64,000 nucleotides of DNA from a virus, in IMG/VR virus record IMGVR_UViG_3300035190_001334, positions 32,001 to 96,000 of that record. The stretch is one strand, 5' to 3'. The translations under genes were made by a program, and so were the position numbers. Of the stretch, positions 1 to 64,000 are shown piece after piece; within the stretch, counting starts at the first letter, position 1, and every line of letters starts with the position of its first letter. The notes below the pieces were generated by a model that saw only the letters and a list, made by a program, of their open reading frames with translations, was not told the origin of the DNA and did no database searches.

Positions 1-2
1 AC

Positions 3-224
3 AAACTACTGCTGACAACTGAGAGCAAACTAGAGTTAGCAACTTCACTTCTTTCTGCATCACACGTTAGATTTAATTTACCTGTAAAAGTCAGACACTT
101 AGAAACAAATTCGAGCCTGTTGTTTAGTAGCTCACTAATAGTAATTGCAAGCTACCTATGGGATTCTTTGTCAGAAATCAATTGGGATTCTATTTCTGAT
201 TCACTGTGGGACAATCTCGGTTAA
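3..224 (+). CDS. 3' end of a truncated hypothetical (possibly baseplate/tail) protein
   Basis: Open frame from the window edge to TAA at 222-224, ending ...YLWDSLSEINWDSISDSLWDNLG (three WD-x repeats). Confidence 0.6.
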   Translation, partial: KLLLTTESKLELATSLLSASHVRFNLPVKVRHLETNSSLLFSSSLIVIASYLWDSLSEINWDSISDSLWDNLG

Positions 225-227
225 TCC

Positions 228-920
228 CTAGTATATAAACCCGTTATAACGGCGCACTTTAAAATTAGCAAAAGGAGAAGTTTTACGCGATGCATCCATT
301 GTTCTCTGCCTGCCTCTTCTTCTGACACTTCCTTCAGGTTCGTTTGGTTTTAGTTCCTCAGGCTTTATTTTCTGCGACTTAGGACTAATTCTTTCTGTGG
401 TAGCGCCAACTGGATTAAGATTATTCAAATCAGTAGGTCTAGAAGCACCAGATTGAGTTTGACCACTTGCATTTGGCACAGTAATAGCTGTAGTGTCGAT
501 AGTTTGTTGACTTGCAGGTAATTGTGCTTGCTGCTTAGGCGCGTTTGGAGTAAATGGCTGATTGTTAATCGGTGTCTGGGTTACATTTGTAGCTGAAGCA
601 TTTGTAGTAGCAGGTAAAAGAGCCTGATTACCAACTTGACCAGCTTTACGCGCTTGCCAAGCATTTCTAAGGCTTGAACCGCCATAACCAGCAGCACCTC
701 CTAATGCAGCACCACCAGCTACTTGACCAGCAAGATTACCAATCGATTTATCATCACTGCCAAGGTAATTAATAGCACCAACACCTGCACCGATGCCAGC
801 ACCAATTTTAGCCGCACCACCAGAAGTAGATAATGCTTTGCCAGCTAATCCTGCCCAATCAAAAGGTGCAAAATTTGCATTTTTATATTTAGTTGCTCTT
901 GCGTATGCTGAAATTCTCAT
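228..920 (-). CDS. Glycine-zipper protein with ANF motifs; putative internal virion protein
   Basis: YARATKYKNANF at the N-terminus, Gly-zipper hairpin IGAGIGAGVGA...VAGGAALGGAAGYG, PFANF near the C-terminus. Confidence 0.65.
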   Translation of the reverse strand: MRISAYARATKYKNANFAPFDWAGLAGKALSTSGGAAKIGAGIGAGVGAINYLGSDDKSIGNLAGQVAGGAALGGAAGYGGSSLRNAWQARKAGQVGNQALLPATTNASATNVTQTPINNQPFTPNAPKQQAQLPASQQTIDTTAITVPNASGQTQSGASRPTDLNNLNPVGATTERISPKSQKIKPEELKPNEPEGSVRRRGRQRTMDASRKTSPFANFKVRRYNGFIY

Positions 921-938
921 GTTTTAGGCAGTAAATTG

Positions 939-1379
939 CTAAAGTAATGCATCTATTGTATCCTGTAGGCTCAAAGAATCAAAACCAGCAGCCACGTACA
1001 TAGGCACTTTTACTGTTGGTTGCCAGTTAGGGTCAGGTTCAGTTTCAGCCATTAATGCGCCTAATGCCTGTGCAGTTTCAGGCGACATTACACCGCCAGC
1101 AACAAGGGTGGTGATGTTATCCTGAATAAATCCAATATCTCCATTTTGAAGGGCAGGAATCAAGCCTTGCCTGTAAGTTAAGCTCTCGCTAATAGGGTGC
1201 TTTTCAGCGTCAGGGATGAGCGTGAATGCTTCTCTGATATCAATTGGTTTAGGCACATCAAGTCTAGGTACTGTGTTTGCAACTTCCACTTCAGTTGCTA
1301 ACAGATAACTCCACAAATCATTGGGATTTGTGATGTTTAGGGCTTCAGATTGAGAAAGAATCCACTGTTGTTTGTTCAT
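939..1379 (-). CDS. Hypothetical protein downstream of fibre genes
   Basis: 146-aa ORF abutting 1380..2231. Confidence 0.55.
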   Translation of the reverse strand: MNKQQWILSQSEALNITNPNDLWSYLLATEVEVANTVPRLDVPKPIDIREAFTLIPDAEKHPISESLTYRQGLIPALQNGDIGFIQDNITTLVAGGVMSPETAQALGALMAETEPDPNWQPTVKVPMYVAAGFDSLSLQDTIDALL

Positions 1380-2231
1380 TTATATCACCGTAATTCCAAA
1401 ATAAGCGCCTTGATTTCGTTCTAGTAGTTGGCGGTCATTGCCAGATAAAACGGATGGGAAAAAAGTAATCTCTTGTACGAACAAATTCCCCCACTCTATC
1501 GCATTTGGAGAAACACCAACACGGAAAAAATCCCCTGTAGTATTGAGAGACCTAGCGTTTGACGCGAATTGAGTGCCATCTCGAAATAAGGTTACAGTTG
1601 TTGAATCAAAAGTAACACTTGCTACTTTTGCTGCAAGTGTAGGCGATTGGTTATCTGTCACATCTTGGTTAAACCCAGCAAAATAAGGGTTCCCAGAGGG
1701 GGAAGCTCTATTTTGCAATAGGAACCAATTGCCTACTCCTCCAGTAGAGCCTTGCCCACAAATTGAATTTGTCCCTAAAGTAGTTTCGGGCTTATAGACG
1801 ACATTCATAGTTCTAGGATTTGCGCCAATAGGAAGCCCAACAGAACCATTAACTAAGGATGTACTTGTCCCGTTGAATCTAATTGCTGGTCTGCCATTTA
1901 CAAGATTTACTACGCCACTTGTTACAATTTGAGGCTGAATCGCAGTGGTTGGTTGAGGTAAATTCCTCGAATTGCCTGATTGGTCGAGCCAAGTAGCAGC
2001 AAACCCATTCCCAACGCCAACAAAGTCAATCAAATCAGGTATATTTAAGTCCCCATTTGAGATAGAGCCAATCCCTCTCACTTCGTTATCGCTAGAGCGG
2101 CGAACAGTCATCAGCGACCCCAAATAATTAGAGTAGAAGCGGCGCACACTATACACCGCAGAGGCGCTTACGGATAATGAATCACCTATAAATTGAGAAC
2201 CACTATCTCTCAATAATCTTCTAGCAAACAT
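1380..2231 (-). CDS. Concanavalin/LamG-like (arabinofuranosidase-B-like) receptor-binding protein
   Basis: YSVRR, VRRSSDN, WLDQSGNSR, NGRPAIRFNG and RQLLERNQGAYFG are motifs typical of this phage lectin-like domain. Confidence 0.65.
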   Translation of the reverse strand: MFARRLLRDSGSQFIGDSLSVSASAVYSVRRFYSNYLGSLMTVRRSSDNEVRGIGSISNGDLNIPDLIDFVGVGNGFAATWLDQSGNSRNLPQPTTAIQPQIVTSGVVNLVNGRPAIRFNGTSTSLVNGSVGLPIGANPRTMNVVYKPETTLGTNSICGQGSTGGVGNWFLLQNRASPSGNPYFAGFNQDVTDNQSPTLAAKVASVTFDSTTVTLFRDGTQFASNARSLNTTGDFFRVGVSPNAIEWGNLFVQEITFFPSVLSGNDRQLLERNQGAYFGITVI

Positions 2232-3373
2232 CAGTACACCTCACAAGATGCTTTTGCTGTAAGTGTTTCAGAGTTGGCAGCAGGAGTAAAAGCTGCATTA
2301 CAGCGCAGGTAAAACCACAAGCTAGTAGCCTCTAGAGGAGTGATAAATTTGATGTTTTTGGCAACCGCAAATACTTTATCCCCAATCACAGTAATAGTAA
2401 GCGGATACCCATCGGCAGGTGCAGCTGCATTAGGGAGTGTAGCTGTGAGCAGTGAATTATCAGATACTGGAGAGCCTGCTACTTGAGTATCAGCTTCAGT
2501 TGTAAAAAAACGTACTGAAAGCGCCATATTTGTAGGGATAGCGGTGATATCAATAATCACTTGGAAATCATTGATAAACAATGATTGACCATTAGCACCC
2601 ACATTAGCAAATACACCTCTACCACCATAACTATCCCCTATTGAGTATTGTGCAAGACCAGAGGTGCGAGTGATTAGGGCTGATGTTAGTTCTTTTACTT
2701 TTGGGGTAAAAGGGGTAAGTGCTGATAGTTGTGCAGCAGGGAGGACTACAGGTACTGAACTAGCGACTAAGGCTTGTCCTAGGGCTGGTGTCTTACTATC
2801 TATAGAAGTAAGAGAAGCATTTCCAGTTGTTTGATTCGCTGCTGTAGATACACCCGCAACGCTTACTTGTGAAGTATTTGCCGCCGCTCTTAAAGCTACT
2901 GTAGCTGTACCTGTGACGGCTGCAAGAGCGCTCAATCTAAATTTTGCGTGTCCTATAACTTCAATCTGCCAAATCCCCACAGACGCGCTTGGAATAGTAG
3001 CACTATTCGCACCTGTGACCATATTTTTAAATACGGCATTCGTAGGAGTAACCCAATTAGTCCCATCGGTGGTGATTTGTGCTGATAGAGCGCCTGTATA
3101 AGTTCCAGTTACTTGAATCGTAACTGTACCTTTGCTATCAAGGTCTATAGATACAGTGGAGCCAGCCGTTGCAGCACCAGTGGGAACTAGATTTTGAGTG
3201 GTAATTGTACCTGTTGCAGTTGTATCAGCAACACCACCAGAACCTATACCTAGCAGACTATTTAACGTATCTAGCCTATCTATTTGACTTTGCTCAAGCT
3301 TAGCCCCACGCTCAGAATCTAAATACGACTCTAGCCCAGCTTTCTCTGCGGTTAATTTATCTGTGAGCGACAT
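2231..3373 (-). CDS. Putative tail-fibre/virion structural protein
   Basis: Thr/Ala/Gly-rich, beta-type 380-aa ORF, translationally coupled to the LamG-like gene. Confidence 0.5.
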   Translation of the reverse strand: MSLTDKLTAEKAGLESYLDSERGAKLEQSQIDRLDTLNSLLGIGSGGVADTTATGTITTQNLVPTGAATAGSTVSIDLDSKGTVTIQVTGTYTGALSAQITTDGTNWVTPTNAVFKNMVTGANSATIPSASVGIWQIEVIGHAKFRLSALAAVTGTATVALRAAANTSQVSVAGVSTAANQTTGNASLTSIDSKTPALGQALVASSVPVVLPAAQLSALTPFTPKVKELTSALITRTSGLAQYSIGDSYGGRGVFANVGANGQSLFINDFQVIIDITAIPTNMALSVRFFTTEADTQVAGSPVSDNSLLTATLPNAAAPADGYPLTITVIGDKVFAVAKNIKFITPLEATSLWFYLRCNAAFTPAANSETLTAKASCEVY

Positions 3374-3422
3374 CCGCTTACCAATTTATTAATTTTCTAC
3401 TTCTATTGTATACTATTAAAAT

Positions 3423-4280
3423 ATGACAGTAAAAATTGGATATTCCATCAGCGATGTTTCAGCAATCAAAGCTCTTCCGACAGCTTTGCTTCTAAATGGC
3501 TATGCACGTTTATGTAGGTCAGTCAATGCGTGGTTTAGCTATAATTCCGCCTCTACGGCTACTGCTGATGATGTGTCGATATTATTACCAGCTTCAGGTA
3601 TCGGTAGATGGTTTAAGCTAAAAGCTGACGTAGCTGCGACTGATGTACTTAATTTTAGCGAAGCAGTAGATGACCGAGTTGCTTCGCTTATACAAAATAG
3701 CTCGACAATTAGTGCTAGTTATAATGACACTGCTAATACACTTACTTTTTCTGTGGTAAACGCAAGTATTGGTGATACGCAGGTTAGTAGTCTCAGCCAG
3801 TCAAAAATAACAAATTTAACGAGCGACCTAGCAAGTAAACTTTCAGCAAATCAAAATATTACTGTGTCTGGGGATGCAACTGGAAGTGGGGCAACAAGCA
3901 TTACTCTAACACTTGGAAATTCGGGTGTGACCGCAGGAAGCTATACAAATGCAAATATCACTGTGGATGCTAAAGGAAGAGTGACAAGTGCCGCTAATGG
4001 CACTGAATCAATTCAAGATGAGATAGCTAATACTTTAGTTGCTGGTACAAATATTTCTTTAAACTACAATGACACCGCAGGTACTTTGACTATTAATTCT
4101 ACTGCTGGAAGTTCTGGCACTAACGTAGAAATTAGAGATGGGGGTATAACATTGACTTCTGCGGCGACAAGTCTTAATTTTGTGGGTAATGGTGTAGTAG
4201 TCTCAAATACTGGAAGCGATGTGACTGTTACAATAGAAGGTAACAAAGCAGGACTTTATGAATTTTTTAATTTAATTTAA
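3423..4280 (+). CDS. Tail fibre protein
   Basis: Fibre motif SGVTAGSYTNANITVDAKGRVTSA, duplicated YNDTA(N/G)TLT repeat, and an N-terminal ...AIKAL...GRWFK module shared with 20085..21683. Confidence 0.65.
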   Translation: MTVKIGYSISDVSAIKALPTALLLNGYARLCRSVNAWFSYNSASTATADDVSILLPASGIGRWFKLKADVAATDVLNFSEAVDDRVASLIQNSSTISASYNDTANTLTFSVVNASIGDTQVSSLSQSKITNLTSDLASKLSANQNITVSGDATGSGATSITLTLGNSGVTAGSYTNANITVDAKGRVTSAANGTESIQDEIANTLVAGTNISLNYNDTAGTLTINSTAGSSGTNVEIRDGGITLTSAATSLNFVGNGVVVSNTGSDVTVTIEGNKAGLYEFFNLI

Positions 4281-4284
4281 TTTT

Positions 4285-4665
4285 ATGGCAGCATCACCAG
4301 CATATACAGCTACACCAAGAACAGAAAGAGCCGAAATATCTATTGCTAATACTAATCGCGATGGTACAGGTACTATTGTCAATCTTTTTACTGCTGGAAC
4401 TGGCGGTAGTAGACTAGAAAGAATTACAATTTGTGCTACGGGAACAACTACGGATGGAATAATCCGTTTGTATCTATATGACGGAACAAATACAGATTTA
4501 TGGAAAGAATTACCAGTTACCGCAGTAACTCCAAGTGGAACTGTTTTGGCATACACTATCCAACTAGTATCTTTGGCTTTTATACTTAGTAATGGAAAGA
4601 GTATAAAAGTATCTACGCAAAATGCCGAAAATTTTCGAGTTATTGCTGAAGGAGGTGATTTTTAA
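4285..4665 (+). CDS. Small virion structural protein (fibre-associated)
   Basis: 126-aa beta-rich ORF in the fibre operon. Confidence 0.5.
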   Translation: MAASPAYTATPRTERAEISIANTNRDGTGTIVNLFTAGTGGSRLERITICATGTTTDGIIRLYLYDGTNTDLWKELPVTAVTPSGTVLAYTIQLVSLAFILSNGKSIKVSTQNAENFRVIAEGGDF

Positions 4666-5459
4666 TGAATTTTGGTACTTTTGGTATACCTGTAGGATTG
4701 GGACTTAACTCTGGCTTGTTTAGTTTGCCTACCTATAAAAATTTATGGACTCCAACTTATATTACAACTCAATTATGGCTAGACTCTGCTGCACTAGAAA
4801 CAATCACTATTAGCTCTGGAATTGTAAACCAATGGAAGGATAAATCTGGGAATAATCACACTTTTTCTAATGGGGATTCTTCTGCTTGTCCATCTTATGT
4901 AGCTAATTCCTTAAATAATTTACCAGCGTTAATGTTTGATGGAGTTAATGATACCTTGAGTACTAGTATTATTAATACTCAATCGACTAATACAAGTACT
5001 TTTGTAGTGTCGAAACCTTCTTCAATTAATGTAAAAGGACACACTTTTAAAAATGGGGATTCTGACGGCTATGCAATAGGCTATGGTAGTAGTACATCAG
5101 ATAATAATGGGAATAGTTTTATTTATTTGAGAGAAGCAATACAATGGCATCCCTCTTTGTCCTATGGTGGTACTGCATCAAACATAGTCTCTTCTATATT
5201 GGGAGATAGTACTATTGTTAATTACTTAAATGGTAATAATATACAAACAATAGCAGGTAGCCCTTTAGCTCCTTCAGGAAATACTTATATTGGTGGTTCA
5301 CGACATTTTAGCGGGAATGTATTTGAGGTAATATTTTGTTCTTCAGTTCTTACAAATATAGACCGCCAAAAAGTAGAAGGATACCTAGCCCATAAATGGG
5401 GATTAACAGCTAGCTTACCAAATACTCATCTTTACAAATCTTTACCACCCCTTTTATAA
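4665..5459 (+). CDS. LamG/concanavalin-like receptor-binding protein
   Basis: LWLDS, QWKDKSGN, FDGVND and RQKVEGYLAHKWGL motifs; resembles 1380..2231. Confidence 0.65.
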   Translation: MNFGTFGIPVGLGLNSGLFSLPTYKNLWTPTYITTQLWLDSAALETITISSGIVNQWKDKSGNNHTFSNGDSSACPSYVANSLNNLPALMFDGVNDTLSTSIINTQSTNTSTFVVSKPSSINVKGHTFKNGDSDGYAIGYGSSTSDNNGNSFIYLREAIQWHPSLSYGGTASNIVSSILGDSTIVNYLNGNNIQTIAGSPLAPSGNTYIGGSRHFSGNVFEVIFCSSVLTNIDRQKVEGYLAHKWGLTASLPNTHLYKSLPPLL

Positions 5460-8158
5460 TGACCTTAATTAAACCGTCTACGACATACTACTATCGCACT
5501 AAAGCTGTCAATCTTGATGGTGAATCTGCATATTCAAATATAGTCTCCGTGACTACTCCAGTTTCATCAATTGGCGTAAATATTACACCTCCATCTCCGT
5601 CAGCACCGATAATCATCGCTTCAGAAAAAAATAGTAATTCTATCAAAGTCGAGATACAAAAAAATCTACCAAACGAATACATAAAAGAGCTAAAACTTGA
5701 TGTATCGTTAAACGCCGACTTCAGCGCACCCCTTTATTCTGGACTGACATTTTTACTCCCAGATAACGTAGTTGGGACAGAAAAAGAAACTCTAGCACTC
5801 ACTATTGGCGGCTTGGCGGCAAATACACTCTACTACTACCGATTACGTTTCTCAAATGCAACTGGACTATCTGCGTGGACTTCTACTTCGCTTTCAACAA
5901 CCACGAACTTCCCTATTCCAGACGCTTTAGGCACAACGAACCTCACTGCTATTGCCGCCCGACTTAATTGGGGCAAAGTAACTGGCGCGACCACCTATTT
6001 TGTAGATTTGGCGACCAATTCTAGTTTTACATCCTTAATTCTTGATAATGTCAATGTAGGAGATGTAAGTTTTCGAGATGTAGGGTCGCTTACTGCTGAA
6101 AACCAATACTACTATCGGGTAAGAGCTTCAAATGGAACTATAACCTCAGCCAATAGTAATATAGTAACTTTTACAACACTTAGGGATGTAGAAACTTATA
6201 ATGAGCAGTTTCAAAATCTTGCCACACCGACAATTAGCAATATTACTGATATATATTTAACTTCTTTTTCTACCTCTTGGAACGCAGTGGATTTGGCGGA
6301 TAGCTATAGTGTTCAAGTATCGGCAGCTTCAGATTTTAGCTCGATTGCTCAAACTATTGCAACCAAGAATACGTCGGTCATCTTTACGGGACTAACTGCG
6401 GCAACTGTCTACTATGTGCGAGTACGGGCAATTTCTGTATGGCAAACGACTGCATATTCCGCTACACAAGTTGTAACTACTCTTTCACTTAATACTTCTC
6501 TCAATCCCCCTCAACTGCTCACACCGACAACAATCACTTCTCGTAGTATCTTATTTCAATGGGTTCTACGCAGTTATGCAACTCGATATTTGTTTGAGTT
6601 AAGTACTTCATCCGTATTTGCTTCGGTTGCTTATTCTACTATCGTAGGGAATGTCGGGTCTTTGTTGTTGGATGAAGGCATTAGCCCTGCAACAATCTAT
6701 TATTCACGTATTAGGGCGCTCAATTCTAGTCAGTCCTCAGATTACTCCAATGCAGTTACTACAACAACTTCAGCAGCCCTTACAAGCATCACTGGAATCA
6801 CTACAACTAGCATTACCGATACTTCGGCAGTTATTGGGTGGACTTTGAATGGCAGCTACACCAATTATTTGCTGTCAGTATGGAAAACAGAGTCAAATGC
6901 TTACTTAGGGGTCAACTTCTACCGCAACAAGAGCCTCGGCAACACCAACACACATACAATTGACCTATTCTTAGAGCCAAGTAGCAACTACAACTACACA
7001 ATCACTGGAAAAACAGCATCTGGCGACACAAAAACAACTGCGATACAGACATTTTCGACAAAAGCCGCCGCCCCAATACTGCAACTAGCCAAAAACCTCC
7101 TAACTTGGACATACAATCTCAACAATCTTGAAGTTAGCACTGATTCTGACTTCAAGTTCTTGCTTAGGGGGTATCCAAGAACGGTTACGGACAATGGCAG
7201 CTTCAATATAGAGAATTTGCTCGATTCCAACAACAATTACTATATTCGCGGCAACTTTAACGGCGGCATTTACTCCAATGTGGTCAGTACATCAGCTTTG
7301 GCGGTCTACAAGGGCATCGTTGGCAAAACTTCCTTTTCTGCCATCTGGAAGCGCAGTGCTGGAGCTACTTCATACAGTGTCCAACTAAAAGTGCTAGATA
7401 CTGGCAACTATGTGCCTGTAAGTGGCTTCACGTTCCCTAAGAATGTAGGCGACGTTAATAGCTACACATTTGAATCTCTTTCTGCTGACACACAATATCA
7501 GGTAATTGTATATGACTCCAATTCAAACGTTTCTACTCCATACCTATTCAAAACTAATTTGTTTAGTGATACAGAAGAACCTAGTACTGCATCTCTTACG
7601 GTTCCTACAGTAACTCTTAGTGGAAGTGCTGATTTTGACCGAGCAAACGTAGTATTAACTGGCTATTCTAAGTATCTAGTCAATTTGGCGCGAGATAGTG
7701 CATTCACACTCGACAATACCTATTTTGAGAGCAGTTCCAATAATATCGAGCTTTTACTCAAACCTAATCGTACATATTATTTACGCGCCTATGGTTACAA
7801 CGGTACTAATCGCACAGCTTCACCATCAACTACACTTACTATCAATACACCAGCAGAGCCATACACAGCGTTAGCCATCTCTTCTGCACCAAGTATTACT
7901 AACGTCAATATACTTGATGAATCACAGGTTGAAATTAAGTTCGCTCAAGTAAGTAATGCTACCGATTATAAGTTGGAGATTAGTCGTGCAAGTACTTTCA
8001 CAATTCTCGAAGAGCTTAGTGTTACTAGGTCTGCTGATAACAAATTCTTAATCTTCGGATTGAGTGGAACGACTGTATATTATGCTAGGTTGTATGCTTT
8101 CAATAGCACCAAAATCAGCGCTTACTCTGGAACCACAATAATCGATACTACCCCATAA
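5459..8158 (+). CDS. Fibronectin type III repeat protein (virion surface)
   Basis: Repeated W...A..Y...S....F...L.....YY.R(V/I)RA pattern, about 8 FN3-like units. Confidence 0.8.
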   Translation: MTLIKPSTTYYYRTKAVNLDGESAYSNIVSVTTPVSSIGVNITPPSPSAPIIIASEKNSNSIKVEIQKNLPNEYIKELKLDVSLNADFSAPLYSGLTFLLPDNVVGTEKETLALTIGGLAANTLYYYRLRFSNATGLSAWTSTSLSTTTNFPIPDALGTTNLTAIAARLNWGKVTGATTYFVDLATNSSFTSLILDNVNVGDVSFRDVGSLTAENQYYYRVRASNGTITSANSNIVTFTTLRDVETYNEQFQNLATPTISNITDIYLTSFSTSWNAVDLADSYSVQVSAASDFSSIAQTIATKNTSVIFTGLTAATVYYVRVRAISVWQTTAYSATQVVTTLSLNTSLNPPQLLTPTTITSRSILFQWVLRSYATRYLFELSTSSVFASVAYSTIVGNVGSLLLDEGISPATIYYSRIRALNSSQSSDYSNAVTTTTSAALTSITGITTTSITDTSAVIGWTLNGSYTNYLLSVWKTESNAYLGVNFYRNKSLGNTNTHTIDLFLEPSSNYNYTITGKTASGDTKTTAIQTFSTKAAAPILQLAKNLLTWTYNLNNLEVSTDSDFKFLLRGYPRTVTDNGSFNIENLLDSNNNYYIRGNFNGGIYSNVVSTSALAVYKGIVGKTSFSAIWKRSAGATSYSVQLKVLDTGNYVPVSGFTFPKNVGDVNSYTFESLSADTQYQVIVYDSNSNVSTPYLFKTNLFSDTEEPSTASLTVPTVTLSGSADFDRANVVLTGYSKYLVNLARDSAFTLDNTYFESSSNNIELLLKPNRTYYLRAYGYNGTNRTASPSTTLTINTPAEPYTALAISSAPSITNVNILDESQVEIKFAQVSNATDYKLEISRASTFTILEELSVTRSADNKFLIFGLSGTTVYYARLYAFNSTKISAYSGTTIIDTTP

Positions 8159-8162
8159 AAAT

Positions 8163-8330
8163 ATGATGAAACACTTCACTCATTTCGCTAAGGCTCATTC
8201 GTCGGGCGCTAACTTTGCAAATATTTATCAAACAGGGCTACAAAATTTGATTAGTCCTGTTGTAGAAAAAGAAACTAAAAAATACGTCAGAAAAAAGAAA
8301 GAGCAAGCAGAGGCAGAAAAGGAGGGTTAG
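8163..8330 (+). CDS. 55-aa small protein with ANF motif (not in ORF track)
   Basis: MMKHFTHFAKAHSSGANFANIYQTGLQNLISPVVEKETKKYVRKKKEQAEAEKEG; starts 4 nt after the FN3 gene stop. Confidence 0.6.
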   Translation: MMKHFTHFAKAHSSGANFANIYQTGLQNLISPVVEKETKKYVRKKKEQAEAEKEG

Positions 8331-9859
8331 GCTTGCGGCGCTCCATCTTGAGGAGGATATTGCTCAGCTTGTCCTTCAATTGGGGCTGGAGGAGCCTGAA
8401 GTTGATTAATTTGCGCCTGTAGAGCCAATACTTCACTTTGTTTTTGCAACTCTTTTTGTATCTCAGCTTTGAGTGCATCTTCTTGTTTCTTGGCTTTCTC
8501 ATCTTCATCGAGTGAAGGTAATCCAAGGTTCTTACGGATAAGGCTAAGTACCTCAACGTCATCGGCAGGAATGATGCCAGATGCAATGAGCGAGGTAATG
8601 GTGCTGAGACGACCATTAACTGTTGCTTGGTCTTCTTCGACATCGAATACAAACTCGCCCCAATCTTCGCTGAACCAACTTGAAGGGAAGTTGTCGTGCA
8701 ATAAACCACGAATCATTTTGTGGATAATTTCGTGCTTGAGTGTGGTAGTTAGTGCGAAGATGGTTGAGTCAAAGGTCATCTTGAAATTTTGACCAAAGCC
8801 GTTATTACCTAGATTTGTCGTTCCTGAGCCGCTATTAACGTCAAAGATGCCTGAAGGTATGGCGAAACTGGATTGAATGCCTCTGTCGATGTATTCTAGC
8901 GCTTTGAAATGGTTTTCGCTAGTGTTTTGTATTTGGATGCGAGTAAGTTCAACGTCGCTATCCGTAACAATGAATCCTCGCTTTTGGATATCTTTTAGTT
9001 GGTGCGAAAGAGCAGCTTGTTTTGTTAGTTGGAGTGGCTTGCCCTTGTTGTCTTTTTTGACGTTACCTTTGGTGTCAACCATTGTGGTCGTACCGTTGTT
9101 GGGTGTTTTTGCCCAGAGTAGACCTTCGCTATCGTTTTTGATGCGAAGTGCTAAGTGGGTGAGTACTACTTTTTTTAATTTGTAATATGAATTTGCCGCA
9201 AACCCGTCCCCCACACCCCATACGGCGGTTTTGTCAAAGGCTGCTCCGCTTGTGTTTGTGATGTGTAAGAGCTTCTGATATGGAATTTTTACTTGCTTCC
9301 CATTTCCATTATCGTACAAAACCCACTCAATCTTCCCAGAACTTTTAGATGACTTTCCAAAAGATATGATTTGCTCAGGATTTAAAACGTGGATGTTGCC
9401 GATTCTCCACTGACCACGATAACCTCTGATTTTAGCTGACTTAGTGAACTCAGCAAGAGCTATTCCATAGAGGATTACTGAGCTAAACATCTGGAATATG
9501 ATTTTTTTAAAGCTTTTTGGTAAAGTTTTTAGGTTGGAATTTATAAAAACTTCTATTTCTTTCTTGCTATGTTTATATTCGCCAAATGAGCTTGTACATC
9601 TTAACGCTTTGAAACTTAAGCACTGTTTGGCTACGGGGTCGCGATTACCTAGCTCACTTAACTGTTTTATGCTAGGGCGCTCGTTTTCATTGGGGTGCGC
9701 TATTTCAGCATGAGCATCTGCCGTCAATGACTGAATTTCTACGCTATACATTCCTTGTACGCCAGCATTCATAGGGACTGGAGTGTTGGCGAATAAAAGC
9801 TCGTCGTCTAGCTCTGCTAAATTAAGTGATAGTTGTGTGGCTTCTGCTTCGAGAGGCAT
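8327..9859 (-). CDS. Portal protein (Mu gp29/DUF935-like)
   Basis: 510 aa with DPVAKQCL, ILYGIALAE, IPYQKLLHI, WGVG, EYIDRGI pattern and a Q/P-rich C-tail typical of portals. Confidence 0.75.
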   Translation of the reverse strand: MPLEAEATQLSLNLAELDDELLFANTPVPMNAGVQGMYSVEIQSLTADAHAEIAHPNENERPSIKQLSELGNRDPVAKQCLSFKALRCTSSFGEYKHSKKEIEVFINSNLKTLPKSFKKIIFQMFSSVILYGIALAEFTKSAKIRGYRGQWRIGNIHVLNPEQIISFGKSSKSSGKIEWVLYDNGNGKQVKIPYQKLLHITNTSGAAFDKTAVWGVGDGFAANSYYKLKKVVLTHLALRIKNDSEGLLWAKTPNNGTTTMVDTKGNVKKDNKGKPLQLTKQAALSHQLKDIQKRGFIVTDSDVELTRIQIQNTSENHFKALEYIDRGIQSSFAIPSGIFDVNSGSGTTNLGNNGFGQNFKMTFDSTIFALTTTLKHEIIHKMIRGLLHDNFPSSWFSEDWGEFVFDVEEDQATVNGRLSTITSLIASGIIPADDVEVLSLIRKNLGLPSLDEDEKAKKQEDALKAEIQKELQKQSEVLALQAQINQLQAPPAPIEGQAEQYPPQDGAPQA

Positions 9860-9886
9860 TTTAAAGTGGTATATGAAAGTATTAGT

Positions 9887-10552
9887 CTATTCTAGCGCAT
9901 TATAAGCATAGGCTAATTTCTCTTCGTCAGTGGCATTGCGCCAGCCCTCCCATTTAGGTTTTGTATTCCTTATTCTGCGATACAAAGTATTAAGCAATAC
10001 TTGTTCCGCTTCGGCTGCAATTTTTCTTGTTGGGTAGTATTTCCCGTTTATCATAACTGGCAAAGTTCTCCAGTGGTTCTCCCCACTAATTTTCTCTAGA
10101 GTTTCTTTAGATTTAAGCTTGCCGAGTTTTGCTATATGCTCTGGACTAAGTTTTCTACCCTTTTTCGCCTTGCTTAGCTTCTTCTTGTGTTCCTCGGTGA
10201 ATTTCTTACCCTTTTTCACAGCACTAAGTTTAGCCCTCATTTCTGGGGTTTGAATGCCCCCACCATAACCTCCAAGACAGATATTATAGGTATCGGGACG
10301 CTCTATAAATTCCTGAGTGACCATTTCAGCTTCAGCCAAATAAGCACCCTCAGCACAGGAAAATTCTGCAAGAGTAATCCTGCTAAAATTAGCTCTTCCA
10401 TATTTTTCAATAGCTGGTTTTAAGGCATAGCCACTGCCAAGATAGCGTTTGGAGTCAAAGGTATCGGTCAGTCTATGTACCCCAACATAAATCCTGCCAT
10501 TGCAAACGTTCGTAGTTTGATATAAAATCCAAGTCTCTTTATCTGTTTCCAT
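9887..10552 (-). CDS. GIY-YIG homing endonuclease with NUMOD3-like repeats
   Basis: ILYQTTN...IYVGVH...YLGSG...KYGRANF...YNICLGG; repeats KGKKFTEEHKKKLS / KGRKLSPEHIAKL. Confidence 0.9.
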   Translation of the reverse strand: METDKETWILYQTTNVCNGRIYVGVHRLTDTFDSKRYLGSGYALKPAIEKYGRANFSRITLAEFSCAEGAYLAEAEMVTQEFIERPDTYNICLGGYGGGIQTPEMRAKLSAVKKGKKFTEEHKKKLSKAKKGRKLSPEHIAKLGKLKSKETLEKISGENHWRTLPVMINGKYYPTRKIAAEAEQVLLNTLYRRIRNTKPKWEGWRNATDEEKLAYAYNALE

Positions 10553-10608
10553 TGCAAATATACCTTACCTGAGTTATAATAATAAGTATAACACACTGTG
10601 AGTACAAA

Positions 10609-10752
10609 ATGCGTCCTGATAAAAGTAAAAGATTGAATGTGAAATTGTCCGTAAAAAGACACGAAAAATTAGTAAAGTATGCCGAGTCTCAAGATAAAGA
10701 TATGACCTCTGTTATTGAGTGTTTTATTGATTCTCTTCCCAACATAGAATAA
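10609..10752 (+). CDS. Ribbon-helix-helix-like small DNA-binding protein (not in ORF track)
   Basis: MRPDKSKRLNVKLSVKRHEKLVKYAESQDKDMTSVIECFIDSLPNIE; paralog of 21688..21834; divergent from the GIY-YIG gene. Confidence 0.75.
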   Translation: MRPDKSKRLNVKLSVKRHEKLVKYAESQDKDMTSVIECFIDSLPNIE

Positions 10753-10755
10753 ACG

Positions 10756-11502
10756 ATGCCAGATTTCACCTTCCCTAAAATCTCAGGTTACGAGTTCCTT
10801 GCGCCCCGCAACCAAGTGAGCTTCCCCTTTCAAACAATCTTTGCTGCTGATGACTTTGCCTTACACGATAGCTTAAACGGTTCGTATGATAAACATTTCC
10901 CCCTTTATACCCTTACCAACATAAAAAATGCAGGTAGCGACTGGCGACCCAGCATCAACCTTATCAGCGCCACAGGAACTGAAAAAAAACTAACAGGCGC
11001 ACTCACACCAATAATCTACAAAGACAAAATCAACAGGCGAGAATATGGTCGCAAAGAACAGGTGCATCCCCAACTTGGCAACAGTAAACTAGTCTTGAAC
11101 CGCATATACTACCGAGAATTTCTGATACCTAAATTTGACCCTCGATATTCCTTAATTATCGATAAAAAGTTCATCACCAACACAATTCAAAGACCAGCAG
11201 AGCAAGCTATAGACATCGGTAAAGCCACTTCTAGCGTCCTAGAGGCGTTTCCAAGAGGTAGTCTCGTCAAATACTCCAACTATTACTGGAGATGCCTTAA
11301 AGCCACTAAAGCCTACCCTACAGCTACCGATTCTGACTGGCAGCAACTTCCTGAACGACAATCCATTTTCACTGCTGACATTTACTCAATTTTTGGCAGT
11401 GATGTGCAATATTTGCAAACTTACAGCGAAGACCGTAATTTTCGACCTGAACAACAAGATACCTCTCTGGTTACATATAATGTTTCGTGCTTTTATGGTT
11501 AG
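10756..11502 (+). CDS. Hypothetical protein with a small carbohydrate-binding-like module
   Basis: FPRGSLVKYSNYYWRCLKA...P...SDWQQL resembles CBM5/12-type aromatic modules. Confidence 0.5.
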   Translation: MPDFTFPKISGYEFLAPRNQVSFPFQTIFAADDFALHDSLNGSYDKHFPLYTLTNIKNAGSDWRPSINLISATGTEKKLTGALTPIIYKDKINRREYGRKEQVHPQLGNSKLVLNRIYYREFLIPKFDPRYSLIIDKKFITNTIQRPAEQAIDIGKATSSVLEAFPRGSLVKYSNYYWRCLKATKAYPTATDSDWQQLPERQSIFTADIYSIFGSDVQYLQTYSEDRNFRPEQQDTSLVTYNVSCFYG

Positions 11503-11510
11503 ATAGAGAT

Positions 11511-11609
11511 ATGATTACAATAATTTTGATTGTGTTAGCAGTGCTTGGCGCTGGAGTTAGGATTTACTTCTACAAAGAAATTTTAGATTTAATTGAGAAA
11601 AATAAATGA
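11511..11609 (+). CDS. 32-aa single-pass membrane peptide
   Basis: MITIILIVLAVLGAGVRIYFYKEILDLIEKNK; overlaps (ATGA) a further 18-aa hydrophobic ORF at 11606..11662. Confidence 0.4.
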   Translation: MITIILIVLAVLGAGVRIYFYKEILDLIEKNK

Positions 11610-11699
11610 TTACTTGGATTTTGGCTGTTTGGCAACTTATGAAGTTTGTTCCTTGGAGATAATATACTTCTTAAGATAGATATACATAAGTGTATATTG

Positions 11700-11708
11700 T
11701 GCTATATT
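11700..11708 (+). promoter_or_regulatory. Extended -10 element for the tRNA array
   Basis: TGCTATATT ends 7 nt before the first tRNA. Confidence 0.5.
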
Positions 11709-11715
11709 GAAAATA

Positions 11716-11793
11716 AGCAGAGATTAAGCTATGATGCGCTTCTGAGTCTCATAAACTTTTGCATATTGGGTTTGAATCCCAACTCTGCTACCA
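11716..11793 (+). tRNA. tRNA-Met(CAT)-like, degenerate D arm, encoded CCA
   Basis: Acceptor AGCAGAG/CTCTGCT-A-CCA, loop CTCATAA, T arm TTGGG-TTTGAAT-CCCAA. Confidence 0.55.
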
Positions 11794-11796
11794 AAA

Positions 11797-11868
11797 CCGA
11801 AAGTAATTCATTGGTAGAAGTGCCGCCTTGGACGCGGAGAGTAGTTAGTTCGATTCTAACCTTTCGGA
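11797..11868 (+). tRNA. tRNA-Pro(TGG)
   Basis: CCGAAAG/CTTTCGG acceptor, CCGC-CTTGGAC-GCGG anticodon arm, GTTAG-TTCGATT-CTAAC T arm. Confidence 0.8.
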
Positions 11869-11870
11869 TT

Positions 11871-11953
11871 GGCTTGATTGCCAAAACAAAACACCCTTCC
11901 GAGTGTCTCGGATTGCTTAGTGAAAGTGGCAGCTTCAACGCTGCATCAAGCCT
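11871..11953 (+). pseudogene. tRNA-like element of unclear identity
   Basis: Acceptor GGCTTGA/TCAAGCC and T-arm-like GCAGC-TTCAAC-GCTGC are present, but there is no D arm and the anticodon arm is aberrant (TCCGAG-TGT-CTCGGA). Confidence 0.5.
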
Positions 11954-12005
11954 AATATTGGTTTGGTTCCCACAGGTGGTCATGGAAACTAATATTGGTG
12001 TTCAT

Positions 12006-12078
12006 GCGGCTTTAACTCAGAGGCAGAGTGCTTCGCTTCCAACGAAGAAGTCGGTGATTTCAAAATTCCCAAGCCGCT
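12006..12078 (+). tRNA. tRNA-Gly(TCC), imperfect T arm
   Basis: GCGGCTT/AAGCCGC acceptor; CTTCG-CTTCCAA-CGAAG. Confidence 0.75.
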
Positions 12079-12081
12079 TAA

Positions 12082-12153
12082 TCCTAATTAGCTTAATGGT
12101 AAAGCGTCATTCTGTTAAAATGAAAGATTTTAGTTCGAGTCTAAAATTAGGAG
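12082..12153 (+). tRNA. tRNA-Asn(GTT)
   Basis: TCCTAAT/ATTAGGA acceptor; TCATT-CTGTTAA-AATGA; GTTCGAGT T loop. Confidence 0.85.
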
Positions 12154-12156
12154 TCT

Positions 12157-12228
12157 GGGTAATTCGCTCAGTGGGAGAGCATACGGCTTTTAACCGTACA
12201 TTCCTGAGTTCAAATCTCAGATAACCCT
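12157..12228 (+). tRNA. tRNA-Lys(TTT)
   Basis: TACGG-CTTTTAA-CCGTA anticodon arm; CTGAG-TTCAAAT-CTCAG T arm. Confidence 0.85.
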
Positions 12229-12306
12229 TTGTGCTTAGCTCAGTTGGATTAGAGCATTGAGTTTCTACCTCAAGAGTCGCTGGTTCGAGTCCAGCAGCAC
12301 AAGCCA
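12229..12306 (+). tRNA. tRNA-Arg(TCT) with encoded CCA
   Basis: TTGTGCT/AGCACAA-G-CCA; TTGAG-TTTCTAC-CTCAA; GCTGG-TTCGAGT-CCAGC. Confidence 0.9.
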
Positions 12307-12309
12307 AAT

Positions 12310-12381
12310 GCCCAAATAGCTCAGTGGGAGAGCAGTGGTTTTGTAAACCAAAGGTTGTCAGTCCGAATCTGACTTTGGGCT
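12310..12381 (+). tRNA. tRNA-Thr(TGT)
   Basis: GCCCAAA/TTTGGGC acceptor; TGGT-TTTGTAA-ACCA; GTCAG-TCCGAAT-CTGAC. Confidence 0.8.
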
Positions 12382-14309
12382 TAATCCTTAATTTCAATAT
12401 TTTCTCGCCCATTCTCCACAAAGCCGCTTGGGAAGAGCGACGGCTGTTCCCCTAGCTCTGCTTGCTGTTCAGGGTTTGGCGCGAACACCAGAAGTGATTC
12501 CGAGTCATTTGCAGCAATAGGTCTGTACCCAATATTGTAAGTACTAATTCCTCCAGCACCAAAGCTCCCTAATATCTGATTGTAGACGTTTATATAAGCG
12601 TTCTGGCTATTAAGTGCATTTGGGGGATAGAAGCCTGACACAGCCGCAAAACCCGACTGAGGTATTGTAACTGAGCTATCGTAATACCTATCGCCAGAGG
12701 ACGAATTACTAACAACTCTACGTGGATTTACTTGATAGTAGTAACAGCCATCGTGCGAAAATAGTGGCGGCATCGAGTATTTCAACACAAACTCAAAAAT
12801 ACCTTGCCTGACAGCAAAAAAGCCACTCTCAGGGTTTATTGGCGTACTCCAAGTAGTCATAGCTCTATTGGGTATGTCCGTCTTTATGAGCGCACCATAA
12901 GGGTTAGTACCATCTACGAATAGCTGCCCTTTCATTTTTTCACCTGTAAGACGATTAATACCGTAAGTGAACTGATTTTTAACTGTTGGGTAGACATCTA
13001 AAATTTTTCCATAAGCCCACCAATACTGATATCCCCAAGAATAACTAACGCCCCTCTCACCTTGCGCGTGTTTGATGTCATAAGGTTGCTCAATTTTTCC
13101 TTCTGCCATGCCCATATCAAGTCGCAGCATATTTACACCTTCCTTAGAAGCCGCTAGTACTCCAAAAGGATTAGGTCGCAACACATTTGATTCTTGCTTA
13201 TATTTGTGTAAACTGAATCTAGCTTCATCAGTCCCGTAGTCAGGGTCTTTTCGCTTAGATGCAAGTCGATAGTTGGTATTTCCGACATAAGTGGCTTGGG
13301 AGTTGCAGGTTTCAGTGATTGTTTTTTGAGTCAGGTAATTAGCTGACATTTCAGGACGCAAACACAAGTCAAGGGCATAGTTCGAGTTCCTTTTCTGCAC
13401 AAGTACCGAAGTTTCGTCAAAAGCTTGTTGGTCAAATTGCACGGAGGCATTTCTACTGCGTTTCCTAAGTACTGACTGCCCTCTGCACCAAGTAAATGAA
13501 TATGTTGGTGTAACACTGTAGGAAACAACCGTAACACCTAATCTTGACTTACCGTTACTGATTTGCTTATATCTGCTATCATCTCTCGGCGCAAACCCGT
13601 AAACAGGAATTTTGTCGTCTGAGTCGATAGCTAAAGCGCCCCAAATACCTCCCCCCAAGTATTTAAGTGACTCCAGAGAGAAATTCTCCTTGAAACAACT
13701 AGGAACTCCAGTATCATCAAGGTTAAGCTCATATACTGTCTTTTCTGTAACAGCTATTCCGTCGTTAGCTGGTGATATGTCTGCGTTGTCGATAGTAACC
13801 AAACGCCAGTCCACATCTTTTAAGCCATATTGCCTAGTAACAACAGATTTAACATAGGCAAGATGTACAGACCACCCTTCTCGGTTTCTAGAGTTTGCTG
13901 TGACGTAAGCGCGAATTTGGGTCTGGTAGCTATCACAGAAAAAAGTGAAGATTGGTTCGTTAACGCCGTACAGGTCTTCATCGACGAAAACTGAGAAGTA
14001 GTTGATAAGGTCTTCTTCTGTCTCTGGGAACTTAACTGGCGCTGGCAGAGGGAATTGGGCTAGCACAGCGCTTCTCTCTAGGTTGGCTTGAGCTATACGC
14101 AATCTAGCAGTTACTGTTTCAAGTGACAACCCTTCAAGTTTGCGAACAGTCACAAGTTTAAAGAGCGACTCATTGGATGTTTTTTGCTTTGTTCGTTTTT
14201 GTACTTTCGTATCTACCGTCGATTGGTTGGAAACTAGAAGCCACTCATTCGTCTGGCTTTCTTGTAACCAAATTTTTCCTGTGGAATCACGTTTAATAAA
14301 TCTTCCCAT
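12381..14309 (-). CDS. Hypothetical 642-aa protein (possibly virion)
   Basis: Long ORF coupled to 14309..15055; no motif recognised. Confidence 0.6.
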   Translation of the reverse strand: MGRFIKRDSTGKIWLQESQTNEWLLVSNQSTVDTKVQKRTKQKTSNESLFKLVTVRKLEGLSLETVTARLRIAQANLERSAVLAQFPLPAPVKFPETEEDLINYFSVFVDEDLYGVNEPIFTFFCDSYQTQIRAYVTANSRNREGWSVHLAYVKSVVTRQYGLKDVDWRLVTIDNADISPANDGIAVTEKTVYELNLDDTGVPSCFKENFSLESLKYLGGGIWGALAIDSDDKIPVYGFAPRDDSRYKQISNGKSRLGVTVVSYSVTPTYSFTWCRGQSVLRKRSRNASVQFDQQAFDETSVLVQKRNSNYALDLCLRPEMSANYLTQKTITETCNSQATYVGNTNYRLASKRKDPDYGTDEARFSLHKYKQESNVLRPNPFGVLAASKEGVNMLRLDMGMAEGKIEQPYDIKHAQGERGVSYSWGYQYWWAYGKILDVYPTVKNQFTYGINRLTGEKMKGQLFVDGTNPYGALIKTDIPNRAMTTWSTPINPESGFFAVRQGIFEFVLKYSMPPLFSHDGCYYYQVNPRRVVSNSSSGDRYYDSSVTIPQSGFAAVSGFYPPNALNSQNAYINVYNQILGSFGAGGISTYNIGYRPIAANDSESLLVFAPNPEQQAELGEQPSLFPSGFVENGRENIEIKD

Positions 14310-15055
14310 TATGCAATAGGAATTTTTGTAGAAACTGGAGATTGTGTTGCAAATTTATTACGAATATATCTTGCGCCTTTAGTGATGCCAGTTCCATCTG
14401 CTGTGGCACGACCAGCAGCACCTAGAAATGCCCCTGTAACTGCACCTTGAGCGCCACGTCCAATCATCTTGCCAACCCGACCTAAGCCAGATGTATTAGC
14501 CATCTCTTCTTCTGACTCTCCAAGACCGCCTCCTTTAGCCAATCCCGCACCAAGACCGACAAGACTGCCAATTTTAGCTGCTCCGCCAATGCCGAAATTT
14601 GCAAAATGCTGGAAATTACCTGAAAATCCTCCATATTGACCAGTTTGGAATTGTTGTTGACTTTTCCAATTTCCGACACTCATCTTCTTGCGAACCACAC
14701 CTCCTGCATCATAAAATTCATCAGGAGCAAGAGGTTTTTGACCGTTTCTAGGCGCTTGTTGCTTGCTAAGACCTCTACCTACCGATTGCGATGCCAAAGC
14801 TTCTGTACGTGCGTCTGGAGCAGTGCCATATTTAATATTTGCAGAACGTTGGTCGCGAGTTAATGAAAATGGCGAGTTATTTAGCTTCTGATTGCCAATG
14901 GCAGCTACATTTTTCTGGTTGAAAGCATCTATAACACCTTGCTTTGTTTTAGGTTGATTAGCAAATTGTTGACCTTTGTTTTTCAAAGTGTTTAGTACTG
15001 CTTGACCTTGAGTAGCCAAGTTTTTAAAGAAGAAGTCGGAGGTTTGGTATGCCAT
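14309..15055 (-). CDS. Glycine-zipper protein with ANF motif; putative internal virion protein
   Basis: FSGNFQHFANF followed by the module IGSLVGLGAGLAKGGGLGESEEEMANTSGLGRVGKMIG. Confidence 0.65.
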   Translation of the reverse strand: MAYQTSDFFFKNLATQGQAVLNTLKNKGQQFANQPKTKQGVIDAFNQKNVAAIGNQKLNNSPFSLTRDQRSANIKYGTAPDARTEALASQSVGRGLSKQQAPRNGQKPLAPDEFYDAGGVVRKKMSVGNWKSQQQFQTGQYGGFSGNFQHFANFGIGGAAKIGSLVGLGAGLAKGGGLGESEEEMANTSGLGRVGKMIGRGAQGAVTGAFLGAAGRATADGTGITKGARYIRNKFATQSPVSTKIPIA

Positions 15056-15097
15056 TATTTAATTGGTAGTGAAAGTCTTTACTCTAGTTTATCATTG

Positions 15098-18000
15098 CTA
15101 GTTTTTCGGCAAAGGTAAATTTGGAGGGAGAAAGTCAGTAGTGTACCGAGATTGACCTAGCGTGACTCTGAATGATTGAATATATCCTGAAAAATTGGTT
15201 ATGCTATAACCAATATTTAAATTTTCCGTCCAATTCATATTTATATTCTTAGTTTTGTCGCGAAGCTCTCCCTCGACAAAAAGACGAGAGTAGCCATTTT
15301 TATTCGTAAGAGCTAAATGGAACCACTTTTTCGGTTCTATGTCTTCAGCAACCATCGGACTTGTATAGTTCGGTTGGCTCTTGTAACAGCGAATGGTCGC
15401 CTCATCATTGAATGCAAATATTCTGGGATTATGTTGACCTGAAGACAAAATACCTTGCAAAATTGAATCAGAATTATATGAACTACCGCTTAAAGAGTTT
15501 ACATCACCTACTATCGGCTCTGGAACATACTCAACCGCATCTGCTGCGCTCCCAATCACTATATTGTTGCTCCGAGTAAATAATCCCGAAACGGCTTGGA
15601 TACTTGTGTTGAAAGTGCTGGATAACGAGGTGTAAACTTTATACCCTATACTTCCTGCACGTTTTTGCCACTCCGCAACAAACCCATTAGCTCCCTTAAC
15701 TCTATTTTCTGCCACTTCTGGAGATTCAATCGCTGAATCACTAGTAACCGAAACGCTATTAACATCGCCAACCAATTTATTGTCAAATCCATCTACTTTC
15801 CTTGAAAAATCACTCGTATTTGATATATCAACAACATAATCAGTAGCTCCAACAATATCGCTCCAACTAATATCAAACGATGTAGGAGTAACCGACGATG
15901 CAGGGCTTGCAATAGGGGCAGAAAGAGAGAATGTGGTCAGCGAGGATAAATAGATGTAGAACTCAATGCAATAGTCCTGATTGGCGCTCAGTGGCTGCTG
16001 AAGCGTGGCAACAATGCTTGAACCCTGACCATTAAACCGCATAGACTTTAACAAGCCAGTAGGATACTCATCTCCGACTACATCGACATTATTTACTGCA
16101 AGTGTGACCTCATACTGGCTCTCGTCAACGATATTCGTTCCAGTGGGTTGAAGCAGCAGCAATGTTTGGTTGTAGTACGGGTCGGGCAAATAATCAGGAA
16201 CCACAGCAGTCCTAGTAAGTGTGTTTGACGCTTGATTCAAAGTGCCAATTGCCGATGCGACCGTATTTGCCGCCACTGAGACTGAAAAAGTACCACTTGT
16301 GAGCGCCTGAATTTCAAACGAGTAGCTATTGTTGTTACTTGCCTTGAGAAGACCACCCACAATACAATTAGTCAGTGTCAGAGCCGCCAAACTGAAGGCT
16401 GGAGCATCTTTGTTGAGAGTAACTGTCGCATATAGCTTGTAGCTGTTATCGTTAGACTGAGTAGTGGCAAAAACAATAGTGAAAGGACTATTCTCTACAA
16501 AAACGGCTGTATTGTTGGTAGTTGCGCTGAAATCCTTGTTTGGTAAGCTTGGCTCATTGTGAATTGCTATGTTGAAGTACACTTTCTGGTCAGTTACTTC
16601 GTTTTCCAATAATAGCGTTGCAACATAAGTGTTGTACTGAGTATTCACAACGTCAGCAGATTGCCCTAGAATCGTCACTACAGGCAAGTTAGTAAGCTCG
16701 ATGATGCTATTGAAGGTCAGCGACAGTGTATTGCCATTGACAGCCTTATTTGACACGTAGTTGTCCGATACCAATGAAATGTAGTCGAGCAATTCTGTTA
16801 CATCAAGAATATTTGTAACAAGTGGGTATGGTATTAGAGGTACATCGTGTTGGTAAGCTGTGTAGAGAGCTTTTCCAACTGTGAGGCGTAAGTTCGACAA
16901 AAAGTACGGTGCTTGAGTGACGCGATTTTTGTAGTAGCCAATTTTTAGGTCGCCACTAGAGATGTTGATAACATTACCTGACTGCACAAGCCCAATTCGT
17001 ACTCCATTACGATAAAACCGATAGACATTGCCTTTTTTCGTAATTGCAAAATGAGGGAATTTCTGCTGTAAGGTGTATGCTCCATTCTCGTATGCTGGAT
17101 AAACTGGATTGTTACCTGAAAATACGTCTGTCTCAGCTAAAGTAACCCCAGAGAACAAGCTAGTAGGTAAGTCGATGCTTCGAGCCATGACTATGTTGCC
17201 ATTAACCGCTAGAACTGCAAAACCAAAACCAGACTTCTCGACAGAAAAGAGATGAGCTGTATTCTGAGGGCTAAAAGTGTTGCCGCGATAGTGAAATTCG
17301 ATAGTCCAATCCCCAGTAAGCACTAACGATGAACTTTGACCAATGGCTTCAAAATTATCGTAAGTCAGTCCAGACTGCTCTAATTGAGGCACTACCGCCA
17401 AAGAACTATCTGTACCTATAGGAAACACCGTAGAAGAAAATAACGTGTTGTTGGTGACTATTTCAGCTAGTTGATATTGGTTTGGTGAAACATCATTGAT
17501 TGTGGTTGATAACTGAAAAGGTAGTTGCAAAATTGGGAAAGATTCAGCATAAATCCGTGCAAGCAAGTTACTTTTTGATGAGCTAATGTTAGAGTCCGTT
17601 ATACCAGCACCTTCTAGCGCCTGAACATACACCACACCTTGTTTTTCGGGAGTTATGTTGAATTGGTAAGTCTGCTTCAACTCGTCAATCAAATTTAGGT
17701 TGGACAAAACGCCATTTGAAACACCTATTTTGCTAATGTCGAACGTAGTGATAGCTGCATCCCAAGTAATTGTGCAACTGAAAGCTTCGTTAATGTAAGG
17801 GCTTGAACCGCTTGTTATGGTGGGTACAGGTGCATTTTTGTTGATGACATACGATTGACCTTCAAAGCTTAACTCACCTGTGTAATTCGATATAAGTGTT
17901 GAGATGCCTTTATATCTGACCGTTCTCCTATCTACAAAATTTAAGCCTAGTTTGCCATTACCAGTTCCAGTTGTGGCTGTAACAACGTACTCAAGCTCGT

Positions 18001-20029
18001 TATTTTTGACAATGGTAGTCAGTGCCGCGCCAGCCACACCTTCTATCTGAGAAAGGCTAAAATCCGCAAGAACCAAGTTATCAACTGCTTGTGCAAGGTA
18101 AACATACCACTGACAAGTGCTGGTGCTAATAGATGGGGTAGTGACGACAGTAACAATAGCCAAAATTCGTGCTTTGGGGTGGGTCAGCACGTTAGTTGTC
18201 AAAGGCAGAGGTTGTAGGCAGTGATTATAGAAATAGTCGTTAGGGACGGTCGAACTTACAAAGCGGTTGGCATTGGTGACGCGCAAACCCTTAACACCTA
18301 AAGTTCTTGTAGCCCCTCCACTAGATGATACCCAAGGCTGATACAGACTGCCAAATTTAAGTTCGAGTTTGTTTGTCTCTTGATACAGAGTGCCAGCGTA
18401 GGCAACCGTTTTTACATTGACTCCGTTGATATAGAAGTACAAAAAGCCGTCTTCCCTTGAAACAGCTAAATGAGTGTTAGGTTCGCCAAAAACCGACGCA
18501 ATTTTCACTGTGCTGGTAGTGATATTAGAGTTGATGGAGCCATTGTTGTAGAAAAGAATGTCTGTGCTAGGTAAAACGTAATCGGTCAAAGTACTGCCCC
18601 GTCGAGTTACTAAGTTGCCAGTTTCAGAGCTAAAAGTCTTCCAATTAATGCCATCTTCGCTGCAACTAAAGCTGAGATATGCCCCAAGCCTTCTGCTACT
18701 ATTTTGTAAGTCAGAGTAAAAGCTAAAGTCAATGCTGGCAACTAGTTTGTTATTAGAGGTGAGCGACAGCAGATTAACCTTTTCAACACCATCTGTATCT
18801 GAAATATTGAGACTTAGCCATTCCTCTAAAGTTTTGTTCTGCAAAAGACCAGCATTATTCTCAAAAAGACCAAGATAAAGCTCCATAGTCCATCGGGAAG
18901 TAGATAAATTGGTCGTAATCTGCTCAGAGGTGTAAGTGGTGTTGCCTTCAAGTTCTAAGAAGCCGCTATTGAAGTTTGGTACTTTCTTGCGTAGCTCTGT
19001 GTTACTAAGTCGCTTGAAATTTGGTGCATAGTTGTAGGCATCAAACTGTAGAGGGAAATTGAACAAAGTATCTGCATAACTAGCATCAACTCTGTTAGCT
19101 ACAGCGTTTTTTGGCAGTGGTAGTGTGTAATTGTAGAAAGAGGAAGGATATCTAGAGACAGTTTTGGTGATTCTGAAGTTGGAGATGCCGCCACTAAAAC
19201 TTGCATCAATCATATTGGTCGAAATAAAACCAATCAGTGAGTCAGCAAGAAGTGGCGCTCCCAAAGAAAGCCTTGTTAGCGCAGTGTCAGCGTTGTCAGC
19301 AGCATTGAAAGTTAAGTTGTAGGAAAAAGCGTAGATGTTTGTTTGTGTGAAATTGATGTAAGTTTTTAGTTGATTAGCTTCCCTGACAATTGCGACTGTG
19401 TAAAACTGATTGACGGCTATTGGTGAGGTGTTTATTTTGAAGGTCGCACCTTTAGAGTAGAAATAAAGGTCTGTGTTCAGTAAAAATAGTCCGTAGCCGT
19501 TGGTGCTATTGTTACCAGTAGAAATAATTGGTGTTTGTCTGTAATCACCTGCATTGATTTGTATACAAGCCCCCATACCAAAAACAGTTTGAACTGGGTA
19601 AATTGTGTCTACATAAAAAGACAAGTCAATAGTGAAATTATCCGTACCTAAACTAAACCCCTCAGAATATCCACTTAGTTGCACATCACAGTAGCTTGGC
19701 TTGACTAACGATTCACCTTGCCCTAGATTAAGTTCCGCAGCCCTACTGATGCGATTTACTGCGTTTGGGATGCGTAGACATGAACTGACACCTGCAAGAG
19801 TCGGTATTCCTGTGGTTGGGTAATTTATTGCAGAATCGATGCTTGTTCCAGTGAAATTTTTGACATGGCGCTGAAAACGTGAATAATCACGGCTAAATGG
19901 CAGACCTCGGCTGTTATCGCTGGCGCTTCCTGAGATGAGCAAGATAACGTCATTGAAATATACGTCCTCGACCACAGAGTTAGTGGCATCAGCGCTTGCT
20001 AGGTATTTTGCGAGAGTCTTTCCTTCCAT
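15098..20029 (-). CDS. Giant multi-LamG / Ig-like / FN3 fibre or adhesin
   Basis: Four LamG-like units (FTIDLSF, WTMELY, WTIEFHY, YCIEFYI; endings such as FRITK..SRY and FRVTLGQSRY) separated by Ig-like and FN3-like segments. Confidence 0.75.
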   Translation of the reverse strand: MEGKTLAKYLASADATNSVVEDVYFNDVILLISGSASDNSRGLPFSRDYSRFQRHVKNFTGTSIDSAINYPTTGIPTLAGVSSCLRIPNAVNRISRAAELNLGQGESLVKPSYCDVQLSGYSEGFSLGTDNFTIDLSFYVDTIYPVQTVFGMGACIQINAGDYRQTPIISTGNNSTNGYGLFLLNTDLYFYSKGATFKINTSPIAVNQFYTVAIVREANQLKTYINFTQTNIYAFSYNLTFNAADNADTALTRLSLGAPLLADSLIGFISTNMIDASFSGGISNFRITKTVSRYPSSFYNYTLPLPKNAVANRVDASYADTLFNFPLQFDAYNYAPNFKRLSNTELRKKVPNFNSGFLELEGNTTYTSEQITTNLSTSRWTMELYLGLFENNAGLLQNKTLEEWLSLNISDTDGVEKVNLLSLTSNNKLVASIDFSFYSDLQNSSRRLGAYLSFSCSEDGINWKTFSSETGNLVTRRGSTLTDYVLPSTDILFYNNGSINSNITTSTVKIASVFGEPNTHLAVSREDGFLYFYINGVNVKTVAYAGTLYQETNKLELKFGSLYQPWVSSSGGATRTLGVKGLRVTNANRFVSSTVPNDYFYNHCLQPLPLTTNVLTHPKARILAIVTVVTTPSISTSTCQWYVYLAQAVDNLVLADFSLSQIEGVAGAALTTIVKNNELEYVVTATTGTGNGKLGLNFVDRRTVRYKGISTLISNYTGELSFEGQSYVINKNAPVPTITSGSSPYINEAFSCTITWDAAITTFDISKIGVSNGVLSNLNLIDELKQTYQFNITPEKQGVVYVQALEGAGITDSNISSSKSNLLARIYAESFPILQLPFQLSTTINDVSPNQYQLAEIVTNNTLFSSTVFPIGTDSSLAVVPQLEQSGLTYDNFEAIGQSSSLVLTGDWTIEFHYRGNTFSPQNTAHLFSVEKSGFGFAVLAVNGNIVMARSIDLPTSLFSGVTLAETDVFSGNNPVYPAYENGAYTLQQKFPHFAITKKGNVYRFYRNGVRIGLVQSGNVINISSGDLKIGYYKNRVTQAPYFLSNLRLTVGKALYTAYQHDVPLIPYPLVTNILDVTELLDYISLVSDNYVSNKAVNGNTLSLTFNSIIELTNLPVVTILGQSADVVNTQYNTYVATLLLENEVTDQKVYFNIAIHNEPSLPNKDFSATTNNTAVFVENSPFTIVFATTQSNDNSYKLYATVTLNKDAPAFSLAALTLTNCIVGGLLKASNNNSYSFEIQALTSGTFSVSVAANTVASAIGTLNQASNTLTRTAVVPDYLPDPYYNQTLLLLQPTGTNIVDESQYEVTLAVNNVDVVGDEYPTGLLKSMRFNGQGSSIVATLQQPLSANQDYCIEFYIYLSSLTTFSLSAPIASPASSVTPTSFDISWSDIVGATDYVVDISNTSDFSRKVDGFDNKLVGDVNSVSVTSDSAIESPEVAENRVKGANGFVAEWQKRAGSIGYKVYTSLSSTFNTSIQAVSGLFTRSNNIVIGSAADAVEYVPEPIVGDVNSLSGSSYNSDSILQGILSSGQHNPRIFAFNDEATIRCYKSQPNYTSPMVAEDIEPKKWFHLALTNKNGYSRLFVEGELRDKTKNINMNWTENLNIGYSITNFSGYIQSFRVTLGQSRYTTDFLPPNLPLPKN

Positions 20030-20084
20030 CAGACCATTATAACTTGCTGGCGCTCATTTCTTTCTGTCTACGAACGTCAGTGAG

Positions 20085-21683
20085 CTACCCTGCATCAGTA
20101 GTAGCAATCTTACCACGCTTCTTTACCACTCCAACACTATCCTTACGGGCTGAAAAAAGTATGATGTCAGATTTGCCATTTCCCGACAAAACTGGAGTTG
20201 TCCCACTAGGGAACAAGATAGTGTTGTCAAAAGCTACCGCACCTGTATTCTGTACCAATTCGACAATAAGTGCTTTAGTTTGATTATTGGCAAGCGTAGC
20301 GGTAAAGTTAATGTTAGTGATGGTGTTGCTTATATCTGCAACTGGAGTTTTTAAGATGAGGTAGTCATAATCTGCGTCAAGGTCGATTGTGTAGTTTGTC
20401 GGTGAGGATATTGTCACGGTGTTGGTCTTTATTTGGTCGCCAAGAGCCGTTATCACTTCGTTAGATAGCTTTGCCAGTCCAACGCTTCCGTCGGGCAATG
20501 CAGGATTAAAAACGACCCATCTACCAGTGGTCGGATTAGTGTTAGGAATCAGAACTGTGTCGCCGTTGTCGGACGCAGTGGATGCAGCATCGTACTTGTA
20601 AGGTCTATTGACCGATTCAACCAAACGCACTTGACCAGACTTGTATTGCACTGAGTTCAAGCTCTTGAGCGCCGCAATGTTGTCCACTGGCGCGTCCCAG
20701 AAAAGAAGGTCTTGTAGAAGCGCGTAATTGACCAGCTTGGGGTAGATACTGATGAAACTTTGTGCCGATACTCCGTCTAGAAGCTGTGAAGATGGTGTGA
20801 CTTCAATTACCACTGCTGAACCATCGGGGATGCCCTTGTTGAGCGCAATATCAAGCGTAGGGTACTCTTGCACCACTCCAAGGTTGTCGATACCAGTTGT
20901 ATCCAAGGCGAAAGAGGTGAGGTTTAAGTATCCAATAATCTTGACACCAAAGACGAGCCGTATAGCTGGGTCAGAGGTGTATTCGCTTAGATTGAGACGT
21001 AAACCCGTCAAAGTACCGCCAGTGTCGTTCACAATCCAGTATTTGATAGGGACTGGAATGGAATTGATGTTTTCGAGTGGGGCAACGAGTAGTGTCTCTT
21101 GGTCAGCGCTGATTACGTCAATTTCGGCTAACGAAGTGGTTTCGTAGAGGCTTGCTTCTCTAGTCTTGAACCAGCGACCGCTATTGTGTGCTAACACAGT
21201 AATATTATCGACACTTTCTACCGAACCGCTAACAAATTCGTAGCAGAAACCATTGGAATTTAAAGCTGCCCTAGTTCCCGTCAACAACCCAGTAAGATTA
21301 CTGATATCTGAAGGATTATTATATGTAGAGTTATTTAAAACAGATAAAGTTACATTAGTCGGAGTAACAGGTGTTATATAGTCTGCGGCAAAATGAGAAA
21401 ATTTGTATATTACCCTACTAGTTGTATAAGTATTGGTACTAGATATAGAAATAAGAGACTCTTTTACATCTTCATAGCCCAACGTGGTGAAGGTATCCGA
21501 AGAAATTACTATCGAGCCACTAGAAGATACTGTAATACTTGCAGATGGGGATGGTACAGTATACCCAGCCCTATTTCGCCTAACAAGCCACAGATAATAT
21601 GTCCCAGCCGCAAGGCTACCTCCTCCTACTGTTGATACTGTAGGGGCTACCAGTGTTTTACTTGAAGCATAGATAGTTTTCAT
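20085..21683 (-). CDS. Tail/fibre-attachment structural protein
   Basis: Two ...D..TVL...GRW modules; C-terminal QNTG...LSGNGK.DII module shared with 58490..60331. Confidence 0.6.
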   Translation of the reverse strand: MKTIYASSKTLVAPTVSTVGGGSLAAGTYYLWLVRRNRAGYTVPSPSASITVSSSGSIVISSDTFTTLGYEDVKESLISISSTNTYTTSRVIYKFSHFAADYITPVTPTNVTLSVLNNSTYNNPSDISNLTGLLTGTRAALNSNGFCYEFVSGSVESVDNITVLAHNSGRWFKTREASLYETTSLAEIDVISADQETLLVAPLENINSIPVPIKYWIVNDTGGTLTGLRLNLSEYTSDPAIRLVFGVKIIGYLNLTSFALDTTGIDNLGVVQEYPTLDIALNKGIPDGSAVVIEVTPSSQLLDGVSAQSFISIYPKLVNYALLQDLLFWDAPVDNIAALKSLNSVQYKSGQVRLVESVNRPYKYDAASTASDNGDTVLIPNTNPTTGRWVVFNPALPDGSVGLAKLSNEVITALGDQIKTNTVTISSPTNYTIDLDADYDYLILKTPVADISNTITNINFTATLANNQTKALIVELVQNTGAVAFDNTILFPSGTTPVLSGNGKSDIILFSARKDSVGVVKKRGKIATTDAG

Positions 21684-21687
21684 TATC

Positions 21688-21834
21688 TTATTTTAACACT
21701 ACCACTTCAGGCAAAGAATCAATCCAGTCTTCAAAAAGTACCGTCATGGCTCTGTCTCTGGACTCGGCGTAATTTTTAAGCTTTGTCATGCGTTTCTCTG
21801 ACAAAGTGGCGTTGAATCTCTTATCTTTACTCAT
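21688..21834 (-). CDS. Ribbon-helix-helix-like small DNA-binding protein (not in ORF track)
   Basis: MSKDKRFNATLSEKRMTKLKNYAESRDRAMTVLFEDWIDSLPEVVVLK; paralog of 10609..10752. Confidence 0.75.
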   Translation of the reverse strand: MSKDKRFNATLSEKRMTKLKNYAESRDRAMTVLFEDWIDSLPEVVVLK

Positions 21835-21892
21835 GATTAGTGTCAATGTTATGTTATACTTACTATTATATCCTAGAAAACGATATTACGCA

Positions 21893-22672
21893 ATGACAAA
21901 AGATAAAGATACATGGATTTTGTATAAAACTGAAAATTTGGTAAATCATAGAAGTTATGTTGGAGTGCATAAACTTGCCGACAACCTACGCTCTAAGAAT
22001 TACCTTGGTAGTGGAAATAATATAAAGACAGCTATAAAGAAATACGGAAGAGAAAATTTCATTAGAACTACACTTGCAGAGTTTGCTTGTGCCGAAGACG
22101 CTTACTCGGCTGAAGAAAAGATGGTAACTGAGGAATTTATTAAACGTAAAGATACTTATAACATAAGTCTTGGTGGTCGTGGTAGTTCCAAACATACGGA
22201 AGAAGCTAAGGCGAAAATTGCTATTTCACACAAGGGGAGAGAGTTTACGGAGCAACATAGGGCAAAAATCAGCGCGTCAGCAAAAGGTAGAAAGATGACT
22301 GAAGAAACAAAAATGAAAATTGCGATTGCAAACACAGGAAAAAAGCATACAGAAGAAACAATGAAAAAACTTCGAGGTAGAATTGTCAGCGAAGAGACTA
22401 GAGCAAAAAGTGCGGAGATATTTAGGGGTAAAACGCACACAGAGGAGGCAAAAAGTAGGATGAGCGAGGCAGCTAAACTTAGAACTGGTGCTAAAAATCA
22501 TTCAAGTATAGCAGTAGTGATAAATGGTAAATATTATGAAAATGCACATATAGCATCCCCCTTAGAACAAACACATTATCAAACTATAGTAAGTAGACTA
22601 AAATCGCCAACAGCTAAATGGTCTGAATGGCGCTATGCTACTGAAGAGGAAAAATTGTCCCACCAGATGTAG
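21893..22672 (+). CDS. GIY-YIG homing endonuclease with NUMOD3 repeats
   Basis: Start set at MTKDKDTWILY by alignment with 9887..10552; YVGVH, YLGSG, YNISLGG; repeated HTEE(A/T)K motifs. Confidence 0.9.
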   Translation: MTKDKDTWILYKTENLVNHRSYVGVHKLADNLRSKNYLGSGNNIKTAIKKYGRENFIRTTLAEFACAEDAYSAEEKMVTEEFIKRKDTYNISLGGRGSSKHTEEAKAKIAISHKGREFTEQHRAKISASAKGRKMTEETKMKIAIANTGKKHTEETMKKLRGRIVSEETRAKSAEIFRGKTHTEEAKSRMSEAAKLRTGAKNHSSIAVVINGKYYENAHIASPLEQTHYQTIVSRLKSPTAKWSEWRYATEEEKLSHQM

Positions 22673-22724
22673 TTGTGATGGTCGGTACAGGTAAGGTCTT
22701 TGACGCTGCGTAGGTAGTCTTCAT
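22638..22724 (-). pseudogene. Orphaned original 5' end of the 20085..21683 gene
   Basis: MKTTYAASKTLPVPTITTTSGG matches MKTIYASSKTLVAPTVSTVGGG at 14/22 positions, then runs into the antisense of the endonuclease 3' end and stops. Confidence 0.8.
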
Positions 22725-22726
22725 AT

Positions 22727-22897
22727 TTACTTCATAATAGTTGTATTTGTGACGGACGTGACTATATTAAAAGTAAACGTATCACTGCCTTGTGTGAGTT
22801 TTACCCGATTTCCTTCTTGGACGACTCGCGGAACCACATTTTGCAGCCCAGCTTTGATGGCGGCTAGCGCCTCTGTGTAGTCGATGTCTTGGTTCAT
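22727..22897 (-). CDS. 56-aa hypothetical protein
   Basis: MNQDIDYTEALAAIKAGLQNVVPRVV...TTIMK; its stop is 2 nt before the orphan ATG at 22724. Confidence 0.55.
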   Translation of the reverse strand: MNQDIDYTEALAAIKAGLQNVVPRVVQEGNRVKLTQGSDTFTFNIVTSVTNTTIMK

Positions 22898-23003
22898 TTG
22901 ATTATTATACCTTGTTCCCTATTTCTTTTCTGCAAGCTAACGCAGTGACGAGCGCAAGCGAGTGGTACGTGTTATCATAACAAGTAAACATACACCAAAC
23001 AAT

Positions 23004-23306
23004 ATGACCTATCCAATTTCTGCATTTGTCGAAGCAGCCGAAGCGTTACGTGAAGAATACGAAAATGCTGAAGTTACGTCGTCCGATACGTCGATTACAG
23101 TCTCTCGTACTGTTGTCTCTGAAGAAGGTGCTACATATACTTATGGCATCGAGTTTACACCCCCTGATGCTGAATATGATGAAGAGCTTGTCGAATTGTA
23201 CGTCGAAGACTTGTACGAGTCACTTTATGGTGAGGATGTCGAGTACGAAGATGAAGAAGGTGAAGATGACGAGGAATATGATGAAAACGGTTATGTTGTA
23301 GCATAG
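23004..23306 (+). CDS. Highly acidic 100-aa protein
   Basis: From MTYPISAF: 33 D/E against 2 R and 0 K. Confidence 0.7.
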   Translation: MTYPISAFVEAAEALREEYENAEVTSSDTSITVSRTVVSEEGATYTYGIEFTPPDAEYDEELVELYVEDLYESLYGEDVEYEDEEGEDDEEYDENGYVVA

Positions 23307-23332
23307 CTTTTAGTTTGTATGCTCGAAACTGT

Positions 23333-23366
23333 GACCCTCGGTTGTAATGACTGGGGGTTTCTTGTT
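23333..23366 (+). terminator. Probable intrinsic terminator
   Basis: GACCCTCGGTT-GTAAT-GACTGGGGGTT hairpin followed by TCTTGTT. Confidence 0.55.
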
Positions 23367-23683
23367 GCACAAGGCTATATAAGGAAATTGGATTGAACTC
23401 AAGCGCCGTATGGCTAGTAGAAGGGATTGTTCAATAAAAATAATACTAATATAAGAAACTTTGTAAAAATACAAAAATAGAGCTTGAAACCCTTTAAATA
23501 CGTTACTCGTTACAAGACTTACACATGGAAAATTTAAAAAATACAAAATTTATAACAAAGCTTGTAAGTGCCTAAACATATACCTAAGATGATAAAAACG
23601 AAATTATACTAAACAAAAATTACAAAAAATATAACATGGTCTGGAGTGTGTTATTATTAAAATACAAATGTATAATAGTAAAT

Positions 23684-24409
23684 ATGATTTCAGATGAACC
23701 TTTAGCAATTACACCAGTAGAAATTGTGGGTGCCTTAAACAAGATACCTACAGATACCGATTTTGTAGAAAAAGCTATTACCAAATGGGAAAGGGCTGGA
23801 GACAATGCTCAGCTTGCTGCTACTAGTTTGATAATGTTACATCAGTTGGCAGACATCAAGACAACTTTAGCTGCTCTCAACAACACCGTACAAAATTTAA
23901 ACGACACAATCGGCAACCCCAAAGAAGTTAGCGTAGTAAAGTTGACTACTAAATTTGTGAGGGAGCCAGAGCTTCGGGAAGGGTTTTCTGTTTTTGTAGA
24001 CGAAAAAGACGGTAAGCAGAAATTGCAATACCAAGGCAAGACAGATACCTACATCATTTTTGAGGCTTTTGATAGACTTCATCTAAAACTGAAAAACTAC
24101 TACGGTTTGAAAGAGATAACTCATAAGACAATGAACAACGCCTTGATTAAGTCTTTCAACTGGTCTAAAGCAGAGGCTCAGGATTGGGATGAAGCTACCA
24201 AGAAGACTACAATCTTGCAAACTGCTGATTTACTTTACCTAAAGAAAAAAAGTAAAAAACTGACTATTCCAGAAATCAAACTTGCCCTCAGTCCTTTAGA
24301 GGAGACAACAAGATTCATCAAAAATACTTTACTTGACGCTGGTTGGGTTACTTTGAGGCAAGGTACTTGCAACACTATTTTCTATACACATTCAAACGGA
24401 GACTACTAA
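23684..24409 (+). CDS. Hypothetical protein (coiled-coil plus possible C-terminal winged helix)
   Basis: Start MISDEP follows a TATAAT; 241 aa. Confidence 0.55.
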   Translation: MISDEPLAITPVEIVGALNKIPTDTDFVEKAITKWERAGDNAQLAATSLIMLHQLADIKTTLAALNNTVQNLNDTIGNPKEVSVVKLTTKFVREPELREGFSVFVDEKDGKQKLQYQGKTDTYIIFEAFDRLHLKLKNYYGLKEITHKTMNNALIKSFNWSKAEAQDWDEATKKTTILQTADLLYLKKKSKKLTIPEIKLALSPLEETTRFIKNTLLDAGWVTLRQGTCNTIFYTHSNGDY

Positions 24410-24410
24410 A

Positions 24411-24500
24411 ATGACTCAAACATTTATTTATGCTATCTACTGCCCAAATAAACAGGAAGTTAAAATTGGTCAAAAGAAGAAATTACAGATTTACTTTTAG
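24411..24500 (+). pseudogene. Truncated GIY-YIG (T5orf172-like) N-terminus
   Basis: MTQTFIYAIYCPNKQEVKIG then an early stop. Confidence 0.45.
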
Positions 24501-24557
24501 GTAACGGCTATATATTAAAAACTTATCCTTCAAATCGAGTTAAATACTTTAAAAACC

Positions 24558-24803
24558 ATGACACACAACCCAAAATCAGGTTACTCCTGCAACATGATTA
24601 TTATCGATGACGTGATTACCCCATTTCCAACACCAGAGCAGAAAGCCAGTATGCTTCGATTGTACCAAGAACATTTAGATAGTCAAATCGCAAGTGTTTT
24701 TCGTACTGCCAATTACAACCATAATTTTGGAGTTGCCAACACTGCTGACCTACAAAGCCAGTTGGTTGCTAAGAAGCTTCATGAAGAACTACAAAAAACT
24801 TGA
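24558..24803 (+). CDS. Small protein with a terminase Walker-B-like segment
   Basis: GYSCNMIIIDDVI versus GGTVFIIDDII in the TerL of this window. Confidence 0.45.
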   Translation: MTHNPKSGYSCNMIIIDDVITPFPTPEQKASMLRLYQEHLDSQIASVFRTANYNHNFGVANTADLQSQLVAKKLHEELQKT

Positions 24804-24819
24804 GGTTGCAACTACTAAT

Positions 24820-25083
24820 ATGATTAAATGGCATGAACCTGAAAATACCAACAAATTTCTCACCTTTGAAGATGTAGACAAAATGATGAAAAGCTACAAT
24901 CCGACAGAGTTCAAACAACAATACCTGAATATGCCTGAACCCAGTGAGCCTCCTTGTATCTCATCAGAAGTTCTGGACAAAGCAAAAGAAAGTTGGATGT
25001 TAAGAACTGCCGACTATAGACGAGGCAAGATGCGCGAAATTTTCAATGTGCTGGAAACAGAATTTAGGGGAGAAGAGCATTAA
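24820..25083 (+). CDS. Small hypothetical protein
   Basis: MIKWHEPEN...FKQQYLNMP; 87 aa. Confidence 0.5.
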   Translation: MIKWHEPENTNKFLTFEDVDKMMKSYNPTEFKQQYLNMPEPSEPPCISSEVLDKAKESWMLRTADYRRGKMREIFNVLETEFRGEEH

Positions 25084-27764
25084 AGCCCACTTGAACCAGA
25101 ATTTACCCACCTTCCCATGCCATAAGGAACCCCTGAAACATCTACTCCGATTGAGTTCGGCAAACCTGTTACGTTCACAGTTGTCACCAGCCCACCTTTA
25201 ATACTATTTAGCGCTGTAGCGGTCGTACTAACTGCCGTGAGGGTAACTGGCACTACTTCGCCGAATGTGACATTGACGGGCTGATTAAGCGCACCTCCGT
25301 TGATTATCTGCGTAGTGAACGTACTCGACTTAGCAGCCCACTTTTGCCCAAAGTATTGAAACACACTATTAGGCTTTATTGCGTTTTGTGTCCACGTAAA
25401 TGATGTGGTTAAGCTGGCTCCGTCGAACACATCTTTATGCAGCTTGAATGTAGCGCCCTTGATTGCTTCTTGTAAGTTCTGCGCCCCAGTAATTGTCACA
25501 TCGCTCAATATGTTGCGGTCACGTACATTTGAGGTCAGATAAGTCAGCGAGTCTTTGAGTCCATTCTTGTCCTGAATAGGGTTAAGTTGGTTCACTGGCT
25601 TGCGTACTGTAGCGCTAGGAGGTCGCCCCAAAGCTGTACTAAAGCTTGAACTCTGTATGTTGCCCTTGAAGCTGGCATCAGCAACTGTGCGGATTGTTCC
25701 GTAGATTGAGTAGGAGTCGTCTTTGAAACTGGCATCATTAGCTGCGGTTGAATAGGATGGTACTGCTGAACCATCTTTTTTCTGCTGTGTTGGAATCACC
25801 TTGTTGACATCAATGCTCGGCGGAACGCCCTGACCAATTACTGCATCATCAGGCACATCCATATAACTGAATGGACGATAATAAGTACCACTATATGTCT
25901 CGTTTGCGTTAATTGAACCTAAGAGTCCATTTAGGTCATTGAATGTTTCATAAATTCTATCGATATTTGGCTTAGTTGTCTTGCTTGGGCGAATCATGTA
26001 GCGAGTATGCTCGTAAACTTCTTCACCAGTGGTCAAATAGATAGGGTTCTTGCCCCAGAGTGAAGCTGCTTGGTCATTATACTCAGGGTTGCCACTAACA
26101 GCCGCAGAAATCGAATATCTCGACTTACTAACTATCATCAAATTAGGAACCCAATCAGGACTAGGGAACAAAACTGCTACAGGGTCTTGAGTGCTTGGGG
26201 AGTTAGGTAGTTGTGCCTTGGGAATATACTCGACATTCCAATCAACTTTGTCGCCATCTTTGTAATATTTGCTAAACGGCTCGATGAAATAGTCTACGCG
26301 CTCGGTAATAGGGATTTTGCGATATAGGAAGCTTTCAAGTTTGCATTTTGCCTTGTAAACAGAAAGATAGTAGTGTTGGAGGCTGATGGGGTCGTTTGCA
26401 ATTAGATTACCAATTTGCAGCAGGAAAGTAAGGTTGATGTATGCCTGAATACTCCCTTGCGACCAACTTGCAGCATCCTCATTAGCAAAACGCTTAATTG
26501 TCCAACCTTCAGTCTGTTCAGCGACCAAAACTTGTGAATTAGACTTGAGGAGGTTCTGGTACTGCTCTGGAACTTCAATTTTGACGTAGTTCCCATACGC
26601 ATCCTTCACTTGAGGCTTGATGTCAAGTTCAAGCGGCTGATAAATGAAATCGGTCTGCTTAATGCTAGTTACGCGCCACACGATAGGACGCGCAAAGATA
26701 TTCTGTCCCACCATACCCATAGCTTGATTTACAAGGTCGCCAAGCAGTCCTTTCAATGCGTTACGTTGTGCTGCTGGATTACTTTGCATCCTGTTAAGAA
26801 TTGAAGTGTCAATATTGATTGGAGCCATCGGGTCAGTAACTAGTTCTAGCGCCGAGTGACTAAAACCGTAAGTGCCACTAATTTCCGACTGCGGTTGCCC
26901 GTATTTGTAAAGCGTAATCTTAAATTGCTTACTTAAACCACCGTTATCAACAAACACACTAAGGTCGCGAGGAACTAAGCTACCATCTCCGACTTCTACT
27001 GGAGGTAAGTGGGGATTAGGGTCGCCATCGTAAAGTACATACTCATCATCGGTCACTTGGACGTAAGTATTTTGTAGTCCATAATTAGTTCCACCATTCC
27101 AGTTCAGTAATGTATTTTTGTAGCAAGGTGTCTCGTTGTCCGTCAAAGTAATTTCAGTAAGAGGCGTAGCCGTAATTGAGCGTCCAGAACCAAGTGCAAC
27201 GTAATCGATGCCAGATTGTGAGTAAATAGCTACTTTGCCGTCAAGGATAGCGCGTTCATCTAAAAAAGACCGCAAGGTGAAGAAATCTGTGTTGGCTGGT
27301 CGGTAAGGAAGATTGACAAAGCCACTTAAACCTGTGATTGGGCAGTTGATGCCAGTGAAAAGAGATACTTGAGATAAGAGCGAAGCTAGACTGAAGCGGT
27401 AGAACTGTTCACCAATAATTTGCGCTGAACGCCCATAAGCCAAAACAAACTTAGCTGTGTTGATTGGTTTTTCTGTAAAGAGCTTGCTTACATGAGAATA
27501 GCTAAGTGAAACTTCGTATTTTACAAATATATTACCTACTTTCTGCACTTGAGGTGATTCTTTGTAGCTGTAGTTAGTCAGATAAAAATTGTAGTTACCA
27601 AAGGTTAAGTCACTTCCCAAATCAGGTATTTCATTCAGAGTTGCCACGTAAATGACGGCAGAAAGAGATGGAGGTTGGTCAAGCTCCTGATTTAGCGTGT
27701 AGGTACCTACAACGGCTCTGAGAGGATTTTCGGCGCTACTGGTAAGATTTGTGACTAAGGACAC
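25080..27764 (-). CDS. Tail tip / hub-like structural protein
   Basis: 894 aa; last large gene of the operon downstream of the tape measure. Confidence 0.5.
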   Translation of the reverse strand: MSLVTNLTSSAENPLRAVVGTYTLNQELDQPPSLSAVIYVATLNEIPDLGSDLTFGNYNFYLTNYSYKESPQVQKVGNIFVKYEVSLSYSHVSKLFTEKPINTAKFVLAYGRSAQIIGEQFYRFSLASLLSQVSLFTGINCPITGLSGFVNLPYRPANTDFFTLRSFLDERAILDGKVAIYSQSGIDYVALGSGRSITATPLTEITLTDNETPCYKNTLLNWNGGTNYGLQNTYVQVTDDEYVLYDGDPNPHLPPVEVGDGSLVPRDLSVFVDNGGLSKQFKITLYKYGQPQSEISGTYGFSHSALELVTDPMAPINIDTSILNRMQSNPAAQRNALKGLLGDLVNQAMGMVGQNIFARPIVWRVTSIKQTDFIYQPLELDIKPQVKDAYGNYVKIEVPEQYQNLLKSNSQVLVAEQTEGWTIKRFANEDAASWSQGSIQAYINLTFLLQIGNLIANDPISLQHYYLSVYKAKCKLESFLYRKIPITERVDYFIEPFSKYYKDGDKVDWNVEYIPKAQLPNSPSTQDPVAVLFPSPDWVPNLMIVSKSRYSISAAVSGNPEYNDQAASLWGKNPIYLTTGEEVYEHTRYMIRPSKTTKPNIDRIYETFNDLNGLLGSINANETYSGTYYRPFSYMDVPDDAVIGQGVPPSIDVNKVIPTQQKKDGSAVPSYSTAANDASFKDDSYSIYGTIRTVADASFKGNIQSSSFSTALGRPPSATVRKPVNQLNPIQDKNGLKDSLTYLTSNVRDRNILSDVTITGAQNLQEAIKGATFKLHKDVFDGASLTTSFTWTQNAIKPNSVFQYFGQKWAAKSSTFTTQIINGGALNQPVNVTFGEVVPVTLTAVSTTATALNSIKGGLVTTVNVTGLPNSIGVDVSGVPYGMGRWVNSGSSGL

Positions 27765-28414
27765 AATAATATATCCCCCTGCGAAGTGAAGAAACTATTT
27801 TTGCCAAACTTCAAGAACTTGTCGTATCGGTAAACCTGCCCGTAGTAACTGACGCTCTCAGTATCAACCGCCGCCCCTGCCAGCCTGAGTAACTTCTTTT
27901 TCTGCACAAGCGAAGCGAATCCGAGAAATGGTGAAAGTATGTCAAAATCAAGACGTACTCTGATGGTCGTGCGGTCAGTGATTGAAAAGCCTTTGATGTC
28001 CGAAACTTTATATGCGGTCGTGTCTCGGTCTTTAAAAATAATTGCGTTCGGGAAGTATACAGTCCAGTCTAAATCTGTGTGGCTGTTGAGGTCAGTGAAA
28101 TGGAAATCGAGCGTAGCCGTCTTGGAAATAGGGTAATCGCCAGTTGTCAAGTAGTAGCAAGCATTGAGGTCAGGTGTGGCAAAGCGAGAGCCTGAGTTAT
28201 TGTATCCATCAGCGCCGAGAGAGACAAAGTTGAAACCGACAAGAAAAGGTAACTTGAATTTCTGGTCTAACTTGATTACAGTCAGATAAGAGGCTTGTGC
28301 TGTATATGTGTCAAGATTTACAGTATTAGTAGATTCGCTTGTATATGGCGACACGGCTGCACCTCCAACCCAAGTTGGCAATCGTTTGGGCGTATCTTTA
28401 AGTAGTTTCCACAT
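27755..28414 (-). CDS. Minor tail protein
   Basis: Position in the operon after the tape measure. Confidence 0.45.
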   Translation of the reverse strand: MWKLLKDTPKRLPTWVGGAAVSPYTSESTNTVNLDTYTAQASYLTVIKLDQKFKLPFLVGFNFVSLGADGYNNSGSRFATPDLNACYYLTTGDYPISKTATLDFHFTDLNSHTDLDWTVYFPNAIIFKDRDTTAYKVSDIKGFSITDRTTIRVRLDFDILSPFLGFASLVQKKKLLRLAGAAVDTESVSYYGQVYRYDKFLKFGKNSFFTSQGDILLCP

Positions 28415-28783
28415 CTAACTTATCGCAAATTCTGGACTATTTAACTCGACTCCTGTAAGAGTGTAATTACGATAGCATTGTTCGGAGCCTACCGTGTATA
28501 TGCCACTATAGTCTACAGCTATAACTACCCAATTCTGTCCCCTAAATGAGAATGATTGAGAACCAAATTGTTGTAAAGAAGGTTTTTGAAATGGAATACC
28601 AGCTACTTTAATTCCTTCAAAATTTATTGTTACTGTTTCATAAGTAACAGAACCAGCCAACAAGGAAGAGTTGTTGAGCAGAAAGAAAGCATTCGCGTTC
28701 TGAGCATTAATTTTCCCAAAAGAAACTGCTCCCGATTTTAACGGAAAGCCAAAAAGCTTCTCTTGGGAATAACTAAGACCCAC
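28415..28783 (-). CDS. Minor tail protein
   Basis: Position; N-terminus QEKLFGFP resembles QTKLYGIP of the neighbour 28789..29196. Confidence 0.45.
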   Translation of the reverse strand: MGLSYSQEKLFGFPLKSGAVSFGKINAQNANAFFLLNNSSLLAGSVTYETVTINFEGIKVAGIPFQKPSLQQFGSQSFSFRGQNWVVIAVDYSGIYTVGSEQCYRNYTLTGVELNSPEFAIS

Positions 28784-28788
28784 TAGGA

Positions 28789-29196
28789 TTACCCAATCTT
28801 AGAGCGATATTCGTTGGTAACGAAAGTAACAGGGAAGCTCTTGAGAGATTCATCACTTGCCCCAACTCGGATACCACCTTTTTCTTCAAAGGAGAAAGGA
28901 TATAGGGTGTACTCACGGTAAGTTTGACCACCGACAAGACCAGTTCCTGCTGTCAAGTTGACTTGGTTCAGCAACATGGCTTCAGAGTTGGCGTTTGCAT
29001 CAGCTTTGATTTCTTGCACTTTAGTAAGGGAGATACCTCCAAAATCAAAAGTCCAAGTAACAGCAACTACCGATGCGCCGATAGAGAAGTCACCTAAGTT
29101 GGCGATGGTACTATCGATTGCCAGTTCCCCAGCCGTAATTTTGTCCGACGGCACTGGTATGCCGTAGAGCTTGGTTTGTTGGACGTTTAATGCCAT
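28789..29196 (-). CDS. Minor tail (distal-tail-like) protein
   Basis: Immediately downstream of the tape measure gene. Confidence 0.45.
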   Translation of the reverse strand: MALNVQQTKLYGIPVPSDKITAGELAIDSTIANLGDFSIGASVVAVTWTFDFGGISLTKVQEIKADANANSEAMLLNQVNLTAGTGLVGGQTYREYTLYPFSFEEKGGIRVGASDESLKSFPVTFVTNEYRSKIG

Positions 29197-29239
29197 AGTT
29201 GTTTTTCTTCACTATTTTCTCTAAGTATATCACTCTGGA

Positions 29240-32200
29240 TTAAGTGACATAACTCTTGGTCAAATCATTAAAGTCTCTACCGAACTTGGTAAATGCTTTC
29301 ACAGCTATATCATTGAATTGTTTCGAGATATCGCCAAATCTACCAGCAGCGTCTCCAGTTAGTGTAGTTTTCACACCGTCAATCGTGACTTGGTTGTTAA
29401 TTGTCAAGTTGAGGCTCTGTTGACCAGAAATTGAGCTAGTGGTTTGAGGCTTGTTAGGCGAAGCGTCACGAAAATCATTAGTAATCTTGCGAGTTTCTTT
29501 GTTTATCTGGTCTTGAAGTTGCTGTGCTTGCTGTTGAACGGAATCTCTAGTGCTGCCGCCAATAGTTTGCAGTTGTCTTTGAGTTGCCTCGAAGTCTGCC
29601 CCAAAGGGTGTACGGTTAGTGATATTTTGGATAGGCTGTTGAGTAGCAAAGCCAGTACTTAGTGCTTTACTAACAAGGTCAATAGATACCAAGCCACCAC
29701 TAGGGTTTCGTTGGGCAATATCGAGAATTTGACTCTGACCATTTAAGCCAATGTTGTTGATTTTGCTGAACGTATCTTGTCTTACAAAACTTTGCGTCTC
29801 CCTATTCAGAGCTAAGGAACCAAGAGTCTGTTTCTGAGCGTCAGCGATGTTTTTGGGGATGTCACCGATGAATTGATTTACACCACTAATGTCGCCAACT
29901 TGAATACCGCTACTTGGGTCAAGCTTAGAAACCAGTACCGATAGCAACTTAGTCTGAGTCAGCGCATTGACCAACATTGTCTCTTCAGTCTTTAGTTGTT
30001 GCTCCTGAACTTGAAGTGTGTTAAGTTCTTTCTCACCAGCACGACCAGCTTCATTCTTATCAGCCTGTGTTTTCTCGATAGTCGCAAGAATTTCGTTACG
30101 ACCAATAAGAGCTTGGGCAGCAGGATTATTTTGACCGAACAGACCGAGAACCGAAGAACTGAAACCTCGCGTAGCTTGATTGCTTTGGACTGTGGAAGCC
30201 TCTCTACGTCCTTGCAGGTCTAATCGAGCGTTAGCCAATGTTGCTACCTTCTCAAGCTTATCTGAGCCTTCCCTTGCTGTTGCCGAAAATCTTTCTAATG
30301 AAGCATTGACACCTTCAAGAATTGTTTTTTGCTTAATGTATTGGAAGTCACGGTCAGCTTCGGCTCTTGCAGTTTTAAGTTGGCGCTCAATGTCTGCTTG
30401 TTGCTTTTTAAGTTCAGGATTGTTAACTCCGTTCCTTGTCGCATCAGCATTAGCACTTGCAACTCGGTCACGAACTGCTTGAACAGTATTGACTCTGGCA
30501 GTTACTTTACTAATTTCCTTATTCGCATCAAGTAATAATTGGCTAGTTTTATCAGCTAGTTTTGCACCAATATTACTGAACACTGCACCAAGCGAAGAGG
30601 CAGAAAAGAGAGATGATGCAGTAGAGCCAAGTGAACTGAATGCGTCGCCTACTCCTTTTGAGATATCCGCAAGACGTTGTTGAGGTGCGAACGATGCATC
30701 AATGGCAGCTTCATTACGTGCAATAGTCTCGGCTAACGCGCCAATTTCTTGTTTGAGGCGATTAGCAACAACTGTGAACTTGAGGTCTTGTTCGGCTTGC
30801 TGGACAACTTTCTTGGCACTTTCGATATCAATGTTACCAACGCGCTCTTTTAGTTGGTCAGAGGCTCCAGTTATAGAGGTTTTTCTATTTTTGGCACTAT
30901 CTACTTTCTTTTGAAGGTCGTCTATTTCTTTTTTTGCGTTTTCTATCGCTTTTACAGTCAGTTCAGTTACTGCGGTAGAATTAAGTTTTCGAGAAACTCC
31001 TGTATTTAAAAAACTATTACCAACACTATCAGTGTTTACAAGCAAAGCGATTTTAGCATCAACCTCTTTTTGGACTCTATCTTCAAGCCTAAAACCAGTA
31101 TCACTTCTACCCTTTCTATTTGCGTAAGACTTGTCAACCTCTTCTCTAAAGAATTGCTCTTTTAGTGCTGGTAACGCCGAGGCATCTATTTTTATTTGCC
31201 CTTTCGATAATAATTGTTTACTCCTATCAACTTGACTCTGCGCTAAGTTTATATCTGCTTCTGCCCTAGCTGTTTCTTTAGCTACAGCCGCTTTGTCAGC
31301 TAAATTGATTTTGTTGTTTATGCCAAATTTAGACCCAGCATCCTTTTCAGAGATGTTGCCAGATTTGAGAACTTGTTGTAGCAGTTTTGTGCGATTGCCA
31401 ACCTCAGCTTGTGCCGCTTGTAAAATATTGCCCTTAGTTATTTCCTCTTCCCGCGCCGATATAGCTAAGGACTCTTGCTTGACAGACAATTCTTTTTCTG
31501 CCGCAGCCAGCTTTGCTTGCGCCAACGAGACTGACAACGAACCAAATTTACTTTCCTGAGCAAATGTGGAGACTATGTTTTTCTGCACCTCCAATAGCCC
31601 TTGATTGAAGCTGAGTAGTTGTTTACGCTTACCAAGTTCTTCGGTGATTTGCCCAGAGTTTTTGATATTAAAAGCTTCGGCACTAAGGTCAGCAATTTTA
31701 CTTAGTCGGTCTGCATAGTCTTGGGCGCTAATATTAGGTGCATCTAGAGACTTGCGAAGAGCATCGATGTTGCTTTGTATACCTTGAAGACTTCGTTTAG
31801 TAGATTGCCCGATAGCTTCTCCTCCAATTGCCCCAGCACTTGAAAGAACAGAAAAAAGTCTACCGTAAGAGTTTGTTACTGCATTGTTATAGCTAATTAT
31901 TTTGTCTGTAGCTACCTTGAAAGCCTCGTCCATAGCTCTTTGTGCAGTAGGGTCAGAAGCAACAAACTGCATTACCTTTACGTCTTCTGTAAGTCTTTTA
32001 AGACTGTTAATTGCTCCTTTGGGGTCAATATCAGCTTGTACAGTGATATTGCTCAATACACCTTGCAATTGAGGTAGAATTTTTGAGAACTCTTCAATAT
32101 CAACTTTAGACAGGTCAATTTTATCTATTGTGAATATTTTGTCAAGTGTCTGCTTAAGCTGCGTAAACTGAGCTTTAGATGAACTATTGAAAGATACACT

Positions 32201-34915
32201 TGTACTGATTGCAATAGGTACTGCACTATCAAAAGACTGTAATCTTCTCAACTGACTAGTCAGAAGAATACGTTTTTGTTCAATGTCAGCCGCTTTTTTT
32301 TGTTGTTCAGCTTGTTTTTTTAGTGATTCAAGCTGCTCTTGAAACTCTTGGACTCTTTCGCGACTACCAACTCCACCTTTCTCTTCTTCAGCTTTTATTT
32401 TTGACTGAACAGTAGCTACACGTTTTTCAATGATGTCTTTTTGAGCTTGAAATGAATTTCTAACGGCTTGTACATCTTCTTCATTAAGAACAATACCAAG
32501 TTGAATTTTTTGCTTGGCAGTTTTTTCAGCGTCAGTTACAGCCTTGAAATTACCAGACTTGATACCAGCTTGGTCGGTATTGACTTGAGATGTTAAAAGT
32601 GAAGTAGCTCTATCTGCTTCGCGTTGAAATCGGTCATTTTGAGCAGCATTGCCATTAAGAATATTGAAACTTTGCCCTAAATTACTGATAATAGTATTCA
32701 GAGCTTTTGCGTCAGAGCTTAGACCTTTAAGTTGGGTTCTTGAATCGCTTATCCCTTTTACAAATTCATCGAGTCCAGCAACACCTTTAAGCTCCTTTAG
32801 GTCGTTGGCTAGTTCTTTTACTTCAGGGATACTTGCTGCGTTAGCGTAAGCGTTAAATGAAGTCACACCACCCGCAAGAGCCGTGCCAAGTAGTGCAATT
32901 CCACCACCAACAAGTCCAGTTGATAGCCCAAAACTTAGTAGTTCCTTGGTTGCACCTCCGATTACGTTACGAATAGGAGCCGATGCATTGTAAAGTTTAC
33001 CGACAGCACCCGTAGTCTTGTCAAAACTTTCTTTTGTGCTTGCGATGAAGTTCTTGTTCGTTGGTGTCTCAACAATCACATTAGGATTTACTAACGCTTT
33101 TGCCCCACCTTTAGTAACTTCTTTACCTACATTGGAAATCTCTTCATTGACTTGCTGGACAATACCCTTGACCTTGGAGACAACTGCTTTGGCAATTCTC
33201 ACAATTGCAGCTTCTATTTTTTGTGCGAGAGTTTCGTACTTTATATCACCATCGTCAAGTTTGAGGGCTTGCTTGATTGTTTGACCTAAGCGACCAAGAT
33301 TCTTGAACAGAAAAGAGAAAAATGCAAGTGGAGCGACCACACTGAATACGCTACCGATGAATCCAGAGACAGCCTGAAACTTATTGGCAATTCCGTCAAG
33401 CTGACCTGCAAATGAGCCAAAACTGCTACTACTCTTAGTTGCAAGAACTCCTAGCAAAGTATTTGTATCTTGCAGATTCTTTTTGACAGATTCTCCTACA
33501 CCAGAGCCGAAATCTTCGACCGCAGCTTGTGATTTGTTGAACGAAGACCTAAACGCACCTTCAAGAGTTTCACCACGCTCCTTAGCGCTTTGCTTCAGCT
33601 TGTCCTGACCAATGCTGCTACCTGCTTCATCAATAGTTTGTCGGAAGCTTTTACGATTCTCTCCGCCAGACTGCAACAATGCGTTCGCCGCCTTGACTGC
33701 TTCACTCGAACTGAAAATTCTATTAAGAGCATCCCGACTTCCGCCAGTAGCTTTGCCCAAACGCTCGATAATGCTAATCAGACCATCTTGCTTGAGCGCC
33801 CCAAAACCAAATTGAATTGGCTTACCAGCTTCATCTCTGAGAATACCTAAAGCTTCCTGCGCCTTTGAGCTATTATTAACAATCTCAGAAACAAGCGAAC
33901 GAATCGCAGTTGAACCTTCGCCAGCAGATAGACCTTGTGTAGTGACAAGAGCCAAAGCCGTAGCCATTTCCTCGAACGCAACACCAGCACCTACACCAGT
34001 TGACGCTAATTCAGCCGCTTCGCTGTTTAGCTGATTGAGGGTGAGAATACCTACCTTAGTAGTCGCAAAGAGTTGTGAAGCCCGTTTATCGGCATCTCTG
34101 AAGCTATCCCCTAAGTTCTTATTGGCAGAAAGAATCTTGACAATCCCTTGATTGGTTCCTTCAATATCAGCAAAACCAACTTCAGATAGGTTGATAGACG
34201 CGCTACCAACACTTTTTTGAGCTAGTTTGGAGGCAAAACCCGCAGAAGCAACGTCATACTGAGCATTGAGGGTCTGTGTAGAGTTTGTGGCAAAATTTGT
34301 CTCACGTTGTAATTCGCGCAAAGCCTTGATACGAGCGCCAACCGCACTGAGAGCAGATTCCTCGCTAGTGGTTGTTATTGTGGCAAGACGAAATGCAGCA
34401 CTCTCAACTTTGCTATACGCAGCAACCGCGCCGATAGACCATTTTTGGTATGAACTGTTGTCGAAGATAATTTGGCTGGCAGTACTAATGCGATTGAATA
34501 CACCGTCAGTAGTCTCTTCAAGAATCTTGATGTTCGCACCAAACTCTTTTGTGCCAAGAATTGCTTCGCTGAAATCTAGACTCTTACTGATACCGACTAA
34601 GTTCTTGACAGAAGTATAAGCGCCATCTACAATGCTTTTTGCGCCTTGAATCTTGTTGAATGCACTGCTGATGTTGGCTACAGCAAACGTGGCATTTATA
34701 GCGATGGAGCCGAGCGCACCAAGAGAAGCACCTAATTTAGCCGTCTGACTAATATTAGATGCCCAAGTACCCGACAATTTAGTGAGACTTTTATCAAGTT
34801 CAGCAACGTTGCCGAGCGTACCCCGAATATCCTCGCCAATGTTTAGAGTGCCTTTATTAAGCGCATCTTTAATTGCTGACTGAGATGGGGATGTATCTAT
34901 TGAGGGTGCTGCCAT
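29240..34915 (-). CDS. Tail tape measure protein
   Basis: 1891 aa, helical, with a TP901-like core (YDVASAGF...QLFATTKVG.LTLNQL...GVAFEEMATALALVTTQGLSAGEGSTAIRS) and hydrophobic segments. Confidence 0.9.
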   Translation of the reverse strand: MAAPSIDTSPSQSAIKDALNKGTLNIGEDIRGTLGNVAELDKSLTKLSGTWASNISQTAKLGASLGALGSIAINATFAVANISSAFNKIQGAKSIVDGAYTSVKNLVGISKSLDFSEAILGTKEFGANIKILEETTDGVFNRISTASQIIFDNSSYQKWSIGAVAAYSKVESAAFRLATITTTSEESALSAVGARIKALRELQRETNFATNSTQTLNAQYDVASAGFASKLAQKSVGSASINLSEVGFADIEGTNQGIVKILSANKNLGDSFRDADKRASQLFATTKVGILTLNQLNSEAAELASTGVGAGVAFEEMATALALVTTQGLSAGEGSTAIRSLVSEIVNNSSKAQEALGILRDEAGKPIQFGFGALKQDGLISIIERLGKATGGSRDALNRIFSSSEAVKAANALLQSGGENRKSFRQTIDEAGSSIGQDKLKQSAKERGETLEGAFRSSFNKSQAAVEDFGSGVGESVKKNLQDTNTLLGVLATKSSSSFGSFAGQLDGIANKFQAVSGFIGSVFSVVAPLAFFSFLFKNLGRLGQTIKQALKLDDGDIKYETLAQKIEAAIVRIAKAVVSKVKGIVQQVNEEISNVGKEVTKGGAKALVNPNVIVETPTNKNFIASTKESFDKTTGAVGKLYNASAPIRNVIGGATKELLSFGLSTGLVGGGIALLGTALAGGVTSFNAYANAASIPEVKELANDLKELKGVAGLDEFVKGISDSRTQLKGLSSDAKALNTIISNLGQSFNILNGNAAQNDRFQREADRATSLLTSQVNTDQAGIKSGNFKAVTDAEKTAKQKIQLGIVLNEEDVQAVRNSFQAQKDIIEKRVATVQSKIKAEEEKGGVGSRERVQEFQEQLESLKKQAEQQKKAADIEQKRILLTSQLRRLQSFDSAVPIAISTSVSFNSSSKAQFTQLKQTLDKIFTIDKIDLSKVDIEEFSKILPQLQGVLSNITVQADIDPKGAINSLKRLTEDVKVMQFVASDPTAQRAMDEAFKVATDKIISYNNAVTNSYGRLFSVLSSAGAIGGEAIGQSTKRSLQGIQSNIDALRKSLDAPNISAQDYADRLSKIADLSAEAFNIKNSGQITEELGKRKQLLSFNQGLLEVQKNIVSTFAQESKFGSLSVSLAQAKLAAAEKELSVKQESLAISAREEEITKGNILQAAQAEVGNRTKLLQQVLKSGNISEKDAGSKFGINNKINLADKAAVAKETARAEADINLAQSQVDRSKQLLSKGQIKIDASALPALKEQFFREEVDKSYANRKGRSDTGFRLEDRVQKEVDAKIALLVNTDSVGNSFLNTGVSRKLNSTAVTELTVKAIENAKKEIDDLQKKVDSAKNRKTSITGASDQLKERVGNIDIESAKKVVQQAEQDLKFTVVANRLKQEIGALAETIARNEAAIDASFAPQQRLADISKGVGDAFSSLGSTASSLFSASSLGAVFSNIGAKLADKTSQLLLDANKEISKVTARVNTVQAVRDRVASANADATRNGVNNPELKKQQADIERQLKTARAEADRDFQYIKQKTILEGVNASLERFSATAREGSDKLEKVATLANARLDLQGRREASTVQSNQATRGFSSSVLGLFGQNNPAAQALIGRNEILATIEKTQADKNEAGRAGEKELNTLQVQEQQLKTEETMLVNALTQTKLLSVLVSKLDPSSGIQVGDISGVNQFIGDIPKNIADAQKQTLGSLALNRETQSFVRQDTFSKINNIGLNGQSQILDIAQRNPSGGLVSIDLVSKALSTGFATQQPIQNITNRTPFGADFEATQRQLQTIGGSTRDSVQQQAQQLQDQINKETRKITNDFRDASPNKPQTTSSISGQQSLNLTINNQVTIDGVKTTLTGDAAGRFGDISKQFNDIAVKAFTKFGRDFNDLTKSYVT

Positions 34916-34970
34916 GTTGCCTTACACTTCTTTTCCACTAACGTAGTTGCCTCCAATCATTGTATCATCG

Positions 34971-35423
34971 CTACTGATTGAAGAAGTCGAAGCTGTATTT
35001 CTTGATGCCTCTCAGGGTTCGCTTGTCTAGATTTTCCCAAGGTATTTGCTTATTGCCTAAATTGTCCAACAACTCGTTGAACTTCTGGTTTTTTATTTCT
35101 TGCAGCTTGATATCAGGAGAATACGAAGCTTCGCGTTTGAGGGCTAAAAGTGTCCGAATCTCCCAATAGTCAAGAGTGCGCCATAGCTCCAGAGCGTTCT
35201 CTGGATATGCAGAAAGAAGACAGTCAAGAATTACATCACTGACTTCAAATTCTACAGGGTCTTTGAACTGCGGGAAATTTAGTTCGGTAAGTCTTCGGTT
35301 GGTTTTGGCTTGTAGGTTTCGACTAGACTTTCGATTTCCTTCTCCCGTTCTAGAAGAAGTTTGCCCTGATTCAGTTTCCACTGATGGTAATGGTTCTGAA
35401 GGTGTAGCTCGAAGGGCAAAAAA
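34971..35423 (-). CDS. Tail assembly chaperone gpT-like extension (probably expressed by -1 frameshift)
   Basis: The -1 frame relative to 35279..35800 is open through the slippery T-TTT-TTG at 35417-35423; directly upstream of the tape measure. Confidence 0.65.
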   Translation of the reverse strand, partial: FFALRATPSEPLPSVETESGQTSSRTGEGNRKSSRNLQAKTNRRLTELNFPQFKDPVEFEVSDVILDCLLSAYPENALELWRTLDYWEIRTLLALKREASYSPDIKLQEIKNQKFNELLDNLGNKQIPWENLDKRTLRGIKKYSFDFFNQ

Positions 35424-35800
35424 TGTAGCTTGCTGACCTCTGGTTCTGTAGTGCTTTCAACTTTGCGGGTCTTTTCGTCAATGGAGCCGTTGAATACTAA
35501 GCGAACGAGTTGTTCCCAGTTTTCCTTGAGGTCTTCATAGTCCAAATAGGCTTCGTCTTCGCCTTGAATTGGTAACAGTCCCAAATACTCTTTGATGAGT
35601 GCAACAATGTCGTCCTGAATAAATAACTCGGAAATGGCTCCGTTTACTTCAAGATACTTGCCTACTAACTCACCTTGAAGTTCAATTAGGCGTTTTAAAT
35701 TGCTTTGCGGAGTACGTCTTACGCGAACTTTTTTGCCGCTATCTAGAACGACCTCTAGGGTTTGGTAGGATGGTTTGTTTAATGTCGAGGAGCTTGCCAT
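35279..35800 (-). CDS. Tail assembly chaperone (gpG-like)
   Basis: Position and overlapping second frame. Confidence 0.65.
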   Translation of the reverse strand: MASSSTLNKPSYQTLEVVLDSGKKVRVRRTPQSNLKRLIELQGELVGKYLEVNGAISELFIQDDIVALIKEYLGLLPIQGEDEAYLDYEDLKENWEQLVRLVFNGSIDEKTRKVESTTEPEVSKLHFLPFELHLQNHYHQWKLNQGKLLLEREKEIESLVETYKPKPTEDLPN

Positions 35801-36167
35801 AAAATTGTCCTAATTGTGTTTTTTCGTTGAGTGTTGATTTGTTTTGCACCGACAGCTTTGGTTGAAAAGCGTAAAGTGCCTTGTAGCCGTAAGATTCGTT
35901 GCGTGGGTCTTCTTTCTGATGTATAGACCGAAGAAAGAAAGAGCATATCCTACCATCAAAAGCCATCACATAGAAAAACAAGTCAAATATGTAATCCAAT
36001 ATGAGTGGACTTTCGTAATAATTAGCATAGCATATCTCTATTGTCGCTTTGTCTGAGTCAACAACAATATGGTAAGGGGCAGGGAACGTAAAAAAATCGC
36101 TATCCAAACTCCTGACAAAGAGGTTAGAGATAGCGAAATATTTAGTACCTTCACATTCGATACTCAT
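35739..36167 (-). CDS. Hypothetical tail-region protein
   Basis: 142-aa ORF in the operon. Confidence 0.5.
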   Translation of the reverse strand: MSIECEGTKYFAISNLFVRSLDSDFFTFPAPYHIVVDSDKATIEICYANYYESPLILDYIFDLFFYVMAFDGRICSFFLRSIHQKEDPRNESYGYKALYAFQPKLSVQNKSTLNEKTQLGQFYGKLLDIKQTILPNPRGRSR

Positions 36168-36173
36168 TTAAGT

Positions 36174-37025
36174 TTATGCGCCAGTAGGAGCAGCTACACC
36201 AGCTTTGGTACGATAGTTGTTGAGGTCGATTTGATACTGACCGATGTTGCTGTAAGTCAAGGCTGAGTAGTTCAGACCATTAAAACCTTCAGTGCTACCG
36301 ACAACCTGAGAACCGTCAAGAGTTGCAGAAGAAATGCTGAGAGTGGCTTTTGCATTTACTGCGTTATCAACAGGAGTTAAGCGAAGAACTGTTAACACGC
36401 CATCAACTGCACCGCCCTTTATGGTGACGTTGCCAGCTACGCCTGTGGTCGCTACTGTGCTGTCGAAGTCGATTTCGTTGGGGTTAGCTACGGCAGTGGA
36501 CTTACGGACTGCTGTGACGCGAATCTTGGGGGTTACAGAGACGCTTGCAACTTTACTTTCGGTAAGGGCTTTGTCAATGTAGATTTTACGGGCTGCGTAG
36601 TCGATTTTGGTGACAATTGTATTACTAGGAATACCTGTGCCAGCAGAAGCTACGGTAATTGCATCCCCAGACTTCACACCTAAGTTGGTGCTGTTGTAGT
36701 TTTCGTCATAAGTAATTTCCTTCAATCCAGAAGCCAAATAGACGTTATTAACCGCTACGTTGCTTTTTGCAGTCAAGGAACCAGTCGCAACTGCGGTAAT
36801 AAAATCACCAACACGAACTTTATCGAATGCACCAGCAACTTCAGCTTTTAGTTTGGATTGGGTAGCGATAGGAATGACAGATGCGGTGATGTCAGCTTGT
36901 GCAACAGCGATAGTTACAGGAACGTACTCAGAGTCACCAATTGTTTTGATTGGGTTTGTGCTGAGGTCGAGGGTTGTAAGTACTGTAGGATTAGCTACTC
37001 CTAAAGCAATTTGAATGTTTGACAT
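36174..37025 (-). CDS. Tail structural protein (candidate major tail protein)
   Basis: T/A/V-rich 283 aa between connector genes and chaperones; own promoter-like element. Confidence 0.45.
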   Translation of the reverse strand: MSNIQIALGVANPTVLTTLDLSTNPIKTIGDSEYVPVTIAVAQADITASVIPIATQSKLKAEVAGAFDKVRVGDFITAVATGSLTAKSNVAVNNVYLASGLKEITYDENYNSTNLGVKSGDAITVASAGTGIPSNTIVTKIDYAARKIYIDKALTESKVASVSVTPKIRVTAVRKSTAVANPNEIDFDSTVATTGVAGNVTIKGGAVDGVLTVLRLTPVDNAVNAKATLSISSATLDGSQVVGSTEGFNGLNYSALTYSNIGQYQIDLNNYRTKAGVAAPTGA

Positions 37026-37064
37026 AGTTATTTGTTCTTAACGTTAAGATTTAGTTTAATTATA

Positions 37065-37547
37065 TCAGTACGCAAATACCGCGCAATTTATCTTGGCTAA
37101 GTCGAATATTCTATCAGTTTTATCAACCGACTCATATCTGATAATAATCCCTTGTTCTTTGTCAATAGTAAAAGGTATATTGTCATCAACCTCACTATTT
37201 TGAAGTATACGACAAATTTCTTTAGCTACATGGTGAGTTAATCCTGAAGCTGAGTCTGTATGCTTGTACGACAATACATAAGCAATTGTAAGGCTAATTA
37301 CATTACCTGCGCCAATAGGGAACAAAAAAGACTCCTCATTACGAAATATCTTCAGCAGTGGGTAGATATTCGTCCCTAGAGGCAGTTTGTTGGTGTTGTC
37401 TACTGTATAACTGGAAATAGCTGATTTGCCGCCTAAAGGCGTACTGAACGTAATATTAACCTCATTTCTAATGTACGCCGCAATTGTCTGAAGGTCTACG
37501 TCAGGAAACTTAAAATCGATTGGGTAAGTGGGACGGTCTATGAACAT
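37065..37547 (-). CDS. Tail completion/terminator-like protein
   Basis: Size, position and YPLLKIFR segment. Confidence 0.45.
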   Translation of the reverse strand: MFIDRPTYPIDFKFPDVDLQTIAAYIRNEVNITFSTPLGGKSAISSYTVDNTNKLPLGTNIYPLLKIFRNEESFLFPIGAGNVISLTIAYVLSYKHTDSASGLTHHVAKEICRILQNSEVDDNIPFTIDKEQGIIIRYESVDKTDRIFDLAKINCAVFAY

Positions 37548-37556
37548 GGCTTCGCT

Positions 37557-38258
37557 CTACCAAAAACTGATTGTATCTTGATTGCGATAATTACCAGAAG
37601 GAGGAATGTACCGAGCGCGTCGAGTCTGTACTCCATCTATAACGAAGTCACTATCGTTAGTACCAACAACATCATTGAAATCGTCAGCACAATAAAAACT
37701 AGGCTCGATGTTTAAGTTCTTCTTGAAAATATCTGTGTCGCTTGTGCCGTCATTGTTAAAGTCATAACCAATGAAGGCTTTGAGTTCTTCACCAGCCAGT
37801 ACGATGTTTTTGTTTTGTTGTTGCTGAGCGTTAGGGTCATTTTGAATAGCTTGAAGTGCTGCGTTTGCACCAGCTACGAAGATGCCAGTACCCGCAAATA
37901 GCGATTGCAGCCTATCTAAGCCACGTTGCAGTGTTATTTGGCTAAATCCATCATTGTTAGCTTCACCGTCGGTCTGACGAGGAAATTTGAAGTCAATGAT
38001 TTTGGCAATTGCGATATCTTCAGCAATCATTTTCAGATAGTTGACTGTAGATGCCTCGGTAAGCTTAAGAGGGAACACATAAATCATTTGAAGATATGTG
38101 TCGATGTCACCTGATTCAATTTCGTCTACAAGCATCTCGACAGTTTCAGTATCAATCTCTTGGGTAGCGATACCAGTGATGCCAGATGTCTCGAAAGGCA
38201 CAACTTCGAGGCGACCTTTTAGCTTTTTTGTTAATGAGGAGATGTTTGCGTATTTCAT
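37557..38258 (-). CDS. Head-tail adaptor (Mu gp36-like)
   Basis: MKYA.I..L, IDTYL...YVFPL, L..IAEDIA pattern. Confidence 0.6.
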   Translation of the reverse strand: MKYANISSLTKKLKGRLEVVPFETSGITGIATQEIDTETVEMLVDEIESGDIDTYLQMIYVFPLKLTEASTVNYLKMIAEDIAIAKIIDFKFPRQTDGEANNDGFSQITLQRGLDRLQSLFAGTGIFVAGANAALQAIQNDPNAQQQQNKNIVLAGEELKAFIGYDFNNDGTSDTDIFKKNLNIEPSFYCADDFNDVVGTNDSDFVIDGVQTRRARYIPPSGNYRNQDTISFW

Positions 38259-38266
38259 AACTGCGT

Positions 38267-38794
38267 TTAGCCGTAAAGTAGTTTTCCGACATAGGGGAGA
38301 TAGCCTTGACGAATAGCAGACTTACCTTCGCGGAATGTGTCTAGTTTGGCTCGATAGTTGGCTCTGGCGTTGGCACTCTCACGAATTTTATTCTTAGCTT
38401 CGATTTCTCGCTGCCGATGGATAGCTTCGTTGATTTGTTGGTCAGTCATCTCTGCTAACTCATCATCGGGGATATCATCGATGGAGTAATATCTTTGGCG
38501 ACCAGTTAAGTTTAGGAACTCGGCTACTCGTTGATTGTCAGGGGCAGAAAAAGGAGATGAGTAGTTACCTAGCCCAAAATTAGCTAAATTAGTGTTCATA
38601 AATGCGAATGTCATGTTCTTGCCCATACCTGCTGAGATTACACCTTTGCGGCGCTTTACTACTGGTGCTGTGAAACCGCCACTTTTCTTGTTGGTCGCGC
38701 CCATACGAGCTTGGGGCAATCGCTCTCCGAAGAGTGGCTTCATTGCCCCTTGTTTCATCTTGGGTAGGTTTGGCGCTTTAAGCTGATTTTCCAT
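38267..38794 (-). CDS. Basic protein with ANF/AEF motifs; putative internal head protein
   Basis: FMNTNLANF and FSAPDNQRVAEF. Confidence 0.55.
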   Translation of the reverse strand: MENQLKAPNLPKMKQGAMKPLFGERLPQARMGATNKKSGGFTAPVVKRRKGVISAGMGKNMTFAFMNTNLANFGLGNYSSPFSAPDNQRVAEFLNLTGRQRYYSIDDIPDDELAEMTDQQINEAIHRQREIEAKNKIRESANARANYRAKLDTFREGKSAIRQGYLPYVGKLLYG

Positions 38795-39305
38795 TTGTGG
38801 TTTCTGCGGTGTAGCCGAATGTCTTGAGTCCTTCGTAGACTAGACCATGAGTAGGGTCGGGCAGTTCAAAGTCGATAACGGCAATGTCTTCCCATTTCTT
38901 GCCGCCCTTGAGTGGAGCGATGCGGTCTAGTTGTGCGTATGATTCAATTTTAGCATCTTTACGAGCTTCGGTGATTTTTTGGGTTGCTACTTTGCCGACG
39001 AACTTGAGGGCTTCAATTTCGGAAGGTTCTGCGGAATTGATTTTCAGCTTTTTGACTGTGTGGATTGTGGTTGTGTTGTCGAAGGTCAGGTCGTTGCTAG
39101 GGATGAAGGAGATATCAGGATTGAGGTTGGTGGGAGTAACGGCTTGGAACTCACTAGCGTTGACCAGAACTGCGGTAGATTTAGTTCTGGCTTCTACAAT
39201 GTCAATTTCTGTTTCACTGTAGATACCCTCTGGGACTACAAATCCCTCATAATTTATATATGCGGGAAAAATACGATATTGCTTTGGAGGTGTTTTGGGA
39301 ATCAT
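38778..39305 (-). CDS. Helix-hairpin-helix (ComEA-like) DNA-binding domain protein
   Basis: KLKINSAEPSEIEALKFVGKVATQKITEAR...IESYAQLDRI; start set at MIPKTPP. Confidence 0.7.
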   Translation of the reverse strand: MIPKTPPKQYRIFPAYINYEGFVVPEGIYSETEIDIVEARTKSTAVLVNASEFQAVTPTNLNPDISFIPSNDLTFDNTTTIHTVKKLKINSAEPSEIEALKFVGKVATQKITEARKDAKIESYAQLDRIAPLKGGKKWEDIAVIDFELPDPTHGLVYEGLKTFGYTAETTNGKSA

Positions 39306-39327
39306 AGTTGTATAAGTGTAGATGTAT

Positions 39328-40572
39328 TTATGATAGCAGAGATTGTAAAGCTTCAAGTCTAGCTAAATGTGCTTCTTCGGGTGTGTTGAAACTGCCGACA
39401 CGCTTAGTTTTGTTGTTTACAGATATAACAGAGTAAAACTTGTTGTACTTAGGATACACTCCAACAGGTAATTCTCGCTCTTTTTTAGGTTTGTTAAAAA
39501 GTTCTGCAAAAGATTCATCACCATCATAATAATATTTTTCGGCTTTGATACGATGCTCTCTTGCTTCCTCTTCTGTACCAAAGTTACCTACAGAAAATGT
39601 TTTATTGTTGACTGTAATACAGGCTGTGTAAGTACCATGCCCATTTCTACTGACTCCAACGCCTTTACGCTTTTGGTTAGTTTTAGTTTTAGCTTTTGAA
39701 CGCGCAGCCTCTAATTCTTTCTTAAATTCATGTTGTCCATCCCAATATACTTTCTCAGCAAGACTTCTCACTAGACGCGCTTGCTCTTCAGTTTCGTACC
39801 TACCGAGTTCTGTAGTTTTCCCATTGTAAAAAATACTTGCTGCCCAACTTCCACTTTCAACCAAACGTACTCCTAACCCATAGATTCTGGAGTTAGCTAT
39901 ATACTTACCGTCTTTTTCTACTCCTCTTCTGTGGGTAAACAACTCATCTAATTCTGATTGTTTTTCCGCGATACCATCAATATACAATTCTTCGGCAACT
40001 TTTCGTACTTGTCTTGCTAATTCTTCTGTTCTATATTTACCAAGACAAACTTTTTTATTCGTTCCAATCTCAACCTTTATAACTACACCCCAACAATCAT
40101 CCGCGTATTTTGTTACACCAGACCCACGAACTAATCTAGCTTTTGATAACTTTAAACGTGTCTCTTCTGAAACAGCCTTACCAAAATTAGGATTTTTCTC
40201 TCCTTTATTGTTTTCCGACATCTTCTTTCTTGTATTTTCCGATATAGGAATAATTTCAGCATCAGGATTTGTAATCTTCAATACGTTATAGCATAAAGAC
40301 CAGTCCTCTACGCCATCTAAATAAGTTTGCTCTAATTGTCTAATTTCTTTTACTGTAGCGTTTTCCAAAAGTTCTACAATCTCAAAGAAGAAATTATCTT
40401 CTCCGTTTTTAGTGAAAGAAGCCTGTAGTTGCTTATTACCGTGTTTACCTCTTCTTAATCTTGATAAGTGAGTACTTTTTCTGTAATTGAGATTGTTGCT
40501 TGAACCAATGTAATATTTTCCATTGATTTTATTCGTGATTTTGTAAATTCCAGCCGATTTAGGGAAGTCCAT
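39328..40572 (-). CDS. GIY-YIG endonuclease with NUMOD3 and four AP2-like domains
   Basis: GIYKITNKINGKYYIGSS; repeats LGKYRTEELA, LGRYETEEQA, VGNFGTEEEA, VGSFNTPEEA. Confidence 0.9.
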   Translation of the reverse strand: MDFPKSAGIYKITNKINGKYYIGSSNNLNYRKSTHLSRLRRGKHGNKQLQASFTKNGEDNFFFEIVELLENATVKEIRQLEQTYLDGVEDWSLCYNVLKITNPDAEIIPISENTRKKMSENNKGEKNPNFGKAVSEETRLKLSKARLVRGSGVTKYADDCWGVVIKVEIGTNKKVCLGKYRTEELARQVRKVAEELYIDGIAEKQSELDELFTHRRGVEKDGKYIANSRIYGLGVRLVESGSWAASIFYNGKTTELGRYETEEQARLVRSLAEKVYWDGQHEFKKELEAARSKAKTKTNQKRKGVGVSRNGHGTYTACITVNNKTFSVGNFGTEEEAREHRIKAEKYYYDGDESFAELFNKPKKERELPVGVYPKYNKFYSVISVNNKTKRVGSFNTPEEAHLARLEALQSLLS

Positions 40573-40590
40573 AATTTTGTAATAAGGATA

Positions 40591-40657
40591 TTAAGGATAA
40601 AAGAAAAAAGTGGGAGGCAGTCCTTAAGCTGTTTTCGTATTGCAATTACTATCCCAC
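40591..40657 (-). ncRNA. Candidate structured 5' leader of the endonuclease gene
   Basis: On the minus strand GTGGGA...TCCCAC closes two hairpins joined by GAAAA; loop TTAAGGA is complementary to a downstream TCCTTAA. Confidence 0.45.
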
Positions 40658-40670
40658 ATAACTATAATAA

Positions 40671-40710
40671 CAAAAATCTCTCCCTAAACAATATGTCTAA
40701 GGAGAGATTT
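40671..40710 (-). terminator. Intrinsic terminator after the major capsid gene
   Basis: AAATCTCTCCTTAGACA-TAT-TGTTTAGGGAGAGATTT hairpin running into a T tract. Confidence 0.75.
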
Positions 40711-40734
40711 AATTTTAACTAATTAGCATTAGTA

Positions 40735-41982
40735 TTAGGAGATGACAGTTAAACCGTCAGCAGGGTTGAAAGTGGTAAATTCCGCAAGATTTACTGAACT
40801 TTCCAAGTTAGCCAATTTAGCAAATTTACGTGCGCTTCCAGTGCGACCAATAGTAGGAGCCGCAACCAACTGCATACTTGCAGTGTTGGTGATGGAAAGA
40901 GGTGGGTCGCCAGCTTTGGTGTACGTGTTGACGTAGATACCTGCTTTTCCTCCGTTCTCAAGAGTTCCGCCAAGAATACGATTAAACTGACCTTGACGAC
41001 TTAGGAATACTACAGTACCTTCATCAAGTACACGAGTAGGAACTGACTTGCCTTCATTGTCTGTTAGTTCTACATAGTCGTCAACTAAGACGAACTTAGG
41101 TAAAAATCTGCGAGTTAGAACTTCATTAACTTGGTCAATAGAAGGAGTACCAGTAATAACGTTACCGATAACATTAGCTGCAACTACAGCTTCCTTAACC
41201 GACTTACAACGAACCATATTCAAAAGAAGACGTTCGCTAATTGCAATTTCGTCAGCAGGGAACCCGTTAACCCACTTGTAGTTAGAGTGCATATCTACAA
41301 GGTCTTGTAAAGGGTCAGCAGTTTCGTGCTGAGTCCAGTCGCGCTTGAGAGAGTCAACAGTTTCAGTTCCGTTGTAATCCGTTTGATATACGGGCTGAGG
41401 GAACATATTTCTGCGAACAGGCTGAGCTTTTAACCAATTTAACGAAACGTTCAGACCTGTACGACGGTCGGTATACGCCATTTTACCAGTTTGTAGAGTC
41501 TGCCAAGCAAGATAGTCAATCAAATTGATGTGACCACGAACAAGAGAAGCTACAGAACCAAAAATGACCTTAGCCAATTCGTTATCTTGCCCTAACTGCA
41601 CTTTACCTTCAGAAACTTGAATATTCTGAATGGTGATGTTGCGTAACTTAGCGATTTCGCTAACTTCTTGCATACGCCACTGCGTATCTTCATCCCAGTG
41701 ATACGAAATCGCTGCTTTGAAGTTACGAGCTTGAATGCGAGAGAAGTCGCCTTTTTTCGCTTCAGGATAATCCTGACCAGTTGCAACAAGAGACGCAATG
41801 GGGTCTGTGGTTGTCCCAAGATAAGCAAGCCAATCACGACCTGTCTTTTCAATCAAGGGAACATAAGTGTTGAGAACTTTGCTGCGTTCTTTGGTCTGAC
41901 GAAGGGTATTGTTGATAACCAAGTCCGCCGCCTTAGCAGCGCGTGCTTCTTTTAAAAAGCTTTCAATAGGGGACATTGCCAT
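40735..41982 (-). CDS. Major capsid protein (lambda gpE / Phage_cap_E-like)
   Basis: 415 aa; LAWQTLQTGK, W....ADPLQDL, G.PADEIAIS motifs; downstream of scaffold and decoration genes. Confidence 0.85.
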   Translation of the reverse strand: MAMSPIESFLKEARAAKAADLVINNTLRQTKERSKVLNTYVPLIEKTGRDWLAYLGTTTDPIASLVATGQDYPEAKKGDFSRIQARNFKAAISYHWDEDTQWRMQEVSEIAKLRNITIQNIQVSEGKVQLGQDNELAKVIFGSVASLVRGHINLIDYLAWQTLQTGKMAYTDRRTGLNVSLNWLKAQPVRRNMFPQPVYQTDYNGTETVDSLKRDWTQHETADPLQDLVDMHSNYKWVNGFPADEIAISERLLLNMVRCKSVKEAVVAANVIGNVITGTPSIDQVNEVLTRRFLPKFVLVDDYVELTDNEGKSVPTRVLDEGTVVFLSRQGQFNRILGGTLENGGKAGIYVNTYTKAGDPPLSITNTASMQLVAAPTIGRTGSARKFAKLANLESSVNLAEFTTFNPADGLTVIS

Positions 41983-41998
41983 TTTTTATATTTCTCCG

Positions 41999-42907
41999 TT
42001 ATTTGTTGAAGTATGGTTTAATGTGCAAGTGCAAACCAAACAAACGCTTCAATTGACGGTCAATGTAGGGCAGATTGTTTTGATAGATACCAGCAATTTC
42101 ACTGATAACTGCAAAATGGCGCACAGGCTCGTTGGTTAGGTCTACAGGGTCAGGATACAAACCGAGAACTTCTTCAACGTTAATACCGACAATAGTGTTG
42201 ATAGGTAGAGCTTGAGCAGCGTTAGCAGCCAAAGTCACCGAACGAACACCAGTGGTAGCATTTTCAGCACCGATTGCGAGAATCGTACCTAAAGGAGTGA
42301 GATTATCACCTAAGTAACCAGCTTCAGTAGTTTCGACAACAACTTGACCAGCAGCACCAGAGGTAGTGAAGTACACATCATAGCTGTCGTTAGCGTAGAT
42401 AGTAGCTACAGCAGTAGAACCAACTTGAGCGAAGGTAATGCCAGCAGCCAACAGAGCAGCAGCGTTAGCGGTCGCGAAATCAGCAGCAGCACCAGCACCA
42501 GTTTGAGTAGCTCCTACAGTTGCCGAGTAAGTCACACCACCAATCTTGGCAGTAATAACATCACTAGTAGCAAAAGTGCCAACAAACTTGATTCGAGCGA
42601 AACAGTGCTTAGCGTACAGTACATCGCCAACCTTAAATTGAGAACAAGGGGTCTTCAATGAGATAGTGGGAGAGTTAGTAGCGGTCGCAGCGTTTAAGCG
42701 AGTGCGAGGAAGAAAACGGGCAACTCTTTCGCCAGAAGTGCCAGTAGTAGCGATGAAGCTACCTTCAGGAACTGCGGCAATCCCTTCAGAGTTGAGTTGA
42801 ATATCGGCACTCTTAATTTCAACACCATCAATTGCAACTTTCTTAGCTGCGGCGTTGAAAATGATTGCCTTACCGTTACGGATATATTTTTGAGTTGTTA
42901 AATACAT
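41999..42907 (-). CDS. Head decoration protein (gpD-like with inserted domain)
   Basis: VPEGSFIA...RFLP at the N-terminus and IYQNNLP near the C-terminus; directly upstream of MCP. Confidence 0.6.
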   Translation of the reverse strand: MYLTTQKYIRNGKAIIFNAAAKKVAIDGVEIKSADIQLNSEGIAAVPEGSFIATTGTSGERVARFLPRTRLNAATATNSPTISLKTPCSQFKVGDVLYAKHCFARIKFVGTFATSDVITAKIGGVTYSATVGATQTGAGAAADFATANAAALLAAGITFAQVGSTAVATIYANDSYDVYFTTSGAAGQVVVETTEAGYLGDNLTPLGTILAIGAENATTGVRSVTLAANAAQALPINTIVGINVEEVLGLYPDPVDLTNEPVRHFAVISEIAGIYQNNLPYIDRQLKRLFGLHLHIKPYFNK

Positions 42908-42922
42908 TGTGTTTTTTGCTCC

Positions 42923-43834
42923 TTATAGTCCGAAATCCAGACCCATAGCAATCAAGTCGCCCTTAGCAGCTTCTTCAAGGCTAGATGAGAAATTAGCAGT
43001 TGCAACTTCTTCAGCGCTAACAGAGAAGTCAGTGAACTGAGTCACATTAGCAACATTACGCAATAGAGAGTAAGCAAACTCCGACATATTGAGTTGTTCT
43101 TGCAAATCACGCGCACCGTTAGTTTGAGCGATACCAGTAAACTGAGCAACTCGTTGGCGAGGGTCAGAGAAGTTACCGATAAGAGCTTCCTTCATTGCAG
43201 GGGTGATAACACCGTCAACAACGTCTTGACTAACACGGGCGTTCAAATCGGTCAGTGCTTGAGATAATTGTGCTTCAAAGTTAGCTTGAGAGAATTGGGC
43301 TTCAAGAGCTTCTTTTTCTGCACGAAGTTTTTGGATTTCGCTAACTACTGTCTTATTGAAATTAGCTTGAATTGCTGGGTTGTATGCCGCAGCGTAATTA
43401 GCAGCGTCTTCAGTCATAGGTTCTTCTGCGCCTCCTTCAGCGCCTTCTGTTGCGTATTGTGCTTCTAGAGCTTGGCGGTCTTGTTCTAACACTCCATCAG
43501 CAACTTCGATAAGTTTATCCAAGTCTTCTTCGGTAGCATCAGGGAATGCAGAAATCATTGCTTCCAAATCTTCGACATTATCAACGATGTTTTCGCCACT
43601 AATGTAGCCAGTTACATCTTCTTCGCTTAATCCAGTTGCCTGAACGAGAGCTTGAATACCAGCACTGATTGCAGGGGAAGTATCCTCTGGGTCAGTAATT
43701 AGGTCAGCAAACTGAGCTTCAATAAGGTCAAGCAAGAGTTCGCCAAAAGCATTGGTTGGATTGAGTTCGGTCGCTTGACCTTCTCCTTCTATACCAGCGT
43801 CCTGAGCGCCTAAATCTTGTTGTTCTTCATCCAT
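42923..43834 (-). CDS. Capsid scaffolding protein
   Basis: Acidic, coiled-coil, DGVITPAMKE motif; several ANF/AQF motifs. Confidence 0.65.
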   Translation of the reverse strand: MDEEQQDLGAQDAGIEGEGQATELNPTNAFGELLLDLIEAQFADLITDPEDTSPAISAGIQALVQATGLSEEDVTGYISGENIVDNVEDLEAMISAFPDATEEDLDKLIEVADGVLEQDRQALEAQYATEGAEGGAEEPMTEDAANYAAAYNPAIQANFNKTVVSEIQKLRAEKEALEAQFSQANFEAQLSQALTDLNARVSQDVVDGVITPAMKEALIGNFSDPRQRVAQFTGIAQTNGARDLQEQLNMSEFAYSLLRNVANVTQFTDFSVSAEEVATANFSSSLEEAAKGDLIAMGLDFGL

Positions 43835-43864
43835 TTTTATTATTTTCGTTTTTAGGATTAAAAC

Positions 43865-43900
43865 AATAATGCCACACTAATTTCTCAGCATGGCATTATT
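43865..43900 (-). terminator. Stem-loop (terminator or processing site) upstream of the scaffold gene
   Basis: AATAATGCCATGCTGA-GAAA-TTAGTGTGGCATTATT followed by GTTTT. Confidence 0.6.
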
Positions 43901-43933
43901 TATGGCTTTTTCCCGTAACTGACGTAATGACTG

Positions 43934-45607
43934 CTATTCGATTTCTATAGAGCGTGGAACTGTGTTGGGATTCTTGAATGCGTCTGGATTATCCTTGCGA
44001 CGACTCTGTAAACGTTGGTTAGCTTGATAACGATTGACACCAGCGCCAGCAACTGAACCAACTCCACGACCTACACCAGCACCTAATCCAGTCATACCAA
44101 GTACTTTACCTGCACGACCGACCAAACCTGTGCTTCTTCGTTGCTCTTCTGTTTCATTGATACCAGAACCTTCAAGAGCGCCTAGACCCGCACCAACAGC
44201 AGTACCGACATTAGCGGCATTGATTTGAGGAGATAGATTGCCAAAACGATTTGCAGCACCTCTAGCAACTTTTTGAGCGCCATTAACTAAACCAGTAGGA
44301 ATGATGCCAAACGATGCAGACTTACGGATGCTTTTGCTATAACGAGCTTCGTTTTCTTGTTTCTTTTGTGCCAATTTAGCAGCAAGTAGACCACCACCAG
44401 CAAGTGCAGTACCTCCAACACCGATTGCAGCATATTTAGCTGCCTTATCCGTGTCAAGAACTTTAGCTACAGAGTTAAGCGCATCATGAGTACCTACAGC
44501 CGCTTTAGCAGCCCCATAGTTAACTTTGTCTGCAATACCAAAAGGAAGACTTGCGACAATACGATTACCAGTCACAGAAGCTAAATTACCTCCACCAGCC
44601 TTAGTCGCAGCTTTACGAACCACTTTAGCTGCGGGTTGTGTGATTAATTTGCCAGCAGATACAAGACCTTTATTAATTTGGTCGCCAATGCCAAAATTAG
44701 CTTCTTGTTGACGTTTGAGGAAGTTTGCTGATTTGCGGATTTCTTTATTGAAGTACTTGCCTACTGGCTTGCCCGATTCAATCATCGAGTTGATTTCTTT
44801 TACCCCCATACTTGCAGGTACTTTAGGGTCGCGCAATTTCTTTTTCTGCATCTTGCCGCGCAAAGTTGACTCTAAGCTGACGACTCCAGTATTGTTTTGA
44901 GGGATATATGTGCTTCCGTGTTGGATTAGGCGTTGAATTGTAGCTGGGTCTTGGAAATTTGCTGATTTGCGAATCATTTTACTTAACTCTGTAGTTGAAT
45001 TTACGTTTACTGTGTTTGGTGGGATACCTCCACCTGCTTCTTTTTTCATTCTGACTTTACCAAGCAAACTACCAAAAAATTGCTTAGTAGTTTCTATATC
45101 TTGTTTACCTTTGTTAATAGCTTGGTCAATCAACGGTGTTGGCTCAGGTCGTGTAGATTGACGTAGTAGTTCTTCCGCCATCCTAGCTTCTCTTTGGTCA
45201 AGATTCGGAGCTACAACCTCTTGCACTTTATTTTTTACAGCTTCAACTTCCTTACCAACTCTATTAGCAGCTTTACGAACGCCTCTAGGATTTGCAGCTT
45301 CGTGTTGAGCTACAACAGCCTCTCGTCTTCGTAATTCTAGTTCAGGAGCCACAGCAGCTTTATAACGATTTACACCATATCCAGCCCCAGCACCAAGTCC
45401 AGCACCGACAGTAGAGCTTGTCAGCACCTTACCTAAACGATTACCGACATTAGTAGCTCTCTTTTCTGCATCTGATTCAAATATGCCAGCACCTTGTAAT
45501 AGTCCAAGTCCACCGCCCACACCAGCACCAATTTTCACTGCATTAGGTATGGCAGAAAGAAGTGAGGGAGCGAAGCTGGCTGATTTTCGTAGTAGTTTTT
45601 TAGTCAT
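43934..45607 (-). CDS. Glycine-zipper polyprotein with RKSA(S/N)F junctions
   Basis: RKSASF twice, RKSANF twice, QEANF; two copies of the G-x-G-x-x-E-[ST]...G-x-R-x-GK module. Confidence 0.7.
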   Translation of the reverse strand: MTKKLLRKSASFAPSLLSAIPNAVKIGAGVGGGLGLLQGAGIFESDAEKRATNVGNRLGKVLTSSTVGAGLGAGAGYGVNRYKAAVAPELELRRREAVVAQHEAANPRGVRKAANRVGKEVEAVKNKVQEVVAPNLDQREARMAEELLRQSTRPEPTPLIDQAINKGKQDIETTKQFFGSLLGKVRMKKEAGGGIPPNTVNVNSTTELSKMIRKSANFQDPATIQRLIQHGSTYIPQNNTGVVSLESTLRGKMQKKKLRDPKVPASMGVKEINSMIESGKPVGKYFNKEIRKSANFLKRQQEANFGIGDQINKGLVSAGKLITQPAAKVVRKAATKAGGGNLASVTGNRIVASLPFGIADKVNYGAAKAAVGTHDALNSVAKVLDTDKAAKYAAIGVGGTALAGGGLLAAKLAQKKQENEARYSKSIRKSASFGIIPTGLVNGAQKVARGAANRFGNLSPQINAANVGTAVGAGLGALEGSGINETEEQRRSTGLVGRAGKVLGMTGLGAGVGRGVGSVAGAGVNRYQANQRLQSRRKDNPDAFKNPNTVPRSIEIE

Positions 45608-45609
45608 GG

Positions 45610-46971
45610 TTATCCTTGGTATCTATTGCGTCCAGATTCTCTCAAAATCTTGGTTGCATGGTAAAGTCTAGAATTGTCTTGCTGACCAGTTAAAGATTGA
45701 GGAATAGCTGTAGGTGCTTGGTAGTCATTGTAACTACCGATTGACCTTGGTGAGTAACCTACTTCTTCTCCTGTTAAAGATTGGGGGATGCCTACAGGAG
45801 ATTGATAATCGCCGTTCCATTGAGGAGGAAGTGGCAGTCTTTCGGAAATTTTATCGCGTAAATACTTACCGCTTTTTAAACCATATTCTTTGGCTTGACC
45901 ACCGTAACCTTCAGCTTGTTGGCGTAAGCCTTCAAAGTCAATATCAGGTGTTTCGCCCTTCAAAGCCTTGTAAGCAAGCAAACCACCACCAGCTAAACCA
46001 GCAAGACCTGCTCCAGCACCCAGACGTTGTTTAACGGAAGAGCCTTTAATTGCATCAATAACACCAAACTCAGCTACAGCTTGAATATATGCACGTTTGA
46101 ATTGAATATAAGTAGAATTATGTTTACGTGTGAATTTTGTCATGTTTTTGTTGTTTTTGTTAAAGTGAGAACCTAGTAAATAAGATGTAGCACCTGCCGA
46201 AGCAAGACCACCTCCTACAATACCCAAACCTGTTAAAGCGGCATTTTTAGTATTTTCGCGATTCAGATTATTTAAGTCATTATAGTACCGATTTTCGGTC
46301 TTTTCTTGTTCGCTGTTGGATAATCTTTTATATTTTTTTGAAGGCTCTATTCTGTTTTTGAATCGGTCTACTTTATTGAGGGCATTGTCATATTCTGTGT
46401 CTTTATTGGGTTGTAAAGAGGCTACAAGATTACCTCCAGCTAACCCGCCTAATACTCCAGAACCAATTATATTTTTATATTCGACGTATTTAGTTAGTTC
46501 TTCTGGAGATAAGTCTTGAACGTTATCAGGTAAAGAAAAGAAATTAGCGAAATGTTGTTTGTCGCCACTGAAATCGTTGTTAAGACCGTAACCTAATCCT
46601 ATAGCACCTCCAACTGCGCCAGCACCTAAAGTGCCAACACCGATGCCTTTAGCTTTATTAAGCCATCTGCTAACTTCTGCATCTGATTCTCTATTGCGAG
46701 TCGAGTCACCAATAACTCTATCTCTCTGAACTCTGAGCTTTTGTAGCTCTCTTATTTTTTGTTTCTCTGGTAGGTTGCTTTCTAAGAGTGCGCGAGATTG
46801 TTGGTCGTAGTCTACATTTGCATCAGACTCTCTACCTAAAGAACGAGCTTTACTTCGATAATAAGCATCTTCTCCCCACTTGTTACCGATATATTTACCA
46901 ATAACTCCGCCACCAAGAGCTAATCCTGCCCCTGCGCCAACTCCACCTAATGCGTAATCTTCAAAGTCCAT
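45610..46971 (-). CDS. Glycine-zipper polyprotein with ANF/AEF junctions
   Basis: Three Gly-zipper modules separated by FSGDKQHFANF and FKRAYIQAVAEF. Confidence 0.7.
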   Translation of the reverse strand: MDFEDYALGGVGAGAGLALGGGVIGKYIGNKWGEDAYYRSKARSLGRESDANVDYDQQSRALLESNLPEKQKIRELQKLRVQRDRVIGDSTRNRESDAEVSRWLNKAKGIGVGTLGAGAVGGAIGLGYGLNNDFSGDKQHFANFFSLPDNVQDLSPEELTKYVEYKNIIGSGVLGGLAGGNLVASLQPNKDTEYDNALNKVDRFKNRIEPSKKYKRLSNSEQEKTENRYYNDLNNLNRENTKNAALTGLGIVGGGLASAGATSYLLGSHFNKNNKNMTKFTRKHNSTYIQFKRAYIQAVAEFGVIDAIKGSSVKQRLGAGAGLAGLAGGGLLAYKALKGETPDIDFEGLRQQAEGYGGQAKEYGLKSGKYLRDKISERLPLPPQWNGDYQSPVGIPQSLTGEEVGYSPRSIGSYNDYQAPTAIPQSLTGQQDNSRLYHATKILRESGRNRYQG

Positions 46972-46975
46972 AGTG

Positions 46976-47908
46976 TTATTGATACTTATTAGTTAATTGT
47001 ACATCATCAGCCTGTTTTTGTTTTCTACGCTCGTCATAAGCTTTCTTAAGTGTGTAACCACCATGAACTAGACCGATAGCATTAGCTGCTGCAACTGTTT
47101 CACCTAAACGACTTTTACCTACGTTTGGTAGTGCAGAAGGAATAGGATGTGCAGCTTGTCTTTCTATTTCTAAGCTGCGACCATGAAAGAACCCATCATC
47201 TCTACCCATTTGCTCCTCTAAAGCAGCACGACGTAAAAACGGTTTAGATAAGTCATCGACAAATTTATATTTGCCTTCTGGCTCTACCTTATAAAGCTCA
47301 CCATCTAAAGCTGCCAACCTACCACCGTCCATTGCAGCGTTAAGAGTAGAGTAGAAATTTTTCTGAGGTAATCCGAATTTATATTTGTAGGTAACAGGCT
47401 CATCGTATTCTCTTGTAATTACTAAGGAGGGGTTGACAACACCCTTTTTAGATAAACTTTCATAATTTTGCCTGATGTTCTTGTCACTAATTAAATCTTG
47501 AAAACTAGGGTATCTTGGAATGTTAGATACATCTACATCCTCACCACTGACTCCAGCAGCGTTTGCCGATAGTATTGTTGGGTGAGTGTGAGCCATTTGT
47601 AGATTCTCAAGACCTCCTAAGTTGTTGGGGTAGCCTTTTACCCAAGGAACTATTCTATCAAGTGGAATTGACGTTGAAATAGCTTCTTTACTCGGAAGAT
47701 TAATTGCATCTTTGAAAGTACGATTACCTAGTGTGTTTATGTAGTTCGCAGAAGTATAGCCGACCTCAGAATTTGGATACTTACTGACTAAACCTCGCAA
47801 ACTATTCTCTGCATGGTCTTTTAGGTTAGGGTATTCATCTACAGATTTACCTGTAAGATTTTCTAGATAGTCGTCCCAACTAATACCAAAATTTACAAAG
47901 TGTCTCAT
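46976..47908 (-). CDS. JAB/JAMM-like metalloenzyme candidate with N-terminal HFVNF tag
   Basis: MRHFVNF start; NSEVGY...AHTHP...YPSFQDL matches E...HxH...SxxD. Confidence 0.55.
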   Translation of the reverse strand: MRHFVNFGISWDDYLENLTGKSVDEYPNLKDHAENSLRGLVSKYPNSEVGYTSANYINTLGNRTFKDAINLPSKEAISTSIPLDRIVPWVKGYPNNLGGLENLQMAHTHPTILSANAAGVSGEDVDVSNIPRYPSFQDLISDKNIRQNYESLSKKGVVNPSLVITREYDEPVTYKYKFGLPQKNFYSTLNAAMDGGRLAALDGELYKVEPEGKYKFVDDLSKPFLRRAALEEQMGRDDGFFHGRSLEIERQAAHPIPSALPNVGKSRLGETVAAANAIGLVHGGYTLKKAYDERRKQKQADDVQLTNKYQ

Positions 47909-47910
47909 AG

Positions 47911-49611
47911 TTACAAAGCACCCCAATTTACATTTTTCAATCCTGTTCGCAACACAGACTTAACATCACCATTCAAAGCCGCATCAATAATCCGATTACG
48001 AGAACCGTCATCGATTACATCCCCTTTAGCTTTTGCTATTAATGCGCGACGGAGTTGCTTATCCTTAATTGCGTCAAGAGCAGCAAGTTTTTGTGCCTCG
48101 AACACCTCTTCTTGTTGGTCAGCAGCCTTTTTTCTATTGTAGATACCGTAAAGTGTACCTCCAATAGCTAAGCTTGGGGTAATTAGTGGGTCGAAAAAAT
48201 TTGCAGTATTAGAATTGTCGTTGAATTGTAGCTGAGTACCTACTAAGTAGCCTTCCCTAGCTAAGGAGCCTCCTACTAACCCCCCAGCCATACTAGCACC
48301 TAAATACTTGCCAGTTCTACCTACATTTTGGAAGTACTTATCTCTCAAACTTCCTTGTTGAAGTTTTTTTTCTTCGGGAGACAAGTTATTGAATCTTTGT
48401 AATTCATCTACAAATTCTTGGTTTTGGTTTTTAAATTGCTCCCTAGAAGTGCCAGTCAGTCTTCGTGCGACACTCCCACCAAGTAAAGCACCGCCAATAC
48501 CTGAACCTAAATAACCAGCACCATATAGCAACTGAGCATCTTCAGGAGACATAAACTCAGCAATCTTGCCTTTACTTCTAGAATACCGAGTAGTCTTGCC
48601 TTTTCTTTTCTGCACTTCGGCTTGCTGTGCAGGAGTAAGTCTGTCAAGAGGATTATCCGTAATACCTTGAAGTAAAGGGTTGCCAGTAATATTAGCAGCT
48701 TCGCGAATCAAGTTGTCTGCATGGTATTGAGGACTGTCGAAATAGCTAGCTGCAAAGTCTTGAGCATTTTTATCTTTGAGGCTATTTACCTTGTAGGCAT
48801 CAAGCGCTCTTTGTTTGTTGAGCTTAGATAGCAAACCATACCCAGCAACTAATGTACCTCCGATTGCAGCAAGTGGAAGTGCTTTTTCTTTTTTAATGAA
48901 GAAAGGGTTACGAACACCAATCTTAGGAAATGCGAAGTTGGCTGGTGTAACTAAAGGGGCAGCACTAAAAAAGTTGTATGGCACTCTCACCTGAGTTTGA
49001 GGTTGTTGGGCTTGCGCTTGACGTTGTTCCAATAGTAGATTCCTTTTTGCAATTATTTCTTGTACTTTGTCGCGGTGAGCTTGAGCCTGAGCTTGTTTTT
49101 CTTTCTCTGCTTCTTTAGTTTTATGATTTTGATATAGCAAAGCCCCCGCCGCTAAAGGTGCAACAGTTAAACCTCCAAGAGTACCGACAACTGCTGCCTC
49201 ATTAGCCCCAAATTTATCAATTAATTTGTTAGATACATAATTTACAGCAGGAGCAACTAAAGGGAGATTGCTATTTGCATATTTATCCCGAAGTCTTTGG
49301 GTTTCTGCCTTGGCTACTCTAGCTTTTTTAGCTACTGCTCTATCACCTTGAGCATTTCCGATTTCAGTTGATGTTGGCTCAGGGGCTTTAGGTGGCTCAG
49401 AAGCCCGTCTTTCGCGTTCACGCGCTATTTTGGCGCGTTCCTTCATAACAGCTTCTTCATTCATCTGCTGTTGACGAGATTTTCCTCTGGGGCGATTATC
49501 TTTCTGCTTTCTAAAGAAAGGGTCATTCCCCCAGTTAGTTTCCCTCCCCTCCCTATTGTTAGGGGCGTATTTCTGTTGTCTAGCCGCAAACTCAGCTTTC
49601 AAACTTAACAT
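47911..49611 (-). CDS. Glycine-zipper polyprotein with ANF/AEF junctions
   Basis: KAEF, VTPANF, KIAEF and NTANF separate four modules, each with a Gly-rich hydrophobic helix. Confidence 0.7.
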   Translation of the reverse strand: MLSLKAEFAARQQKYAPNNREGRETNWGNDPFFRKQKDNRPRGKSRQQQMNEEAVMKERAKIARERERRASEPPKAPEPTSTEIGNAQGDRAVAKKARVAKAETQRLRDKYANSNLPLVAPAVNYVSNKLIDKFGANEAAVVGTLGGLTVAPLAAGALLYQNHKTKEAEKEKQAQAQAHRDKVQEIIAKRNLLLEQRQAQAQQPQTQVRVPYNFFSAAPLVTPANFAFPKIGVRNPFFIKKEKALPLAAIGGTLVAGYGLLSKLNKQRALDAYKVNSLKDKNAQDFAASYFDSPQYHADNLIREAANITGNPLLQGITDNPLDRLTPAQQAEVQKRKGKTTRYSRSKGKIAEFMSPEDAQLLYGAGYLGSGIGGALLGGSVARRLTGTSREQFKNQNQEFVDELQRFNNLSPEEKKLQQGSLRDKYFQNVGRTGKYLGASMAGGLVGGSLAREGYLVGTQLQFNDNSNTANFFDPLITPSLAIGGTLYGIYNRKKAADQQEEVFEAQKLAALDAIKDKQLRRALIAKAKGDVIDDGSRNRIIDAALNGDVKSVLRTGLKNVNWGAL

Positions 49612-50630
49612 CTAGCTGTACCTCGTACATACTTCTTGGTTGTGCCAATTGACAAGTTGAACTGAGCCAACTTATTACTACCACGCTTATAAGTAGTTTG
49701 TTGCTGTAATTGTGGAATTGTCATGCCACTCTCAGCACCACCTTGCAATTGAGCCTGAGTTTGTGCAGCTTGGTCTTGCTGAGTCATTACGCCAGCTTGT
49801 GCTTGCTGATTCATTTGTTGCATTAACTGAGTCAAACCGAGCAGTTCGATAATCTTGACACTGAACCCATTTAACTGAGAGTAAATCAATTGCAACAACA
49901 CTTCTGGGCTATCAATGTTAATCGCATCGTTGTCATAAGCATTTTTGAGCAAGAGCCACAATTTCTGGCAAATTTCGTTGTATTCGTCTTGAAGGTCGTC
50001 AATTGCTTGGTCATTAGCATCAAGCTCATCCCAAGTTACTGCGTTGCCACTATCTGGTATTCCAGAGAAGTTAGCGGTCATTGCTTTGCCCACTTTTTTA
50101 TGAAATAGTCCCATGTTAGGAATTGCAGGAATAGGTACAAGGCTGAGTTCCATGATGCGATGTTCGTTAGGGTCAAGGTTAAGTCCCATGCTAACGCTCT
50201 TGACACCACTACGCAATGCTTCAATACCTTTAGCTGCTGCAACCTTTACGCCACTTAAGAACATCCCAAGCTTGCCTACTAAATGCTTGGAATTTTGGTT
50301 TGGTAAATCTGCTTCCGTAATTACTTTTGTGAACGCTCGTCCTGAAATACTTCCAATAGTATTTGGAATATCTTTTTTGTGGTCAGCACAAACAGGTACA
50401 ACTGTGCCGCTATCGATAGCTCGGTTGGTATGCTCAACGATTGTATTGAGACGTTCGGGACTAAATTCGTGTTCAACATCAGTACTATCGGTAAACTTGC
50501 CTTCAGTGGCTACAAGAGCCGTGTACTCGTCTTTAATAGGAGTGCCAGAAACCAACACCTGCCCCAACTCAAAGTTGGCTCTTGATGCTGGGGCTTTAAA
50601 ATAAGCGATATTAGGTGAGGTTTTTTTCAT
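49605..50630 (-). CDS. Prohead protease (Mu gpI-like)
   Basis: EGKFTD, VPVCADH, KSVSMG, ELSLVPIPAIPNM motifs; upstream of scaffold and MCP. Confidence 0.75.
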   Translation of the reverse strand: MKKTSPNIAYFKAPASRANFELGQVLVSGTPIKDEYTALVATEGKFTDSTDVEHEFSPERLNTIVEHTNRAIDSGTVVPVCADHKKDIPNTIGSISGRAFTKVITEADLPNQNSKHLVGKLGMFLSGVKVAAAKGIEALRSGVKSVSMGLNLDPNEHRIMELSLVPIPAIPNMGLFHKKVGKAMTANFSGIPDSGNAVTWDELDANDQAIDDLQDEYNEICQKLWLLLKNAYDNDAINIDSPEVLLQLIYSQLNGFSVKIIELLGLTQLMQQMNQQAQAGVMTQQDQAAQTQAQLQGGAESGMTIPQLQQQTTYKRGSNKLAQFNLSIGTTKKYVRGTARC

Positions 50631-50674
50631 TGTTAGCTAATGCGCTATCATAACTATATAGATACAATCTTAAC

Positions 50675-50914
50675 ATGAACGACAAGTCACTCTTTAACCA
50701 GCAAGTCGGGGATAAGCTACGCCGCCTTCGTAAAGCCAAGAACAAATCTCAGGCTAGTGTCGCCGCAGATTTCTCTTTTGGGCAAGATGTTGTTAGTGAG
50801 ATTGAACGTGGGGTAAAAACAATCAGTGCATTTGAGTTGGCAGCTTTTAGCGCGTATTACGAGAAGCCTATCGTGTATTTTTACATGAACTCGCCTCTAC
50901 CCTCTAAGAAATAA
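50675..50914 (+). CDS. XRE-family helix-turn-helix regulator
   Basis: VGDKLRRLRKAKNKSQASVA...VSEIERG. Confidence 0.85.
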   Translation: MNDKSLFNQQVGDKLRRLRKAKNKSQASVAADFSFGQDVVSEIERGVKTISAFELAAFSAYYEKPIVYFYMNSPLPSKK

Positions 50915-52496
50915 TACTGACACTTCGAGCTACCTTATTTACAATATTCTTTTCTGCCCCAACAAAATTGAGTGCTTCAAGTCCTGATTCTACTATGCGG
51001 GGTAAGTTGGCTGCATCTGGTACGGGCAATCGAGGTGTTGTAAACGTCGAGTAAATAGCTTTGGCTGTGGCATTGCCTAGTGATTTGTTAGATGCTAGTA
51101 GTGCAAGTCCAGCGACGAATGCAGTAGCAGCGATAGCAATCTTAATTGGTGTACCTAAGCCGCCTTGTGGTGGACGATTTGGAGGTTGTTTTTTAGGGTC
51201 AAAATCTTCTTCGTCAATGTCTTCCGAGAGCGAGTAATAACACATACAACTACAATGGAAAGGTATAGAAGGTTTGCTGTGATTCCGCCACACGGTAGGG
51301 TTTCCGCGTTTGTAGTTAATAACATCCCCTCCGCTTCTTTGATTCTCTATTATCTCGAACAAGTAGTATTCAAGACCATCTTGAAGTTCACAATCTTCAC
51401 ATGGTACTGGGTCAGTTCTCTTACTTCCACTTGCTAATCTCTTGTACCTACTAATCAGTGCGTATTCCCTATCAACATTCCATCTAAAGCGTTTGTATCT
51501 ATCAGCTTTACCTCCAAATGCCGCTACCTTCCCGAAGTTGTATGCAATTGCCAACTCGGTCTTCACAATTACATCTGGCGACTGTTGCTTAAACGCGCCT
51601 TGCAAGCCTTGCTGGTCTTTGTTGATAATGTTCCTAATCCTTACTTTGAGAAGGTTAAGGTCGTATTCGTACTTGTTACGTTGAGATTTGATGTTAGTGA
51701 TGTACTCTCGATTATCAGCTAAGAATAATGCAACAGCCTTACGAATTTGCTTGTTACTTTCGGCTGAGTATGATGTTTGCAATACTCGACGACGCTTACC
51801 TAAGTAGTTACTTGATATGAAGTTCTGTTTCTCGTCGTTATTACCATATAAGAAGTTCATCATGGCAGCTTTACCTGCATTAGTGCTGTCACTAATCTTG
51901 TTGAGCATATAGACATTACGAGAGACTTCATCAGCTATCTTGACACGCTCTTGTATCTTGGCAACATCGTTAATATTCGTTTGTTCAGCACGTTGATTAA
52001 GAAGGTTGTTAACTGCATTGCGGGTCAAACTATACCTAATCTTATTTTTGTTCTCTGCCTCGTAACTCTTTGGTGCTGCGGCAAACTCTACCGACAGTTC
52101 CTTGGTGTCTTCTGTTATTACTTGCGTGTCGAAGTATTTACGAATATCATCATCGCCATACTCGTACAAATAGTCGTACATCTGATGTCTCAGCGCCAAT
52201 TTAATCATTGACTCGAAGTTAGTAGTCAGAACTTTACCGAACTCGACCTGCACCTTAGCAAAATACTTGTTAGTGATATCACTCACATTCTTTTCTGCAA
52301 ACTTGTCGAAGATGGTGCTTGGTACTTCATAGATGCTGGTATTCGATTTGGCAATCCACTTAGCTAGTTCATCGACAAAGGTGTTCTTAGCAAAGTCACT
52401 GTTGATTGCTCTGCGAACTTGCAGAACTGACTCAGCCAACGCTTTGAAATATTCTTGCGTCTTGAACTCTTTGAAGCTATTGGACTGTTTTCGCAT
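50904..52496 (-). CDS. Head morphogenesis protein (Mu gpF / SPP1 gp7-like)
   Basis: IVKTELAIAYNFG, CEDC..QDG, IPFHCSCMC; hydrophobic segment near the C-terminus. Confidence 0.75.
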   Translation of the reverse strand: MRKQSNSFKEFKTQEYFKALAESVLQVRRAINSDFAKNTFVDELAKWIAKSNTSIYEVPSTIFDKFAEKNVSDITNKYFAKVQVEFGKVLTTNFESMIKLALRHQMYDYLYEYGDDDIRKYFDTQVITEDTKELSVEFAAAPKSYEAENKNKIRYSLTRNAVNNLLNQRAEQTNINDVAKIQERVKIADEVSRNVYMLNKISDSTNAGKAAMMNFLYGNNDEKQNFISSNYLGKRRRVLQTSYSAESNKQIRKAVALFLADNREYITNIKSQRNKYEYDLNLLKVRIRNIINKDQQGLQGAFKQQSPDVIVKTELAIAYNFGKVAAFGGKADRYKRFRWNVDREYALISRYKRLASGSKRTDPVPCEDCELQDGLEYYLFEIIENQRSGGDVINYKRGNPTVWRNHSKPSIPFHCSCMCYYSLSEDIDEEDFDPKKQPPNRPPQGGLGTPIKIAIAATAFVAGLALLASNKSLGNATAKAIYSTFTTPRLPVPDAANLPRIVESGLEALNFVGAEKNIVNKVARSVSIIS

Positions 52497-52534
52497 CGTG
52501 GTAGACTTGGAATTGATATGTATATTACTTCATT

Positions 52535-53092
52535 ATGACACAACTTACACCCGAACCTTACGTCGATACCGTAAGGAAGCAGAAAGAGAAAGACCTTATC
52601 AATGTGACTAAAAAGACGCGCAAGCACATACCAGCTTACGTTTTCCAAGCTCATGCCAATTTACTTGAGCGATTTCCAGACTCAGGACATTTTCTAACTC
52701 CAGCATTTGTCTACCAAACACTTCGCGAAATTACCAAGGCAGCTAAGGCTCAACTATGTGCTGATGAAACTTCGACCATTGACATTTTTGGTTTGGGCAA
52801 ATTAGTACTACTCCGCAAGAAAGCATACAGGAGCGAAGACAAGACCAAGCAGCAACTATATTTGAAGTTCAGGCACTCCAATGTCTTCTTGTATGAAATT
52901 CGCAGACATCACGGTACAGCTACACCAGCCGAACTCAAGATGCTGGAAAAGTCTGACAACTATATGAAGGAATTGCAAGCCAAACGGGAGAAATTTTTAC
53001 GCGAACGAGAAATGAAGAGGAAGGGTGAACTGGATGAACTTGACCCAAGCAATTATTTGAGTCAATTTTCAGGTGTTCTTGACCTTAATTAG
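52535..53092 (+). CDS. HU/IHF-like DNA-binding protein
   Basis: IDIFGLGKLVLLRKKA...LKFRHS resembles the HU beta-arm signature. Confidence 0.5.
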   Translation: MTQLTPEPYVDTVRKQKEKDLINVTKKTRKHIPAYVFQAHANLLERFPDSGHFLTPAFVYQTLREITKAAKAQLCADETSTIDIFGLGKLVLLRKKAYRSEDKTKQQLYLKFRHSNVFLYEIRRHHGTATPAELKMLEKSDNYMKELQAKREKFLREREMKRKGELDELDPSNYLSQFSGVLDLN

Positions 53093-56000
53093 ATTGCATA
53101 AGCACTACTAGGTGGTGCAAAGCTTGCACCGTTGTAAAGCGAGATTCTTCGATACACCACAAAAGAATCCAAGTTGATGTTCAAGCCGCTTGTAGTTATT
53201 GCAGTGGCTTGTCCTATTTGTGCAGGTGTATTCCAGTCACGGTACTCGTAGTCATCAGCAGCTTCGTATACTCGAACTCCACCAACATACAACCTTAGTA
53301 TTCCATTTTGTCTTGTCAGAGCAATGTGGTTGAATACAGTCGAGGATAGGGACAAAGCTACAGAAAAGAGAGCAAGCCCAAGTATTAGAGAGCGCCCTAA
53401 GTATAATCGGTCGGCAGAAAAGAACAGTGAGAGTCCTTGTTGTGTGTAGATGTTAACCACCTCACCATTGGTAGCTTGGTCAGTAAGCAGCCAACCCGCA
53501 ATTGTAAAATCGCCCGACAGAAAAGAGAAGTCTGAGTCATTTGGTATTTGCACATAAGCTGGTACACTGTTTTTGGAAATAGGAAAGCTAGCGGCTCCGA
53601 ACTTTTTGGTAACGGTGTCAAGTACCGAGATGTTGCTGGTCAAGGTCTTGGAGCGATAACTTTGGTCAATAATACTGCTATCGAAGTTCAGTAACGTAAC
53701 TATTTTAGCTGGCTGGTAGTAGTCGCGAATGCTTCGCTCGATGGCAGAAAAAGAAGTTGGACTAATCTTGTAGTCCACAATACAAAACATGGCTACACTG
53801 CCTTTTACACTCCTGTCCTCGAACACCCTGTCCTTAGCAATGGAATTGATGGTAACTAGGTCAGTTGAGTTGAAAATGACTACGCTTAACGATTCTTCAG
53901 GTAGCACATAATCACGCTCTCTTTCTGCCCCGTTCGCCCAAACGTCCCCGTAGAAGTCATTTGCCAGTAATTCTCCATTGTTCCCAGAATTGAAAATGTT
54001 GTTGCTATCCTGACCAAATAAGAAAGCTGCACCAGTTTGCCCTGCTTTGCGAATGTAAGCCATGACGAAGCAGTAACCACTACTTGTGCTGGGAGTGCCG
54101 AAGTCGAGGTGCGAAGAGCCATCTATCTCAAATCGAGCCGCAGGTAGTCCATCGAGTTGAGTTGGTGTTGTGTAATTCACTGCGTTCGTCGATATTAATT
54201 CCTGACCATTTGTGCGATACTCATCAAGTTGAAGTATGTTGCCGCTTGATAGTGTAACGGTTTCAGGTGTGACGATGAAAAATGAACTGAAGGTATTAAG
54301 CAGTCCTTTCAAGTTGATGTAAAGCTGATTAGTAAGTAAAGTGATGCTGACGTTAAAACTGAAAGTGACAGACTCGGTAGCTGTGTAGGTTCGGATGGTG
54401 AAACTGATAAAATCGTCGGTCGGGCAAGTGAATGTAAGGTCGTTGCCAGTTATTGTTGCCGAGTAGTGGTTGACCAGTATTTCATAGCTGACTGCATTAC
54501 CAGCAATTTCAGTGACCTTTTTGTCGAGGTTAACAATAACGTCAGAGCTATACCTGAACTCAGTTGAAGTGTTAAACAACAGTAAAGTAGAATCAAAAAA
54601 CTTGTTGGCTAGTAAGTGTGTAGCTTCTGCAAGTTCAGCTTCGCTCAATGCAACAGACCAGCCAATGAAATACAGTAGTTCCCCTTTCAGTTGAGAAGAG
54701 AATCCACTAAAGCCTATTGAAGAAGTTGCATTAGTAGCCGCGATGATTGCGCCGTAGTCTATGGGTTGGCGATAATTAAAAGTATTGACCCCAACTTTGT
54801 TGACTTTTGTGTTCAACTGCGTTATAGCTGTAGTTCCAAACACATCATCACTGGTTCCTGTAGTCCAAAGAACACCATTGGCAAATATATCTGGAAAGCC
54901 GTTAGCCATGAAGCGTTCACCAGTTTGTTTCTGCTTATATACCCAAATGAAGGTTTTGCAATTGACTGAAGTGCCTGAGAGTGAACGAGGATTGAGAGAA
55001 CTATTGGTGATGAAGGAAGAGGTCGTACCGTTGTAAGTTATTTGGTTGACCGAATCGGCTGTGCTGGTGACGTACAGAGGCTTATCAGGTAATCGGCGTG
55101 AGTCTTCCCATTTAGTTATGTTGCCAAAATTATCGGTGTAAATTCCGTAAGGTATGTCATCTACATCTTTTAACGTGGAAAGTGATACCGCTATGTTTGA
55201 TTGTTGTGGTAAGTCAAGAATAAAGGGGTCTGCTATTACAGTTTCTAGTGAAAAACTAAAATAAGACACCATACTATTGCTGTTAGTGATGCTGATGCTA
55301 AAACTACCATCAAAAACTTCAGGTATATAACCTGATAAAACTGAACCTGTGAAGCTTAGTCCTAAGCCACTTGGAGATATATAGCTGTACGAAGTGATAT
55401 CAAAAAATTCGTCAATTGCAATAGTCGCAAAGTCAAAGCTAAAATAAGCCCCAACAAATGCTCTAAATGAAGGTTGAGATGAAATAACTACACCATTGTA
55501 AGCAATATATATTTGAGCTAACTTAGCTTCTACTGATGCCAATATATCTAACGGGCAAGGTGATGATGATGTGATGATTGCAGCTATTTTTCCACGAACA
55601 CTGAAGTTGCTAGTCCCATTTTTACCCCCAAAACCTGTAATAGTTTCATACTCGTTGCTATTGGATATGTTGGTGACACTTAAAATTCTTGAGGTGTTAA
55701 GGGGAACGAACGTTGTTGGTGCTACTGCTCGACTATTTATTCTTGATGTGGCATTGTAAATAGAGTTGCCAGCTAAAGGCTGCTCTGACCAAAGCGAAGC
55801 GCCACCAGAAGGAAAAGCATCATAAAGAAAAGGTGGGTCGCCTAGTGTTTGACGAGGGGCATATATTAGAAAACTACCTGACTCCCTTGTAAGGTAAACG
55901 AGAATAATTGTACCTACATTGATAGGTCTGTTGAAAAATAGTTGTTGATTACCAGTATCTGAGAAGTTTATGCTTGGCTGATTATTAAACTGGCTATCAT

Positions 56001-56241
56001 TAGGTATTAATGTAGGTCTATTGCTTGTAGCTTGTAGATAGTTACCATCGAAAAGCAAGTTGTAAATGGTTTGGACTTGATTGTTGTCTCCAGTAGTACC
56101 TATCTTCGAGAACTCTAGATATTCTGGGTCACATAAATACAGACCATTCAAATCTGGTATTAACTTTGCAACGTCATAAACCTGACTAGTATATGAGTAA
56201 CCACCAGAAAAAGAATGATTAAATGCTGCCGATAATTTCAT
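53089..56241 (-). CDS. Multi-LamG-domain tail fibre/adhesin
   Basis: Three internal lectin-like repeats plus a C-terminal LamG (DFTIAGW, HIALTRQNG.LRLYVGG). Confidence 0.7.
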   Translation of the reverse strand: MKLSAAFNHSFSGGYSYTSQVYDVAKLIPDLNGLYLCDPEYLEFSKIGTTGDNNQVQTIYNLLFDGNYLQATSNRPTLIPNDSQFNNQPSINFSDTGNQQLFFNRPINVGTIILVYLTRESGSFLIYAPRQTLGDPPFLYDAFPSGGASLWSEQPLAGNSIYNATSRINSRAVAPTTFVPLNTSRILSVTNISNSNEYETITGFGGKNGTSNFSVRGKIAAIITSSSPCPLDILASVEAKLAQIYIAYNGVVISSQPSFRAFVGAYFSFDFATIAIDEFFDITSYSYISPSGLGLSFTGSVLSGYIPEVFDGSFSISITNSNSMVSYFSFSLETVIADPFILDLPQQSNIAVSLSTLKDVDDIPYGIYTDNFGNITKWEDSRRLPDKPLYVTSTADSVNQITYNGTTSSFITNSSLNPRSLSGTSVNCKTFIWVYKQKQTGERFMANGFPDIFANGVLWTTGTSDDVFGTTAITQLNTKVNKVGVNTFNYRQPIDYGAIIAATNATSSIGFSGFSSQLKGELLYFIGWSVALSEAELAEATHLLANKFFDSTLLLFNTSTEFRYSSDVIVNLDKKVTEIAGNAVSYEILVNHYSATITGNDLTFTCPTDDFISFTIRTYTATESVTFSFNVSITLLTNQLYINLKGLLNTFSSFFIVTPETVTLSSGNILQLDEYRTNGQELISTNAVNYTTPTQLDGLPAARFEIDGSSHLDFGTPSTSSGYCFVMAYIRKAGQTGAAFLFGQDSNNIFNSGNNGELLANDFYGDVWANGAERERDYVLPEESLSVVIFNSTDLVTINSIAKDRVFEDRSVKGSVAMFCIVDYKISPTSFSAIERSIRDYYQPAKIVTLLNFDSSIIDQSYRSKTLTSNISVLDTVTKKFGAASFPISKNSVPAYVQIPNDSDFSFLSGDFTIAGWLLTDQATNGEVVNIYTQQGLSLFFSADRLYLGRSLILGLALFSVALSLSSTVFNHIALTRQNGILRLYVGGVRVYEAADDYEYRDWNTPAQIGQATAITTSGLNINLDSFVVYRRISLYNGASFAPPSSAYAI

Positions 56242-56746
56242 CGAGCTTCACTTTGGTATAGGCTATGAGGAGATTAGCCACAATATTTTTTGAGTTAGGG
56301 AATTGCAAGTCCTTCCATGTCTGCAAGAATAGCAACCACCCCCCGTCTTTGGTCACGTAATTCTTTATTGTATCAAGCTCTGCTTCACTTAGAGGTACAG
56401 TTGTTTTGGTCTTAGTAGCTACTAACTGAGGTAAGGGAGGAAGTACGGCACAGTCAGGACAATCACGCACTACTGACCGCCAAGCCTCGACTGCATCTTT
56501 TGTTGCTTTTGTAAGATGTTTCGCGCTACTTACCCAGTCCACACTTGCCAATACTTCTTTTCTGCGCTCTTGGCTTACACCTATTTGTTGTGGTGCAATT
56601 TCTTCAGGTGCAGGAGTAAACCCATACAAAGATAAGGTGTCGTCATCAATATAGGACGGCTCTACTACCGTACCCAATTCGTTGAGCAGCAATAATATGG
56701 CTCTAGCACGATTTATTAATTGACCTTCCTTGTTTCTGTACAGCAT
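56219..56746 (-). CDS. Tail fibre assembly chaperone-like protein
   Basis: R..VLASVDW...AWRSVVRDCP...LPPLP resembles the (Y/W)RQALRD.P chaperone motif. Confidence 0.5.
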   Translation of the reverse strand: MLYRNKEGQLINRARAILLLLNELGTVVEPSYIDDDTLSLYGFTPAPEEIAPQQIGVSQERRKEVLASVDWVSSAKHLTKATKDAVEAWRSVVRDCPDCAVLPPLPQLVATKTKTTVPLSEAELDTIKNYVTKDGGWLLFLQTWKDLQFPNSKNIVANLLIAYTKVKLDEIIGSI

Positions 56747-56752
56747 TGGTGG

Positions 56753-57508
56753 CTACAAACCTAATTTTTTCTTTATCCAGTGTACCACTTTAGTCGTCCT
56801 AGAAGTGCCTCTGTCGTATATAAGGCTGTTTACTCGCATCACTTTTTGATAAGCCGAGTTTGTAACAGAGGAACTCCAACCAACTTCCCCTCCTCTAGAT
56901 ACTTCACATTTTTCAGGGCTGTCGTATTGAATGAAAATAGCTCCATAAGGGTCGGTGAGAACGTCATCTTGAAGCAACATCACATACTGACCAAACATAT
57001 AGCAATTAATTAAGAATCTGCGTTGCTGGATAGATATAGTTGGCAAATCTCTATTAATGTGAATAAAAGTTTTGTGAGCGCCAAGCGTTTTTAAAAATTC
57101 ATAGTCATTAGAACTGAAAACGGAAATTGTATCTAAGTCTTTTGTTTTATGAAGCACAGACTCTACGCCAAATCTAGTAGCTTCTGCAAGAGTTGAAATT
57201 CTGCGCCAATGGTAAAGGGTATTCTGTTTACCGTTGTGGAAGCCTGTAATGAGTACTCTATCGGCTTGAGTCAATTCACGTAACTCTACCGCTATATCGT
57301 CAAGATTTTCAAGTAACTGCAAATCCGCCCCACGTAAAAGGTCTATAGCAAATCCCACTGGTTTAGACTTAAGGATAAGCACCAAATTCGTGATAAAAAT
57401 GAGGGTCAGCAATAGCGGTGTAGATTGTGGAGGAAGAGTCACAGGATACCCGAATATATCTAAAGAGGGATTCTCAGTTTGCTGACCCTCATATTGCTTA
57501 AGTCCCAT
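56753..57508 (-). CDS. Holin candidate: TM helix plus GAF-like domain
   Basis: LLLTLIFITNLVLIL TM segment; LRELTQADRVLITGFHNG GAF-like start; YGAIFIQY. Confidence 0.5.
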   Translation of the reverse strand: MGLKQYEGQQTENPSLDIFGYPVTLPPQSTPLLLTLIFITNLVLILKSKPVGFAIDLLRGADLQLLENLDDIAVELRELTQADRVLITGFHNGKQNTLYHWRRISTLAEATRFGVESVLHKTKDLDTISVFSSNDYEFLKTLGAHKTFIHINRDLPTISIQQRRFLINCYMFGQYVMLLQDDVLTDPYGAIFIQYDSPEKCEVSRGGEVGWSSSVTNSAYQKVMRVNSLIYDRGTSRTTKVVHWIKKKLGL

Positions 57509-58493
57509 TAGAAAATGACCCCATATTACGATTTTTGTGTAAAATAACTACTTTTATCTTAACATCATCCTTATATATCAGTAAGGTGTAGGTATTCTCT
57601 GGTTTGCTTATCTTAGGTAAATATCCGTTCTCAAATCTTATATCTGCATCTGCTTTGAAACTTACAATACCAGTAAAATTACTTAGATTGAGAGTGAAAA
57701 ACTTAAGGTGGTTGTTATTAATAACTAGTTGTATGTTCAGTACCTTCACTCCGTTGGTGCAGACTACGTTAGTTTCGGAATGTTGGATAGTGTCAATAAT
57801 GAGACTTGATAGTGGCTGTGTTGCTGATATGTTTTGGCAGTTATATATTAGATTATTAAGTGATTTTCCATTGCAGTTAAGCGCACCTCCAAGTACAGGC
57901 GACCTATCCCACCTAATACTTAATGGAAGCACTTTTTTAGTGTTACCAAAACCCCCTTGATTAGTTGGAGCAAAATTAGATACTAGGCAAGCATAAGGTA
58001 TCGGAGCTAACTCATACTCTATATCATCAAATTTACTTAGTGCTGAAGCTTCAGGGGCATAGTACCACTCTTCGTTTGAGGCATTATAAGTTAGTGCATA
58101 TTTGTTTCGCGCTACCGTATCAACTACATCACTCAGTTGTTTTATCTGATATTCTTTTCTGACCGTGTTAATCACTTGCCCCAAAGAGTTAACTGCCAAG
58201 TAAGTGTCAGCACCACCTATTACTACACCTGAAATATCTCTTAAGTAGATGTTAGGTACGGTTGTCGTTAGTTGCCCTTTGTAAAAACGAAGGATAGCTC
58301 CATCAGAGTATGTATAGTACTTAATAAAGTCTTTAAGGTTGCGTTTGCTATTACCTACAATTGCTACACTATTTTTATATGTCTTTGTGGTTATGTTTTT
58401 AGACATAAATCCTAAAAGCAAAGTGCCTACAGGAATCAGATTGTAGTCAGCAGTATTTTCATTTACTGTATGTGGAAATATGCTAACGCTCAT
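57498..58493 (-). CDS. Tail fibre-related protein
   Basis: QLSDV repeat, DRSPVLGGALNCNG motif; resembles 58490..60331. Confidence 0.55.
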   Translation of the reverse strand: MSVSIFPHTVNENTADYNLIPVGTLLLGFMSKNITTKTYKNSVAIVGNSKRNLKDFIKYYTYSDGAILRFYKGQLTTTVPNIYLRDISGVVIGGADTYLAVNSLGQVINTVRKEYQIKQLSDVVDTVARNKYALTYNASNEEWYYAPEASALSKFDDIEYELAPIPYACLVSNFAPTNQGGFGNTKKVLPLSIRWDRSPVLGGALNCNGKSLNNLIYNCQNISATQPLSSLIIDTIQHSETNVVCTNGVKVLNIQLVINNNHLKFFTLNLSNFTGIVSFKADADIRFENGYLPKISKPENTYTLLIYKDDVKIKVVILHKNRNMGSFSNGT

Positions 58494-60331
58494 GAGAATA
58501 TCTGATTACCAATACTGTGGTGAAAGTAATTGAACGACTGCGAGTGAACTACATCTTCAAGACCACCCAAGCGCCCAAACCTCATAGCTGGAGGCTGATA
58601 AACTGCATCTGTATAGCGACCTTTACCTACCGTCAATCGAACTGAATCAAGTCGCCCAATCATACTTATAGTTGCCGAAGAGATAGCTAAATTAGTAACT
58701 CCAGAATCAATCATAAGCCCTGTTTTTTCTGTCAGCAATTGACCATCACAATGCACCTTGATGCTCGTCCCAACTCGCGTGACAGAAAAGAATATGTAGC
58801 GGCTGTTCTGGTATCTAAAAAGTCGGTTGGCGTTATCAAATGTGTAGGTGTTAGCGCCAATAACCAGAGTGAACGTGAGGTTTTGTGTACTGGTTGTTAA
58901 TTGACCTGTATAACTAATCTTAAAGTTGGTTGAGTCAAAATATTTGTGTGTGACTGACGTAGTTGATTCGTAAAATGCTGTGTTTTGGTATTGCAGATAA
59001 AATTCAAATGTGAAGTCGCCTGTGACATTGATAGTGGCAGCAGGGGTGATGGTAATGGTGTCGATGCTGTTATCGAACTCTGCAATTTGGTTAGGGATGC
59101 CGAAGGTCGTGATGTCAGTATCTTGTTGCGTTACCCCTAATATTGCAACTGGAACTGATAAGCTACTCTTGTCCTCATACCAAAGCTTGCTGCGCCATGA
59201 TTGCGCCTCAAAGTCTAGCAGTAGTTTGACGTACTTGAAATAGTCGTCGTATAGTTTAGGAGCCGCCAGTAGTTGTGCTTGGTTATCTACGATGTCATAT
59301 CGCCATGCAGGTATTCCGCCTTGCCCCAGCGCAGCTATATTAAGTGCAGTTGCTGTGACGTAAGTGGTAATTGTTCCCCCGACGTTCTGAACCAGTACTG
59401 TGATGATGTCAGTTTTGCCATTGCCTGATAGCTTAATCGCTCTACCATCTTCGTACTTGACGTTAGTTAGACCGCCAATGAGAATTTGACCAGTGTTTTG
59501 CCGTATCTCAATCAACATCACGGCTGCTTGATTACTCGCTGGCGCGATTTGTGGCAACAAGATACACTGTGATTGAGTTTCTACGGCTACACCCGTTACA
59601 ATCCAATAATCCGCAGTAGCATAAGGCAGATTAATAGTGGGAGCATTACCCACCACTGTACCAATATTAGTAAAAGAATTATAAAGATAATTGCCATTGG
59701 CGTTGAGGTTTGCACCCAATGTCGGATTAGGGTCACGAACAATTTGCAGGTCTTGATTGCTCCAGACAGTCCCGCCAACATCAAGTGAAAGTATTTGGAA
59801 TCGGTGTGGGTCGTCTACTAATCCTGTAGTTGGAGTTATCTCAACGTCATCAAGTTCATTTACTAAGTTGATTCTATTGCGAGGCTTCCATCTTGCTGCG
59901 GTTGCGTCCCAATACAGTACTTGATTGTTTTCCAGTGTGCTTAAATCTACGTCTGTAAGCTGTGATAATGCATAATCTGGACTTGCATTCACATAGGCTT
60001 CACGAAGCGCGTCATAGCGCAAATACTGTCCATTTGTGGGACTGTTTATTTCTACATCACTAAGTCTAGTGAGACTGCCAATCTGCGACGCTGCTGTAAA
60101 ACCGTTGCCTTGCTTGACTAGGAAATCGCCTTCACGCGCATTAGTTATATTGACATCTTGAAGCTCCGTAAACTTCTGAACCCCCTTGCCAATCTCCAGT
60201 ACTTTGCCAGTGAAGTCCTTCGTATAAAGAACTGCTTGCTCATCTTTAATTGCCAAGACAAGTTCACCAACAGCAATTTCGTGTGGTGCTGGTAGTGAGT
60301 CATTGTTGAGAGTATGCTTAAGTATTGACAC
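58490..60331 (-). CDS. Tail fibre with L.DV.I repeats and C-terminal LamG
   Basis: P...IAVGEL....LYTK N-terminus, four L(Q/S/T/D)DV repeats, DPNPTLGANLNANG, DFTFEFY...VRLTVGKGRY. Confidence 0.7.
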   Translation of the reverse strand: MSILKHTLNNDSLPAPHEIAVGELVLAIKDEQAVLYTKDFTGKVLEIGKGVQKFTELQDVNITNAREGDFLVKQGNGFTAASQIGSLTRLSDVEINSPTNGQYLRYDALREAYVNASPDYALSQLTDVDLSTLENNQVLYWDATAARWKPRNRINLVNELDDVEITPTTGLVDDPHRFQILSLDVGGTVWSNQDLQIVRDPNPTLGANLNANGNYLYNSFTNIGTVVGNAPTINLPYATADYWIVTGVAVETQSQCILLPQIAPASNQAAVMLIEIRQNTGQILIGGLTNVKYEDGRAIKLSGNGKTDIITVLVQNVGGTITTYVTATALNIAALGQGGIPAWRYDIVDNQAQLLAAPKLYDDYFKYVKLLLDFEAQSWRSKLWYEDKSSLSVPVAILGVTQQDTDITTFGIPNQIAEFDNSIDTITITPAATINVTGDFTFEFYLQYQNTAFYESTTSVTHKYFDSTNFKISYTGQLTTSTQNLTFTLVIGANTYTFDNANRLFRYQNSRYIFFSVTRVGTSIKVHCDGQLLTEKTGLMIDSGVTNLAISSATISMIGRLDSVRLTVGKGRYTDAVYQPPAMRFGRLGGLEDVVHSQSFNYFHHSIGNQIFS

Positions 60332-60695
60332 AAGCTGGTGTTAATTGGTTATCTAGGCGTTCAAGATATTCAAGGCTGGTTAGGTCATGTTCAATAAGGC
60401 TAAGTATCCTGATGATTCCATAGAGGTCGCCTATGTCTGCTAATTTATTGAGGTTATACTTCTTCCAGTCGTTTGCAATTTTATAAAGTAGGTCAAAATC
60501 GTTTTGGTACAAGAACTCACCAGCCAGATACAGCACCTGAGACAGAAAATACAACTGGCGTTGTTGAGTACTTAAATCTAGAGCCACTACAAGGTCGCGC
60601 CAATGAAGCATAAACATTTTGACCTTAGCCATTGGGAAGGATAGCGAGGCGCTGTATACTATTTTGTCTGTGATGTAGTCTTTGGGGTTGGTCAT
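60318..60695 (-). CDS. Hypothetical protein
   Basis: Start set at MTNPKDY to avoid overlap with TerL. Confidence 0.5.
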   Translation of the reverse strand: MTNPKDYITDKIVYSASLSFPMAKVKMFMLHWRDLVVALDLSTQQRQLYFLSQVLYLAGEFLYQNDFDLLYKIANDWKKYNLNKLADIGDLYGIIRILSLIEHDLTSLEYLERLDNQLTPACVNT

Positions 60696-60705
60696 GCGGT
60701 TAGGT

Positions 60706-62373
60706 CTAGAATTGAATACTATTAATATCTTCTGTGCTAGGTACGCTATCAGTGAAAATAAAGAAGTCATTGGATTCATTATAACTTGAGTCGTGTTTTG
60801 CCCAATACTCGTCTTCAGTAAGTTTGTGGTCGCTGTCGCCAAATAGCATGATGGTACTGTTGCTGGTTTTTTGGCTTAGGTAGCCGATTGCATAACTTAC
60901 ATCGTCTACCCACTCGTTAGTTGAAAATAGCGGGAATCCAACCAACTCATTAATAGCGTGGTCTGGGTCGTATGTCTCGTCAAGAGTGTAGTCGGTTGAA
61001 TGAGGTTTGTAGAAATACAGTTGCCCATTTTTAATGAAAGGTACAGCAGCACCAAATCGCTTTTCTTTGTCTGCCTGTGTCTTGCCGCCCCACACGCTAG
61101 GTCTGAAAGGTACAATGTTAGGGAACTCACTAGCAAGTAACCGCATCACTGCTTCGCCATTAGCTTTTGCCTCAACACCAATTTCAGCTTCGGGATATTT
61201 CTTGGCTAGTTTTTTGATAGCTGCCATTTGCCCTACGATGTCCAGTTTAGCGCGAATACCATCGATGACATAGTAGCTATCTTCTTTTCTGCCTACCACT
61301 GCGCCGAGATTCCAGCTTGTAGACGCTTCTGATGCCGCAAAGGTCAAATCCCACATGATAAGCATCGAGTCCATCTTAGTTGGCTTCTGTGACACAATGC
61401 GAATATCTTTCTCGTCGAGCGTGATACCCTTACCACCACCTGAAGGGTCTTGTTGGAAGAGCGTCTTGCGTCTGATTGGATTGATTGTCTCAAGGTAACT
61501 GAGAGGTAAGCGCTTCTTGTCCATAAGCTCACCTTCAGTCTTGCGTGGGTCATTCCACTTGGCTCCGAGGGGCGAGAAGTAAGTCTTACGAGCAGCAAAC
61601 TCAGCAGGTATACAAAGCTCAAAGAAACCGTCTTCACCTTTGTATTTCTCAAAGAGGTGAGCAATTAAGTCATCATCACCAAGACGCTGACAAATTGCCA
61701 TCTTGACATCGGTATTAACATCATTGCTACGTCCGAATAGCTGGTCAGTTACCCAGTTATTGCGCTCACGACGAATACGCTCGTTTTGATACATTGTTTC
61801 ATCGATAATGTCATCGATGATGAATACGGTTCCCCCATTACCGATAATTCCAGTGTCAGGTGAAGATATATTGATGTCACCACTTGCGGTATTACTAATC
61901 TTTTTCTTAGTTGATTGGTCTTCCGATAACTTAAAGGCAAAGTTTGGGCTTTCTAGTTTGCAATATCTATCTCCATACCGAGGGTTGTTAATGATGTTTC
62001 GACTTTTAATTAAGTTTGTAGTGCAAAGGTCTAACTTGTGAGAAGATAGGAAAAAACGTTCTTCTGGTGTTGTAATCCATCTGAAGGCTGGCGTACAAAT
62101 GGATGCTACACTGGTTTTCGAGCTACGGGGGCTAACAGTAATCGCAAGCTTTCTTATTTGCCTATTTAATGCCGCTTCAATATGTTCGGCAATAATATCA
62201 ATGTGCCAATTACTCACTAGTGGCGTACCTTCATACAAATCCCAAGCCCAAGGTACAAAGTGGCGCAACTTCTTACTCGCTTTTTCTGCCAACACATCAT
62301 CGAGCGCGTCACTCATCTTGCGGAGTTCAGCTTCGCTCATGTCATTGGATTGTTTCTGTGTGGTTCTTGCCAT
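60706..62373 (-). CDS. terL: Terminase large subunit
   Basis: NWHI..I, SPRSSKT Walker-A variant, FIIDD Walker B, ICQRL coupling motif, RNase H-like MWD, VEAKANG, DDVSYA. Confidence 0.92.
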   Translation of the reverse strand: MARTTQKQSNDMSEAELRKMSDALDDVLAEKASKKLRHFVPWAWDLYEGTPLVSNWHIDIIAEHIEAALNRQIRKLAITVSPRSSKTSVASICTPAFRWITTPEERFFLSSHKLDLCTTNLIKSRNIINNPRYGDRYCKLESPNFAFKLSEDQSTKKKISNTASGDINISSPDTGIIGNGGTVFIIDDIIDETMYQNERIRRERNNWVTDQLFGRSNDVNTDVKMAICQRLGDDDLIAHLFEKYKGEDGFFELCIPAEFAARKTYFSPLGAKWNDPRKTEGELMDKKRLPLSYLETINPIRRKTLFQQDPSGGGKGITLDEKDIRIVSQKPTKMDSMLIMWDLTFAASEASTSWNLGAVVGRKEDSYYVIDGIRAKLDIVGQMAAIKKLAKKYPEAEIGVEAKANGEAVMRLLASEFPNIVPFRPSVWGGKTQADKEKRFGAAVPFIKNGQLYFYKPHSTDYTLDETYDPDHAINELVGFPLFSTNEWVDDVSYAIGYLSQKTSNSTIMLFGDSDHKLTEDEYWAKHDSSYNESNDFFIFTDSVPSTEDINSIQF

Positions 62374-62426
62374 AGAGTTATATGTTGTGTTATATTGGTC
62401 AAGTATATCATTAGGTTGAATTGGCT

Positions 62427-62591
62427 ATGACCCCAGACTATTTCCAGCAAAAAACTGCATACAACAATAAGAAAGCTAATAATGTTGTTATATCTAAAGG
62501 TTTCCAAGATTTTATAGATAGTTTACCTAAAACCTATGAACCAAAAGCCAGAATAGTAAAACAAGATGGCTCGATTCAAAGTTCAGATTAA
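62427..62591 (+). CDS. 54-aa hypothetical protein
   Basis: MTPDYFQQ...FQDFIDSLPK...; divergent from terL. Confidence 0.3.
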   Translation: MTPDYFQQKTAYNNKKANNVVISKGFQDFIDSLPKTYEPKARIVKQDGSIQSSD

Positions 62592-62895
62592 AAACAGTAT
62601 CCTCAAGCAGCCTGTCAAGCGCTACATTCCGCCTGATACTATTGGTGTGCAGTTCTTGATTGACTTTGCTAAATGTGATGCTAAAAATTCGCGTACTATC
62701 GAGTACTTGAAGGTTATCATGCCGTCAGAAAAGAATGTTGTAGCAGCTAATGCAGTGACGGTTTGGATAGTCGCGCACAAAGAACTGGACTTGAAGCTAT
62801 ATAGCCCTAAGCAGGGCGTGGTAGAGTACATTGATAGCAACCTCACTCCGTTCGGGGTGCAGAAAAAAGAGATTAGGAGAAGTAATGACAAATAA
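62566..62895 (+). CDS. Hypothetical protein
   Basis: 109-aa ORF. Confidence 0.5.
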   Translation: MARFKVQIKNSILKQPVKRYIPPDTIGVQFLIDFAKCDAKNSRTIEYLKVIMPSEKNVVAANAVTVWIVAHKELDLKLYSPKQGVVEYIDSNLTPFGVQKKEIRRSNDK

Positions 62896-63613
62896 CATAG
62901 AACAAAAGCTGCAATCACTACGCAACTTAAATAGTGAACAGCCCGAAATGCAAAAGATAACAGTACATAAACTCAGCAAAACAAGTTGGGTAAATTGGAC
63001 TGATATTAAACGCGCATATATTCTTGGCAAGCGTATCGAGGAGTTCGACGAGGAGACTGGACACACGCGGATTTGGTCTGAGAGCTACAATCTGCAAGAA
63101 CTTGCTGAGGAGTTTGGTGTTGGAGTTAGTCAGCTAACCAAGAAGTCGGCTACCGAAGGTTGGGGCGGATTGCGCGATAGTTACTTGGCGCGAGTACAGG
63201 AAGAGGCGCTAGGCACTGAGCTTGGTTATTTCACCAACGAGGAGAGCGAGACTGAGGCAAACAGCTTGGCTATCATTCGTAAGGGCATGAAACTGATTAA
63301 CTTAGGGCTTGAGCAAGAGTATGGCGACTTACTTGAGGCTGTGGACGCTGATGGTGATGTGGACTTGCGCGAGTATAGTAAGGTCAACTTGAAGGCGCTG
63401 ACTGAAGGAATCAAGGGGCTGAAGATGCTGCATGAGATGCATGGTAAGGTGATGGAGCAAGCACCTAAGACTAACCAAGAGCTACTGGAGCAACTGAATC
63501 GTAGCAAGACGGTTGAGAGGCTGAAGAATCCTAAAGAGCGCGAGAAATTGCAAAAGGAGCTACAAAAGAAATTGCAACTCCTTAGTCAGATAGAGGAAGA
63601 TGATGAAGATTAG
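62885..63613 (+). CDS. Terminase small subunit candidate (HTH plus helical)
   Basis: W..IKRAYI.G ... LQELAEEFGVGVSQLTKKSATEGW...R pattern typical of TerS N-terminal HTH; near terL. Confidence 0.55.
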   Translation: MTNNIEQKLQSLRNLNSEQPEMQKITVHKLSKTSWVNWTDIKRAYILGKRIEEFDEETGHTRIWSESYNLQELAEEFGVGVSQLTKKSATEGWGGLRDSYLARVQEEALGTELGYFTNEESETEANSLAIIRKGMKLINLGLEQEYGDLLEAVDADGDVDLREYSKVNLKALTEGIKGLKMLHEMHGKVMEQAPKTNQELLEQLNRSKTVERLKNPKEREKLQKELQKKLQLLSQIEEDDED

Positions 63614-63990
63614 TCGTCGATGTTGTTACGGCGATAGTACTTAGCATTTGCATAGGCATCTTTTAACCCTTCTTTGGCTACGCCTCCTGTAAAACCAAGT
63701 CCACCACCGACAATTCCGCCAACACCCGCATTGCCGACTAATTTACCTAATCTCCCCAAGCCTGTAGTTCTAGCTTTTTCTTCTTCTGACTCTCCAACAC
63801 CCGAACCTTTAACTAGTCCAGCAGCAGCCCCAATACCAGCACCAATTTGTACTCCTCTGTTCTGTGCAAAGGCTTGACCTACTCCCTTGGCTGCACTGCC
63901 AGCATCTTGAACGTTGTGCCAATAAGGACGGGCTTTATCTACTATTGCAGGTAAGGGATTTGTGAAACCAAAATTAGCGAAATGTTGCAT
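63610..63990 (-). CDS. Glycine-zipper protein with N-terminal QHFANF; putative internal virion protein
   Basis: MQHFANF; IGAGIGAAAGLVKGSGVGESEEEKARTTGLGRLGKLVG. May extend beyond the window edge. Confidence 0.65.
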   Translation of the reverse strand: MQHFANFGFTNPLPAIVDKARPYWHNVQDAGSAAKGVGQAFAQNRGVQIGAGIGAAAGLVKGSGVGESEEEKARTTGLGRLGKLVGNAGVGGIVGGGLGFTGGVAKEGLKDAYANAKYYRRNNIDD

Positions 63991-64000
63991 CTGTGTGTGT

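Follow-up and report, generated by a model that had tools for sequence, protein, structure and literature searches.

JAB domains are present in phage assembly proteins, and that of lambda gpK has been proposed to act in tail-assembly processing. Elsewhere in the superfamily, the RadC and Tox-JAB-2 clades are predicted nucleases (PMC5512222; PMC3482391), and the RadC, DUF4329 and Toxin-JAB1 clades have been reported to be without the conserved tunnel for the tail of ubiquitin-like proteins (Ubl) (PMC3482391; PMC5512222). Tox-JAB-2 and Tox-JAB-1 are known from polymorphic toxin systems, NCLDVs and the Xanthomonas phage OP1. A JAB enzyme that enters the cell together with phage DNA would have precedents in packaged phage effectors, MuF fusions and the RadC-type JAB domains of polyvalent proteins (PMC5512222). 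JAB domains have been predicted among the proteins delivered by phages and plasmids, none of them with a demonstrated substrate in that setting.

The window analysed here (64,000 nucleotides; all coordinates refer to it and all features lie on the minus strand) comes from a Pseudanabaena cyanophage akin to the phages Pam2 and PA-SR01. It contains an ORF (46976..47908; ATG at 47908, stop codon at 46976-46978) for a product of 310 aa, a very divergent member of the JAB/MPN superfamily that Pfam and PHROGs leave undetected. The gene has a dN/dS of 0.23 against a 96%-identical homologue and is packed tightly between its neighbours, with gaps of only 2 nt to the preceding stop codon and 4 nt to the following start codon, which together indicate that it is real. 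The best reading of its product, as predicted from motif and model, is a catalytically intact zinc hydrolase. The initial annotation had quoted four short strings, one as an N-terminal tag and three as parts of a JAB-like site, and all of them are found in the translation (MRHFVNF at residues 1-7, NSEVGY at 46-51, AHTHP at 106-110 and PSFQDL at 134-139).

The E...HxH...SxxD motif that had been read from the latter three is borne out by its conservation. The family consists of 12 sequences with a mean column identity of 43% and identities down to 28%; 19 columns are invariant, and these include E48, H107, T108, H109, P110, P134, S135 and D138. All five catalytic positions (E48, H107, H109, S135 and D138) are thus the same in 12 out of 12 sequences while their surroundings vary, and their presence among so few invariant columns at this mean identity places the motif beyond chance. 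E48 (47765..47767), the candidate general base, precedes the strand 50-57 in a P-x-x-E-x-G context. The candidate zinc ligands H107-T-H109-P (47579..47590) stand at the end of the strand 100-108, in a block with a pLDDT of 92. The box P134-S135-F-Q-D138 (47495..47509), with the candidate oxyanion serine and third zinc ligand, lies at the N terminus of the helix 136-153 in the AF2 model. Non-enzymatic MPN partners (Rpn8, CSN6, Npl4 and Prp8) do appear among the structural matches and could speak for a non-catalytic, MPN-minus structural scaffold, but the invariance of five catalytic positions down to 28% identity amid variable surroundings makes this extremely improbable.

What is unusual in this family is a long loop within the catalytic motif. 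The insertion between HxH and SxxD (residues 111-133, 47510..47578) is confidently modelled (pLDDT 91-95); three distant homologues (P0005, P0006 and P0009) have some 40 residues more at this place. S135 lies 26 residues past H109 (25 between), so that the distance of 25 residues first given for the PSFQDL box was essentially correct; the canonical spacing, HxH-x7-S-x2-D, is far shorter.

A way to place so divergent a protein is through its predicted structure. From the single sequence AF2 was uninformative (pLDDT 36); with the 12-sequence alignment it gave a model with a pLDDT of 82 and a pTM of 0.76. In this model the JAB/MPN-like catalytic domain covers residues 26-254 (47147..47833), with some 100 residues inserted, the structural alignment extending over model residues 24-250. 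With the model as query we have searched 48,161 chains exhaustively by VIA-align, and ranks 1-16 were all JAB/MPN proteins, among them RadC (2QLC), Rpn11, Sst2, PfJAMM1, CSN5, BRCC36 and Cap3. The best match was RadC 2QLC (Z 6.5, rmsd 3.8, with 115 of 126 residues, 91% of the domain, aligned), although Z values of 5-6.5, being below 8, fall in the range where the tool warns of a merely common arrangement. In a second structural search the top 43 chains were all of MPN fold, as were all 36 chains with Z of at least 5. Deaminases entered this search only from rank 44, at Z 4.3 and downward. A cytidine-deaminase reading was rejected on that ranking and on the absence of the H/C-A-E and PCxxC motifs. 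The comparison by Foldseek that had been suggested at the outset did return an MPN-rich list from the PDB, but its E-values were weak (0.026 at best). The neighbours of residues 26-254 by ESM features were Prok-JAB, DUF4329 and Toxin-JAB1 clusters, and by ESM structure RadC and DUF4329 (for the latter, TM 0.67 by target and 0.48 by query). The model, the structural searches and the ESM neighbours all agree with the MPN-like fold on which the initial annotation had staked its reading, and we consider that the ORF very probably encodes a JAB-fold metalloenzyme, as modelled.

Sequence comparison was silent by comparison with structure. Neither the single protein nor the family profile was assigned to any family, JAB or other, in searches of Pfam, PHROGs or the PDB (phmmer/hmmsearch), and seven family members searched against Pfam at E up to 10 gave 0 matches, including to PF01398, PF14464, PF04002, PF14220 and PF15659. 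The PF14464 profile found nothing in the phage genome. Aligned locally by hhalign with a RadC profile, the family matched in the HxH strand alone (P 0.011, probability 4%; not significant); this profile, built on sequences from E. coli, on near relatives of YicR and on 80 loci of enterobacteria, was of low diversity, and the protein search with YicR had given only sequences that were 73-98% identical. Against 11-12 DUF4329 domains, hhalign produced 103-106 colinear columns in which E, HTH and PSxQD fell together, but short of significance (P 0.059-0.074).

The phage enzyme looks nearer to the RadC and Tox-JAB-2 clades than to the ubiquitin-like deconjugases. It resembles RadC (PF04002; 2QLC) in the succession of E, HxH-P and PSxxD along matching elements of secondary structure, the model being colinear with E before strand 1, HxH ending the central strand and SxxD opening the next helix. 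Both are also found in mobile elements, RadC-like domains being predicted to enter the cell with DNA as parts of phage and plasmid polyvalent proteins. In contrast to RadC, the phage protein is missing the HNHPSG and E-V-H-P-R-E signatures, has 26 residues instead of 8 from the second His to the Ser, and is a stand-alone protein, about 100 residues larger and carrying a tag, rather than a polyvalent fusion. With Tox-JAB-2/DUF4329 (PF14220) the likeness lies in the HTH, which fits H[ST]H, and in the presence of E, S, D and the PS-x-Q-D box; the HxH-to-SxxD spacing of DUF4329 is intermediate. DUF4329 and Tox-JAB-1 (PF15659) are its ESM feature and structure neighbours. Unlike members of these two clades, the phage protein escapes Pfam even at E up to 10, lacks a signal peptide and conserved cysteines, has neither an RHS or secretion domain nor an immunity gene, is encoded in a head operon and carries the HFANF tag at its N terminus. 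A DUF4329 protein searched by tblastn against phage records found nothing, and ORF24 of phage OP1 was reached by the Pfam profile alone (E 2.8e-5, under the cut-off).

These likenesses raise the question of whether the packaged enzyme might act at entry on nucleic acid or nucleotides, in the manner of RadC or Tox-JAB-2, and not on proteins; the candidate targets would be DNA or RNA ends, of the host or of the phage, or else a signal nucleotide. The RadC 2QLC match with its coverage of 91% of the domain points this way, as do the H-T-H that is the H[ST]H signature of Tox-JAB-2/DUF4329, the lengthened HxH-to-PSxxD spacing and near-identical PS-x-Q-D found there too, and the BFVD matches to iridovirus, mimivirus-like and algal-virus proteins, which correspond to the host range listed for Tox-JAB-2. 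However, for RadC and Tox-JAB domains a nuclease activity is itself no more than predicted, there are 0 Pfam matches to PF04002, PF14220 and PF15659, the hhalign P values (0.011 to 0.074) are not significant, and a fused DNA-binding domain is absent. We regard action on nucleic acid as unlikely, though still a serious candidate.

The initial annotation had favoured a different target, proposing an injected isopeptidase. Such an enzyme would undo ubiquitin-like conjugation by the defence systems of the host (CBASS Cap2/Cap3, Bil); a variant of this reading is a late enzyme that would clear conjugates of this kind from virion proteins. Cap3 of type II CBASS and the Bil/Bub JAB proteins belong to the same superfamily and have the same catalytic motif, and the predicted JAB fold with its motif intact favours this reading. 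Structural matches to them exist but are weak (Cap3 9ILD, Z 4.3-4.4; the bacterial Ubl-deubiquitinase 8TYY, Z 3.3; BubCD 9EA4, Z 5.7). The rapid evolution of the catalytic domain points to an arms race, and expression late in infection, alongside the structural genes, would be well timed for clearing virion-protein conjugates. Against this, RadC and generic JAMMs ranked above the Ubl-specific enzymes, the neighbours by features and structure belong to RadC, DUF4329 and Toxin-JAB1, clades reported to be without the Ubl-tail tunnel, and the gene is not encoded beside E1, E2 or Ubl genes as those of the defence systems are, ThiF/E1 being undetected both in the 145-kb phage genome and among the neighbours. 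A literature search returned no phage JAB shown as counter-defence against ubiquitin-like conjugation. A deconjugase of this kind appears distinctly improbable.

The genomic setting is that of the head genes. The JAB-like gene is placed between the prohead maturation protease, which starts the cluster (49605..50630, Mu gpI-like, phrog_976 E 5.7e-5; its PA-SR01 homologue is annotated as Mu-like prophage I protein), and the major capsid protein, which ends it (40735..41982, phrog_29 E 1.3e-19, 95% identical to the capsid proteins of Pam2 and PA-SR01), a position kept in the related loci L003-L008. Metagenomic contigs (L006-L008) are the only form in which the relatives are known. Its immediate neighbours are upstream p566 (47911..49611), a Gly-zipper/ANF cargo protein, and downstream p453 (45610..46971), a Gly-zipper protein with an internal QHFANF junction. 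Pam2, itself without the JAB-like gene, is the sole phage of the group found with a virion proteome. Mass spectrometry of Pam2 virions found gp15 and gp17, which are homologous to the flanking p566 and p557; its protease and scaffold-like gp18 were not detected, nor was gp16, a partial homologue of p453 (PMC9382816 Table S2). Packaging is plausible from the position of the gene and from these homologues of its flanking proteins in virions, and we lean slightly towards the JAB-like protein being packaged in the virion. Late expression also fits a non-packaged role at the assembly stage.

The heptapeptide MRHFVNF (47888..47908; family consensus MRHFANF) is 84% identical among close homologues, compared with 46% for the linker that follows (residues 8-25, 47834..47887), a variable stretch of pLDDT <50 that is deleted in most homologues (5 of the 8 close ones). 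The pattern [QR]HF[AV]NF has five copies in the genome, two immediately past the start Met and three at internal junctions, and ANF occurs 21 times where 8.2 would be expected, 11 of them within five head ORFs. The N-terminal tag that had been noticed at first sight is therefore real, being conserved and common to other proteins of the same phage. A short conserved N-terminal peptide with the presumed prohead-protease motif, here A-N-F, is a feature of the capsid-targeting type, and it invites comparison with the internal proteins of T4 (IPI-III, Alt): in both cases a short N-terminal peptide would serve as, or resemble, a prohead-protease site, and an accessory, host-directed enzyme would be encoded with the head genes. 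There is no sequence relation to the T4 proteins, the motif is A-N-F whereas that of T4 ends in Glu, and the protease here is Mu gpI-like.

At the other end, a Gly/Ala-rich amphipathic helix (residues 268-290, 47039..47107; 81% identity among close homologues) is followed by a charged tail (residues 291-310, 46979..47038), which at 92% is the best conserved segment; in the L006 homologue a stop at codon 304 shortens it. All three terminal elements are better conserved than the catalytic domain, which is only 46-67% identical among the same homologues. The helix had been described as hydrophobic; it is there, at about residues 268-290, but its best Kyte-Doolittle mean over 19 residues is just 0.73, compared with 1.4-2.1 in the glycine zippers of the neighbours, and no similarity between the C-terminal module and those zippers is detectable. 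A membrane anchor was considered and rejected on this value, there being no classical membrane span.

The same region bears on the idea of an ejected hydrolase that would cut a peptide link of the wall or envelope and so help the Gly-zipper proteins to build a DNA conduit. The gene does lie amid those for Gly-zipper proteins, themselves candidates for ejection, and the sampled Pseudomonadota relatives with DUF4329 have signal peptides, which implies action outside the cytoplasm. But no JAB enzyme is known to cut peptidoglycan, similarity to known wall hydrolases is absent, and the protein's own helix is too weakly hydrophobic for membrane insertion; an envelope role is highly improbable.

The protein has 0 tblastn matches among 50,697 phage records and 0 relatives in 185,579 species genomes, and a search of IMG/VR gave only three loci with relatives. 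Paralogues within the phage were not found, and neither were fused or longer forms of the protein, although the latter is weak evidence. The gene is missing in both Pam2 and PA-SR01. In Pam2 a 26-codon deletion scar remains at the site, keeping the first and last codons of the gene, from which we take the gene to be dispensable and accessory. Its evolution is effector-like: in L008 the JAB-like protein is only 58% identical, beside identities of 100% for the capsid protein and 97% for the protease, while the dN/dS of the gene is 0.23.

This pattern also bears on whether the protein could serve in morphogenesis instead, as a late peptidase that stays out of the virion and trims or processes head or cargo proteins while particles assemble. 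Its gene is inside the head operon and tightly coupled to structural genes, and as in proteins of the lambda gpK type (JAB plus NlpC/P60), a JAB-superfamily domain stands among phage structural genes. It differs from gpK in belonging to the head and not the tail module, in being dispensable, in the lack of an NlpC/P60 domain and in that no adjacent equivalent of the ubiquitin-like gpI has been identified. Pam2 and PA-SR01, without the gene, keep the protease, the capsid protein and the A-N-F motifs, and the catalytic domain diverges much faster than its presumed structural substrates; a morphogenetic peptidase is accordingly improbable. Since the A-N-F motifs are retained in these phages without the gene, the JAB-like enzyme does not handle A-N-F sites, and a role as their processor was rejected.

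Taken together, these observations lead us to propose that the gene encodes a divergent JAB/MPN hydrolase carried as optional packaged head cargo, injected and acting on a host target, a chain that as a whole is possible but somewhat short of probable. In this reading the gene is transcribed late, together with the head genes, and the conserved termini of the protein, MRHF(A/V)NF and the C-terminal helix and tail, would bring it into the procapsid. The heptapeptide repeats the A-N-F motif that recurs along the internal proteins encoded nearby, and it is probably a site for recognition or cleavage by the prohead protease, much like the T4 capsid-targeting sequence. The enzyme would then leave the capsid along with the DNA and hydrolyse its host target, a peptide or isopeptide bond or else nucleic acid or a nucleotide, as predicted for RadC and Tox-JAB-2. 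The most specific version, in which an HFANF-loaded, fast-evolving JAB hydrolase in a siphovirus capsid is injected and cleaves a Ubl or other conjugate of host immunity, we hold to be decidedly improbable; if true, it would be the first virion-delivered deconjugase counter-defence, together with a portable capsid-loading tag.

Pam2, with a clean scar and a head module that is otherwise near-identical, amounts to a natural knockout, so that the function of the gene can be tested directly in a cyanophage and host that grow in culture. The combination of conserved ends with a divergent enzyme core suggests a modular loading of effectors into capsids, which would be relevant to phage-host arms races and to the engineering of packaged cargo.

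The open reading frame encoding the JAB-like protein (JAB ORF; window 46976-47908, - strand, ATG at 47908, stop at 46976-46978, 310 aa) lies 2 nt beyond the stop codon of its upstream neighbor (p566, 566 aa), and 4 nt separate its own end from the start codon of the downstream gene (p453, 453 aa), gaps so short that it must be considered a member of one tightly packed operon. The gene order on the - strand is 1050-aa protein, 530-aa protein, prohead protease, p566, JAB ORF, p453, p557, p303, p302 (neighbors named by their length in aa) and major capsid protein. The latter (40735-41982) is 95% identical to its counterparts in the Pseudanabaena phages Pam2 (ON014754) and PA-SR01 (MT234670), siphoviruses of roughly 140 kb; the virus record containing the window has 145,466 bp. 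The protease matches phrog_976, and its PA-SR01 homologue is annotated as Mu-like prophage I protein. The 1050-aa protein (53089-56241) is annotated as an adaptor in Pam2. A portal label for it is probably wrong, the Pam2 annotation assigning the portal role, by HHpred to Thermus phage P74-26, to a 510-aa gene located far away, whose counterpart here may be the 510-aa ORF at 8327-9859. The 530-aa protein that follows (50904-52496) has no Pfam match. Its C-terminal helix is strongly hydrophobic (KD19 2.04), and the Cys-rich strings at its end may resemble those of MuF/SPP1 gp7 proteins. Pam2 (L001 5968-7088) and a relative's contig (L003 1769-2907) carry a GH19-like glycoside hydrolase gene and a 121-126-aa gene between the HTH gene and the protease; both genes are absent from the window (50631-50903). 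In PA-SR01 a DEAD/DEAH-box helicase gene is inserted, on the opposite strand, within the head cargo cluster (L111 4258-6054).

Nine proteins of this family came from an exhaustive HMMER search covering 1.84 billion representatives, and a profile search of a 5.8-billion-protein set contributed a few further members. With three relatives in IMG/VR and none in 185,579 prokaryotic species (one genome each), the family appears confined to this cyanophage group plus a few remote phages. No longer, fused form was found, by a search that gives weak evidence on this point. In the alignment of 12 members (A2; mean column identity 43%) E48, H107, T108, H109, P110, P134, S135 and D138 are invariant, together with P45, P131, Y174, Y176, N184, D194, R227, E232 and R250. 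Three distant members, 29-33% identical to the window protein, keep all the catalytic positions and have about 40 additional residues between HxH and PSxxD. The contig of a distant homologue (L002) also encodes an intein-bearing large terminase (4187-6277) and a 228-aa glycine-zipper protein (3485-4171). All the strings quoted in the initial annotation are present in the window protein: MRHFVNF (residues 1-7), NSEVGY (46-51), AHTHP (106-110) and PSFQDL (134-139). The Gly/Ala-rich helix that it placed close to the C-terminus lies at about residues 268-290.

The JAB fold proposed from these strings had to be sought at the structural level. Pfam, PHROGs, PDB phmmer and hmmsearch gave zero matches and single-sequence fold prediction was uninformative. 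AlphaFold2 with A2 produced a model of pLDDT 82 and pTM 0.76, reaching 91-95 in the motif-bearing blocks. Foldseek against the PDB gave weak values throughout (E 0.026 or worse), for a list made up mostly of MPN proteins (Npl4, BRCC36, Rpn11/Rpn8, RadC, AMSH/Sst2, CSN5). VIA-align, run independently of Foldseek on 48,161 representative chains, placed JAB/MPN proteins at ranks 1-16, with RadC 2QLC at the top (Z 6.5, rmsd 3.8 Å, 115/126 residues, model 24-250), followed by Rpn11, Sst2, PfJAMM1, CSN5, BRCC36, a Caldiarchaeum Rpn11 homologue, DSY2949 and Cap3. Lower ranks hold the cytidine deaminases, which have the sister fold. When the best 1000 Foldseek chains were re-checked, all 36 chains with Z >= 5 were MPN, and the first non-MPN chain was at rank 44. 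These Z values are moderate, and according to the tool Z < 8 may mean a common arrangement; the match nevertheless carries weight because it is homogeneous, covers the small JAB domains nearly completely and agrees with the motif. In the model, helix 29-43 is followed by E48, strands 50-57 and 63-70, strand 100-108 with H-T-H at its end, a loop, helix 136-153 opened by S135 and D138, and strands 161-167 and 170-178, a succession colinear with that seen in the RadC domain of the E. coli copies. Membership in the JAB superfamily is very probable, and the protein would be a new, strongly divergent variant inside a known superfamily.

A second question is to which side of the superfamily it belongs. 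Tox-JAB-2, defined by Zhang et al. and partially overlapping Pfam DUF4329, has the signature E, H[ST]H, S, D and was reported from polymorphic toxins, NCLDVs (iridoviruses, mimiviruses, algal viruses) and Xanthomonas phage OP1; like RadC, it is predicted to be a nuclease and not a peptidase, because the tunnel accommodating a ubiquitin-like tail shows no conservation (PMC3482391). The window protein has H-T-H, and its PS-F-Q-D is similar to the PS-I-Q-D of DUF4329 domains; the second His and the Ser are separated by 26 residues, compared with 13 in DUF4329 (also lengthened) and 8 in RadC. Protein-language-model neighbors of residues 26-254 were Prok-JAB, DUF4329 and Toxin-JAB1 clusters (scores 0.82-0.86, to be read as leads only), and the Atlas's own model is closest to RadC and DUF4329 clusters. 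Matches in BFVD included iridovirus, mimivirus-relative, algal-virus and ASFV proteins, besides uncharacterised siphovirus proteins, RadC-like phage proteins and several 520-630-aa 'minor capsid proteins'. With hhalign, the motif elements were colinear across 103-106 columns of a DUF4329 profile (11 domains from 401 sampled Pseudomonadota genomes plus OP1 ORF24; P 0.06-0.07), and the HxH strand alone aligned with a RadC profile (E. coli copies, close YicR relatives and 80 genome loci; P 0.011). The resemblance leans toward the RadC/Tox-JAB side more than toward the Ubl deconjugases, making that side a candidate clade only. The sampled Pseudomonadota DUF4329 proteins (L096-L106) are stand-alone, 180-220 aa long, with signal peptides and conserved cysteines, and probably reside in the periplasm or are secreted, instead of forming toxin tips.

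Regarding the surroundings, tblastn identified gp15, gp17, gp19 and gp20 of Pam2 as homologues of p566, p557, p302 and the capsid protein. All four are marked as Pam2 virion proteins by mass spectrometry, so in a close relative the products of genes flanking the JAB ORF are part of the virion. No such mark is given to the protease gp14, to gp16 or to the scaffold-like gp18 (PMC9382816 Table S2). The tripeptide ANF appears 21 times in the phage proteome (8.2 expected), 11 of them within five ORFs between 42923 and 50630. The longer [QR]-H-F-[AV]-N-F has five copies in the 145-kb genome. Two immediately follow the initiator Met, in the JAB ORF and a 128-aa Gly-zipper protein (L108, the phage genome, 3070-3456), and three form an internal junction preceding a Gly-zipper module, in p453 (45610-46971), a 248-aa ORF (14309-15055) and a kinase-like 313-aa ORF (63610-64000, continuing to 64551). 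One of the five proteins weakly matches ABC1 kinase-like (E 0.0069). Identity among eight close homologues is 84% in the heptapeptide and 46% in the linker behind it, which five of them have deleted; this bears out the N-terminal tag of the initial annotation. The C-terminal tail (92%) and the Gly/Ala helix (81%) likewise exceed the catalytic domain (46-67%). With heptapeptide, helix and tail conserved above linker and catalytic domain, the ends look constrained by capsid machinery that is itself conserved, the middle by something that changes. Distant homologues retain aromatic-x(6-8)-[AS]-N-F near the N-terminus, and the Gly-zipper protein of L002 has an ...SNTANF... site resembling that of p566, from which the A-N-F/Gly-zipper system apparently reaches beyond the Pam2 group. 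Going by gene position and the flanking virion homologues, cargo status is likely; by analogy of the conserved ends with the T4 capsid-targeting sequence (PMC5512222 and general knowledge), we infer that the product may be cleaved, targeted and packaged.

No copy of the JAB ORF was detected by tblastn in Pam2 or PA-SR01. The 88 nt that separate gp15 from gp16 in Pam2 hold a 26-codon ORF (L001 9471-9560). Its first codons (M-R-Y-F-A) correspond to the start of the JAB gene and its last codons to the end of that gene; it is a deletion scar, left by a clean internal loss of about 850 nt. Pam2 is a plaque-forming isolate, so the JAB gene is dispensable. The cargo proteins of Pam2 retain their A-N-F sites, and the idea that the JAB product is the enzyme handling these sites was rejected, as Pam2 has them without the gene. 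In the relative L008 the capsid protein, p302 and protease are 100, 99 and 97% identical to those of the window, and the JAB protein and p453 58 and 36%. Across L008, L007, L003 and L111 the cargo genes that lie between protease and capsid protein (43934-49611) are hypervariable, with identities of 36-84%, indels and additional ORFs, for instance one of 245 aa in L007; protease, p302 and capsid protein are 93-100% identical. The copy in the relative L006 (2885-3817) is 96% identical and under purifying selection (dN/dS 0.23). In it, codon 304 has changed from Q to a stop, which removes the last seven residues of the otherwise best-conserved tail. The copy's dS to the window is 0.08, far below the 0.30 of p302 on the same contig, which suggests mosaic recombination.

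The initial annotation had proposed a deconjugase acting against Cap2/Cap3 CBASS or Bil. This specific target found no support and is unlikely: the phage encodes no E1, Cap3 and a Bil-type enzyme stand no higher than the middle of the list of structural matches, and literature searches found no demonstration of a phage JAB in this role. We prefer a more general mechanism, in which an optional JAB hydrolase would be packaged in the phage head and delivered at infection, its substrate class left general. The observation is confirmed and its interpretation partly supported, in fold, tag and likely cargo status. The setting, phage-delivered effectors, was already predicted in earlier literature, and the main value of the JAB ORF lies in its testability, provided by a natural deletion and a culturable relative.
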